64,000 nt of DNA from Protoeuglena noctilucae (lineage: Eukaryota). Each line of letters begins with the position of its first letter. Within the stretch, counting starts at the first letter, position 1. A program made the translations under genes and the position numbers. The notes below the pieces were generated by a model. The model was not told the origin of the DNA. It did not search any database and saw only the letters and a program-made list of their open reading frames with translations. The DNA lies in the NCBI GenBank assembly GCA_958009085.1, contig OY253678.1, positions 744,001 through 808,000 on the forward strand, in the 5' to 3' direction. This document shows positions 1 through 64,000 of the stretch, piece after piece.

Positions 1-715
1 AAGTTCCGGCGCTGGTCGGGTGCTGGCCGGGCCCGCCATGGCTCGTCCGCCGACCCATGCCCCTTGTCTGTCGTCTGGCGTCCGCGGCGCCCCGCAGCGG
101 TGGTCATCGACTCCTGGGGCGGCCGTCGGCACGGCGGAGTCGCGCACGCCACCATCTCCCGAGTGCCTGGCCCGAGTGCCGGAGCGCCGCTCCCCGATGG
201 AGCGGCAGCGTCCGGAACAAGCGGTCGGTGCCTCTGGCGGTGGTCGCTGCGCGCTCCCGTCGCGCCTGCGGCCGCCCGAGTCCGGCTGCATGTGCGTGCA
301 TGAGTGCGTTGCCTAGAGCGTCACGGATGGTCATGTAACCTCGGCGTAGGGATTGAAATACCAATAGCTACGCTAGGGAGCGATTACGGGCCGAACGGAG
401 CCCCCCGGGCCGCGCGGGCCCCGGAGCGCGCGTGCCCAAAAGATGCGTCCGATCGCGATCAAGATAGGTCTGATCGCGGCCGAGAAGGAAGATAGGCGGC
501 GGGATAGCCTCGGCTAACGCTTCCGGCGCCGCTGCGCTCCCGAGTGGGCCCCGCTCCCCGCGATCCCCGACCACGACGAAATGCCGCGAAACTGCTCCCA
601 GCGGCCTCTCGCATCCCGGGTGCGCCGTGGCCGTAACCGCGCCGCGTAAAACGGCCTCCCCAGGGAGATCGGGCGCGCGGCTGGAATCACTGGGCTCAAT
701 GAGGGTTTACATTAC

Positions 716-827
716 AGTCTGTGTCGTCAGTGGGATCACTGGGATGATCCCTCTGATACCCCGGGATCAGCGGGATGATCCCCACGATTCCTGGGTATCA
801 CGGGGATGATCCTACTGACGCCAGACT
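716..827. repeat. Three ~30-bp tandem units (GGGATCA-N6-TGATCC core, each self-complementary) inside an imperfect terminal inverted repeat
   Basis: Units start at 732 (gggatcactgggatgatccc), 763 (gggatcagcgggatgatccc) and 793 (gggtatcacggggatgatcc). The flanks agtctgtgtcgtcagtgggatca and tgatcctactgacgccagact are approximate reverse complements. Confidence 0.8.
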
Positions 828-1469
828 CGCGGTTTTCCCGATGATGGGATGCTTAATGCTGGCGCTCCTCCTGTTGTCCCTTCGCGTATGTGTCAGCTTA
901 GGGTTGGGGGCCGTGACAAACCCGTTCCTCGCACCGTACTTGTTCCCATTCACCGCCCCAGCCCCGGCTCGCACTGGCGAAGGCCGCTCGTGCCAAGAGC
1001 GGAAGGTTGCGCTTTCCTCCTGTGTCATTCTTGTCCGTGCCCATCCAATAGTCGAGGGGGAGGGGCTGCAGTGGGTCCCTGCGGGGCCCGCGCGGGGCAC
1101 ATGCAGGTCCGCAACTCACGGCTTTTCGGCCCGCCTCCGGTCGGGAGGGCGTGATGGGTTCGCCCAACCACTCGCGTCCGAGCTCCGCAAAGCTCAAAGA
1201 AGGTGCGCTGGTTTTCCCGCGTGGCGCGACGCCGGGAGGGGGCTGCGTGTCGTGGCCCAGGTCGCCATCGCCGTTTCATCAATTCCGGGGCATTTGTCGT
1301 CGTCGGTACCCTGTGCGCTACTCCCCTGTTTCACCTCGTTGCTCGCAGCTCTGCGGGCACACTCCGAGCGCGTCATCGGAGCGTACACGGATGGCGCGGT
1401 GAGAGCTCCACTGCTTGGCTTGTTTCTCCCTCCCTTGTTCACCTGGCCGCCCATTCCTTCGCGCGTGGC

Positions 1470-4400
1470 ATGTCAATGATGCAAGCACTCATCCGCTTTC
1501 CCGCGCGACCGCAGAACTCCTCGGCTGGAGGGGTCTCCCTGGGCCCCAGTGGCAGGTGGAGCCCACCCACGCCGACCCGGCCTCAGCCGCACCGCCGTCA
1601 CTCCGGTGAGATGCGGCGAGAGTCTGGAACCGCGCTCTCGGCGCAGCTCGCGAGCGCTGCGCCGCACCGTGCTCATCCTGCCCACATGCTCACCCCCGCC
1701 ATCGCAGAGAGGATGAAGCGGATGAAGAGCCTGGCCGCGGAGACCATTCAGTCGCTCGACCCCAATGAGATGCTCATCATCAAGCAGCCATCCCTGCCAA
1801 AGGCTCCCAGGTGTGGGCCTCCTGCGAGCGCGACACCACTGCTGGCTCTGTGCTGCATCGATGGCATGGCGCCATCACACCGCTCTTACCCTTCCCCTGC
1901 TCGCTCCGGCCCCAGCCTGAGCAACCGTCTGCCCCGCACCGGCAGCACCAGCATCAGCATCAGCACGAAGTCGCCACCGACGTCGCGGCCAGGGTCGGGA
2001 AAGCAGCGGAGCCCACAGAAGAGCCCGCAGCGGGCGGGGACGCTGGACTTTAAGGCTCTCAGGGCCCGGAAAGCGGAGATCAAGCGCCGGCCCCGGTGGG
2101 AGGGTCCCAGCCTGGCGCCCATGCTGGCGGGTGCTCAAGAGAACCTGGTGCGGCGGATGGTGCGGCTGCGGATGGTCGACAGTCCCTCGGGGTCCTCGCA
2201 GTCGCCCATCGCCTCTTCCGAAGCCGCCTCGTCGCGCCCCGGCACGGCCAAGCAGGTGCGTGGGGCGCTGGGATGATGACGACGCATGCGGAACCAACAC
2301 GGTGCTCGTAGTTTGGTGTCCTGGCACCCCCAAAGGCTTCTCCCGCACGTTCCGTGGCTTCCCCCGCTCGCAGTCCCGGCCCGCGAGTGGTGTGCGGCGG
2401 CCCAGCGTCTCTGCTGAGTTGCAGCCGGTGGACGGGGAGGCCGAGACCCGAAGCGGTGAGCGACGGACGGCACATGGGGACGCACGGTGCCAAAGCTGCA
2501 AAGGGTTTCAAAAAGGAATGAGGTTGTGTTGACTGGTTCGACAAATTGGCGAATGGAGTTCATGGAGGAGCACACCGAGTGGATAGGAGGTCCATTGCTT
2601 GCTTTGTCCCTGATCGTGCGCTCTGCCCGTCCCTTGCAGATGCGCAGGGGTCGGCACCACGAGCATCGGCAGACCGCGAGACTGCTCTTGCCAAGGAAGA
2701 TGAGGCGTCTTGGGGTGCGGAGGTTGGGGACGAGGCCGTAGAGCTGAGCCCGGAGGCGGTAGCTATCATACGGGAGGCAAAGAGGATGCTGGAGTCTGAG
2801 CTGTCAGGCACGGCCGAGACGCCGGGCGCGCGGCGGCGGCGCAGGCGGACGCAGGCGGAGGGGCCACTGCGCGTGTCGCAAGTGCGGGCGGGCAGGGCCC
2901 AGGGCACGCGGTTCCAACGGGAGCGAAACGCCAGACCCCCCGAGGTGCGAGTGGACGCTACGGGGTCATGGGGCGCGTGGAAGGTGGACGTGGTGGCGCA
3001 GGCGGACGTGCAGGTTGAGGCGCCGGGCGCCAGGGCGAAGGAGGCGGGGGCAGGTGAGCCAGGTCGGCCGTTGCATCAACTGGGTGGCTGTTGGCGCGTT
3101 ACCTGCCAACTCTAAGCTGCCTCACGATTTTGAGCAATGGGCGAGTATCGGGCATGTGCCAGTTGTCCAACGACACGCACCATGCCCAGCCAGCCCCTAC
3201 GTTGTCGCACACAGGGCAAGCACGAGAAGGGTGGGCCGCCAGCACGGCACCGGCGGCTGCGTCTGCATCCCCCGGAGACTCTCCGCCCGCGTCGCCCAGG
3301 AGAGGAGCCGCGGCGGTGCAGAGGGGCGTGCTCCGGGGCCGCCTGCTCCTGGAGCTGCCCAGCGGAGCGAAGGGTGTGGGCGGGGCGTCGCCCCCACGTG
3401 CCGCCATGCAGGTGTCCGGGAGGCGCCCGGGGCAGGACCGATCGGCCCCCGCGCAGGGCTCAGCGGCGTTCCTGTCGAGTGGCCGAGAAGGCCGGGCGCC
3501 TGCGGCCCAAGGCCCGCCTGGCCATGCGCAGCAGCACACGGTCTTGTCTGTTTCGACGGTACCGATGTCTGGCACTGACGTTGCTGTCGGGAACGCCCGT
3601 GTCGAGGCGAAGCAGGCGCCCTGGCCCGCACAGCAGACGCACGGACATGCGCATGCGTCAACGACGGGCGACGTCCAGGGCCGAGGCCAGGCGCCCAGGG
3701 ACACAGCGGGGGCGGGTCCCTCGTTCCGCACTCTGGTCATGTCGGGGGTGAGCGACGCGGGGGGGTTTGGCTTGGCAATGGGGGGTGCACTTTCAGGTTG
3801 TGTGCAGTATGGCTGGCCCTGCACTTGCCGTGCCACAACATCGTCTACAGTAGCGTGCACTGGTAGAGTATTGGGAGAGAAAGAGAGACTTACAGATTGC
3901 CGCCACGACTGGCACGCAGGAGGGCTACTCGCAAGCCACGGTGGACGACTTTGTGCTGCCGCTGGACGACGAGGAAGGGGACGACGACGTCGACTTTGCA
4001 CAGGACGACTCTTTGGGCAACGGGGCCGGCTTCCCACCCCACGACTTAGGTGAGTCATATCATGTCCCTACCCGGTGCAGACAATGTGCGTGCTGTGCGC
4101 AGACCTTCCCTATACCCAGGCGCGGGTGCTGGCAAACGCCCACGCCTCCAATCGCACTTCTCACGCACATTCTCTATGCCGAATGTCGAGTGAGAGACTG
4201 ACCTCCTGTTGCTCGCGCAGGGGTGCTGGCAGACCCATCTGCACGCGGTGGCCCGCCCCCACTTGAGGCGCGCCGCTCCAAGCGCCTGAGCCTGGGGCGG
4301 GTGTCGGACCTGCAGCGCATTCCGGAGAACGAGGTAGCGCACGCGGACGAGCTGGAGGTCGAGCAGCAGATCGAGGCCCTGGCGACGGACGCGGGGGCGG

Positions 4401-7400
4401 CGCAGACCGTGTCAGGATTGCCCTTGCACGAGGACCCACCCTGGGCTGTGACGTGGGTGCCTGCGGAAAGGGCCGACGACGCGGGCGCGGGCGCCGCGGG
4501 TCCCGGCGCCACGCTGTCTCTGTCGATGATCCTGGCCGAGGCCGAGGCGGATGACGTGGGGCAGGTCGACGTCGTGCACCTCACGCAGCGGGACTTGTGC
4601 GCGGTGGACCCCAGGGGACTCAACACGGTGAGTTGTGGTGGCATGGCATGTCAAAAATCAGCGTTGGTTATGGGGACGACGCGGAGTGGGTGTAACCGCA
4701 CACGCTTCCTTTGCGTCCTTAGCTGACCGCCCCTCTCTCCTCGTGCTGCAGCTTCTGGAGCTGAAGGAGTTGGACCTGTCGGAGAATTACCTCCCCGACC
4801 TCGCCTGCCTGGCGGGGCTGTACTGCCTGCAGACGCTCCTTGTGCCCCTCAACACCCTCCGCACCGTGGGACCCCTCAGGTAAGCCCCGGTCAGCCATGC
4901 CTGGCGCCACGCTGCGATAGACGCAGCTCCCAATGCCTCATTATGTGCTCCAGCCTCACTTATACACCATCCCAACCGTCCCAACCCCCCTCACTCACCG
5001 GTGCACTCATCCGCACCCCCGCTTTGGCCCCCCAGCGACGACGCCTTCCTGCGCCTGACCACCCTCGACGTTTCCTACAACTGCCTGGCGTCAGACGCAC
5101 TCCAGACCCTCGGCGACCTCCCGTCCTTGGAGCACCTGGACCTGTCGGGGAATGACCTGGGGGCACTACCCAGCGAAGTGGGGCCCTTCTCGTCCCTGAG
5201 GAAGCTGGTCCTCGCCAACTGTGGCATCGACGGCGCCGCGCTCCTGCCCCTCGCGCCCCTGCCGTCCCTGGAAGAGCTCTACATGGTGAGGAGAGCCCCA
5301 TGTAATACTTGGAATGCTTTCCTCCCCACCGCTGTCGTCCCAGCCACTGCCCACCCCTCCACGCCACCCTAACCCCATTCCCCTCCACTCAAGCCATTCA
5401 CCTCCACTTAACCAAAGCCCCTCCTCCCCCCCAGGGCGACAACCGCGTGGTCGGCATCCCCAAAGGCGTCAGCGTGGCAGGCCACTTCCCCGCACTCCAC
5501 ACCCTCGACCTGAGCAACAACCGCGTCGCCCTGGAGCAGCACATCGCGCCTCTGGGGTCGCTGCCCGCCCTCAAGCGAGTCTACCTCCTGGGCAACCCCT
5601 TACCCAAACGGAGAAGGTGAGGCGTTACATGGAGGAAGCACATGGCACAGTGCAGGACAGAGCACACGACAGCACACGCAGCCTCTTCTGTAGGGTTAGC
5701 CCGGCACTCTCCTCCCCATCCGCCCGCAGAGACAAGGCCGGCCTGGGCGGTCAGCTGGTGTTCCAAGCCGTGCCGTCCTCCACGCCGCCCACGGCCGAGG
5801 TCATGCCGGACCCCAGGGACGGCACCCGGGTGCGCGTGCGCACGCCCAGCACCCTCGACCCGGCCCTCGCGGTCGGCGCCACGGCCAGGCAGGCCCCGCG
5901 GGACGCCCCGAGGGCTGCGGCGCCGACGGGCGAGCAGGCGCGGACACTCGCGGCGCGTCGCGCACAGCACCTGATGGGTGGGGTGTTCCTGGACGTGAGG
6001 GAGCACGGGGCGGGGGGCCGTGGCAAGGCGCGCGACGACCCCTTTCTGGGCATGGAGGTGCTGGGGGAGCTGCGGGTGGACGAGCTGACGGGGGAGGTTG
6101 CGCAGGACTGGGACATGTCAGGGGCGCTCGTGTCAGGTGCGTCGTGGGTAGGAGACATGCCTATGTGATTGGTAGTGACAAGGAGCGCGGTGGCACTGCC
6201 TGCCAACTCCACATTGCCCCTGCCGGCCCGCGTCCACCCAACCTCGCGACTCATCTCAGCAACTGCGCCCATCCCTGCCCTCGCCCCTGTCTCCGCAGTG
6301 CCCCACGACCGCGTACTCCTGGCCTTCTCCCGCATCCACCACGTGGTCGAATCTGACGCCCGACTCAGCGCGGTCGAGTCGGCCCAGCGCGCCGCCAGCC
6401 TGGCCCCCAGCGCGCGCATGCTGAGGTCCGTGCGCAGCCCCGACGACGACGGGATCTTCCGCAGACCTCAAGATGATGACGATGCTGCGGAAGCTCAGCG
6501 GTCGGTCCAGGAGGCTCCAATCCCGGTGCCCTCCTCCCGCGCGGCAGGCAGCAACGCCAACATGGGATCGGGTGCGTAGCCTAGTGAAACGCCGCAAGCC
6601 ACATGCAGACCCTTTGCCTTGTTAGGCCCTTTTGTGTCCGTGTGAGGGCTCGTGCCGGCATTGGCGTGCCCTGCCGCTACAAGCCCGGCGCAAGCCCCGG
6701 CCTCGCGCCACGCAGTGTGCATCTGCTCTCTTCCCGCAGTGAGCTCTGGCCTGGCGGCGTCGGCGGGGGAGCAGTCGGTTGACCTGGCGTCAGAGTTAGG
6801 CCGTGTCACGCACGCTGCGGACGGGACGTTCACCTTTTCGCTCCCTGACGACGGCAGCCACGGAGGGGCCGCGTCAGGGTCGGGGTCTCCCCGGCTCATG
6901 CCCGGGAGCGGGGCCAGCGGGGCGCGAAGGCGAGTCGTGCTCTGTGTGGCCTACATACCAGCTCTCCTACCTCTGAGTGGCACGCAAGTGATCTCTATCT
7001 ATCTAGCAGCAGAGTCACTACTCTTGCCTCAAGCAAGAGCGACAGAGTTGCCTCGGCACAGCATAGTTACCGCGTCGTGATTGCTGCCCTTCGTCGCCCG
7101 CTACAGGTCGTGGCAGGTCGCCTCGGGCGACGTGGGCATCCCCGGTCTCCCGCGGGGCCGCAAGAGCAACTTGCTGGACGGGCTGGAGGGCGTGGTGCGC
7201 CAGGGCAGTGCCCTCGAGACCATTCCCTCCGTCGGGGACGTCGGCCCCAGCGGATCCCTCTCCGACCTCGGCCCCTCATCGTCGCAGGTGAGGCTACATG
7301 GTTGTTAAGGCCCGGCACAGCGACGCGCACGACGCTGCTGCACGAGAAGCTTTGGGCGCCTGACGCCGCAGCTGACCTGACAACATAGCCTCTAGCTATG

Positions 7401-8784
7401 CCATGCGTTTTGGAGGCGTACAGACTGTCCGACGTCCGTCTCGTTCGCTCAGATGGACATCGGGAAGGAGCGGAGCGGCATGTTCAGCGCCCGCCGTCCG
7501 TCCCCGCTCGCGCTGCACGCGGCGGAGAGTGAGGCGTCGATGGCCGATTCTGGGACCGTGGACGAATTCGGCGACGACTTGGACGGCGACGACGGATTCG
7601 GCCTGGGGCTGCTGGGGCCGGGGGCGCGGTGGGCCCTGCAGCGGGCCGAGGGCGGGGGGCAGCGGAAGGCACAGGACGAGGACCCGACGGCGTGGGTGGC
7701 GGCGGAGCTGAGGGCCGCGGGGCTGAGCGGCGATGGCGCAGACGCGGCGGCGGGCACGGGGTACCCCCCGGAGGACGCCGTCCGTCGCCTGCGGGACGCG
7801 CTGCGGCACACCGGCATGCCCCGGGGGCCCCGGCTGGGCCTGCACCCGCGCTCACGGCGCGCGCGGGCGCGCATCGCGGAGATCCTCGCGGCGTCGCGCG
7901 CCGCGGAGGCGGGGGATGCCGGTTGCGGCGGGAGGTCGTCTCCCGTGCGGGGCAGCGTTGCGGGCACGGCGGGGTCCGTGGCGGCGACGGCGGGCACCGG
8001 GCCCTCGGAGATCGACGTGGCGGCCGGGTCCGGGGCGCGCGGGGCGTCGCCAAGCCTGGCCATCGCGCTGCCGCGGTGGGGCGCGGACCGGCTGCCTTCG
8101 CGCGGCACCGCCCTCGCGCGGCGGGTGGAGGGCCTCCGCGCACACTTGGAGGTCATCCGCGCGCACCTGGCGTCCGCGGGTGCAGAGCCTGACTCGGTCC
8201 GCCCGGAGCCGCTGGCCGCGACCATTGCACGCGACGTGGGTCGCATCAAGGGCGTGGATGTGTCGGGGGATTTTGTGGACGCGGAGCCGGCCTCCACGTC
8301 GCCCGTGCGGTCGCTCACGGCCCGCCGCGCCCGCACCGACGCGACGCGCGCCTCGGCCCACCCGGGGGCGGCGGCCCTGAGTCAGGTCGCGTCAGAAACC
8401 CGCGGGAGCTCCGCGGAGGGCCCGACAATCGTCGACGGCGGGCTGCCGGGGATCGCGGAGGCGGCCCTGGCGGGGTCTCTGGTCCGGCGGTACCCGGAGG
8501 TGTCGGAGTCCTCCGGCCGTGGGGGCGGCGACAGCACGGGGGCAGGCGGGGCCGAGGGTGGCCCGGGCTCGCGCGGCGGGCTCCTGCGCGGCAGCTCCGT
8601 GAGCACGTCGAGCGTGCCCGCGCCCCTCCCCGCGGCGTCGCCGGTGCCGGGGCCCCGCGCGTCGATGGGCATGGACGGCGGCGGCATGTCCGGGCCCATT
8701 CGCTTCCGGGTGGCGCCCGTCCTCGCCGCCGCGCCGGCCAGGACGGCGCCCGTCGCGGCGGGGGCGCGCGTCACGGCGCCCTGA
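1470..8784 (+). CDS. Large multi-exon leucine-rich repeat protein, XRRA1-like, with long low-complexity N- and C-terminal regions
   Basis: Exons join in frame through donors near 2256, 2456, 3054, 3748, 4050, 4629, 4880, 5287, 5617, 6137, 6572, 6930 (GC) and 7288. The LRR core LKELDLSENYL...LTTLDVSYNCL...LEHLDLSGNDL...FPALHTLDLSNNRV...VYLLGNPL resembles XRRA1 as recalled. Start codon uncertain. Confidence 0.75.
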
Positions 8785-9136
8785 CTGGGAATGCTGTCAT
8801 GTTCCTGGCGTCGGAGCTGACTCCTAGCTTAGCCGGCCGCATTACTTGCCCTTGCGCAAGTTGCTCTGGGCGTCTTTGGGGTTGAGGATGGGTTGTGTGC
8901 TCATTGTGCGTTTAAAGATGCACCTTGAGTTGCCATCATGTCCAGCCCCGACAGATCGTCTACTTGCGTCACATGTCTGTCGCCGTCCATTCCACCTCCT
9001 TCTCTGGGCACCATACACCTGCAAGCAGCAGAAACAATTTTCTTGGTTGGCACACTTCATCTGTCGCCAGCCACCAACTTGCGCCCTTGCCATCCTCCCG
9101 CACCTGCCTCGCCCGAACCGATGCTTACGCCCTCCT

Positions 9137-9589
9137 AGATGTTCTTCAGCATCCACACGAGCACGGCCCAGACCGACTCCTTGAAGGCGTCGATCCCCTC
9201 GGTCGTCTCCGAGCGCAGACCTTCCCAGTGCATTGCAGCGAGCCCTGCCCAGGCAGGCACAGCCGTCCCCAATGCCTTGCGGACCAACGCCGCCCAGTCC
9301 TCGTCCTTGAGAGCTGAGAGGCACAGACATCAACAATATCTCAATAATTAGTTAATAAGTTTGCTGTGAGTCGAAGCATCATATGCAAAAAAGTGCATCA
9401 TCACTTGCCTTGATAAATGGACTCGACCTCCTTCCGGTAGCGTCGTTCGATTTCGCAGGGGATAGATTTTTGAACCAGGTTCACGCGAATTCCGCGCGTC
9501 GCCGGCGTGCCAACTTCGTAGATCGTCATCTCCACGTTCCGTGCCTGCACGCCATTCCCACCGCTGATGCCAACCGTCAGCGGGGCCAT
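9137..9589 (-). CDS. Small two-exon orphan protein (~118 aa)
   Basis: MAPLTVGISGG...KEVESIYQ joins ALKDEDWAALVRK...VWMLKNI* through a GC-AG intron at 9314-9408 (AG|GCAAGT...CTCAG). No domain recognised. The start could lie further upstream. Confidence 0.55.
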
Positions 9590-11517
9590 GGGCTGGTGAC
9601 ACGCGAGCCTCGGCGAACGCGCCGGAAGAACAACCGTGAGCCGGTCCGCGATCCACACGTCTCGGCGCAGCGCCTCGGTCGCGCAGCGCGAGGGCCTGGC
9701 AAGCAAATGGCTCAGAGCACAACACGATGTATGGGTCGGCGACAGACGATATTAGGGAAGTATCAGGGCTTCGGGGCCATATACTATCGGAATTAGGGTC
9801 AAGCAGAAGCCCTTCCGAGCGGGGGTCGGGGGAGCTTGAGCTCCCCCGTTTGCGGAGGCCAGGTGCATGATGCAGGAGACGCGACATTTTTTTAGCGCGC
9901 CCGGTAGCGTGCATTCATCCAACAGGCATTGATTTCTATTATGCTGTGTTTCGCAGAATTTTGTGACGGCCACGAAGCCAAATGGGTCACCCCCGCTTGG
10001 GTCGCATCAAATAGGGTGCAGCTGGGGGCGGGGCATGCCAGGCCGGCCGGGGCGGTCCGGGATAGCATTAAAACACGCACTTTTCCTTGTCTTACAAGAA
10101 TGCGACCATCGGCGCGCGTCCGCGTTGACGCCTCTCGCGGCACTGCACATTTAGTCACGTCTCGGACCAGCTACCACTCGCACAACTCGCGTTAACAAAG
10201 CAGTGAATGCGAACGCACCTGTCAGTATCACGTTTCACTTCATACCCTCCATACAGCGAAGCAATTTTCCTACAAGAGGGCATCCCCTGTCTGAGGGTAC
10301 TCTAGCCACCGCCGTCGATTGGCATCGACCGCGCAGGGATGGACGTTAAGCCACGGGGAGGCATGTTACATGCATGTTGCTCACCCTGCCCTAAGCTAAC
10401 TATAGACAGTGGCACAGGGCTGCCCTCATCGGCTCGTCGACGAGGGTAGGCGTCACACACTGTGAGTCGTCGACAACAAGTCGGGCCTTGTGGCTTTGTC
10501 CCAGAGTCATCTGGTGCACCGCCGGTGGCACAAATAAGGATGGGAGGAGCGGTTGGACCTCCCTAGTCACCTCCTCATAAGCCTGCATCCACATGGGTCA
10601 TAAAAGAAAGGCAGCGGAAGCTGTTTATGCAGCCCCTTAAAGCCCGCCCTCTTCATAACTTCCATTCAACCTCGGTCGCGCTGGCATCGGTCATCATGCA
10701 GCTGAGTAGGTGGCGGGGCGACGAGCACGCAGGTGCATCAGTGGGTTAGGAACGGGACGCGGGAGGAGGGTCAGAAAATGGGCCCGCGAGTCCGGCAAAG
10801 GGCAGCCGGCCGCGGGGTGGGTCCAAGGGTGGTGGATGATGGGGTCACGGGGTTGGCAGCGCGAACGAGCCGGCCGGGCAGCAACGCACCGGCTTCCCGG
10901 GAGCGTTCGCTGCAAATGCCGGGTGGGAAAGGCAAAGTGGGAGGTCCGCTCCGAGCGGGCGGGAGGCGCGCAGCAGGCGCCCTCGGCTCGAGGTCCCTCC
11001 CAACGGGGGTCATGGCACGCCTCTACGGTGCCAACCCCCCTCGGCGTAAAAGCGGCAGCAAGCCAAGCTGCCTGGTTGTGGGAAAAGGGAGTCGCGCGCG
11101 CACATGCCTCAGCTCCGTCATCAGTAGACACGTGTGCATCCTCGGGAGCATAGGAGCGAGGCCTAGGGGAATGGGGGGCGGGGGTGGTGCTAACAGGTCG
11201 CCTGCTGAGGGGTGCGGCAGGGCAGAGGCCAGGGGCGGCAGGCGGAGATGAGCGAGCCAGTTGGGGCCACCGGCGGGTGGACAGGTGAGCATGCAGCAGC
11301 GAGCTGCGCGGGCAGGCGTGCGATGGCCCGCACGCACATGTAGTACCCAGACAGACGGCCCCAACCAAGCTGGCGCAGATGCGGGCTCTGTGCGGCTGTC
11401 GTCGCAAACAGCGCTTGTCAAGGTACCGGCGTCACCCTCCAGCGTCGCGCCGACGCTCGCAGCTAGCGGTGTTGTCAGGTAGGGGCCCGCACGGAGGCGG
11501 CTGCTCCACAGCACATC

Positions 11518-14306
11518 TCAGGCCACGTCGGCTCTCTGCGCGGGAGCGAAATCGCAGATGATCACAGTCAGGGAGCCAAGGGCATGGCAGACACAGAGGT
11601 CGCCTCGTGTACACACCCCTGTGACCCCTCACCGAGGACCGAAAGGAGAGGATGCGGGAGAAGATGCCCGACTTCTTGGAGACGCGGGGGCCCGAGCGGG
11701 GCGACGGTGCGTCGTCATTGGGCCCCGGCCCGTCGGTCGCCATGGCCTCTGCGGGTAACGAAGCAGGCGGGGCAGGGGTCAAGGCAGCAGGGTGGGGTGG
11801 CTGGGGACGCGCTGCGGTCGTCGCCCACGCACCCGTGTAGTCGTCGGAGTCGGTCGCACACACGGCCTGTCCCCCGTGCTGGAGTGAAACATGGGCTGCG
11901 GCAGACGGGACGCCCGGGGCGGGTCCCACTGCCTGGGCTGCCCGGCGCCCCGCCGCCATCTCCGCCGCCACCGCCGCTGCGACGTTTGCCGCCGCAACCG
12001 GTGGGACCATGGCCGTCGCCATGTCGTTGCTGCGGCCAACGAAGGATCGTCCGTGTGGGCCGGGTCGCAGGAGGGCATTACCCAGCCAGGCCATGCCATG
12101 GCTGGCACGCGCTCTCACTTGGTCGCGGCGGTGGCCGCCCAGTCCATGGAGTTGCGATGGAAACCCCTCCCGTCGTAGACGATGGGACCTGGCATGGGGC
12201 CCTGGGGACGGGGCGGGCGGGCAGGGGTTGCCGACACATGGTTCGATCCCCAGCAGTGTCACACACCCCGTCGCTGTCGCGTCACCTTGGGCGCAAACTG
12301 GGCGGCGGCCAGTGCCCGGAAGGCGAGGGCCTCCGCGGGGCTGGTGCCGTCGGACGAGACGTGGATGCTGACGCCGGTGGCGGGGGTGGGCGGGGCGGAC
12401 GAGCACGTGTGGGCGGGGTCGGACGCCGCAAGGGTCTGGATGTGCTGCGCCGACATGCGGGCGATGGGCATGTAGCCGGGGCTGACCCCGAGGGACGCGT
12501 ACGAGCCGTTGCTGTTGCGGGACACCATCTGCGAGTGCATGGCCGCGCGGAAGTCCGCGGGCCCGCCGACCGAGAGGGCGTCGGTGCTGAGGCCTCCGGC
12601 CGACACGCGGCGCACGAGGCTGTCCTGCGACGGCAGGGCCTGCCGCGTGGGGCGCATGCCGATGAGCTTACCGGACAGGATGCCCGCGGGGAGGAACAGG
12701 GAGGGGTCGAGCTCCCTGCGGGCGGGGCCGATCGCAGGCGTGGGCGTCGGCCGCGTTACACACGGCCGTGCGGGTGCCAAGGGACCAGCCGGGCGCAGCA
12801 GATCAAAGCATAGCTCGCTGCGACTTGCCTGATGCGCTCCGGATTCATGTTGTTGAGGATCATGGGGTGCGCCGTGAGCTGCATGGCCGTCGGGCGCCGC
12901 CGGGGGTCACGCTCCAGGCACTTGGCGATGAAGTCCACGGCGTCAGGCGTCATGGTGGGCGGGAAGGAGGCCGTCCCGGAGCAGACCTGCTGGATGACGG
13001 CGTCCTCCGAGTCCCTGCGAGGGCACATGGGCGCACGGGCGTGTGGGCGTCAGCGGGGCGCACGGACTTCGGCTCTTGCAGCCCAGCTGGGGAAGCACGG
13101 CGGGCCGCACCCGTCGAAGGGGGCCTGGCGGGTGAAGAGCTCGTAGGCGAGGACCCCGACGGCCCAGATGTCGACCTCCTTGCCGTAATCCTTGCGCTGC
13201 GGCCGAGGGACCTTCTCCCTCCGCACTGCCGGGTCCTCTGCGGGGCACGCGCGGGGCGGGGCCGCGTCAGGAACAGCGGCGGCAGCCGCGGGGCGCGCGG
13301 CGCGGCGCGGCGGGCCACGCGCACGCGCCTGGGTCGTTGAGCAGGAGCTCTGGGGCCATGAAGTGGAGCGTGCCGAGGCGCGTGATGGGCCGCTGCTTGG
13401 ATACGTCGATGGAGAAGCCGAAGTCGGAGAGGAGGATGTGGGAGGAGCGGAGGAGGACGTTCTCGGGCTTGATGTCGCGATGGACGATGTTGAGCTCGTG
13501 CATGTAGGCGAGGGTGAAGACCAGAGGGCCTATGACGTACTTGGTCACGGTGCCCTCGTCCCGGCGGATCTCCGGCATGCGCTTGTAGAGGTCGCTGCTG
13601 GGAGCGAGCTCGAGCAAGATAAAGAGGTAACATGCGTCGATAAAGGCGGCAAAGAAGGCCAAAATGTGAGGGTGGTGCACGCGCCCGTGGATGGCGATCT
13701 CCTGCATCACGCTGTCCTGCAGGGCCCGGTTGAGCCTGCGCATGTCGTACACCTTCAGCGCGCACTGCAGGCGGGGCGGGGGGCAGCAGTGTGCTGCGGT
13801 GTGGGGCGTGCAGGGCTCCATGGGTCACGTCACAGCTGGCCGGCGCGCGTCGTCGCGCCATGCACGCGCCGCGCACGCGAGCGTTGCACTGCAGCTGCCG
13901 CCCGCGTCGCGCCCTGCCTCCGCACCTGCATGTTGGTCTTGGAGTCCAGCACCCGGTACACGCTGCTGGCCAGGCCCGACCCGATCTTCTCCACGCGCAG
14001 GAACCGATGCAACTGCCACGTGTCATGATCCGCCATTTGCGGGGGGCACGCGGAGCTGCGGGCGACGCGAGGGAGACGCGACGATCGCGAGGTTCCATGG
14101 GGTGTCTGCGATCCCTGCGCCCCGCTGTGCACCAAGCAACCGGGGCGGGCCAGCCTCGGCGACGCAAGCATACACCGCGACGGCTCGAGGCGACAGACAG
14201 CCTCGCGGGCCGTCGGGGCGCGCGGGGCAGCCCGTCACCTCACGAACGGTAGCGCGAAGGGGGCCCCGGGGGCCTCCGCCTCCGATCCGACCTCCGCGTC
14301 CGCCAT
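11518..14306 (-). CDS. Aurora-like Ser/Thr protein kinase with long C-terminal tail
   Basis: Motifs GSGLASSVY, ALKVY, HRDIKPEN, DFG, GTLHFMAPE, VDIWAVGV and PRRRPTA. The N-terminal SACPPQM..W segment resembles green-algal Aurora-like kinases. The 3' end is tentative. Confidence 0.88.
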
Positions 14307-15105
14307 GTCCTGCGCGTTCGCAGGGACTAGCGAGGTCATTCAGGCGCTCGGAAGGCGAGGAACGGAGAAGGTGCGGTCAAGTCAGGGCACGGCGAAAGGA
14401 GCGCCTCGGGCGACAGTGCGGGCGCGCGCGGCCCCGCCCTAATCTCGCTTTCGTCGCTAACGTCGAATGCCTCGACGGGCGATCGGCGGGGAGGGTCGCG
14501 ATCGGGCCTGGCGACCGGGGACGAGTCCGGCCGGGCACAGGTGGCCGCACGGCGCAGATGAGCAATTGACGACGCTCCCGACGCGCTCGACGAGCTCCGT
14601 CGACCGGTCAGCGGGCACGGGCCTGGTCGGTCCCCGCGCGCAAAAGGCGTCCCGGGTCCCTCCCCCCGGGCGGGACGAGCACCCGGAGAGCGCAAGGGAC
14701 CGCATCAGCGACTCACCGCCGCAGTCCCGCGACCCGGGCCCCACTCGTGAGGTGAAGTGCGACCCTGCGCCCCCAGAGCAAGCCCCCGTCGCCCGCGACC
14801 TCCGCGGTGACTCGAGTCTCGAGATGGGCGCTGCAGGCCCGACAACTCCCGACAGCCACCGGCCGGGGATCGGTCCCAGCCTCGGAGAGAACAATGCGCG
14901 CGGGGAGTCGACGCTGCGGCCCGCTCTCCGTCTGCATCGAGTCTAGAGCGACGCGGCCAAACTGAGCGCGACACGGGGGGGCGAGCCGGGGAGGAGATGC
15001 TTTGGGTACTGTCCTGCCAGAAGTGCCACTGTTGTGCCACCCGTAATATCTGGCCGGTTTCGAGGCGTCGATGGCGTTCTCAGCCTCCCAATGCCGGGAA
15101 TAGAA

Positions 15106-16178
15106 ATGATGACGACTTGGGCTGCGTGCCGTGCGTCGCCGGCGGTGGGTGCAGGCCCCGCTGCGTCGCGCCATGACAGGTCGGCCGTGGGTGCCGGCCT
15201 GGCCTCTTCGTCCAGGACACATCCTGTCGTCTGTCGGTATGGACTGCCGGCGCCGTCGTCGCGGCGTGTCGATGTCTGGAGAAGCCGTACCGCCCTTTGT
15301 GCGGAGGGCGAACGCGCGGCGGGGGTGGCGACGGCCGAGAGCACTGGGAGCGTCGACCGCGTCTTGGATTTGTGAGTCCGCATTCGTTTATTCACGGACA
15401 GCGGCTGCGCTGGCTCCGACGGTCGCACGCAGCTTTGAGGATCTGCAAACCTGCAAACCCTTCGTTTGCCATCGAACCCACGCTTGGCCGCTCGCAGGGA
15501 GCTCGACACGCGCCAGGCGAGGAAGACGGTGAAGCTGACGGTTCTGCCGGAGCTGGCGAACGCGATAGTGGTCGGGGCCGTGGCGGAGCGATGCGAGGCC
15601 TACGAGGCGGGCCTCCGACCCGGGATGCGACTCCTGAAGGTGAGGAAACCGGTCGATGAGGCAGCTTTAGCGACGCTTTTGATTTAGCGACTCATTCCCA
15701 ACCTCCCCGCCCGTCCCTCGCTTGTAGATTTCCGACCCCGCGCGGCAAGGCGAGGTATGGGACATTGTGGAAGGGTCGAGCTTCAAGTTCGTGTGTGATG
15801 CCATCAGATACCGGAACTTCGATACGATCTCCATGTCGTTCGGCGCGCCTCCGCCTGGTCTCATGGAGGCGCTGGCTGAGGGCGATGCGTCCCGGGTGCA
15901 GCGGTCGTCCACACCGGCACAACGACGCAAGAAGGCGCGGGAGGTGAGGCAGGGAGGTGCTGCTCAGACTCATGATGCCGGCACCGGGCACAGGGGCGGT
16001 TGAACAGGCTTGGGCTCCGCATTTGCAGGACTACATGGATCAAGTCGGGCAGCGGGACGACCGGGCCTTCTTCGCTGCGGCCGCCCTGTGCTTCATCGTC
16101 CCGGCCCTGGTCATGCTCGCGTGGGCCGCATCGGCCGGCTATCTCACCCCCAACACGTCCCTTTACAGCAGCTACTGA
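15106..16178 (+). CDS. Putative plastid-targeted protein with a PDZ-like segment and a C-terminal transmembrane helix
   Basis: Ala/Ser/Arg-rich transit-like N-terminus, IVVGAVAERCEAYEAGLRPGMRLLK|ISDP (PDZ-like) and hydrophobic FFAAAALCFIVPALVMLAWAA. Confidence 0.6.
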
Positions 16179-16243
16179 GCCAGCATCTACTGCGGCGGAT
16201 GCCACGCTTTTCTGCTCAAGTGGCACTTCCAGCTCCGCCACCC

Positions 16244-17444
16244 CTAGTACTTCTTCTTCTCCAGCACCACCTCCCAGAACTTCTGGTTCGACCCGTAGGC
16301 CGTGATGGCCGTCTTTTGGTTGACGTGGGGGTCGCCCGACCCCGGGTCCGGGAACAGGTCGAAGAGCTCGGGGGTCTTGCCCGGCACCCGGAACGTAGCG
16401 CTGCTCTTGTCGCCGCCCCCGCCGCCGCCCGTGGCCAGCCCCGCCACCTTCTCCATAGCCCCGAACCGCGCCCGCGCCTCCACGTACTCGCTGACGTCCG
16501 TCTTAACCTTATGCTGCACGGGCAGAGGTCATGGGAAACGCGTTGGAACTCGCGTCCACCCCGCGGGGCCTGGAAACGCGCCGCAGTGCCGCTCCGCGCG
16601 CCTTGCCTCGTGCCAGTCCTTGTTGCTGTCCTCCGGATGGGCGCAGTGGAGGTCGTGAGACGTGCTCTTGGGCAGCCCCAGGTACGACTTCATCGTGCCC
16701 GGGTTGACGCGCTTCCAGAGCGTTGCCGTCCGGTCGTTGAACTCCTCCTGCAGCAAAGCACAGGCGCGCAATGGGCTCATGTTCGGTGAAGCCCGGGCGA
16801 AGCCGCTTGGGCCGGCCCCGCTTCCCTGCAAGCAACACTTGCCTTTGTCCATGTCTTCATCTCCTCCCTTGGGGCCGTCCGGCTCGCGACCGTTCCGCTG
16901 TTGCCACCCATCGTCGCGTGCCCTGCCATGCGACCGTCCTCCGCAACCCACACGTAATGGCCCGCGGTCCCCGACTCCCCGCCCATAGATGACTTTCCGG
17001 AGGCGGCCGCCTCGTTGCCACTGGTCCTCTCTGCTGCGGCTGCTGCGCCGAAGGCGAGGTTTGCGGGAGGTGAAAGCCCCCGTTTTCATCCCGCTCCAGC
17101 GGATCGAGTGCGGCAGAGCTCACCTGCAACTTCCTTGACCGTTTCCTTAGGCGCCGCCTCCTCCCTCTGCTTCCACTGCCGGTCGGCGTTCCTGCACGGG
17201 GGGCAGCATCCAGCATCCCTAACCGGCCCTTTCCGCCGCGAGAGGAGAGGTTTAGACGATGGCAGGAGGTGGAATCTTGCTTATGCATCCTGCTGGAGAG
17301 AGGACTTTTCGCAAATGTCCCCCAGCGGCGTCGGCACCTGCCAAAGACACCGCGTGTCAACATGTGGCCCTCCTGCGCAGCGAAGTCCGTCCCATCCTGG
17401 CGAAAGGTCCATGACTGATTGAATGTCTTTGCAGTATAAGACAT
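16244..17444 (-). CDS. Hypothetical multi-exon protein, possibly ciliary
   Basis: Exons splice in frame: MSYTAKTFNQSW...NADRQWKQREE...KTWTK|EEFNDR...DWHE|HKVKTDVSEYVEA...EKKKY*. Two joins need GC donors (16842, 16606). Confidence 0.6.
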
Positions 17445-17799
17445 GGCTACGACACCCTCGTTGCCAGCCGCGTCGCGGCGCGCACAGCTTCAGTGAGCTC
17501 CCAGCCCAGCGAGGCTTGCGAGTGACAGAGACTCTTCCGTGCTCACCGTCTTCAAGCCAACATTTGCGTGTGCCCGTCCCTGCCCTCTCGCGTCGCCTTG
17601 GTCTGACAGGAGGAGCTGGCACAACCATCTGGCGGCACTTGCTGTTTCTGACTACTCAGCACCAGTCGCCGGTCGCGAGTTAGACAGCACACTGCATTCG
17701 CACGCGTGCCTGGATACCACAGCAGTACCTCGCCGAGGCGGCGCGCGTTCGGTGGACCTGATTGGCAGGGCGACGCCCCTCAAAATAGCACGGCCGAGA

Positions 17800-20022
17800 A
17801 TGCCGCCTGAGGGCCCGGACAAGAGCCTGGAGCTGCAGATGCAGATCCGCAGGAATGCCATGGAAATGCAGGAAGTATTCTCGGATTTGTTTGAGTGGGA
17901 GAAGGACATTGCGAAGAAGGTGAGCGTCATGCGCTCCGTGCGCGCGGACTACGGGGACGCTGGCCCGCGGATCTCGCGCAGGGGGATCCTTTCAAGCAAC
18001 GCTCGATCATGTCTCCCTCTCGCCTGCCTTGACTGCTCGAAATCGGGGGCATGAGCGGCTGGAGGCTGCGCTTTCCGTGAAACCAGCTCCATGCTTGCCC
18101 CACGCGATCCGTCTTTCCAGGACGAGGCGCTGCGGAAGCAATCGACGGCGAGCTCTGGCTCGGGAGCTGCCCCGGCCCCCCGAGGGAAGGCGGCTGGCCC
18201 CACCGGCCCGGTGGACGCTTCGCTGCAGCAGTTGCCGGCGGCCTTCCGCGTGCCGGGGGCTGGCGGGACGCAGCCCCCCGCACCTGGGACGAAAGTTCGC
18301 CGCAAGAAGGCCAAGGCCAAGCCCGCGCCGCTCCCGGCCTCCCACACGTACGAAAACTACCGCGACCGTTGGGACAAGTTCGACGTGGACGCGGCGCTGG
18401 CGGAGTCCGACGAGTCCGAGTACGAATGGGTGGAGGTGGAGGTGACGCTGCGATTGCCAAGCACCCAACTGCGCTGTCTGAGGAGGCGACCTCGAGAGAA
18501 CGACATCCTCGCATCGTGCTGCGCAGGCGGAAAATGCTAGCGGGACAGCAAGCGATGGGCCAGCGGATGCATCGACTGGAGGTGCCTCGACGGCGCCTGC
18601 GGATATGAGGGAGGTCTCGACGACCCGGGTGGCGGGGCCAGGGGCCGAGGTCGCGGGCACGTCCGGCGGGGCGCAGACATCGGCCCCATCTGGCCCCGCC
18701 GTCCGCGGGCAGCCGAAGACGGCGGACGAGTGGCGTGCGCGTGGCAACGACCTCTTTCGCGCGGGGCAGTTCGAGGACGCGGCGACGTGCTATGGCCGGT
18801 CCATTGATGTGGAGCCCACTCCACAGGCATACGGCAATCGCGCCCTCGCCCTGCTCAAGCTCCGGCGGTGGGCCGACGCGGCGCGGGATGCCGAGGCGGC
18901 CGTGGCGCTGGATCCGGCGTTTGTCAAGGGCCATCAGCGCGCCGCAGTGGCGAAGCTGGAGCTGGGGGACTTGGCAGGGGCCGTGCAGGTGACACACAAG
19001 ACGGGTGGCGGCGCAAGCGGCTGTGTGCTCGTCACGCATGCCATGCTCAGCGACAGCAGTTGTGCATGGGATGTCACTAACTGTGCTGATCATCGTTGGC
19101 GCTGTCGCTTGCCATGCCTTTTTGGTCACTCATCCCCGTCGCCATCTCTGTGCCTGATGCGCAGGACTTCGAGTCCGCCCTGCGCCTCGAACCGACCTCC
19201 CAGGCCCTTCGGCAGGACCGCTTGTCGGCGCTCAGCAAGCTGCTTGCCAAGGAGCGCCTTGAGAGGCCAGAGACGTACATCCGCGTGCCAGTCACGTTCC
19301 GGTCTGCAAGGGAGGGAGGGGCCGCGGCAGCGGCGTCAGCGGCACCCGCCATTGTGTCAGAGCGGGCTGCACCGGGCGAGGATCGTACGGACGATGCGGC
19401 TAGCCGCGCTGGGTTGCAGGACGGCCAGGCGGGGGCGGTGGGGTTGGCGCTGCACACGGCTGGGACATCTGGGGCGGGGCAAGCGCAGCCGTTGCAGACA
19501 GCGACGGGCGATGAAGGCTCTCCCTCCGCTGCCGACGCCCGCCCGGGGACCGCAGATGCCAGGGGTGGCTCCCAACACGCACCCCTTGCTGCCCCTATGC
19601 TCCAAGCGCGGGCGGCCGCAGCTGCGGTTGCAAGGGAGCGGGAGGGCGGCGCGCCTTGGGTGCCTGCGTCGGGGACGGAGCTGGAGACGCGGTGGAGGTC
19701 GGCCCAGAGCGCTGCGGCGCGGGCAGATATTCTGGCGGCGCTGCCATGCCAGAACCTTCCCGCGCTGCTGCGGTCCTCGCTGACCCCTGCATTCCTGAGA
19801 GACGCGCTGACGGTCGCGGCCACGGAAATGCGGGCCGCGCGCGGCGAGGGCCCGGCCCTGGAGCTGCTGCGCGCGCTGGTCAAGGTGCCACGTTTCGACA
19901 TCACGTGCATGCTGCTGCCGCGGGCGGACCGGGGCGCCGTCGCGGGGGCGTTCGAGCGGTGGGAGGCGGAGTCTGGCGAACCGGGGGCCGTGCGGGAGCT
20001 CAGGAAGACAATGAAGCTATGA
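17800..20022 (+). CDS. RPAP3: RNA polymerase II-associated protein 3 (TPR co-chaperone, R2TP complex)
   Basis: N-terminus SLELQMQIRRNAMEMQEVFSDLFEWEKDIAKK, YENYRDRWDKFDVD, TPR repeats (RARGNDLFRAG...YGNRALALLKL) and an RPAP3_C-like end (ELETRWR...LVKVPRFDITCMLL). Confidence 0.85.
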
Positions 20023-20164
20023 GGGCAAGCAGCATATGCTGCTATATGCTGCTGGCACAGTGTTTGAATCCACGCTTCAATTCACTCAGGCGCCATGCCT
20101 GGCTGACCAGGGCCATTTATAGCTTGCTGCTATAAAGCCGGCCTTTCACAGCAGTTTGCGAGTC

Positions 20165-23100
20165 TTAAGATAACCGAGCATCTCCGAGTCGCCAGTGTCC
20201 AGCAACGCTTTCCTGCAACAGTGGCGGAACGCACGGGACGGTCACATGACTCCCCTGTACATACACCCTCAACATCTGTCGGTTCGCCGATCGCCGCATG
20301 TCTGGGAGCGTCATGGCGCAGCGCAGCGGTGTCTTGCACCGGCGATGCCCTTGCCTGAATGCAGGGTCTCCCAGGTATTTCATGGCGATGACCATGCTCT
20401 CGTCGTCCTCCTCCTCTTCCTCGGGAAGCCCCACCCGCGCCCACGCCTCGGGCGCGCCACCCCGGACCGCCCGTGATGGCCCAGCATGCGCAGGGCGTGT
20501 GTGCGCGGTGGCGGAGGGCGAGTGGGCCAGGACGCTGTTGCGTAACGTCGCTCGGCTGGCCTCGCTGTCGGCCTCGTCCTCGGACATGTCGCTGCGGGGA
20601 GGGAGGCGCGGGCAGGGCCACGTGTCAGGTGGGCGTGGGCTGAGGGTGAACGCGACTTACGTGTGGCTTGGGGTGGGTGGAGCACGGATTGGCAGCAAAG
20701 ACAGAGAACCATGGCCTGGGATGATCCATTCCCGGACAGAGCGCGCTAGGTACATGGACACACAACTGGCCACATGAACCCCAGCGCCACCCACACCAAG
20801 TCTCGCCTGTCGGCCTCAGCCAGGGCAGCCACGCGGATGCGGGGCCAGTGGTCGGGCAGCGCGGCTCGGTGCGGCTCGTTCTGAACGATGAGCGGGGACT
20901 TGAGGGCCCCCGGCGGCAGCGAGGGGGGCTCCCCGAGGAGGGCGTCTCTGAACCTCGTCTCAGCTGGCACGTGGCTCGGCGCACCCCGCCCCTCCCCGGG
21001 CCCCGCCCCGTCCCCCGCGCCTTCGTTGTCCGGCACGTCCCGACTCGAGTCCAACCCCAGCGTGTCGTCGGCCTCGCACTCGCCCCGGCTAGCGGCACCT
21101 GCGCGGGACATTGGGCGATGCGGTGGGGCGGTGGCTTGGGGTGTGACAAACGCCGACGCAAGCCGCGCCACGCTTCTCAAATTTTTGCATTTACGGTGTA
21201 AAAGTACTCAATGGTCACAAAGTAGAAAGCTTTTCCTCCTCTCAGGCCCAGAGAGCGCAGCCCCAGCGCAAGTCTCCTCACCCGCCGCATCACGCAGCCT
21301 TCGCTCCGCCTCGCCCCCCGGCCGCGGCTCCTGACGCACAGAGACGGCGTCCGGCACCCTCACGTCCCCGGTGAGCCCCGCGCGCTCCACGCACTCCCGG
21401 TCGACGTCTCGAGGATCATTGCGACCCTCCCCCCTGCCCCGGGCCTCGTGCGACGTCCGGGGCTGCCCCTCGGACGAGCTGCCCCCGGCGCTACCCCCGC
21501 CGTCGATCTCCGCCGCGAACCGCATCATGTGGAGGTGACGCGCCTCGGCCACGGGGCCCAGGGGACTCGGGCATGACGGCGGAGTTGCCATGAGGGGCGC
21601 AGCGCCATTCGCTGACCGCACTCCGCCTGCGCCCTCGGCGGCGCCCGACCCCGCCTCGCCACCCCTCGCATCTGGCGTGGCCAATCCTGCATCAGCGCCC
21701 CTCGCCGGTCCCTCAGTCGCCCGCGCACCGCCCTCGCTTGCCTCCCCCCACAATTCCGCCCCTTGCTGCCGCCCCGCGCCACCGCCCTCTGCCCCGCTCA
21801 CGCCCCGTGCCCCGCGCCCGCTTTCCCGCGCGTGAGTGGGAGCGTGTGCGGCCCCGTCCCCGCCGGCCCGGCTCTCCTCTGCCGCCCTCCCCACTGCCTC
21901 CCGAATCGTCTCTACCGCCGCCCCGCCAGCCACGTCCCTCCGCTCGGCCCCATCGCCCGCCCCGCCCCTCGCCGCCGCCAGTCGCATCACGCAGTCCTCC
22001 AGACGCGACAGCTGGGCCCGCATCTCGCGTAGCTGCTCTGCTTGGAGCGCAATGACCCCCTGGGGGTCAATCTGGGCCATGCTGAAGGGGTACCTGTGGG
22101 GCCCCCGGGAGGCCAACCCCACGCCAGGGACCCAGCCGGGGAGCGCTGGCAGACCCCTCGACGCAGGATCCGACGCCTCGGCACCCTCGCGGCCCTGGCT
22201 TGGACCGTGACCCAAGGTCAACCCCCGTCCCTCGCGGCCCTGGCCCTGGTCTGGCCCACCCCACGCACCGTCCAGGGCAGCTGCATCTGCCGGGCCCCAC
22301 GCCGGCAGCGTCCTGACCACGTCCTCTCCGCGAGCCGCCCCCTTGTCGCGCTCAGCAGCGCCCGCCACGGCCGGCCCCGCACCGCTCGCCTTGGCACCGC
22401 CCGCCATGGCGCGCGGGGGCCCCAGCGCCACGACGTCCGCGTCGCGCGAGCTCATGCGCATCCCGGAAACGCCCGGCAAGCGACCCCGGATGCCCGCGTC
22501 TGTGGCAGAAATCCAGGACTGCGGGTGCCAGGACGGCCCGGGACGCGGCCCTGGTCGGACTTGGGTCGACGGCCGCGCAGCCACATCGACCGCCGTCTGA
22601 CCCGCAGGCCCGGCAATCTCCCACGCCGGCGGCGAGACCTTCTGAGCGGACGGCCCCGGCAGCGCTCGCTCCTCAGCGTGAGGGGGGTGAGGCTTGGGGG
22701 CGGCTGCGATGGCGCGGTGAGACAGTGGCCGGGGGGGCCCGTCCCTGCGAGGCGCGACGTCCTCATCCGAAGATCCGCGCACCGACGACGCCGCGGGCGA
22801 CGGCGCCCTCGCGTCTGGGTCACTGCACATGTCCGCACCCCACGGCCCGGCCTGTTGTGACGCACCCGGACCTGCCCCCACCAGCGCTGCGTCATCGGAC
22901 GCGGCTCGCGGCCGCTCTCGGGGAACCTCGCGGGCCCCCGGCGCAGAAGCACCGAGGGAGGTCGCCGCAGCACTCCACCCGGCAGACGGGGCCGCCAGGG
23001 GCAGGCGCGGCATGCACGTGGCGGCGACGGTACTGGGGTCGCCAGCCGCGGCGCTCCGTGGCACGATAGCCGTGAAGGTGAGGAGCGACACGGGGAGGCC

Positions 23101-24600
23101 GGGCTCCGAGGCGCAGCACTCGTAGCATGTGAGGTGCCAGGACCCGGGTGTCGCCAGGAGCAGGAGGAAGCCCTGGCGGGCACCCTGGGTGGCGCGGGGC
23201 GCGTGGGCCCGGCAGTGGAGAAAGTGCGTGCACGCTGCCCAGACGCGGGGGTCGGCGGGCGAGGTGGCACCGCTGACGTAGCAGCCGACGAGGGGGGCAG
23301 AGAGAGCACGTGGGTCAGAGAGACGGAGGGGTAGGATGCGGCGGTGCTGGTCCATCGTGAGGACACCCGCGTCAGGCGACACGCGCTCGCCGCTGCGGGG
23401 GAGAGGAGGAGAAGGAGTTGAGAGCGTCGGGTCACAATGGCACACAGTGGGGTGTTCGTCGCGACGTGTGCAGTTGAATATGCACGGAAGAGCGTGTCGC
23501 TGCGACGATGCGGCAGTGAAGCGAGTGCATACACTGAGTAAATGCTATCCTTCTCGCCGATTGCGGGGCGAGGGACGCACCGTGTGGCGGCAACGAGCTC
23601 TCGGGTGAGTGCCACATCGCAGGTGCGCGGCGTGTAGATCTGCGTGATCTCCAAGGTCGCGCGAGGCACGGCGACGGCCCCGTCCGCCACCAGCTCGTCT
23701 CCCGCGGGGCTCGGCTGCAGCGACAGCGCCGCCGGCATGGCTTGGAAGGGGTGCAGGGGGCGTGCCGCGTCCACAGCCGCCCGCATCGCACGGAGCAGCG
23801 CCACCACCGTCGATGCCTGCGAGATCGGGGCACGGGGTGACGCTGCCGTGAACACCTAGTCAGCCAATCTATGAGCCGTGCGTGTCGGTGAGCGGCTGTA
23901 GGTTCGCAAGCCAGCAATCGAGCGTTTAGGCAGCGCTGGTGGCCATCAGCGTCCGCACCTGCGCGAGTTCCACCTGCGACGCCGTCCGCGCGACTTGCTG
24001 CCCGCGTCCCGGGCCCTGCTCAGCGCGCATCAGCAAGACCATCGGGGCGCCGACGTTGGCAGGGACCGTCTCCAGCCGCGCCGTTCCGCCCGCCCAGTCG
24101 CTGCCTTCACCACCTCCGAAACACGAGATCGCCAGCTGCACGGCCCCCAGCAGTCCAGGGCCGCTCACTCGGTAGGTGCCGCCTGCTGGCGTGGGGTCCC
24201 ACAGAAACCCTCTGCGAACACCCGGGAACCCCGTTATCGGCGCGCGTGGGTCACGCGATGCAATGTTGTGATGCGATATTGCCCATCAAGAGCGACAGCG
24301 GGGCGACGGGCGACGCGCGCGGGGACGGCCAGTCACGACTCGCCTGTAGGCTGGGAAACGGACCTCGTAGAGGCCCGCGGACGGCACAGTCGCGGCTGCG
24401 GAGCTCATCGCGTCTGCAAGAACCAATGGCCCGCGCCGCGCGTCCTGTGAGGCCCCCTGCTCGCCGCTCCCGGCGGCCTTCTCTCTCGCCAACGTCTCCT
24501 CTTCGGCAGGCCCAGGTCGCGCACCATCCTCGCCCGGGAAGTAAGCTGAGCGCGTCCCCGGAAGCGGGAGGCTGGCATCGCCACGTCTGCGGGCGTCCAT
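20165..24600 (-). CDS. STIL: STIL/SAS-5/Ana2-like centriole assembly protein
   Basis: STIL_N-like motifs VRFPAYR|GFLWDPTPAG and GVLTMDQHRRILPLRLSDPRALSAPLVGCYVSG...VWAACTHFL...CYEC. Short central coiled coil IALQAEQLREMRAQLSRLE. STAN-like end WPRIRV...DMSEDE...SMVIAMKYL. Confidence 0.72.
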
Positions 24601-24992
24601 GCCCGGCAAGCCCGGCGAATGCGCGGTGGGGCCCGCCCGGCAATTGTAAACTCAGGGGCTTCGCCCAGCGGCTACAACGAGGGAACAGAGGCAGTGCCGC
24701 ACGCAGGAGTCATACGGGAAGCTAGGCGACTGCGCGGATGGTGCGGTGCGCGCTCAGCGAGCTCCCCAGACCCGGCAACAGGGATAGCGTCTCTGCAGGC
24801 CGCCCGTCGCCGCGAGAGAGCCGCAACCTGAGCCGGGCCGCAGATGTGCTATAATCTTCATATAATGTCAATAGAACGCTTGGCGCCCGCAAACACTCGC
24901 ACGGTTGAGTCGGGCGGGGCTTTCCCGCCAGAAGAGGTCAAGTTCCGACCGAGGCGCCCCTCCCTGGCCGCAAAGCTCCGGTTGCTGTCGTG

Positions 24993-25000
24993 CTTATAAA
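24993..25000 (+). promoter_or_regulatory. TATA-like box (CTTATAAA) in the divergent STIL/PPAT intergenic region
   Basis: Sequence match about 250 nt upstream of the PPAT ATG in otherwise GC-rich DNA. Confidence 0.35.
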
Positions 25001-25242
25001 GGGTCGCAAAGCGTAGTCAAATATGGACGTTTGAGTCTGCTTTGCGGATGGCGATTCGCCTCCCTCCAAACCTATCCTCTCGGGAACTGTTCCGTGCAAT
25101 CTGCCGCCATCCTCGCTGTCCTTCTCTCCTGCCCGTTCTGCTGGGTTCCTCGAGGGGCGGCCTAGAGGCCAGGGGAGGCCGCCTGTGTGTCGCGAAACCC
25201 AGGGCTCACGTTGCCGGCCGTGATTGCCTGCTCGTCGCGGGG

Positions 25243-26766
25243 ATGGACAGCGCTGTGGCACCACCAACGACTGTCGTCTCGGCAGCCCTCGTGATTGCGT
25301 CCCTGGACCCTGCGGAGGTGCTGCAGCTGACCCGGGCGGCCTGTCGAAGGCGAGGAGCCCTTCCCTGGTGCGCGTGGCAAGCATCGAGACGCATTTATAA
25401 TGTCGCCGACATCATTCGCTCATACCCAGTTCGCAGATGCACCGAGACGCTCTCGGTAGTGCTCGTCGAGAGTGGCCCAGGGCCCGGCATCACCTCCGTC
25501 CGCACGCTCGCGCTCCTCGAGGCGGTCTTCGCAGCCGCGGCGCTCGAGAAACCACTCCTCGACGTCGTTCCAATCGTGCAGCGGGTGCGGGACGCGAGGG
25601 TGACGCCTTGCGGGAGGCGGTGGAGCAACTTGCTCACCTGCGCCCTCTCATCTAGGTCCCCTTCCTTTGCCTGGTCCGCAGAGTGACGCAGCCGCTTCGA
25701 GTGGTACCGTCCGGTTGCCTCGCGACTGTGCGGTGCTGTGGCACGCGCCCGGCGACGCTGCAGCTGAGGAGGTCTGCCGTGGCACATCGCGCGCATCTGA
25801 TGCCCACCCTCCTCGCCAGGTGCGCGCAGCTGTGAATGAGAGCACCGAGCCCTTGTTCGCTGCCGCAGCACGTGCGCACTTTCCAGGGCGACACGCTTAG
25901 CCGCTTTGAGTGCCACCGCCGGACAGCACCGCAACCGCAGGTCCATGCGTTGGCGCCTGTAAGTGACCCTTGCGAGCCTCTGCAAGTGCCAACGGAGCGG
26001 GTGCCCGAGGGTCCGATGCGAGGGAGCGCCGGCCCTTTCGCTGCGGAGCACGTGGCTGTCGGCGGCACGTTTGACCGCTTGCACGCCGGGCACCGTCTGC
26101 TGTTGGCGGCCACCGCCCTTCTCGCCACGCGCCGCGTGTTCGTGGGAGTCACGGGAGACAAGCTCCTCGCATCCAAGAAGTACGCCGAGCATCTTGAACC
26201 CTACGCGGCGCGCGAGGCGGCCGCTGTGAGGTACCTCCGAGGTGCGGGGCACGCATGGGGCGCTGCGGAGTTGGGATGGGCAGTGGGGCTTTGCTGGGTG
26301 GGACTAGCAGCGGGGCTCTGCGATATGTCTACTCACGTGTTCCATTCAATTGCGCTGCGGTCGCAGAGGTCAACCCGGACGTGGAGGTGGAGGCGGGGCC
26401 ACTGTTGGACCCCAAAGAGCCCACCGCTGCGGCCAAGCGGCCGGAGATGGGGGCCCTGGTGGTGTCCCGGGAGACGCTGCCCGGCGGGACTGAGATCAAC
26501 CGGCAGCGCGAGGGGTTCGGGTTCGCACCGCTCAGGCACGCGTGGTTGGCGGCGGTGTGCTGGCATACACTGTGTGTGTCAAGTCGCCCCTTGTTTGGCG
26601 CACTGCACTCTGCAACCTGACTGTGTCATCCTGATGCCGCCCGTGCTGCCCCTGTGTCCGCAGCATCGTGGTGGTGGGCCTGGTGGGATTCGACAGCGCC
26701 CTGGGCACCAAGCTGAGCTCCACCGAAATCCGACACCGCATCGCCTTAGGGCAGAACCCCGGGTAG
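25243..26766 (+). CDS. PPAT: Phosphopantetheine adenylyltransferase (eukaryotic CoaD-type, cytidylyltransferase fold)
   Basis: Motifs VAVGGTFDRLHAGHRLLL, VGVT, LVVSRETLPGG..IN and KLSSTEIR. Confidence 0.88.
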
Positions 26767-27041
26767 GGTTTCACCCGCATTTCAAACATTCGCAGACAGC
26801 GTATTTCCAACGTGTAGATGCACGCCCGCCCCGGGCCCCCTTTTCTGTGTTTTGCTGCCAAGGACAGACCAGACTACCGGCGCCATTGCCTTTCAAACCA
26901 TCGAAATTGCAATCCAGCGTGACAGCGCCCCAGCCCCCATGGGCCATACATTCTCGCACTCTCCACACAGCATCACCGCTGCTTACACCGCTGATACCGC
27001 TCCGCCCCACAAGTGACCCCTTCACTCATGCACCGTTCCCT

Positions 27042-30000
27042 TCACACTCGGACCCTGGGCGCGATGCCCATGGCCATGAGCTCCTGGAAGAGCAGCTTGC
27101 ATGCCCAGGGCATGTTGACGAACGCACACGGCGCCCCCTTGTGCTCCGGGTTGGGGCACTCGGGCGGCTCTCCGCCCCTCGGGTCGCTGTGGTCCACGAC
27201 CCGCCCCTCGGAGTAGCGCACCACGGGCTGGCGGGCGATGAGGCCGCACCGGGAGCAGACGGGCACGATGTACTTGTCCGAGACGTCGAACAGGCGCTCC
27301 TGGGCAGCGAGGGAGGAGAGGGAGGTGAGGGCGTGGAAGTCCAACAATCGATGTGAGGTGAGGGCGTTGGGAGGTAACAGGGCGGTTCATCGAAAGCAGA
27401 AGAAAGCACACACGAAGAAAGATGAAAGGACAGAGTTGCTAAGGGGTTCTCAGGTACAACAGGGGCAGGCCGCAAGCCCGCAGCCGGGTCTGACGAACAG
27501 CGCCCTGTCTGTCCACTTCGTCACTCGCCTTGAGGAACGCCGAGGCGCCGTGCGCGATGATGCAGTCGCGCTCCATCTCCCCGAACCGCAGCCCGCCCTC
27601 CCTGGCCCGTCCCTCCATGGGCTGCCTCGTGAGACGTTGGTAGGTCGCCTGGGCCCTCGAGTGAACCTTGTCGTCCACCATGTGCTTGAGGCGCTGGTAG
27701 TAGGTGGGGCCGAAGAAGACCATGTTGCGCAGGGGCTTGCCCGTGAAGCCGCTGCAGAGGACCTCCCAGCCGTACCGCTGGTAGCCCAGGCTGTGCAGCG
27801 CTTTGCTCACGTCGTGCACTGCGGGGGGGTCGGGCGGAGCATGGTGTGCTGGCCTGAGATGACTGGGATATTAAGATAGCGAACGCGCTGGAGAATGTGC
27901 TATGCCTCACAACACAGATGTGCCCTCTTTGATGCTAGGGGAAGCGTGCCGTGAGTCGCTGGCACTTCCGGCAGCTATCCATGAGTAACGTGCCATGCTT
28001 TCTGCTAGTAGCATCGCAGCCTCACCGGTGACGTCGGTGAAGGGCGTGGCGTCGGCCTCTCGGCCCTGCAGCGCTGCGACCTTGGAGATGAGGCACTCGA
28101 TCATGTGCCCGATGGTCATGCGCGAGGGGATGGCATGGGGGTTGATGATGAGGTCCGGGGTGATGCCCTCCTGGTTGAAGGGCATGTCCTCCTGCGTGTA
28201 CGTGATGCCGCACGTCCCCTTCTGCCCGTGACGCGACGCGAACTTGTCGCCCACTTGCGGGACCCGGACGCTGCGAACGCGGCACTTGGCGAAGCGCGCG
28301 CCCTCGTCATTGACTGCGGAGCGGAGAGCGGGGCGGGGCAAGAGAGTGAGGCGCTCTCGGGCATGACACAGCCCCGGTGTCGAGGGGCTGGCTGCTGACG
28401 ATGTGCGGGGCGCAGTTGCGGGCTGTGGCTGTGACGCTGCTGCGGTCGTGCCAGGCGCATCGTCTCACCCGTGAGCATGACCTGGTCGACGATGCCCCTC
28501 TCCGCGGCCCTCAGTTTCGTGCTCTTGTTGATCTTGTGGCCCACCGCCTCCGAGGGCGGCAGTCGCGCCGTCTTGCCCATGATTGTGTCGTCCCCCACCA
28601 CCGCCTCGCCCGGGGGCACGAAGCCATCGTCGTCCAACTGCGGCAGTGAGAGGGGTGTTGAGGGATGAAGTGAGACAGGAGAAGGCTGTTGACAGATGAG
28701 CGAAGAAAGGAGAGGGGTGTTGAGCAGTAAGCTGGGGAGTGAGAGAGAATGAGCGAGGACGAGGGCGTCACGCGCAGTGAAGCTCGCCATCTCATGCACC
28801 ACACATTGCCAACGAGCTATGAACTCACCTTGGCGTAGCTGGCCTCCTCCATCATGTTGACCGTGATGCGGGGGTCAGGTTTCTCGAACCTCTCTTCGTA
28901 CTGCGTCCTCCCGGCCGAGACCTCGAGCGCGTCGCGGTAGGTGCGGTAGAAGATGGAGCGGAAGAAGCCGCGGTCGATGCTGCTCTGATTCATCATCATG
29001 GAATCTTCCTGGTTATACCCGGAATAGCACGCGATGGCCACGACTGCGTTGTGGCCGGCTGGGAGCTCTCGGAATCGCAAAAAGTCCATCGACTTGGTGC
29101 TGGCCAGGGGCTTCTGGGGGTAGTACAGCACGTGGCCCTGCGAGGCGAGAGTACAAAGGTAAGTTGTAATCCGCATGGTGAATCGAACAGACACCATATC
29201 TGGAGAGGGAGGTGGCGAGCCACAGAAAGGGAACAAGTGCAAACACAGTCATCCTGCCTTGTATGCTCCGACAAGACAAGCACATTGCGTGGATGTGATG
29301 CGCTACACTGCGCTGCCCCCCTTAACCCACCTGCGTGTCCATGCGCAGTTGGTAGTTGCTGGCGTACACCCCGAGGGCCTGCTTGCCCATGGCGGACTGG
29401 TAGGTGTTCCGCGGGGATTGGTTGTGGTCGGGGAAGGGGATGATGGAGGCGCAGACGCCCAGGATCATGGCGGGGTGCACCTCGCAGTGCGTGTACGCAT
29501 CGGAGATGGCACGGCCGGCGTCCTCACGGGCCTTGCTGCGGGGAGGAAGGGAGAGGTCGATAAGCACGACATGGGTGAACGGGTGAGCTACTCGGGTCAG
29601 CGTCGGCAGGGGCGCAAGGGCGAGCCGTCACTCATCACTCATATCGACCAGATCGCGCTTCGCACTGTGCAATGCCCGCCAGGCACAAACCCCACGTCTC
29701 GTTGGCAATCAGATGTGACACAGCCATTTAACAAATTCCCACGCACCGGAGATCGTCGACGAACATGGCCACCATGCACGTCTCCTCTTCCTCGACGTCC
29801 ACCATCACGATGCCCTCTCGCGCCACGTCGCTCCAGCCGTACCCCGTCTCCTCGTAGTGCAGCAGCGCGCTGCGGGATAGGGCACGAGAGACAGTGCTGA
29901 TCGAGTAAAGATGCCAATCGAGAGGCGAGGCCGATCAACAGACGGCGCCGATCAAGCCATGATATCAGTCGGCGCTCGCACCCCACGCCCACGCTATTCA

Positions 30001-33000
30001 GAGCCCAGCCCGGCCACCGCACTACCACCGCACCGCCATCGCGCGTGTGTCTCCCTCACCTGATGTGCTTCTTCCTCAGCAGCAGCCGCTTGTCGCGCAA
30101 GACAAACAAGGGCCTCTGGCACCTCCCCGCCTCCGTGCTCATCCTCAGCTCCTGCAGCTCCGGGTCCAGCACCACCCCGACCTCCGAGCTGAGCCCCTCG
30201 GGCTCCCCTTGCGAGCGCAGCGCCTTGAGCGTACGCGCCAGCTGCGCCGGCTCCATGTGCACCCCCAGCCAGTTGCCATTCAAGAAGACCTTGTAACCCC
30301 GATCCACGATCTCCGTCGACGCCTCCTCCAGGCGGATGAGACCCTGGTCCTCCAAGAGCGTGCGTGTACTGGCAGAGTCGGTGCCCTTGGTCACGTGGCA
30401 CATCAGCGACAGGTTCTTCACCAGGCCGCACGAGTGGCCCTCGGGCGTCTCGGCGGGGCAGATGTAGCCCCACTGCGTGTTGTGCAGCTGACGGGGCTTG
30501 ACCTGCGAGGCGAATGGGTACAGGCGGAGTAATCAGGCGAAGTAGTAGCGTGCGTGATGCAGGGGCGGACGTCACGGCACGTCAGGGTGCAGCAGAAGCG
30601 AGGATCTGCGACCGGCCCCACCGGACAGTCCCCCGCCCCTCGCCTGCTTGGTGGTCCGGTCGACCCCCGAGTCGATGCGGCGCAGGTGGGAGACGGTGGA
30701 GGCGAACGTGAGGCGCTGGAGGGCCTGCGAGACCCCCTTGCGGATGCCCTCCTGCCCCTTGTCGCCCCAGTTGCCCGTCGCCACCGCGTACCTCAGGCCC
30801 CTCTCGATGAACGACTTGTCCAGAAACTCGGCGCGCACCGCCTGGTTCTTGTCCACCGCCTTCTGGATCTTGCGCTGCGGGGAGGGCCGGGGGGGGCTTT
30901 GTCAGACGGAGCGGGGTCGCACAGAGTGGGCGAGCGCGGCGGTGGGGGCGAGGCTGAGTCGCGGCGTGGCGCATGCCGCGGGACTCTGAATGAGATCGCA
31001 AGGAAGCATGTTGTGGAGCGATGCTAGGGGTGTCAGCGATGCTAGCGATGTGAGGCGATGCTAGCGGTGTGAAGTGATGCCAGTTGTGTCAGCCCTCACC
31101 CGCGTGTCCTTCATGAGCTTGACCCAGTGGGTGCGGAACACGCGCTCGAACAGGGGGCCGGCCAGGTCGACGCGCTTGTTGCCGTAGTGGTCGCGGTCGT
31201 CCTCCGGCTGCCGCCCCGTCATGACCTGCGAGGGCGGATACCAGAGGTTTGCTATCAGACCCGGGCCAACAGACAAGCGGGAGCCAACTGGCAGGCGTGT
31301 CACGCGCCCGTTGCCATCTCTGACCGTGCAGACGGGCAGACGGCAGCACACACGGCAGCACGCAGCCAGTCGCAGCCACTTGCATGCACCCGGCAACCAG
31401 ACGCACAGTGGCCAGCACGCAGCCTGCTCATATGCCACTGCGACTTGCCTGCAGCAGTCGATTGGTCATGTAGCCCAGGAAGAAGGCCTTCTTCGTCTCG
31501 TAGTCCTCCCCCGTGGTCACGTGCGGCAGCATCTCCTTCCGCAGCACGTCCGCCACCGCGGCCATCCGCTCGGCCTTCTCGGTGGCGTCGGCACGCTGCA
31601 GAGAAACACAGAACGCAAAGAGATGATTATAACTAACATGCATATGATTGGAACAGCCAGTGCCGTCGCTTGGAGTGTATCACTACCATAGCGATACACC
31701 CCGTCCCGATTACGCGCTTGATATGATCAAAAAAGTTCTGGCGCACGTGTTGCTGCATTCTCGCATCCTCGCCTGCATCCGCTTCCCCAGGTAGTCCAGG
31801 CACGCCTCCCGGGACTTAAGCTCCTCGGGCACCAGCTCAATGGACTTGCGCAGCAGGTCCTGCATGTCTGGATACTGGTCCAGCTGCGGAGGCGACAAGG
31901 GCCACACTTAGTGGGCTACAATGAGGCACCACCAGGTACCAGCAGGTGACCATCCAGCGGTGCTCGCCAACCACTCCCATCGCCGACCATCCAGGTCCAT
32001 CCGGCTGCAGCTGTCACCCCCTCCCATCATTGCCCATGCCCCCACAGCCCTCTCTGTAGACGCCACCCAACCCAGGCTCGCCTTGTACAGGATGTGCTTC
32101 ATGGCCTCCTCGTCCGTCTCGACGCCCAGCGCCCGGAACACGATGAACAGCGGCACGTCCTCGTTGATGTAAGGGATGCGCACGTACAGCGCGCCCTCCT
32201 GGTCGCCGGGGCCCCGCACCATGACGGCGCACGTGGACGTGTTGCGGGCAGAGTTCTCGACCTGAGACTTGATCTCGGCGAAGTAGGTGCAGCGGTCCAC
32301 GTTCTTCAGGAACACGTACACGCGGTTGGTAGCGAGGCGCTCCTGCAGGGATGAACAGGGAAGGCCACGTTTCAGGAATTGGGCCAGGATGAATGAGCAG
32401 GGGTTGGGCGAGGCCGAGCTGGCACGCCTCGTCCGCAGCGACTGCCCCCGTGCCGCGCGCACACACAGCCAGCGCGGGTGCCACGAGGTTCTCGTTGCCG
32501 GTAACAGCCCTCGCCTGCGCGATGAGGACCTTCTCTGACCCATTGACAACGAAGTAACCCCCAGCATCGAAGGGGCACTCTCCCTTGGCCGTGAGCTCGA
32601 CGTCCGAGCTGAGGGTGGTCAGGTGGCACCACTCGCACGACTTGAGCATCATGGGGATCTTGCCCAGCTCGTGCCAGCATGACACGCCCGGCAGGTCCGG
32701 CAGGCCCAGCTCCTGCTGCATCCGCACTTCCTCCTCCTCCTCCACGTTGTTCACCACCACCCACTCCTCCAAGCCCGTCTGCGAAACGATTGAAAGACCC
32801 TCTTAGCACACGACGCCCCCTCATGGTTTGCTGCGACCACCATCCACACTCCTGCAACGCAGCGGCAGTCGCTCTGCGCGCCCCCGCAAGGCCCCGCACC
32901 TCTTCGTTGACCCGCTTCACCCGCTCCTGGATGTTGATGGCCCCGTACAGCGTCGCGGCGTACGTCAAGTTGCGGAGGCGGGCGTCGCGAGGGAACATGG

Positions 33001-33725
33001 GGCCGCTCCGGGGGCCCTCCATCTCCCTATCCTCAAGCCACGGTCGCCTGGGAGGCAAAGGAGGCCGGGAATCGCGCGCGAGTCGCGGCGGAGACGTCTG
33101 CGCGATGGAAACAGCACTATGCTTCCCGCCGCCCCGCACCGCAGCCGGAGGTTGACGATCCGCAGCTCAAACTCCTTCTCCTCCGTCTCCATCTCATCGC
33201 CCGCGTTGTCGTACTGCTTTTGCGGCCAGACCCTGATGCGGTTGTTCTCCATAACGATCTGGGCCATCTGCAGGACAGACGGGAGCGTGCGAGGCGTGAG
33301 CGGGCCTGCCAGCGCGAGAATCCGCACGACCAGTGCGCGTCGTAACTCCTCATCTCCCGTGCGCGCGCGCTCACCCGGTACTTGAGGAAGTTCTCGAAGG
33401 ATTCGAGCTGCTGAGACACCAGCGAGCGCTCCCTGCAAACAAGGGCGGGGACGTCCTTCAAGGAGCCTCCATCGACTTTGGCTGTCAAAAAAGGGGTGAA
33501 GGATGACCGTTCCGGGGTCGAGCGAGCTGCAGGCCGCAAATCGCGCTCGGGAGCGCTGGAAGAACCACCCCCGCCCAGACGACCGCCCCGTCGCCGCGCG
33601 GGCGATAGCCTCGCCGCAGATTCTCGCCTGAAGTAAGCGGCGATTACGCCCCACGTGTCCTCCTGGGTGATCTCCCCCTCGGGGTCCATCCCGTCCAGCA
33701 GGCCCGCAGCGTCTGCGCTCGCCAT
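27042..33725 (-). CDS. RPB2: DNA-directed RNA polymerase II second-largest subunit (divergent), 18 exons
   Basis: [124 protein letters not shown] and [12 protein letters not shown]. Confidence 0.95.
31018..31080. repeat. Degenerate ~19-bp tandem repeat (GCGATGCTAG core x3) in an RPB2 intron
   Basis: gcgatgctag occurs at 31018, 31036 and 31055, followed by a decayed fourth copy. Confidence 0.7.
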
Positions 33726-34187
33726 GGCCGACCCTGCTGCTCCCCTGGCCGGCCGGCCCCGCTGCGCACCCCCGTCCCCCTCTCACGCGCCCCTTCTACC
33801 TCTGCCAACAAATGCAAGCGCCCTCGAACCCCGACCCGGGTGCCCCAGGCGGGAAGCAGCCAAGTGTGATTCGCTCTAGTTAGTCGTGCGCCGCTTGCGC
33901 TAGACTCGGACGTGAGGTTGCATGAAGCGCGAGATTGGCGCCGCGTGCGCCCGGGCATCCTTTCTGAGACGCTGGTTACGACGCTGCCAGCGCCCGCGGG
34001 TCTGACGTTGCCCAAAAGGCCCTGTTCAGATTGCCGCGTCGCCGCTACGCACGATGGATTGCTCTGCGTGCCGGGCGACGGTAACACGCGCCTGTCCCTC
34101 GACATAGCCGCCGTGGCCGCTTGCCAAGGGACGGGAACGTGAGAGGGGCGGCGCCCAGGACACCCGGGAGGGCCGCCACGTGAGAAG

Positions 34188-35274
34188 ATGTCAAGCAAGC
34201 TTTCTTCGAAGATCATGCAGCTGAAGTTCATGCAGCGGGCCAAGGAAAAGGTAAGAATATCTCGCCATCCCTTCGGTTGCGGTCGTGGAGCCGCTGCCCC
34301 GCGACCAGCCCGGCGACGCACGCGCGGCTCCCACGGTTGCGTGCAGAAAGAGTTGGAGCAGACGAGGAAAGAGCAGCTGCGGGCCCAGGTGGCCCAGTCG
34401 GCGGGGCAGGCCAGCGCAACAGGGCCCAGGTGCAGCAGCCCGCCGGGGCGGCTCCGCGGGGCAGAGGCGGGCGAATGTACGGTGCTGTTCGCGCACACAA
34501 ACAAGCCTACTGCTGCCCCCGCAGTGAGCAAGCGGCGGCGGCGACGCGGGAGCCCCTAGGCGCCACGCCCAGCACCGGGGAGGCCGTCAAGCCCCGCTGC
34601 GTGGTGGTGTACGAGTCCGACCCCCAGCCCGGGGCTTTCATGGGGCGCATGTCTTTCCAGTCATTCAACCGTGAGCAGCTGGCACGCCATCCACGCCACC
34701 AGACCCTCCCCCGGCAGCGACTCCATCCCTAGCCTGTCGTGCTGGCTTGGCTCCCAATCTGATGGAAGTGCCCCGCCGTCCGCAGCTGCTACGGAGCGAC
34801 TGGCGACGCAAATTGAGGCGGAGATCCGGGAGGCTGCGTCTGCTGCGAGGGCCCGCGACGACGCAGACGTTTCAGGTACGTGTGGATGGCGGGCGCTGAG
34901 GGGCCGGCGCCCGCGGGCTGCGTCATTGCAGCGACGTGAACCTCTTCGATTGGGGTCTCTGGGGCGCAGACGTGGCCATGGCGAGCACCCTGGGGCAGCA
35001 CCAGGGCCGGCGGGCTCGCGAGGCGGTGCTGAGTGCCGGGGACGCACTGCGTGGCGAGGCGAGCGGCAACGCGGGCCCGAAAGCGACGCCCGGCGAAGGA
35101 GGAAAGAGGCGGAAGGACAAGGGGGCGTCTGAGGGCGGCAGGCGTGGGTTCCAAGCTTTGGTGCGGGGAGGCGATTCCCAGGGCGGGGCGGGGCCAGGCG
35201 ACGCGAGGGCAGACGGCAAGAAGAAGGCGAAGAGGAAGGAAAGCGGCGGATACATGTCGTTGAGGTGCGTGTGA
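34188..35274 (+). CDS. MPP6: M-phase phosphoprotein 6-like RNA exosome cofactor
   Basis: LSSKIMQLKFMQRAKEK and CVVVYESDPQPGAFMGRMSFQSFN are the two MPP6 signature motifs. Confidence 0.8.
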
Positions 35275-35787
35275 GGCTGCGCGTGAGAGCTGTGAGATGG
35301 TGATAGGCGCGGCATGCCTGGGGGACGTGCGCCGGGCTCACATTTGGTGTCAGGACGCGCTCTCTCTGCTGCCCGCAGTTCGGGAGCGGCGCCTGTCCCG
35401 TTGCGGGAGCAGAAGCGGGCAAAGAGCTAGAAGAGGGTAGCGAAAGCACAGGCGCTTTAAGCCTTGCGTGTTTGCCATGGCCACATGCCCACCAAGCTGT
35501 TTCTTTTTCGCAGCTTTAGCTCTGGTTCGTAGTGGATGGCAGTCACGTGTATCTATGACATGGGTGCCTTCAAGAGCCAAGTGTCGCTTGGGGGTGTCTA
35601 AGCCGCGTGGGGGCGGCGGGGGGAGAGGGACAGGGTCCACGGGATCTGGACCGCGGTCGGGATCGCAAGGGACAGGATCCTGCTGCCTAGAACACCGACA
35701 ACGCCGCCGAGGGGGCGGGGCGCGCCGGGGGAGCTCGCTCCGCGTCCGAGGCTGGGGTTGCCCGGGAGGCGAGGACTGGGGGGCTCC

Positions 35788-37088
35788 TCAGTGGAAAGAC
35801 GCGTTGTTGACGATGTTGGAGGTGATGTTGTGGCCCAGGGGGTCGGACTGGTGGGCGACCAGGCCCGCGATGGGACCCTCCTGCGACGGCCAGGGCGAGG
35901 GCGACCCGTGAGCCCATGCGCTGCGAGCCAGTGCCCGGCGGCGTCGGCGGCCAAGGAAGCGCGACGGGTGTGCGACTGAGCGACTCACCCCCGTGAGCAT
36001 GGCCTGGACGGAGAACCCCACGAACGCGATCATGGCGAGGCGGCCGTTCTTGATCTCCTTGAGGGCCATGTCCTTGGAGTTCATCCCTGCCGGGTCGAAG
36101 GGGAACGAGTTGATCACCCCCGACATGCCCGTCTCCTTCCACCCCTCGTAGCGCTTCGTCTCGAGGAAGCCCATGATGACCGCCTGCGTTGGGCAGGGAC
36201 GTCATCAGTGACAACGGGGTGCACGAGGCAGGGCCGGGCGATGCGATGGGCTGCGCCTCGCGGAGGCGAGTGAGGGTACGAGGGGCGCACCTGGACGGCA
36301 ATCAGGGCCGGCAGGGGCGCGCCGTAGTCGCGGGCGCCCGCCTCGAACCACTTGGGCTCCACGCCGGTGACCTCGGTGAAGAGGATGCCGGCGACGGCCA
36401 TCATGGCGAAGCGAGCGTTCATGCGCTCGGCCTCAGCGTACCTGCAGGCGCGGGGCGGGGTGGCAAGGCTCAGGAAGGGAAATCGACCCATTGGGACGCT
36501 TCCCGGGCGCGGGGTCCCGGGCAGGCGTCCTCCCGGCCGGAAAACGACAGCGACAACACCGACGGGCCGGTCGCGGACGGCCCCCGACGCCCCAGGCCGC
36601 AGCCGCGGCGGTCGAATCCCGACACAGCTGGGCGACGCCCCCGAAGCGCCCCAAGCCCCCCGCGCCCTCTTCAGCGCTGGGCAATGGCCGCTCGATTCAC
36701 AATCAAGGGAGACAGGCTACTCGGCGCCCGCCCCCGGGCCCCCCCGCGTCGCCGGGCTCAGATACACCACCCCCTGATCCTGGCGCTCCCCGATCCGCCA
36801 ATCGGCGTCCCGGGCGGGCCAGGTGTCGGGACAGCCCGGAAACTCGGGACCGGAATGTCACTCCTCGCCTAGGAGAGGGCGCAATGGCCCCGGGACTCAC
36901 CACTTCAGGCGGTCGGGGTTGGAGCCCAGGCCGAGGGGGTCGAACCCGAAGTCGCCGGCGAGCGAGCCGTTCAGGTGGGCGGGGGCCTTGGTCCCCGGCA
37001 GCCACATCTGCCGATCGGCGGCCCGGGCCACGACCGCCCGCTTGGGGGCCGCCACGGGGGCGAAGGCGACGCGAGCGACGGCAGCCAT
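35788..37088 (-). CDS. LHCA9: Photosystem I light-harvesting chlorophyll a/b protein, Lhca9-type, 4 exons
   Basis: WLPG...[55 protein letters not shown] and [10 protein letters not shown]. The [16 protein letters not shown] loop matches green-algal Lhca9 as recalled. Confidence 0.9.
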
Positions 37089-37325
37089 GATGCACCCAAT
37101 GTCGATAAACACGTTCTCGACCGCAGCCGGGACGCCGAGAGCCCTTTATCGCTGCAGGGCCGGCTGACATCTGCCAGCCTAAGCGTGTCAGGGCCGTGGC
37201 GGGGCGCAGGGGGCGTTGGGTGCCGGATTCCATTGCCAAGCGACAGATCTCACGCTCTGCAGACACGGCTGGCGCTGAGGAGGCCATCGGCGCACACGGC
37301 GGCGGGCTTGTCACGTCCCAGCGCG

Positions 37326-40300
37326 ATGGCGGGCTCCCTGGGCCTCGCGCCGGTGATAGCCGCGCCGGCCGCGTGCTGTCAGGGTGTGGGCTGCGTCCGC
37401 CGGCTCCCGCGACCACGCCTCGCCTGGGGCTCGCGGCACGAGCCAGCAACGCACCCCCGCACCGCGGTGGTCCGGCGCGCCGTCAAGGGCGGCAAGCGAC
37501 GGAACAAGGAGGAAGATTACGAGATAGTGGAAGAGATAGTCTACGTGACGGACGATGAGGCCGCCCAGGATGCCGAGGAGGACGCGGCGGAGCCGATCGA
37601 GGTGGTTGCCGGTTGCGCCCACCCCCGCGGCGCCGCCGTCGACCTGCCGCTGCCCCGCGCTGCGGGCGTGAGCAGTGTTTGTTCACAACCCCATCGCGCT
37701 GCCGCAGGGGTTGCGAAACTGTTCCGAGATGCTGCCTGTGTCGCGCAGGTGACCACAGCGACGAGCAGCAGCCGGGGCAGGCGCGGGGCGGATGCGGAGG
37801 ACGAGGAGCAGGCGTATCAGAGTGAGTAACGCGCGTGCGCGGCGCTGGACCCGAAGCCGGTCCCCCTGCTCGCCGTACCACATCGCCAGTGGACTGCCCC
37901 CCAGGTTCAGCGAGCCGGGGTCGCTCCCGGGCGGCGAGGGAAGAGGAGGGGGTCGAGGAGGGGGCGCGGGCACGTCAGCGGACGGGAAAGAAGGGCGGGA
38001 GGTCGGGGAAGAAGCGGAAATCGAAGCGCGTCGAGTACCAGGCCGCCCCGCCACCGTCCGAGGGGACCATTGGCGGGTTCAGTCCGCTGCTGCTGGGCGT
38101 GCCGGTCGTGGCGTTGCTGGCGGGGGCGTTCTGGTGGTTCCGGATGCGCGGCGGCACGGTGAGCTTGCCGTCGCTGGGGAAGCGCCCGAGCGCCGGGGAT
38201 GACGACGACGCCCCGCCTGCCATCCCGGATCGGGTCCCCGACCTGGCCGCGATGCTCGCGGGCAAGAGCTCCGGTCCCGAGGTCCTCGACAGGAAGGCGA
38301 AGAAGGAGCTGGGTGAGAGCGGATGGCTGATGTGTGGCGGCCTGCGGGGATCGCACGGGCGGTCGGCACACACGTACGCACAGGGAGGGCCTCGCAAAGT
38401 TTGGATACGTCTTTGAGCCCTTCTAACTCCGTGCGTTCTTGCAGACAAGTTTGCGAGCCAGCTGCGGTCCCAGCAGACGTTGTCGCTCCAGGGGAAGAGT
38501 CTTGGGGACGCGGGGATGGAGTACCTGGCGCCCGCCCTGGCCTTCAACAACGGTGAGGCGCCCGCGGTCTCGCCTGAAACACGAAACGACGCATGCCGGG
38601 CAAGGCAGCTGCCAGGCTTGTGGGTGTCTGAAGACGGGTGTCCCACCACTGGCGTCCCCTGCAGCATGCGTGGCGCTGGATTTGGGCAACAACGGGATTG
38701 GGTCCAAGGGCGCGGCGGCACTATCGGAAGTCTTGCGACAGAACAAGCACCTGGAGTCTCTCAACATGGAGGTCAACAACATCGGGGACGAGGGCGCGGA
38801 GAACCTGGCGGGCCTGCTGATCGCAGGGACCTCGGGCATCAAGAAGCTGCGGCTCGCGAGCAATAACATCGGGGACGCGGGGGCCGCGGCGCTGGCCAGC
38901 GCCCTCAAGTGAGCGGCGCGAGGCTCAGGTGTCTGGGGTGCGGGAAGGCACACGGCTTGCCACCGGCCCTACCTTTTCTCCGGTGCAGGGAGAACACGGT
39001 GGTGAAGAGTCTGGACCTGAGTAGCAACGGCGTCGAGTACGAGGGCATCAAGGCCCTGGCAGAGGCGCTCGTGTCCAACACCACGCTCGAGCAACTGTCC
39101 CTGTCTGACAACTACATCGGGGTGCAGGGCGCCCTTGTGCTGGCCAACGGGCTCCGGGGCAACAAGTCCCTCAAGAGCATCTCCATAGCTGGCAACGACC
39201 TGGGTGACGGCGGATGCGGTGAGCGGCCCGGATTGGCTTGTGGGTAGGCGTCACCGACAGGGACGCGTCCAAACCGCGCCTATCTAAGCTTAGGAGCCTG
39301 TTGTCCCCCAGAGGTGATTCTGTCGGCGCTGGCGGCGCGGGAGGGCGCGGAGCTGACGCAGCTGGACATCGGGAACAACGGGCTGTCGTCGGAGGAGGGG
39401 TGCAAGGCGCTGGCGGATCTTTTGAAGGCCTCGGCCAACACCCTGCAGTCGCTGGTGCTCAAGGGCAACGACCTGGGGGCCAAGTGAGGGCGCGCATGGC
39501 TTGGCGAGCACGTGCGACCGCCCGAGCCTGTTGCAGGGCGGCGACAGGCATTCCCCTGCGCACCCAGGGGCACGGAGGTCGTATTCACGGCCATGGCGGC
39601 GGCCGGCATGCCTGCGCTTAAGGAGCTGCAGGTGGAGACGTGCAGCATTCGCCCCGAGGCGGCCAAGTACGTCGCGGAGGCGCTGGGGGCTTGCAAGGCC
39701 CTCGAGACGGTGAACCTGTCGTCGAATCCCCTGGCCCCGATGGGCATGAAGGCGCTGGCCGAGGCGCTTAAGTTCGGCGACTGCAAGGTCAAGGATCTGC
39801 GCCTGGGCTGGGTCAAGCTGGGGTCCGGTGAGGAGCCACGAAGCGGCACGGCGGTCGGCGAGCCTCCGAGGCAGGGGGCAACGAGCGCCTGACTCCGCTT
39901 GCAGTGGCCGGGGCCGAGTCGGTGGCGGACGTGCTGCAGTTCAACGCGACGATCGAGTCGCTCGACCTCCGGGGCAACGACTTCAAGAACAACGGGGCCC
40001 TGCACGTGGCGCGTGCTCTGCGGGCGCGCGAGGGCGCGGAGCTCAAGGAGCTGCTCCTTGGTGCGGGGCGGCAGCACCTGCAGCTGGCGATGATGATGAG
40101 CCGTGACGAGCGGCGAGAGAGTGCATGCCTGCCCGATCCGATCGCATCCCTTTGCGTTCCGGCGCAGAGTACAACTCCATCGAGGACCAGGGCCTCTGCG
40201 CCATCGCCCAGGCCCTCAAGGCCAACCCGGAGGGCGCGCCCCGGACGCTCAAGGTCTCGTACAACAACCACACGTCCATGTCGCGGGTGGCGTTGGACGA

Positions 40301-40355
40301 GGCCAGGGACATGGTGCTGGAGCTCACGGGGGACGACATGGAGCTGTGGTACTGA
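37326..40355 (+). CDS. Plastid membrane-anchored RNI-like LRR protein (Arabidopsis EMB2004/At1g10510-like)
   Basis: Transit-like N-terminus, TM helix LLLGVPVVALLAGAFWWF and many LxLxxNxIGDxGA repeats. The C-terminus AIAQALKANP...ALDEARDMVLELT...WY resembles EMB2004 as recalled. Confidence 0.8.
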
Positions 40356-40596
40356 CGGCACGACGCGGGTGCAGCTGCACTGTGGCCCTCTGGGTGGCCC
40401 CTGGGTTGCCCCGGGTGGTCATCCGTCGCAATTGAAAGCGTGACAGGACATCGGAAGCCACGGGGATCCTCTCAGCGCAGCGAGGCGCGAAAGCACGTCA
40501 GGATGCGGTGGCGGGAATACCCGCCCTGCGGCGCGGGAGGGGAGGCCGCGCGTCCCGCGGCGGGAGAGACCCCTCCTTCACGTGCCCTACGTCGCC

Positions 40597-41771
40597 ATGG
40601 CTCTCCGGTCTGCCTGCCGCGGCTTGGCGCAGCGCCTCACGGGGGGGAGCGCCCTGGCGCTCCGGGACACGGGGTGCGCGACGATCGCGGGCGCGCTCCA
40701 GCGCACGTTCGCGAAAGGTGAGCACCGGGACCGCCTCCAGCTCCCCCGGACCCCGCGGCGAGTCCCCCTCGATGCATCGGAGACTCTCCGCTCGATACCT
40801 CTCGGGTTCCTGCGCGGGCGAGGGTTTCCGAGGCTGGCATCGTGGCGTCTCGGCGCGCCAGGGACGCGCGGGGTCTGGGGCACCCCGCCCGCGCTTTCTG
40901 CGACCCCCCCGGGCCTATTTAAGGGGGGGTCCTTCCCGTCGACCACCAAGGCTGACGGACGCTTGCCCATTTTCGTGCATGAGATGCGGGACTCGCCTCG
41001 CGTCGGCCCGGGGCGACGCGCGATCCCGGCGACGCGCCCGGCCCCCTGGGCTCCTTTGGGGGGAAATATCCGCTCCGATGGCGCCTTAGAGGTCCCCTCC
41101 CCACAGTCGGGACGCGTGGTTGATCACTAGGCTTGTCATGCGATGCTCCGCCTTCTCGAGCGCGGCCCCCGGCGCCGGACTCGAGGCCCCGAGCCCCGTG
41201 CACGCAGTGGCGGGGGACTGCAAGTACCTGCCTTCGCACGAGTGGGCCAAGATCGAGGGGAACGTGGCAACGGTGGGGATCTCGGACTTCGCGCAGTCTG
41301 GTGAGATACGGGCTCGCTCGCACTCGGGAGCGCGGGTGCGCATCCCCTGCGGCCTGCGCACCGACCGAGCAGCCACGTCCCGCACCGGGCCCGCAGAGCT
41401 GGGGGATGTCGTGTACGTGGAGCTCCCCGAGTTGGGGTCCCAGGTGAAGAAGTCGGAGAACTTCGGGGTCGTGGAGTCGGTCAAGGCGGCGAGCGATGTG
41501 TACTCGCCGGTGTCGGGGGAGGTGATTGAGGTCAACTCGTCGCTCACGGACGAGCCCGGCAAGGTGACGCGGAGCTCTGCGATGCGGCGCTTTACGTGGC
41601 GCTTCCCGGACTTGCGCCTCATGCAGCTATCCGTGCTCGCTCATCGGTCCACAGGTCAACGCCGACTCTTTCGGCGCGGGCTGGATGATCAAGGTCAAGA
41701 TGTCCAACGCCGGCGAGGCGTCCGACCTGCTCGACGCCAAGGCGTACGAGAAGCACTGCGAGGACCACTAG
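40597..41771 (+). CDS. GCSH: Glycine cleavage system H protein, mitochondrial
   Basis: [27 protein letters not shown], lipoyl motif VESVKAASD and GWMIKVK, with a mitochondrial presequence in exon 1. Confidence 0.95.
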
Positions 41772-41955
41772 AGAGAGACTCCCGCGCACAGAACCGTGCG
41801 TGCTGTGGGGTGGTGTTGCCAGCCGCTCTCTCGCGGGCATCTCAGTGCCAATGGTTTCGGTGGCAGGCGGCGCTACCAAGTTTCAACAAAAAGTCATATC
41901 AAGGCGGCAGGGCATCAGCGTGTCGAGGAGCGGTAGATACGATGCGGAGCGGGAC

Positions 41956-42979
41956 TCAGTTGTCGTGGACGCGGCACTCGTCCGCGTCGGGCTCCGTGGC
42001 ACAGTACTTCTCCAGGGGATCGTTCGGCACCTCCTTGGCCTTCTCGTGCGCCTTCTTGGCCGAAAGCTCCTCGACCGTGTCCCACGCGCTGGCGCAGCCG
42101 TTCTGGGGGCACGGCGGGGTCCGGGGCGGTCGGCAGCCGTGGAGGGCCGCGGCACAGGAAGATGCAGAGGACGCTGGCGCGCCCGGCGGGCGGCAGCGGA
42201 AGGGCCGGCGACGCCGCCGGTTCCGGGAAACTGCAGCCCCACGCATGCGGACCCACCTTGTCGTCCGTGGAGCACACCTCCTGGGCCTGGTTGATGGCGT
42301 CGGCGATCTTGCGGTCCAGGTCCTCCTGCGGCGGCGGGCAGGACGGAAATCCGGGCCTCAGCGAGCCGCGACAGGGCGGAAAGCTCAGAACAGGAAGGCG
42401 CCACGCTATCCGGGCCCGCCGCGAGCCCCGGGCTCATTGGGGCCCGCACGCGCCGCCAACGGTGCGGAAGATACGCGTGGAGAAGGGCCGTGCGGGTCAT
42501 ATCCACCGGTTCGCCCGGCGCGGAGAGGGGGCGTGTGCGGTTATTGCGGTGGACAGCCCCACGCCGGGCCCCGACCGCGGGCAGGGGCTGCCCTCAAACG
42601 ACCTGGCAAGCCAGAACCGCAGGCAGGGCACACCAAGGCGCAGGGATCGCGGGGGAGATCGATCGGGGGGGCGAGATCTCTTGTTAAACGGCCCGCGAAG
42701 ACCGGGGCCCCAACCGACAGCGGGGGCGTGCGCCAAGCGGCACATTCCCCCAGACCGAGTTCGATGCGGCGTACGAAGGGCGCCGACGGCTGTGCCGAGG
42801 CCCGGCGACGGCGAGGGAGCTCCGAAAAGTACCTTGTCGCCGGGGCAGTCACGTACGGAGCGTACAGGCGGCGTGGGCATCACCTTGGGAGTGGCACGGA
42901 CGGCGAGGGCCCTAGCCTTGGCCTGCACGCGCACGGAGGCGCGGCTGATCACCACGGCGCGCGTGGGGGCGGCGATCAT
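41956..42979 (-). CDS. CP12: Calvin cycle regulatory protein CP12, 3 exons
   Basis: Transit peptide, then AQEVC...[13 protein letters not shown] and [19 protein letters not shown] with all four cysteines. Confidence 0.93.
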
Positions 42980-43304
42980 CGTGATTTTCGAAGGAAGCGA
43001 GCGCGGGTGTGGCGGAACAGTGAAATTATACGTGAGGGGAGTGCTCGCGAGCCCAGGGGACCGCGGCGCGAGGAAAACCGTGCTTCTCTGGCACACCGAA
43101 ACTGACAGCCAAAGTTGGAGCCAAAGCGACCAGCTCGACTTTCTCGCGCCGCATAGTGTGCAGAGCTGTGCGCTGGACTCATGGCTGCTGCTCGGGGCAC
43201 CTCATGCACCACGCTTGGTGCTCCCCCTGCGGCCAGACGAACGGTCGGTTGTGTTGCAAGGATCCAGACAACAAACCAAGGGCGGCCCTGCCACGCACTG
43301 CGGC

Positions 43305-44536
43305 TCACTTCGTGGGCTGCCATGTGCCCTGGATGAACTCCACAATGCGCTTGGCCGTGGGCTCCGCGTAGTCTTCCTGCGCCAGGTTCCCGACCTTGGC
43401 ATCCAGGGGCTGGCACTGCGGGGGCAGCAGGGGGGCAGAATGCTCGGGAGAGCTCTCATCTTGCGGGGCATGTCGCCCAGAGAGCTGCACCCACCTTGAG
43501 GTTCGTGCGCTTGGTCTCCAGCCACTCGAAGGGCTCGCGAAGGTCTGGGATGAAGGGGTCGCTGCCCGCAGGGACCAGGAGGCCCTCGCCACGGTATCCC
43601 CGGAAGGCCTCGTCGACGTCTCGCAGCAGCGCGGTCCAGTCCAGCGCCTCCATGCTCCGGCGGACGACCTCGGACGCAAACTCATTGCGCTCGTACGGCT
43701 CCTGGTAGCCGTCCGCGTCGCTGCCCTGCATCACGTAGGCCAGGCCCGAGGCCGCCCACAGATCGGCTTGGAACTTGGCGCCGGCCTTGGGGCGCAAGAA
43801 AGGGACGGGGTTCTTGTATGCGGCCAGAGTAGGGGGCAGCTTGGAGCGGAGAGCGAGGGGCGTTGGCAGGATGACGAGCTTGTCGACGCGCTCCTCGTTT
43901 TGCGCGGCCCAGAGGAGCGCGTACTGGCTGAGCACGTACCCCTGCACGACCAAGTTGACCTGCGCAAACACCGCGGCCCGCCATCAGTGGCTCTGCTATG
44001 AGAGACTGACTGATGAGGGGCTCTGCCGTCAGTGATTGATAAAGTGGCTGGAACTCCTATGCAGTCCCACGCCCGCACTGCACCTTCGTGTCCCCGAGCC
44101 CCGCAGCTGCGAGGAACTCCTCCCAGCCCCTCATGTAGTCCTCCCGCGCGTACGCGAGGTCTCGCGGCGCGTCCGTGCCCCCGTGGCCCAGCCAGTCTGG
44201 CGCGATAGCGCGGAGGCCGTCCTTGGCCAAGAGGTCGACCACGTAGCGGTACGTCCATGAGCTCAAGCCGATGCCGTGCACGAGCACGACGGGGGCGCTC
44301 GAGGCGCTACCATCGGGACCCGCCGACCGATACGTCCACGTCGTGCCGGACGCGGTGCTGACCTTGCTGGAGGCGACGCGACGTAGGCTGGATGACGACA
44401 CCACCAGCCCTGTCACGGGGTCGACCTCCTCCAGCTGGGGTGGGGACGATCGTGCCACCACCAGGCGGCCGCGGGGTCGACGTGGAGTCGCCGCCGCGGG
44501 CCTGATCGCGGGCGACGCCGGGAGCGTCGCTGCCAT
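43305..44536 (-). CDS. Plastid-targeted alpha/beta hydrolase (haloalkane dehalogenase/epoxide hydrolase-like fold)
   Basis: VVLVHGIGLSSWTYR, IAPDWLGHGGTD, LVVQGY and C-terminal QEDYAE, with a transit-like N-terminus. Confidence 0.82.
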
Positions 44537-44821
44537 CAGTTTGAGGTGAGGTAAATGCGCGGCGTGCGAGGGTTCCCAAGTCCAGGGGTGCTGTCACGAG
44601 ACAACAGCGCAATTATCTGCCTCCTCGTCCGGAGGTGGGGCGCTAGCACTCGAGGCGTAGTAAGAAAACTGGCACTGTGTCAGGAAAACTATTTTGATGC
44701 GATGCGCTGCATTGTCAGATTGCACGCGTGCGCGAGCTGCTCTGGGGCATCTCGATCGGTATCCGTGTGTTCAGGCATCCAAGAGCGCGGAGGTGTTTGC
44801 AGAAGCACGCACTTCATCCTA

Positions 44822-45472
44822 ATGGCCCCGGGCACCATCCGGCGCGCGACGCAAGGCGACCATGCGACCATCGTGAGCTTCAACAAGTGCGCCGGTGAAG
44901 CTGCTGCCGTGGAATCGAGAGCTGTCAACGGCTGACGCCGCCGCATCCACCGCACGCGTCCCGAACACACCCTTTGCAAGCCCCGTGGAACTCGTCGCAG
45001 GGCTATGGCTCTCGAGACCGAGGGCATCGAGCTGGACCAGGATGTGATCGAAAAAGGCGTGGAGGCCGTGCTCAGCGACCCGTCCAAGGGCCTATACTTC
45101 ATATCCGAGGTGAAGGGGACTCCTGTCGCGCAGATGATGATTACCCTGGAGTGGAGCGACTGGCGCAACCGACAGATGTGGTGGATCCAGTCCGTGTACA
45201 CCGTACCCGGGGCACGGCGGCAGGTGACGCAGGGCCTTGCTCGTAGGGGCATGGGGCATGCTCCTTGCGTTGGAGAAACGGGAAGGTCACGGTGCGCGCA
45301 GGGCCACTTCCGGGCGCTGTACGAGCATGTCCAGCGAGAGGCCGAGCGTGAGGGTGCGGGTGGGCTGCGGCTGTACGTCGACGAGGGCAACGAGCGGGCA
45401 CAGGAGACATACCGGAGGATGGGCATGCAGTGTCATTACAAGCTGTTCGAGCAGCTCTTCACAAGGTACTAG
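44822..45472 (+). CDS. GNAT family N-acetyltransferase, 3 exons
   Basis: MITLEWSDWRN..WWIQSVYT...RRQ|GHFRALY and LRLYVDEGNERAQETYRRMGM. Confidence 0.88.
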
Positions 45473-45689
45473 CGGATTATCGAACGTCACGATTTAGCCG
45501 ATCATGGATCCCACCGCCACGAGCGTCCCCGCGATGTTCAGCCAGAAACCCTATGCGCGGAATCTGGTCTTGTTTTGGCGGCCCGGGGGCTTTAGTATTC
45601 GCCAGTGTCCACAAACGTGCACCCTTATTGTGGCAGTGCCCTCGGCACCGCGCTTGAAGCCTCCTCGACTCCCGAACAGTGCTCGTACG

Positions 45690-46818
45690 ATGCACGTCGT
45701 GGCCACCCTCTCCGGGGCCAGCTGCGCGCGAAGGGTGAGCTTCGAGGCGCCCGTGCATTCGTTCATCGAGCGATCCTTTCGCGCGTCTCGAACGCGCTTA
45801 CCTTGGCTGTCGCGATCCGCCATTTCTAAACCTTCCGGTCTCAGGTCTTTGTGGACCCCGTGCGCCCGCGATTCCGCGCGACTCGGAGCGCCTCCTTCGC
45901 TGCGCGTTCCGTTTATCCTGAAGATGGTTTTCCCACGGTAAGCGGGTCGCAGCAGACCCTGCCGGGAGTGCCCACGGAGGTGGTTGCACGTGCTCCCTCT
46001 CCGCCCAGCGTTCCTCCCGCTCACACGTCGCTGCGCCGTAGAGTAGGGCTACCCTCCCGCGGAGCCTGCAGTCCAGTGATGTGGAGCTCATGGAGAAGGG
46101 GTTGGTGAACGATTCCCCGCTCTTCACTCCCGAGTTCCGGGCCGTCCTGCGCGATGCTCTGCAACACGAGCGGGAGTCGCGCGCGAAGGAGCTGGAGGCG
46201 AGCGTTGCAGAAAGAATGCTACTGTCTTTGCTAAGCGTGACTCCGCGCGCCGCTGGAGGTGCGCGCGTCGCGACGGCACCTCGGATATGCTCCGTGCAGA
46301 GGTATATGGAGCTGGCCAAGCAGCAGGTGGCACAGATGGAGGCAGCTGGCCCACCGAAGCCACCCGAAGCGCAGTCCGCGGAGGAGGAGGTGCTGCTGTC
46401 GGCGATTGAGGGGACGCGGGCGAGCATCGCGAGGATGCAGCTGCTGAAGGAGCAGGCGGAGCTCGGGCTCGACATGGAGAGGCGGCAATTGGAGCGACTA
46501 AGGGCGAGTAGCCGCCGGGCCGGGCAGGCAGAGGAGGGACAGGGGCGCGGTGCAGTGGCGTTGGGTGCATGCGCGCACCGCGCTGGTGCCCGATGAAGCT
46601 CGATGGGTTGCAATGCAGGCGCTGCATCTGCACCTCCCTCCCCTTTGCCGAAGCTTATCCATTGGTGCACGCGAGCTCACAGCGTGCTGGGTCCTACGGC
46701 TCGCTGCTCGACAACTCTCTCTCATGTGCTGCCCTCGCAGTTCATCCTCGACAAAGTCAAGCAGAATCAGGCCTTCAAGAGCGTGGTGGAGACGCTTGGG
46801 AAGGAGCAGACACACTAG
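45690..46818 (+). CDS. Small coiled-coil protein, probably organelle-targeted
   Basis: Exons join KELE|RYMELAK and LERLR|FILDKVK through GC donors at 46198 and 46504. The N-terminus is Ser/Arg-rich and the start is tentative. Confidence 0.55.
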
Positions 46819-46909
46819 GCCGCGCGTGAGCGATGCGAGACGTCCCCATGGGCAAGGGCCGGCCCTTGCCACAGAACAGTACAGCTGCAGCCATGTCGCG
46901 TCAACATTG

Positions 46910-49900
46910 TCACTTCCGCTTGTACCGCGCCTTGCTCTTGAACTGCGCCTTGCCCTTGCCATGGCGCGCGATGACCTTCTTCTCCCGGTCTGCGGAAAGG
47001 GATTGGGGAGAGGGCAGGTCGCCATTCGCTGCGACGTGTTTCTCGACAAGACCTGCATGTACGAGGTGCGCATCAGGTATTGGAAACATCAAGAATACTT
47101 TCAAACATTCCCCACGTGCCGGCGCGACCTGGCTTCAGGCCACGCGCCCTCACCGGACAGCCCCGTCTTGGGGGCGCGGACTTCCTGGCTTCGCCCACCC
47201 CCCGCGTACACCTTGGCGGGGCGGGATACGCCCGCGGCTCTCTCGTCCCCGAACAAACCCTTGGTGGTCGCCGCTTTCTGCTCGACAGACGGTGGCTGGC
47301 GGATCGCGACAGACGGCCAAACGCACGCGCCACTTCACATCAAGCTGGCACGCACCGATGCATTCGAATCCCACGATCGCACCTTTTTCTTGCCCCCCGC
47401 CGCCTCGCCTCCCCGCATGCGCGCCGCCAGCTTGGCCGCCGCCCGCGGGTTGACCCCTTGCTCCAGCAGCTTACGTGCTGCGGACTTGAACCCTCGCGCT
47501 GACTTGGCCGAAGCCTCCATCTCCTTCTCAGACTCGCTCAGCTGAGAGTCATAAGTGAGGAAATCAGTGAGGGAAGATAAGCAAGGTATGCTTAAGACAA
47601 CTGCACGACTCTGCGCGACTCCCATGCCCACGCCACGCCGGTCAAAGGCTGGCTGGCAGCCTAGCCACCCCACGTTGACCCCACACACATACCTTGCGTC
47701 GCTTGACCCCCCCTGCCTCTTCCGCCGCCTTCTCCGCCGCCCTCTTCCTCTTCATCTCCGCCTTTGCTTCGTACTTGTCCGCCTTGGTCCGCCCTGCACC
47801 CTTGTCCTCACTCTCCGGGATCAACAGACCCTCGGACTCCTACGGGGGAACAATGACAGCACGAATGTGCAGTTGGGGCATGCCCCGTCACGGCAGCTAC
47901 CCTCGATCCCGCCAGGACCAGCGTGAGGGTCGGGGTGCGTAGTCAGTACGTGGTCGGTGCCGTGACGGCACTTGCTGAGACGCTCTGAGTGTCATTATGT
48001 CAGCCCATGTCTCACTGCCTCGTCTGCATGCCTAGCGAACGCACATCCCGCCCTTGGTGTGCTCACCGCCTTCATGACCACCTCCGTTGCCCAAACAGAC
48101 GCACATCCCACCCCTGATCTGCTCACCGCCTTCATGACCTTCTTCTTGGCCGCCTTGTCCCGGGTCGTCCGGAACCACTCGCGCTTGGGCCGGGCCTTGA
48201 TCTCCTGCTCATGCGTCAGCAGATTGTCGGCCCAGGATATCTCCATCTCCGCACGGCGCATGGAAGCTTCCTCCCGCTCCTGTGTTGAAATAAGGAGGTG
48301 CGTATGTGAGAGGAGGTGGGCGAGTGACTGGGGCGAAAGAGACGGGCTGCCACTGCACATCCGCAACTCCACGGGTCTTGCCAATCTGTGACAATCATCT
48401 ACAGCCAGCTACGTATGTTCATCTGCAGCACTGCTCGCCTCTGCAAAGATGTCCTGCACTTCCTCGGCCACCCCCTCGAGTCTTTTCTCCATTGCGGCAA
48501 TGGCGGCCCCAGGGATCACGCGCGTCTTGAGAGGCACGCCCTGCTGCGACTTGACGATCTGCAGAAAATGAGGGCAGCGGCCGAGGTCAAAGTGTTGGGA
48601 CTGAGCAGTAGCACCCCGTGTGCACGGCAGACCGCCACCAAGGCTTGCCCAAGCAAGGACGCGTACCGCGGGTGGCACGTGCTACGTTCTGCGCATCGCA
48701 CCTGCTTGAGAAGGGTACGGTCCGCGTCCCCCACGAACGTGACGGCGCGGCCGTTGCGCCCCGCGCGCGCCGTGCGTCCGATGCGGTGGAGGTAGGTGGC
48801 CAGGGTGCGTGGCGCTTCATAGTTGACGACCGTCTCGACGCCCAGGATGTCCAGCCCACGCGCCGCCACGTCCGTGCAGAGAAGGAACTTGGCGTCCCCA
48901 CGCCTGCGCAGACACGTGAGTCACCATGACATCAGGAATCGTCGTATCGCTGAGAGTGACAAATAGCCATGTAGGTGAGCCATCGCAAGTCAAGTCGTTG
49001 CCTGCCGACCGCTGCCGTCGCGCTCTTTCCCATCACAGCAATATTATGCCATATCTCACAGCACGAAAAACTCACCGGAACTTTTCCAGGGACTCGAGGC
49101 GCTCGGCCTGGGTCATGTTGCCGTGCAGCTCCGCCGCGGCCGGCAGCCCCAGCAGACCGAAGAGGACCTTGGTCCGGTGAGCCTGGCGCTTTGTCCCGCA
49201 GAACACGATGGTGCGGCCACCGGACAGCGACCGCCCGCAAAGGGCCAGGAGCGCCGCCTCCTTTGACGCACCCTGGCTGCCCTTCAGGCGCACAATCTGC
49301 GGCACGACGCGACGCCACGTGGACGGTGTTGATACGTGGGATTCGGCATGTGACACTGCCACGATAGTGTCAAAGCTTCACGCCCGTCCCCTTTACACTA
49401 CTGGCCGTGACGTCGTAACCCCGCCACGCTCACCTCTTGCGTCAGGTCCCTGGGCGCCCGGTTGGCCTGGTCGGCAGCCAGTCGCACGGGGCTGTGCAGC
49501 GACACGGCCGCGAGTCGCTCGACCTGCTCCGTCATGGTCGCGGAGAACAGGAGCGTCTGGCGCTTGCGGGGGCACAGTCGCACGATCTCCTTCACCTCAT
49601 CAAGGAAGCCCATCTCGAGCAGACGGTCAGCCTGGGGAGAAACGAGACGAAGAAAGAAAGGCTTCGCATCGCCGGCTGAGCGGTCGGCTGCTGGGGCATG
49701 ACAGCAAGGAGGTGCGAGCGGGCGTGACAGTCGGAGTGACCGCCGCAGTGGCCAATGAAGGCACAGTGGCTGACGGTGGATTCAATACAAAACGCCACTC
49801 GCCTCATCGAGGACCAGGACGGCGAGGTCGTCGAGGTCGACGGACTGGGAGTTCATGAGGAGATCGACGATGCGGCCCGGGGTGGCCACGACCGTCTCGG

Positions 49901-51818
49901 GGCGCGTGCGCATGGCAGCCTCCTGCTCTCGCAGACTCAGACCGCCCACCACGAGAGCGCAGCGAACGTCTGCGGAGACACGGGCGCGAGGGGCGGGGTG
50001 GGCTGGCGGAAGGCACTCGTGGCTTGCAAAGCACAGCTCCGCACCCCGGCGCATTCGGTCAGCCAAGATGCGCATGGGGCGTGGAGGCGCAGCAAGGGCC
50101 CTCGCCTGTGAACTGCGCGAGCTTCGACACCATGCTGTGGATCTGCACGGCCAGCTCGCGCGTGGGCGTGAGGACGAGGAGGTAGGTGGACGAGTGGCGA
50201 CGGTCGCGGTGGAGCAGGCGCTCTAGCACGGGCAGAGCGAACGCAGCGGTCTTGCCCGAGCCCGTCATGGCGCTTCCGCAGATATCACGGCCTGACATGG
50301 CCAGGGGGATGCACGCCGCTTGGATGGGCGTGGGGGACGTGTAGCCCAGGACTGCACACGCCTGCGGGGCACAGGACGCTTCGCATGGGTCGCATGCGAG
50401 CGCGAGACTCCTCAAGATGCCACTTGTCCTTGCTGCTATCCTGGCAAATGCAGCCCGTCGCCCATCGCGTGACACCAAAGCTCACCTTGACGAGCGGCCG
50501 GGAGAGGCCCAGGTCGGCGAAGCTCTTGGCGGTGAACTTGGTCCCATCGGGAGTGCGTGCAAAGAAGCCGCCTTTCTTGTCCCTGGCTGCCTGGCGGCCC
50601 TGCCCTGCGGTCCCCGCCGCCCCGTGCGATGCCCGCCGCTCTGCACCCATCTCCTCTTCGTCATCCGAATCGTCGTCCTCTTCCTCGTCCTCCTCATCGT
50701 CGTCACCGTCGGAGTCTCCTCCGTCGCTCTCGCCCTCCCCATCGCTCTCAGCTGCGTGGTCACCACCGCCGTCCTCGCTCAAAGGGTCCCCACGCGCCCC
50801 ATCTCCGCCCTCGTCGCTATTGCTCTCCGATTCCGATGCGTCGCTGTCATCTGCAGGCATCCAGACGTGCCTCGTGCATCTGATTGAGCCTACTCTACAC
50901 TGGTGCGCACCTCACGCGCATTCCCCCGCGCGCACCTGGCGGGCCTCGGACTGCAGCGCGTGCGCCTGACGCAGCCGCTGCGCCGCGCTTCTCGGCCTGC
51001 TTCCCGCTGCTCGCCGCACTGCCAGCCTTCTGTGCCCCACGCCCAGCCTTGGTCCCCTTAGCGCCCTTATGGTCCCCTGGCTTGGCCTTGTCACCACCCG
51101 TCGCTTTGCCGCGAGGCATATACGCCCTCCCCTCTTCCCTGCGCGAGCGAGGCACGCAGGAGTGACACAGCCGCACGAGCCGCCGCGCAGGCTGCTGTTC
51201 GCCTCCCCGCAAGCCCCAAATCCACCCCGGACGCACGCACCGCGCGCGTTCCAACTCGTCGTCGTCCTCAGAATCGTCATCATCCCCTCCGTCGCTCCCC
51301 GAACCGTCTAAAGACGACGCATCCTGCGAGCGCCAAGACCGTGCCGCACATTCTCCCGGAAAGGCCGAAAACACGCCGCGGGCCAACGAGGAGGTGCATG
51401 ACCAAACGCATCACTCCGTGGCGCTGCCATCTGGGCCCCCGGGTTCGTCCGCTGCGCGAGCGGGACGAGCCACTGGAGAGGCCGGCGGCTTGGCAATTTA
51501 TGCACCCCGTGCCCTCACGCACCTCCTCCTCCTCCTTCGCGCCGCGATTGGCTCTCCTCTCCTGCACCTTCCGCTTGATTCGTTCGTCCACAGACACGCC
51601 CCTGCCGGCACTCTCTCGCGCCTTCTTGATCGCCCCTGCACAGCACAGAGGCGCGCCTCTTGCGCCGCTGGGCGGTGTGGAGCAGCTGCCATGAACGGAA
51701 AGAACATGCTGAGCTGCGCCGCTGACGATTATTTCGCCGCCTCGCCTGTAAACTCCCAAGGAGCCTCCTGCGGCTCCTCTCCAAAGTCGAAGGTGAAGCT
51801 GGGGTCGAAGTCCTTCAT
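46910..51818 (-). CDS. DDX27: DEAD-box RNA helicase DDX27/Drs1 (60S ribosome biogenesis)
   Basis: [71 protein letters not shown] and terminal [10 protein letters not shown]. Confidence 0.92.
48039..48139. repeat. 41-bp direct repeat at 60-bp spacing spanning a DDX27 5' splice site
   Basis: acgcacatcccgcccttggtgtgctcaccgccttcatgacc (48039-48079) versus acgcacatcccacccctgatctgctcaccgccttcatgacc (48099-48139). Confidence 0.85.
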
Positions 51819-52113
51819 CTTCTCAGGCACGGAAGCAACGACCAGACAGGGTGTACGGATGCGCGGAGTTTATCCTGCGCTTGGTGTGCGCCGCAACGGC
51901 ACTCCAGCGATAACTGGGGCTTCGTCAAAGCAAGTGTCCGGCAAAGAACGTCCTGAGCGCATGTAACCGCCCAAACTGCCCGCGCGGGCACGCCATCCTC
52001 GCCCTTTGGGTACCTCCGGCTGGCGCTTCGCGAGTCTGTCTCGCCTCCAAATTGTCAATCCTCGTCCCTGCTGCCAAGCCCAGTCCGGCGCTGATCCGTC
52101 ATGGTTGCTAGGC

Positions 52114-53557
52114 ATGCGCTGGCTGCGGCGGCCAGGGGCCTGGGCGCTGCCCGGGCGCCGGGCACGTTCGCCAAGGTTTGCGAATGCCGCCGTGGGAGCA
52201 CCTCGTCTCCGGAGTTCCCGCTGTCCATGTCAGCTGTCTCTGAACTGCGTGTCTTTGCTGCAGGGAACGTACGCCTCCTGATAGCTGGTGAATGCCGCGA
52301 GAGATTAGGGAGTATGTGTCGGACGCTCCCCGCGTCCTACTCGCCGCTCCCCTGCGGCACGGTCGCATTCCTCACCATGCCAATGGCTTTGCTCTCCGCG
52401 CAGAGCACGGCTCTGTGCGGGTCGCGGAGGGTGGTTGCGAGGTCGATGCGTCCTCGCCGGAGAGGCTCGCCCTGCGTGTGGTAAGTGCGGGCTAGGCTCC
52501 GCATGAGTGATTGAGCATAATGAGCGCACCCAGCGATGCAACTGCGTGTAACTGTTGCACGTGCAGGGACCGCAAGCGGTGCTGCGCGTTCCGCCTAGTC
52601 ACTGCAACGTGCACGTGGAGAGCGGGGATGGCGACGTGGAGGTCGAGGCGGTGAAGGAGGCAGGCGTGGAGGTCAGGAGCGTGTCGGGCCATGTGCACGT
52701 GGGCAAAGTGCAGGGCCCGTTTGCGAGGATCGCGACGGGGGGCAGGGCGAGCGGGACGCTGGTGGCGGCAGAGGTCCACGTGAGCGCAGGGGAGCTCGGT
52801 GAGAGCCGTGCAGCGCCTGCAGCCGCGCGATGCCGAGCCCACAGTCGCGTCTTGCCACCAAAGGCGAACCCGGAGCGCACGCCCGACCGCAGCGTTGCAG
52901 CGGGTGATGGGGAGGCGCCTCCAGCTGTCCAGCCAGGGACCCGCGTCAGTCAAGTACTTGTATGCCGAGGAGGCTTTGCATCTCGAGTGCAGCGGGGGTG
53001 CCCTGAGCATTGGGACGCTCCATGCACCCAACGGGGCTGACCTGGAGTGCCAGGGGGGGGCGTGTCGTGTTGGCAGCGTGGACGGTTCGACATCCATCCG
53101 CACTGCGGGGGGGGCCGTGGAGTTCCTGAAGGTCGACTCGCCCGGCGTCATCCGCGTACAGGTGCGAAGCTGGCGGTAAAAGGGCGCAGGAAGCCCAGGG
53201 CCCTTGCGGGCCCTGGCGTGTGAGTTTGACACCCGCTGCGCTCCGCTGACGCAGTCGGGCGGCGGAGACGTGACGTGCAAGCTGGCTGCGACGACGGACG
53301 TGGATGTGGACCTGCGGGGTGGCCATGTGGACGTGTCGGCCCTGGCTGGCGACTTCGATTTGGAAGGGAGCAGCGGGGATGGGCGGGTGCAGGGGCGGCT
53401 CGTCAGCCGCGGGGCGTTTTCCGGCTCCCAGGGCCGCCTGCTGCCATGCAGCCGGCCGTCCAAAGTCGAGATCGACGCCGGGGCAGGGCGGGTGCGGCTG
53501 CTTAGGTCGTCATGGATCGATGCCGTCGCAGCCGGGGCTGTCGCTACCGCGCGTTGA
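52114..53557 (+). CDS. DUF4097/FAM185A-like beta-solenoid protein, probably mitochondrial
   Basis: Repeats VESGDGDVEV, VRSVSGHVHV, LECSGGALSI, IRTAGGAVEF and SGGGDVTC, with an Arg-rich presequence-like N-terminus. Confidence 0.7.
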
Positions 53558-53565
53558 ATGCCTGG

Positions 53566-54261
53566 CTAGTTGGAATCGCGGTCAAGGTCGGCTGCCACGT
53601 AGAAAGGACTCAATGGCATGTTGGGCGCAGTGTCGAACATGACCTCCTCCAAGCTGGTCCCGGTGAAGCACACCCAGCCCATGTCGACCGTGCGGCGCAA
53701 TGTCGAGTGGCGCTGCGTAGTGCTGTAGTACATGTAACGCTCCGAGTGGGGCACGTACCCGATGCGCATGTCAAACACGTTCGCTTTCGCGTCGTACGGC
53801 ATCATCGAACCCTGCGGGAAGTGGATGCCATCGGTCATAGGCGCTTTATCTGCGACTCAGGCACGACGAGGCGAGTCCAGATGTCAAAGTCGCACCCTTT
53901 CGTCCTCCCAGTACAGCTCGCCGTGGCGTGGGCCCCCGACTTCCAGCTCGGGGGCCCCGCCTGGATCCCTCCACTGCCACTGCCCCGTTTCCGTGTTCCA
54001 GCAGAGGCGGTCTGGCGTGTGAGGAGCCGTCACCTGCGCGTAAATAATGCGGTGAGGCTTGGATGGTGGAGCAGAGGAGTTGCGTGGACATTTCTCTCCG
54101 CTGATCATCGATGCGCTCACCGCGGCACGCCTCATCGATTCCTGGACAGCTAACTGCTCATTTGACACCGGAAACGCGTGCCGGGGCGCGGAGGGAGGGA
54201 GGCCGTCACAATGCGCGGTGCTCGCCAGGGCCAACAGGAGCACGATCCCCGCGCTCATCAT
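53566..54261 (-). CDS. Secreted orphan protein, 3 exons
   Basis: Signal peptide MMSAGIVLLLALASTAHC. Exons join RRAA|VTAPH...WEDER|GSMMPY...DRDSN* through GT-AG introns. Confidence 0.65.
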
Positions 54262-54486
54262 CTTCGAGGGGCTAGCATCAATTGAACATGAAGCAAGTAG
54301 GGGAGTGAAGCCCTAAGTGGCTCGATTGGACGAACAATGGCACCACAGTGGCAAGATGGGGGCTTCCCTCGTCTGAGCCAGCCGATATGCGATATTCAAT
54401 GTGTCCGCATTGAAGACTGGGGATTTTTATCATAGGACAGCCGTTTCTCAATCACCCCCTACTAGCTGTCCTTGCGCTAAGCCAAG

Positions 54487-55525
54487 TTAGGGTTCCTGAC
54501 CCCGCCAGGCATCGCGGGCATCCTTCGCGACCTTGAGGAGCACCAGAGCGACGGCGACGGCCAGCATCATCCACACGGTGTTCCTGACGGCGCCGTCCCC
54601 CTGGGCCGCGAGGAGCACGTCCTGCCCGAGGCGGTGCCATGCGGAGGCGTTGAACACGCCCAGACAGAAGCCCACAAGCACCTGGGGCCACGTGTGGTAG
54701 CCGACGACGACGCGGAGGGACGCCAGGGCGCCGGCGAGAAGGATGCACGCGCTTGCCATAACGCCGGGAGGCAGGGACGGCGCCCATTGCGGCGCGACGA
54801 GGGCGGCGTAGGTGCTGCGAGCCCAGGACAGGAGAGTAGTGCTGGAGGGCGCCCGCCGTCACGGCCGAAGCTGCGGTTGTCATGCGCGCAGCCACACACC
54901 TGAGAAACGCCAGGGATTGGGCATGGGAGCTTGGCATCCCCGGGTCTCGCTTGCGCGCCGTCCCGGGGCGCTCATGGTTGAGAATCCGTTTTAAGACTGG
55001 CGGGTGTGGGAGAGGAGGAGCTGTTTACGACTACCGTCGCTGCGATGTCTGCAAGCTCTTCGAGCAACAGGGCATGCCGCACCCTTGTTGACGATGGCGG
55101 CCGCCACAGAGCCCGACAGCGCCCACGCCACCTCGTCGGTCGGCAGGAGGAAGAGAATCCCAAAACAGCTCCCCGCGACCGCATACTTGGTCGCCGTATT
55201 GATTCCTCTCAGCACGCCGCCGTCGGCCACGGCTCGTGCCACGCACAGTCGCCTGTCCCAGCGCGACGTCGCCCTTGCAGGAGGTTTCCCACCGTCTACA
55301 TAGTAGTCCTGTGCGTAAACATCAATCAGCAATCCATGGCTGCTCGTACCGCGGTGCATCGAGGGCACCCACGCGGATCGGCCCACGCACCATGTACTTG
55401 CTCGACATCAGACGTCTCCCCCGGTGCGTCGGAAACTTACACGTACAAATCAGTGGCCTTATTTGACATCGCGCCTGAAAAACACGCCCCTCAGTCCCCC
55501 CCGACGACGCGGGGACAACGTCCAT
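54487..55525 (-). CDS. PAP2-family lipid phosphate phosphatase epsilon / dolichyldiphosphatase-like
   Basis: C1 motif LKRILNHERP, C2 motif PGMPSSHAQ, C3 motif LRVVVGYHTWPQV and several TM helices. Start tentative. Confidence 0.85.
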
Positions 55526-55734
55526 TCCGGCGTCAAGGGAGGCGGAATTTCGCCATGCAGTCCTGTGAGGAGCGTGGCGGCAGACAGTTATGACGAGTCC
55601 AATGGCTACCGTAGAGAAATCTGTGACCCTTACGAGGCCATGCGTTCACAGCACTGGCATGTACCGCTGTCAGATTTTCCACGCTTGAGATCCATGTGGC
55701 GCAGGCAGCGCCTGTGGGAACGCACGAGCGCCTG

Positions 55735-57129
55735 ATGAGGATCCTCGCGGAGGCCGCGGGCTCGCCAGGTGGGGCCCAGGGGATGGATCCCGCCCTGGAG
55801 CTCCTCGACTTGCTTGCGCGGGGCCGCACTCGGCCGCCGAGCAGCTGCACCCAGCCATGGCGCCGGCCTCCAGACGAGTACAAGCCTGCCGATAAAGCGG
55901 TGCAGGCCGAGTTCTTCCTCTGCCTCGCGAGCGACGGAGAAGAGGCCGATGTGCAGGACTGCGTCCCCGTGGCGCTCTTCCGACCAGCCGGGGTCACGGA
56001 GCAGCTGCCCTGCGTGATATTCATGCACCATACGGGATCAAGGTGACGACACCGCGCTTGTGTCTGCGCTCTCTCGTTTCCTAGCTCGTTTCCTCGACGC
56101 GCGGCGTTCGAGGCAGCGATCCCGCTCCGATACCGCGCAGTATCGAGGGCGTCCGAGCCGAGATGGAGGACTACGCGAGGCGGGGTTACATTGCCGTGGG
56201 ATTCGACTGTCGCTACCACGGCGTCCGGGCCCTCTCCGGTTCCCCCGAGGGACTCCCGCCCGGCTCCGACGCCCGTGACGTGTATCAAGACGAGCTCCTT
56301 CGCGCGTTCCTCGGCGAAGTCGACGACAAGCCCTTTCTGATGGACAACGCCTGGGACGCCATGGCCGTCGTGGACGCCCTGCTCGCCAGGGGCGACGTGG
56401 ACCCGTCGCGCGTGGCGGCGTGCGGCTTCAGCCTCGGTGGGATGGTCGCGTGGCTGCTCGCCGCAGCCGACGCGCGGGTGTGCGCCGCGGTGGCTCTCCT
56501 GGCCCTCCAGGACTTCGGCTGGGCCGTGGACCGGGGCCGGTGGCAGGGGCGCGTGGACAGCATCCCTCGCTTCTTCGCTGCGGCAGCGGAGGCAGAGGGA
56601 AGGGACCGTCCGGACGCGGAGTTGGTGCGCGCCGCGTGGGACCGGCTCCTGCCGGGGATGCTGCAGGGGTGGGACATGCCGGACTCCCTCCCGTCGGTCG
56701 CCCCACGCCCACTGCTCTGCATCAACAAGGAGCGGGACCCGCGGTGCCCCGTCGCTGGCCTGGGCCGGGCCCTGCGCAACCTGCGCGCTGCGTACGAGAA
56801 TGCCGGCGCACTCGGTGAGCTTTTTGCTAGGCAGTTGTGGAGGCCTCACTGTGCTGTCCTGTGTGCCGGCGTCACACTCGCTGCCACGCGCCGACGCAGA
56901 TAACGTGCACGTGTCGGTGTTCCGTGGGTGTGGTCACGAGGTAGTTCCGGGGATGAAGGCCATGGCAGCTGCGTGGCTGGGCGCAGTGGTGCATGGGGAA
57001 CAGGGCCCTTGGCGCACTGCGGCCGGGGTCAGTCCCTGCGACCCGGCGCTGGTGGAAGATCCGGAGGCACGCGCGGTGATTGAGAGCAACGCAGCCATCT
57101 GTGCCTTGTATGACGCCCACCACACATAG
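55735..57129 (+). CDS. Alpha/beta hydrolase (dienelactone hydrolase/esterase-like)
   Basis: GFDCRYHG, nucleophile elbow GFSLGG, acid in APRPLLCINKERDPRCP and His in GCGHEV. The true start may be upstream. Confidence 0.85.
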
Positions 57130-57313
57130 GCACCCAGCCACCCCAGCCACCTTGCGTCCACTTGCCCTCTTCTCCCGAGGCGACATTGCGCCATTCGCTC
57201 TAGTTCCTCTACCATACATCTCTCTCTGTTCTCTACTGCGGTGGTGCTGATGCTAGCAGCCGCCCAGTCGCGTCACGGTTTCAACGATTCGTGCTGAGGG
57301 CCGAAACATCGAC

Positions 57314-60300
57314 TCAGCTATCCTCGAACGACATGCTCTCCCCTGACGTGTCCGTCTCGTCTCTGCCGTAGCCCCTACCGCGGGCAGCGTGGCGCGGCTG
57401 GACATGAGAAGACTCGGCGCTGTGCTCGCCACGCACAGGCGCGCCACGTGCCCCGCCTATACCAGCCCCGCCCATGCTGGGCCTCTTGTCGCCTCTGACC
57501 CTCGCACCGCCATCCCCGTCGGGCCTGCCACCCGCGTCCCTGACCCTCGCGCCGCCGTGACTGTCGTGCCTGCCACCCGTGTCACCCCACTGCGGCCCTT
57601 GCCCCGTCAGCAGGGACGTGTACGCGGCGCTGACTTCCTGGAGCGCACGCGAGACCTCAGCCACCGCACCGTCCTGCGACCGTGCCGCGACCGGCCCCGT
57701 CTCTATCCGTGAAGCCCACCGTCCCGCCTCCGCACTCCGTGAGGGCGACCCAGGGCCGCTGTGCCTTGGACCAGCAGACGGACGCACGCCGTCTCCCAGG
57801 TATGATGGAGGGGCTCCACCCCTGGCCCCACGTTCCTCAGGTGGCCCGTATGCGCTCCCATCGCCTCGGTGTCCGCGCCCATCGCTCCCCTCAAAGGCAC
57901 CCGGACCTCCCCTCGCGTCCCGTCCTCGCCCCCCGCCCCGCTCCATGTCGTGCACCATAGCGGTGAGGTCACGCACGCGCTCTCTGAGCCGCTCGACCTC
58001 TGCTAGGGCCGCCCTCCGTCCCTCGTCTGCCGTGGCCCGGTGCCACTTGTAGTAATCGACCGTCTCTTCGGACTCCGCCACCTGGGCCCGAAGGGTCTCA
58101 ATTTCCCCTGGGACGGACCGAGCGGGGAAGGAAAGGCGTTTTGAGCAATAACAGTGGCAGGGAAGAGGTGCGGTTTCTTGCATGCAGGCGACACCGATGA
58201 GAGCGAGGTCAGGTGCGGGTGAGATGCCGCGCTCACCAGTGCTGCGGCTGAGGGTGTCGGCCATCTGTGCCATTCGCTCCACGAGGCCCTGGTTGCGGTG
58301 CACGAGGCGCTGGACCTCGGCCCTGTCCGCTTGAACCTGGTCCTCCAAGCCCCGCATCTCCTGACGCAGCCGCCGCACCTCTTGCTCCTGAGTCAGGCTT
58401 TTGTCCAGCAACGCCTGGCGCTGGCCCTGCGGGAATGCGCGAGAGGCATTGTGAGTTGGGAGTGGAGAGAACCGGTGTGCTCCACCCATCACGTGCCGTG
58501 CTGTACATGGCAAGGAGGGTTGCTTGAGTGTGGGCCCCAGGTCTCGTCACCTGGAGCTCCGTGATGAGCGTCTCCCTACCCTCGATGCCCTGCTTGGCCT
58601 TCTGCAGCGCACGGTTCTCCTCGCGCAGGCGCTTGAGCTCTGCTAACAGCTCCGACTCCCGCACCCGGGCGCGTGTCACGGCCGACGCGGGGCGGCGCGT
58701 CACATGCTGGGCCGTGGGGGTGACCACCGACCGGTTACCTAGCTGCGAGGACGGGAGAGGAGGTTAAGGACCGTTGGGCACCGACACAGCACCCCTGCCT
58801 GTCGCCTTTCATCCTGCGCCCGACAGTCTCTCACCTCGTGCATCAGGTCTAGCTCCTCCACCACCTGCCGCTTCTCGGCCCGCAATGCTCTGAGCGCCTG
58901 GCCCATCCCCACGACACGGATGCGTTGCGCCACCACAATCTGCGGACACGTGTGACGGCCACGGGCTCAGGGACGCGTGCCGCGCGCCCAGGGTGCGCCC
59001 ACGCTCCCTCAACCCATGCCCTGCCAGCGACGCTCACCTGCACCAGCTCCCGCTTAGGCAGCTTGACGAGCTCCTTGGGCGCCAGCTTCCCCCGTGCCAG
59101 CACCCCCTGCATCCCCAAAGAGTCAAACGACCCCGTCACGCCCGGGTAAATCTCCTGGGACATCTCGACCAAAGCAGTCGACCGGTGGCCCAATGCCGGT
59201 GCCGACACCTCCCCGCGCAACGCCAGCGCACGGGGGGGGCTCGACGGCGACGGCTCAGCCGGGGAAGGGCGTCCGTCGATGGAGTCACGAGGCCCGGCGC
59301 CCTGGGGCTGATTTCTTCGCGCATAACCACCAGGGCTCGGTCCTTCGTCCCCGGCCGCCGCGTCGAGGGTCCCCGCGCTGGCAGACCGCGCGTGACGCAC
59401 CACGCGACCCTGCCGCCCCGCCCCGACCTCAGTGCCTCGCTTCCCCGCCAGCGGCGGCTTGCCGGGGCGCGCGGCCGCCCCGCCCCTGCCGCGCCCCAGC
59501 GACGTCCCCTCGCTCGCCTCGCCCTCCAGGTCCTCTGCATCGCCCAAGTGCTCCTCGACACCTCCGCCAGTAACCCCCCACCTCTCGCCTCTCCTTGCCA
59601 CTTCCCTACCTCCGTAGTAATCCTCACTCCCCGAGTGATCCTCTGCCCAGTCACCCTCCGCGGCCCCCCGGCCGGACCAAGGCACACTCGCAAGCCCACT
59701 GGGTTCCTGCCGCATTGCATCGTGGGCATCGACCGAGTGCACCGTGTGCCCTCGTGGAGTCGCACGACCCTCAACTACGTCCGAAGCGACAGCCCCGTAT
59801 GCCCCACGCGGTGGCACCCCTCCTTGCAGGTGCCGCCCACCGTGCGAGGGCGCATCGGCGGAACCCGCCGACGTCGCGGTGACCCCGCTCCATCCCAGAG
59901 GACCCCGCACGGGCGACCACCGCCCAGGCGAGGCTCCGCTGGGGTCAAAGAGCTCTCGCCTCGCCGGTGGTCGCTCGGGGGGCCCAGCCCCACCCGAGCG
60001 ATCGTGCTGTGGGTCCCGAGGGTGCCCGTGGGGGCGGTGTCGAGGCGGCTGGTCAGTTTGTGCGAAATAGTCGTCGTCATGAGCCGCACGCCAGGACGGG
60101 GGTGGACGGCCACGAGAGTCGAACGGGGGGCGCCCCGCATGCGTCGCGACGCGGGAGGGCGACTGGCCTTGGGTCGCTGCAAGGGACAGAGAGAGGAGTT
60201 GTGTTGGCAATGACTGCGCCGCAAGCAGAAGAAGGGGACAGCGATGGCCGCGTGGGGGCCTCACCTCGGCCCCAGTGCGGCTGGGCGGTCCAGTCCATCG

Positions 60301-61287
60301 CGCCTTGGGTGGACACTGCGGTGGGGGTCGAAAGCAAGGTGAGGCAAAAGTCCATTAGGGCGGCATGCGCAGTGCGTGATCCCATGGTGGATGGTATATT
60401 CGTCTCAAACGCCCTTGCCTGAGGCCCGCAGAGGGACACCGTCCCAGTCCCCAGAGACGAATCTGCGCTCCCTCATGACGGGCGCGCGCGGGTCCTCAGA
60501 GATCGGGGCAGGCACCGGTGCCAACTGGGGGGGGGGGGGGGGGGGGGGAGGGGGGGGTGGGTGAGAGGAAAGACGGCGATGTTTTGCTGCCTTGCGTGGC
60601 GTCAGTGCCTTGGACAGGTGCGTGAGGCTCACGCACCTTGGACGGGGAGCTCTGGTGCATCACAGTGAGAGACAGGCGCTCTACGGCGCTGCCCAGTGCC
60701 TTGATGATGCGGTCCGCGACCTGCGGGCTCGGCCCGCTGACCCCCGGTGGCGCATCGGACGCCGCTGCCACGCTGGAGACCGATGCCCTGTCGGCGCTGG
60801 TCCGCAGTGAGCTCTCCCGCAGCCTCTTCTTCAGCTCGGCAATGCTGGGTATCTTCCTCTGTCTCTGAGGGGTTCCTGGGCCGGCACGGTGGACGAAAGT
60901 GTTCGTAAATCCATAGGCTGCATCGCAGCGATGGGCTGCTCGGGCGCCCCGAAGGCCACACATCCGACATGTTGCAGCATATGTCATTGACCCTTGCCTG
61001 TCGGTAGGCCTTCCGGGCCCCCCCATCGCATGCACGCACCTGCCGACATCATGCCCCTCCCATAACAACTTGGTCAGCGCCCGGTCCGCGGCACGGGCCC
61101 GCCAACGCCTCCGCACGCGTTGAAATACATCAATACATTGCATGGGCCAGATGCGCTCTGAAATGGCGCTGTCAGACGGCAGACGTGTCAGGGAGGGTTG
61201 TCTGTTGGACAAAGACCGCCTCGCGAGCCAAGCGCCTGTCAATGTGATATCTTGATACGACTTTGCATGCGTCTTGGGGACGCCCAT
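57314..61287 (-). CDS. Large low-complexity and coiled-coil protein of unknown function
   Basis: Spliced heptad-rich exons ESELLAELKRLREENRALQK, EQEVRRLRQEMRGLEDQV and AALAEVERLRERVRDL. The 5' exon is uncertain. Confidence 0.6.
60527..60561 (-). repeat. Poly-G tract (+ strand), read as a poly-C polypyrimidine tract before a splice acceptor on the - strand
   Basis: The - strand reads ...cccccccag|TTGGCACCG, in frame with upstream exon end SPSK|GTGCGT. Confidence 0.7.
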
Positions 61288-62077
61288 CAAACGCCGCCAG
61301 ACCAGAGCAACTCCGGGCAGCCCCGAGGCCGCGGTGCGGCCCCGGGGCAGGTTCTGCGGCGCGTTTGGATCGAAGAACCTGCGTAAGGGCAGGGACAAGA
61401 TTTCCTCGCGTCTCGCACCTCTGGGGCCAACTTTTTTTTTGGGCAGCCCCTCCCTGCTCACAACTAGGGTGCGCGAGGCGACGGACACCTGACTTTTCAA
61501 CGAGAAAAGCTGGCGAAGCGGCCTGTTTGTGGGCGGGTCCGGGCGGTGAGGCGACTGTCGCCCTAAAATGGATAATGGGCTTGCTGCGACGTTAAGACGT
61601 CGGCCTTTCGCAAGCAACAGCATGACGACAAATGGGTGGGTTGCGGTGCGATGGCGCACGACGTCGCGAGCCTGCACACTGCCTCCCGCGCAGGGCGAAG
61701 GGCACGGTACGGACGTCAGATCGCCTCTTGCCGCTGGAGGGGTCAGCAGGGGCGTTGAGCGGCGCAATGGGAGCTTTCGTCAGCGACAACACCTCTGGAA
61801 GGGCGAGGTGAGATATGATGCCGCCTTCGCGTCGCGGGGACCGGACGGGCGAGTCACATCACGCCGGGGCGAATGCGCGTCGAAGGGGGCATGCAGCGGC
61901 GCCAACTCTACGCCGCGTTCTTTACACAGGCGCGAAGGTCCAGAAGGTCGCGCGCCTTTCCCCGGGGGTCTCTCGAGTAAGAACAACTTGGGCAGCCAAT
62001 TTTGGCCGCGCCCACAGCTGCTGCCCCCACCCGCGATTCGACTCAATGGCTGTCGCTACCTCCCCACGGCTGCAGGA

Positions 62078-63112
62078 ATGGAGATTGCGCGGCAGGTGCT
62101 TGGCGGGGATTCGGCGTCCCCGCGAGGAGAGGCGATGGCAGGGGGGCCCTCGATCCGTGAGGCGAGCCCAGACCGGTCGTCCAGCACCGGCGAGGACTCC
62201 GCAGCGTCCCCGAAGCGCGCGCTTGCCCTGGCGCCCCTGAGTCTCCCCGATTTGGACCTGTCGGTGGCAGCGTCTCCCCGGTCGGGTGCCCCGACCCTGT
62301 CGCGTGGCGTGGGCGAGGGGCGGGGGCCTGGCGGGGCGGGCAGGTGCTTTGAGGGCGCAACGCCTTCTGCAGGGACCTCGCCCGGCGCGGGGGCCGCCAA
62401 CGCCAGCCGCAGCTCCCCACGTGGGTCCTGCCCGCTGGACCTCTACCCTGGGGACGCTGCCTCGCCACCCATGACGCCCACCATGTTCGGGGCCACGAGT
62501 GCTGCTGCGAGGTGGGCGCTGGGGTCGCGAGGGGAGGGCTTTCCGTGTCCCGCGATGCGCTGTGCTGCAGACCGAGGCTGAGCTTCATGCCTGCTCTCGT
62601 CTGCCTGGGAGGGAGCTGCCAGGCCTCGCTCGCAGGTCAGCCGCTCTGGTCTCGTCGGGCGATACATGCTACAAGAGCAGCACGGTCTGTTCGTCACCCC
62701 GGGCGTCTCCGGGCATCGCGGCGGCCCACAGTCCAACTTCGGGCACCACCGCCGGCAAGCCCCTCTCCACCGCGACCTTTCAAAACGCGGCTGCAAGCCG
62801 GCACTCACCGACGGCTTCGCCCGCGTCGGCCCAGCGGCTGGCCGGCGGGTCTGGGGTCAAGCGCAAGGCTGAGGTGCGTCCGTGCACGCTGGCGCGGCCC
62901 CTGGGTAGCAGACGAAGTTGTGATGATAAATCTCTGCTTTTACTAGTCTCACATGTCCCGCTGCGCCTTCGTCCCAGGACGCCCTCACCGACGAGGAGGT
63001 GGACGAGCACGAGCACCGCGATCACCGCCTCATCCGCAAGGCCATGCGCTTCTCGACGTCGTTCTCCGTCGCCCTCAAGGATGCGACAAATGACAGGCTT
63101 TTAGGAGTTTGA
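62078..63112 (+). CDS. Ser/Pro-rich hypothetical protein, possibly nuclear
   Basis: SP/TP-rich exons, KRKAE|DALTDEEVDE...KAMRFSTSF...LLGV* with plausible GT-AG sites. No domain recognised. Confidence 0.5.
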
Positions 63113-64000
63113 GATAGACTCCTAAGACGTGGTGGCAGCTCGCAGACTCTTGGACACGTCTTCCTGCCCTCGTTCCTCGCTCTCGGGACGGGCACTTCGA
63201 TGCACATGCATAGCACATTCCAGTGCTTGAATTCCGCATGAGATTGCTGAGCTGCGCGATCCCGGCAGCCCAGCAAACGCCAGACATGTCGTGCTGCAGG
63301 AAGCGAACCGGCGGGGAAAGCTCAGCTGTTGGGGTCCTCAGCCAAGCCACATTTCTTGATGACCATCTAGTAAGCAACTCCTCGTGTGGCGCGGGCCTTC
63401 TCGGCCACGTCTGGCTGCCAACTGCATGGCATGCGTCACCGTGGTGCCCTGTCATTGTCTCAACTGTAGGTGTGCGTGGAGCGGGACCAGGCAGGATGGC
63501 GCCCCCTCAAGGCCGGGAGCCGCTCCAGCTGAGCGATGCAGGGATGAAGACGCTTTCTGAAGCGAGTGAGTGCGGGGGGTCGAAATCGACGGATGGAAAC
63601 TTTTGACAGAGCAATACGGGGCGAAAGGGCCGATTGTGCACTTGTAGGGACGGCGGCGACGTCCGTGCTCGCGGCGCACTCGCTCACTCGCGCCAACCCT
63701 ATGCCGCGCAGGGGCGAAGATTGCCGCACAGGTCGGCGGTGCCTACGGTGACATCGGCTTCTATGGCTCTGCTGCGCACCTCAACCCCATGGCGCGCTAC
63801 GACGCTCCTCCTCCATGGGTGCCGGCGGAAGCAACCGTTGGGCAGGTGAGCACACAGCTCAGGGAAAGGCTTTTGTTATCCCAAAACGTCCATTCATCGC
63901 CGCGAATGAACATTCCCTATCGATTCGCTGCTCCGCGACGCCGTCGCAAGCGCCGCGCGATGCGTGACGGACCCCATGCTTGTCAACAACGCATCTCACG

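Follow-up and report, generated by a model that had tools for sequence, protein, structure and literature searches.

RPB2, the gene for the second-largest subunit of RNA polymerase II, has 17 introns here, seven of which start with GC where GT is usual; these GC donors are real and used in RNA. Across the window, by which we mean the whole stretch of 64,000 nucleotides that was analysed, 51 introns in eight genes were verified, of which 14 (27%, Wilson interval 17–41%) are GC-AG introns, with GC donors in four of the eight genes; the evidence therefore supports abundant GC-AG introns as a trait of the genome at large rather than of a single gene. Against a background of 1.2%, the share in RPB2 has a binomial p of 6e-10.

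The minus-strand gene at 33725–27042 is identified as RPB2, probably that of Pol II and not a Pol IV/V-type paralog, from its set of Rpb2 domains and from similarity over its full length. It runs from an ATG at 33725 to a TGA at 27044–27042 in 18 exons, and the model, with its 17 introns, comprises 1218 codons (3657 nt coding) with a single terminal stop and no internal stop. The predicted protein is 48–71% identical to 11 RPB2 homologs over about 1150 columns, and 52–71% identical when the full length is considered. Nine exons were scanned with Pfam, and Rpb2_1, 2, 3, 4, 6 and 7 were detected, in order, on eight of them; no domain was detected on the remaining one (30644–30874), while the exon bearing Rpb2_5 lies outside the nine. 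The third codon positions of the gene are 93% GC, and the window is 62–72% GC. The RPB2 gene of a relative (L001), 69% identical, carries no introns. The introns are as follows, a slash marking the exon–intron boundary and X1, X2 and X3 denoting RNA runs.

33433..33627, minus strand: intron 1, GC-AG, CAG/GCGAGA, 195 nt, phase 2 (model, homologs, X1 depth 7.55)
33268..33374, minus strand: intron 2, GT-AG, CGG/GTGAGC, 107 nt (model, homologs, depth prediction)
33048..33139, minus strand: intron 3, GT-AG, GCG/GTGCGG, 92 nt (model, homologs, depth prediction)
32779..32899, minus strand: intron 4, GT-AG, GAG/GTGCGG, 121 nt (model, homologs)
32343..32514, minus strand: intron 5, GC-AG, CAG/GCGAGG, 172 nt, within VLIAQ/ERLAT (gapless in 11/11 homologs)
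31884..32081, minus strand: intron 6, GC-AG, AAG/GCGAGC, 198 nt (homologs, X2 record 5 coordinates, bin depths)
31596..31772, minus strand: intron 7, GC-AG, CAG/GCGAGG, 177 nt (homologs, X2 record 5 coordinates, bin depths)
31226..31448, minus strand: intron 8, GC-AG, CAG/GCAAGT, 223 nt (gapless in 11/11 homologs, X2 record 5, depths)
30875..31099, minus strand: intron 9, GT-AG, CGG/GTGAGG, 225 nt (model, homologs, RNA contigs, depths)
30503..30643, minus strand: intron 10, GC-AG, CAG/GCGAGG, 141 nt (gapless in 11/11 homologs, X2 record 5, depths)
29870..30059, minus strand: intron 11, GT-AG, CAG/GTGAGG, 190 nt (model, homologs, RNA contigs)
29536..29746, minus strand: intron 12, GT-AG, CCG/GTGCGT, 211 nt (model, homologs, RNA contigs)
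29138..29330, minus strand: intron 13, GT-AG, CAG/GTGGGT, 193 nt (RNA joint 29136->29330, cut +1)
28638..28828, minus strand: intron 14, GT-AG, AAG/GTGAGT, 191 nt (RNA joint)
28314..28468, minus strand: intron 15, GT-AG, CGG/GTGAGA, 155 nt (RNA joint)
27819..28025, minus strand: intron 16, GT-AG, CCG/GTGAGG, 207 nt (RNA joint)
27300..27528, minus strand: intron 17, GC-AG, AAG/GCGAGT, 229 nt, within AFLK/ERLFD (RNA joint in X1, X2 and X3, Pfam)

A sequence-only reading of this DNA had already counted seven GC donors among the 17 introns (introns 1, 5, 6, 7, 8, 10 and 17), at 33627, 32514, 32081, 31772, 31448, 30643 and 27528, and the gene model matches every one of these positions exactly; six read AG/GCGAG and one AG/GCAAG, and the two peptide junctions that it had quoted, VLIAQ/ERLAT and AFLK/ERLFD, are those of introns 5 and 17. 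Its premise that conserved RPB2 sequence fixes the exon boundaries is borne out by gapless junction alignment to the 11 homologs. All seven GC junctions are gap-free at the junction (at intron 1, P0001 and P0002 are without the N-terminus); next to introns 6 and 7 there are length differences of 1–3 residues in distant homologs, and the alignment to the closest one, P0001, is gapless. Across intron 17, the Pfam Rpb2_7 match stops at profile position 23 in exon 17 and continues from position 24 in exon 18.

The RNA evidence consists of metatranscriptome contigs, not raw reads, from which rare or minor isoforms may have been dropped. Intron 17 is the RPB2 GC junction found among the joints listed (15 of 45; 32 of 263 pieces): the joint 27298->27528, which skips 229 nt with three ambiguous letters, is present in runs X1, X2 and X3 and absent from the DNA run X5, and of its four possible placements (CG..GG, GC..AG, GG..CA and AG..CC) only GC..AG is canonical-like. 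Because 15 of the 45 joints are listed, the evidence for the six other GC junctions comes from contig arithmetic and from bin depths. X2 record 5 carries 30060–30501 at 1805–2246 and 32082–32341 at 2863–3122, a spacing equal to that of model exons 10 to 7 (615 nt). The bin depths predicted for X2 (7.11/4.56/4.00/4.57) and X1 (18.26/11.71/10.29/11.75 and 7.55) agree with those observed (7.11/4.58/4.01/4.57 and 18.2/11.7/10.3/11.7 and 7.55, respectively); they show intron 5 as not retained in either run, and the X1 depth of 7.55 implies that X1 record 2 must cross intron 1. The bin 32507–33173 fits less well (17.18 predicted vs. 18.3 observed for X1, 3.19 vs. 3.62 for X2), an excess that we put down to further contigs; a 30-letter loose end at 32588 has no match within the window. 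When all equivalent placements were enumerated, no GT-AG alternative giving the same mRNA was found for any of the 14 GC junctions of the window. Neither the use of nearby GT donors nor retention of the introns, which the sequence-only reading had named as the observations that would overturn it, is thus seen in the spliced contigs, the depths or the enumeration of placements.

Outside of RPB2, seven further GC-AG introns were verified in three genes.

25350..25436, plus strand: cytidylyltransferase-like gene, AAG/GCGAGG, 87 nt (RNA contig pieces in X1 and X3 end at 25347, leftmost placement)
26536..26663, plus strand: cytidylyltransferase-like gene, CAG/GCACGC, 128 nt, an atypical donor (RNA piece starts at 26661, leftmost placement)
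51636..51745, minus strand: DDX27/RH28-like helicase gene, CAG/GCGAGG (gapless over the WEF/GA motif in homologs)
49970..50105, minus strand: DDX27-like gene, CAG/GCGAGG (KLAQFT/DVR gapless in 12/12 homologs)
49632..49802, minus strand: DDX27-like gene, GAG/GCGAGT, within the DEAD box, LDE/AD (gapless in 12/12 homologs)
48280..48438, minus strand: DDX27-like gene, GAG/GCGAGC (gapless ahead of EREE..AEME in 12/12 homologs)
12716..12828, minus strand: protein kinase gene, CAG/GCAAGT (gap-free junction against P0346, P0354 and P0402)

In the cytidylyltransferase-like gene, the arithmetic of a 755-nt record is consistent with the five-intron model, and for the intron at 26536..26663 an X1 bin implies 539 nt covered. 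At the kinase junction, two homolog rows stop ahead of it and P0353 has an insert just upstream. The counts rest on 49 introns of seven genes, whose verification comes from RNA contigs, from homologs aligning gap-free at the junction, or from both, to which two GT introns of a GCV_H gene, verified by continuity of the Pfam profile, were added to give 51. By gene, GC-AG introns amount to 7/17 in RPB2, 2/5 in the cytidylyltransferase-like gene, 4/11 in the DDX27-like gene and 1/4 in the kinase, and there is no GC donor in a plus-strand gene of unknown identity (0/5), LHCA (0/3), an LRR gene (0/4) or GCV_H (0/2). Within the 49-intron set, RPB2 (7/17) does not differ significantly from the other six genes (7/32; Fisher p=0.19), although genes may still be heterogeneous, since three of them (12 introns) are without a GC donor. 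The sample is one of 51 introns from a single 64-kb window, with conserved or expressed genes over-represented among those verified. Left uncounted were three DDX27 introns in regions of poor conservation (51505, 50983 and 48126) and a probable GC intron of the kinase at 13328–13238 (CAG/GCGCGT). A dynamic-programming gene finder trained on RPB2 recovers 17/17 of its introns, but over-calls weak GC donors and antisense "genes"; its unverified calls (e.g., 50983, 11953, 42916, 16842, 16606, 46198, 46504, 20806, 22389, 57916 and 62162) were likewise not counted, and its GC intron at 13684–13598 was rejected as false, being contradicted by homologs.

The GC donors differ from the GT donors mostly in their surroundings. 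In the 49-intron set, the full context AG/GYRAG is found at 13/14 GC donors vs. 5/35 GT donors (p=4e-7). The proposal of the sequence-only reading that a strict exonic AG compensates the GC donors agrees with this, an AG preceding 14/14 of them vs. 18/35 GT donors (p=0.0008), while the compensation is broader than the exonic AG, as +4A is also enriched (13/14 vs. 18/35, p=0.008). Seen from the other side, position +2 is C in 13/18 donors (72%) within AG/GYRAG and in 1/31 (3%) outside. Since GC donors are almost confined to the full consensus, +2 C probably still costs the donor something; however, the compensation is not absolute, because two GC donors, CAG/GCACGC at 26536 and the probable CAG/GCGCGT at 13328, have no GCRAG core. 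In intron interiors the ratio C/(C+T) amounts to 0.61, and at the third positions of RPB2 to 0.92. U12-type introns are marked by the donor RTATCC and the branch site TCCTTRAY. Using these two motifs along with GCATCC, the donor of U12-type GC-AG introns (PMC1557818), no U12-like donor or branch motif was found in any of the 49 verified introns, all of which end in AG. On these grounds (no U12 motifs, AG acceptors), the GC-AG introns of the window are assigned to the U2 type. GC and GT introns average 160 and 143 nt in length, and 63% and 66% in GC content, respectively.

We consider it likely that these introns are of the ordinary U2 type, and that in this very GC-rich marine green alga the +2 position of the donor has frequently changed from T to C by drift. 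A standard 5′ end of the U1 snRNA would still read +2 C as a mismatch, so that a GC donor would work only where all other positions pair well, as in AG/GC(A or G)AG. At such strong donors, the choice between T and C at +2 would be near neutral, and the bias that drives synonymous positions towards C would also fix C there, whereas at weak donors (GTGCG, GTGGG, no exonic AG) selection would keep T. RPB2 would be conspicuous only for its many introns and for a conservation high enough to fix each junction. In line with this, GC-AG fractions climb in the most GC-rich genomes, and the U1 5′ end is canonical (AUACUUACCUG) in Micromonas pusilla and Aureococcus (PMC3033335). The same source holds a counter-case, as Micromonas RCC299, at 64.1% GC, has only 2.7% GC-AG introns, with 7.7% in Chlorella sp.; moreover, the annotation of Chlorella sorokiniana (64% GC) comprises 7090 major non-canonical sites out of 124,435 (PMC6310983, supplement files 7 and 8). 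GC content alone thus fails to predict the GC-AG share, and a further lineage-specific factor may act here.

Such a factor could be an altered reader of the 5′ splice site (a variant U1 5′ end, modified bases, or a change in a U1 snRNP, U1C or PRP8 protein) that tolerates +2 C, which we regard as unlikely. It would account for a GC-AG share (27%) several-fold above the 2.7–7.7% of the similarly GC-rich Micromonas RCC299 and Chlorella sp., it resembles the base modifications or U1 snRNP proteins proposed by the authors of PMC3033335, and the two GC donors without a GCRAG core fit it; if it were true, this intron-rich alga would lend itself well to work on the "enigma" that was left open in 2011. 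Yet a C that is read as well as T would need no extra complementarity, which is at odds with the concentration of AG/GYRAG at GC donors (13/14 vs. 5/35), and the U1 5′ ends published for M. pusilla and Aureococcus are canonical. The sequence-only reading had suggested relaxed or altered recognition; what stands of this is that the GC donors are real and spread over several genes, while no change of the spliceosome is shown (an Rfam scan for snRNA genes in the window returned 0 families), and the strict consensus around the GC donors argues that +2 C is still a mismatch. That +2 is nearly silent between T and C within the full consensus, while C is almost absent outside it, is consistent with a mismatch that is tolerated and subject to biased mutation or fixation, and argues against a re-tuned spliceosome, albeit in a small sample. 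We give still less credit to the idea that the GC-AG introns are recent insertions of introner-type mobile elements carrying or creating a GC donor. Many of the 17 introns might indeed be lineage-specific gains, given the intronless RPB2 of L001, and GC-AG prevails in introner-derived introns of dinoflagellates (reviewed in PMC11282704); however, an all-against-all BLAST of the 49 introns yielded one match of 26 nt, which links two GT introns, while GC introns gave none among themselves, only one intron has a second match in the whole window, no multi-copy intron family was detected among the 49 in this search within the window, and GC and GT introns are alike in length and GC content.

Equally improbable, in our view, is that the GC donors are weak regulatory sites kept in certain genes, such as RPB2, for intron retention or alternative splicing. 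An excess in RPB2 over the seven other genes, including GCV_H (7/17 vs. 7/34, one-sided binomial p=0.043), the lack of GC donors in the highly expressed LHCA and the link of animal GC donors with alternative splicing (PMC2490688) would suit such a role. Against it, the Fisher test of RPB2 vs. the rest is not significant (p=0.19), GC donors are about as frequent in the DDX27-like and cytidylyltransferase-like genes, and the RNA contigs, which drop rare variants, are spliced, with depths that leave no room for retained introns. Finally, an artefact, be it misplaced junctions, a faulty assembly or the actual use of GT donors nearby, would be very hard to reconcile with the data. The gene finder does over-call weak GC donors, one of them demonstrably false, and 15 of the 45 RNA joints are listed; nevertheless, the DNA run X5 matches the stretch in a single piece, with 0 other letters, three RNA runs contain the joint of intron 17 explicitly, the other junctions agree with contig arithmetic and depths to about 0.02 depth units, and there is no GT-AG alternative placement.

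With respect to the host, LHCA and DDX27 would place it in Chlorophyta, in support of the guess of a GC-rich chlorophyte made from the sequence alone. In the DDX27 tree, the gene lies within the chlorophyte clade with 100% support, vs. streptophytes, and the best named matches of LHCA are Dasycladales and Chlamydomonas (80–82%). The RPB2 tree, in which the gene forms a long branch outside the green RPB2s and beside dinoflagellates, carries a long-branch warning and was not used for taxonomy. An E. huxleyi-like haptophyte affiliation was rejected, LHCA and DDX27 being green-type with no haptophyte match.

In practice, gene predictors that assume GT would mis-model about a quarter of the introns in this genome (7/17 RPB2 introns would be missed or shifted), and therefore its annotation must allow GC-AG introns. 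The sequence-only reading was right in supposing that such cases might already be published: the phenomenon has been known since 2011–2014 in other GC-rich algae, and the window's alga adds another case. If genomes of about 64% GC or more, with GC-AG introns reaching at least 10% and found in several genes, are grouped together, the values of the window, 62–72% GC and 14/51, would place its alga there. A literature search on green-algal GC donors turned up no additional green lineage, though the alga's own genome paper may contain one.

The closest precedent is that of Iwata and Gotoh (2011, PMC3033335), who report GC-AG shares of 22.2% in Micromonas pusilla CCMP1545, 39.6% in Aureococcus anophagefferens and 7.7% in Chlorella sp. 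As in their algae, of which one is also a marine chlorophyte, GC content is high (65.9–69.5% there) and a sizeable minority of the U2-type introns run from GC to AG. Unlike in their cases, the genes here carry many introns (17, at least 11 and 5), and the share comes from 51 introns instead of a genome; the alga also differs from M. pusilla, its RPB2 exon 11 being about 51–53% identical to Mamiellales-type matches. The cause was left open in their study, to which the dependence on donor context (13/18 vs. 1/31) can now be added. In Emiliania huxleyi, 56% of 241 curated junctions are GC-AG, which was ascribed to 65% GC (Feldmesser et al. 2014, PMC4028052); this too is a GC-rich marine alga in which transcript mapping makes the GC donor obligatory, the acceptor is canonical and GT-assuming predictors mis-model genes, but it is a haptophyte with a share well above the roughly 27% of the chlorophyte studied here, and it shows high intron retention, none of which is seen in our contigs, which may miss it. 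In pelagophytes, GC-AG introns reach 14–17% in Aureococcus strains and about 14% in Pelagomonas calceolata, vs. 0.32% in Aureoumbra (bioRxiv 10.1101/2024.10.30.620910); in a likeness to the window's alga, the share tracks genome GC within an algal group; these are, however, stramenopiles with 0.1–0.9 introns per gene, and their GC-AG values are predicted. Animals and plants, finally, have 0.4–1.2% U2-type GC-AG introns (Sheth et al. 2006, PMC1557818; Pucker and Brockington 2018, PMC6310983), a frequency exceeded 20- to 70-fold here. There as here, GC donors are closer to the U1-complementary consensus than GT donors, with the same acceptor and no U12 signals, but where animals and plants have AG/GCAAGT, the consensus in the window is AG/GCGAG, matching the GTGAG donors of this genome.

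RPB2, the second-largest subunit of RNA polymerase II, is encoded on the minus strand at 33725-27042. The gene model, assembled manually from three reading frames, has 18 exons, 17 introns (92-229 nt) and a 3657-nt CDS whose one stop is terminal. Its product (1218 residues) aligns over the full length to 11 RPB2 proteins (48-71% identity), and Pfam Rpb2 domains 1, 2, 3, 4, 6 and 7 lie in the correct order on eight of the nine exons scanned, the exon 30644-30874 having no Pfam match. Seven introns start with GC (33627, 32514, 32081, 31772, 31448, 30643 and 27528), six as AG|GCGAG and one as AG|GCAAG (the bar marking the exon-intron border), and the remaining ten with GT; against a background of 1.2%, the binomial p is 6e-10. 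The five best-conserved GC junctions (introns 1, 5, 8, 10 and 17) are gapless in every homolog spanning them, as is the alignment to the closest relative (P0001) at GC introns 6 and 7, and across intron 17 position 23 of the Pfam Rpb2_7 profile ends exon 17 while position 24 opens exon 18. Enumeration of all same-mRNA placements yielded no GT-AG alternative for the GC junctions. The RPB2 of a 69%-identical relative (P0002) is one uninterrupted 1170-codon frame (5839-9348 of L001, a 10.7-kb contig with 67-78% GC), i.e., without introns versus 17 in the window.

Four marine metatranscriptome runs contain 25-46% of the words sampled from the gene region, as expected from exons alone, and four other runs (library type unrecorded) contain all of them. 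Region 20501-40500 was compared with three RNA runs (X1, X2, X3) and one all-word run taken as DNA control (X5). Among the 15 of 45 joints listed, that of intron 17 (27298->27528, skip 229; possible placements CG..GG, GC..AG, GG..CA and AG..CC) is explicit in all three RNA runs and was not found in the DNA run; given this scope, the other six RPB2 GC junctions rest on contig arithmetic. A 3336-nt X2 contig carries 30060-30501 at 1805-2246 and 32082-32341 at 2863-3122, the gap between these pieces being exactly 615 nt, the length of exons 10, 9, 8 and 7. Bin depths follow the exon model in X2 (expected 7.11/4.56/4.00/4.57, observed 7.11/4.58/4.01/4.57) and X1 (expected 18.26/11.71/10.29/11.75/7.55, observed 18.2/11.7/10.3/11.7/7.55), and the last X1 value implies a contig extending 44 nt into exon 1, over intron 1. 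In bin 32507-33173, observed depth exceeds prediction by about 1.1 (X1) and 0.4 (X2), which we attribute to additional contigs. The spliced form therefore exists and dominates, even though rare isoforms could escape assembled contigs, which are not raw reads. Altogether, GC-AG introns in RPB2 are confirmed: the seven donors claimed by the sequence-only reading are borne out at their exact coordinates by model, homology and RNA contigs, with Pfam at intron 17, and the RNA junction check it called for, made on metatranscriptome contigs, recovers splicing there. Separately, all three RNA runs show a loose contig end at 32588 (exon 5), whose 30 letters have no match anywhere in the window; the end could be chimeric or stem from an alternative form.

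GC-AG introns are not peculiar to RPB2, and those in other genes of the window are as follows:

25350, plus strand: GC-AG, first intron of a cytidylyltransferase-like gene, AAG|GCGAGG (RNA contigs)
26536-26663, plus strand: GC-AG, last intron of the same gene, CAG|GCACGC (RNA contig arithmetic)
50105, 49802 and 48438, minus strand: GC-AG donors of a DDX27-like gene, gapless in 12 of 12 homologs
51745, minus strand: GC-AG donor of the same gene, gapless in the ten homologs spanning it
12828, minus strand: verified GC intron of a protein kinase gene, CAG|GCAAGT
13238-13328, minus strand: probable GC intron of the same gene, CAG|GCGCGT (homology; outside the tally)

The cytidylyltransferase-like gene (Pfam; 25243-26766, plus strand, convergent with RPB2) has five introns; its RNA contig pieces stop at 25347 and resume at 26661, and the 755 nt between them fit the model exactly. 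In the DDX27/RH28-like helicase gene (51818-46910, minus strand), the junctions of the four GC-AG introns, one of which interrupts the DEAD box (LDE|AD), are gapless against homologs; seven more verified introns are all GT, and three in poorly conserved parts were left out of the tally. The kinase gene adds three verified GT introns and the glycine-cleavage H-protein gene two (verified through profile continuity). Only GT donors occur in an unknown plus-strand gene (five introns), LHCA (three) and an LRR gene (four RNA-supported introns). Over eight genes, RPB2 included, 14 of 51 verified introns (27%; Wilson interval 17-41%) are GC-AG. The share in RPB2 (7/17) shows no significant difference from that in the six further genes making up the 49-intron set, which lacks the H-protein gene (7/32; Fisher p=0.19), and is borderline against all seven others (7/34; one-sided binomial p=0.043).

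Further GC donors predicted by the gene finder were not counted: AAG|GCAAGT (16842) and GAG|GCAAGG (16606) at 16244-16850 (minus strand), GAG|GCGAGC (46198) and AGG|GCGAGT (46504) at 46090-46818 (plus strand); the predictions are strong and the genes have no Pfam match. One RNA contig (X1 record 1, 24989-29136) runs from the cytidylyltransferase-like gene into the RPB2 3' exons on the opposite strand, the two stops (26764-26766 and 27042-27044) lying 275 nt apart, so that the two 3' ends overlap or the contig was bridged in assembly. The LHCA-type light-harvesting gene (35788-37088, minus strand), with three GT-AG introns of which one spans 459 nt, far exceeds all else in summed metatranscriptome contig depth (maximum about 3000 in X1), although such sums over contigs cannot rank expression. 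Segment 20501-24500 combines a low coding score, 69-72% GC and thin X1 cover (depth 1.4-3.1). Long skips in the DNA run (21020->26147 and 21885->36389), with sides of just 20-22 letters, are probably short repeats, not rearrangements.

GC donors sit in a narrow sequence context. The exonic AG precedes 14/14 GC donors versus 18/35 GT donors (Fisher p=0.0008), A stands at +4 in 13/14 versus 18/35 (p=0.008), and the full AG|GYRAG is found in 13/14 versus 5/35 (p=4e-7); conversely, C occupies +2 at 13 of 18 sites within this context and at 1 of 31 outside. CAG|GCACGC and CAG|GCGCGT, which lie outside the GCRAG type, look like GC twins of the genome's common GTGCG donor class. Neither U12-type donors or branch motifs nor, in a search within the window, shared sequence families were found among the 49 verified introns. 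C/(C+T) is 0.61 inside introns; at the third codon positions of RPB2, which are 93% GC, it is 0.92. We suggest that C at +2 remains a mismatch to U1, tolerated solely where all other positions pair; at such sites, T or C would be nearly neutral and would track the strong C bias of the genome, while weaker donors would retain T. The sequence-only reading had instead ascribed the RPB2 donors to relaxed or altered 5' splice-site recognition offset by the exonic AG. That interpretation finds partial support: GC donors are a lineage-wide trait (14/51 introns) and are compensated (AG|GYRAG in 13/14), but nothing in these data points to an altered reader.

Regarding the host, other genes of the window include LHCA, CP12 and the H-protein. 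The best named LHCA matches are Dasycladales and Chlamydomonas (80-82%), and the helicase nests within a fully supported chlorophyte clade. In the RPB2 tree, the window sequence and two relatives fall outside other green RPB2s on a stem of about 0.93 substitutions/site; given a long-branch warning, the tree was not used for placement. From LHCA and DDX27, both of chlorophyte type, we conclude that the host is most probably a marine, very GC-rich chlorophyte. The RPB2 stem would reflect either a Pol II subunit that evolves unusually fast or an effect of composition.

In animals and plants, the GC-AG share of introns is about 0.4-1.2%, according to PMC1557818 and PMC6310983. Iwata and Gotoh (2011; PMC3033335) give 39.6% for Aureococcus, 22.2% for Micromonas pusilla, 7.7% for Chlorella sp. 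and 2.7% for Micromonas RCC299, describe a canonical U1 5' end and term the origin an enigma. Their values mean that abundant GC-AG introns had been published before for one small, GC-rich chlorophyte (M. pusilla), as the sequence-only reading had guessed. Elsewhere, 56% is given for Emiliania huxleyi (241 curated junctions; Feldmesser et al. 2014, PMC4028052) and 14-17% for pelagophytes (2024 preprint, bioRxiv 10.1101/2024.10.30.620910), while annotated major non-canonical sites number 7090/124,435 in Chlorella sorokiniana and 496/8831 in M. pusilla (PMC6310983 supplement). GC content alone fails to predict the GC-AG share. Some lineage-specific factor may act, an explanation we hold to be improbable. 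The window adds one further, intron-rich lineage and a clear donor context rule, and its main import is a warning for the annotation of this genome. Its share (about 27%) matches or exceeds the top published value for green algae, and in our reading the compensation at its donors is the one that PMC1557818 describes for animal and plant GC-AG introns, which are rare, though taken much further by base composition.
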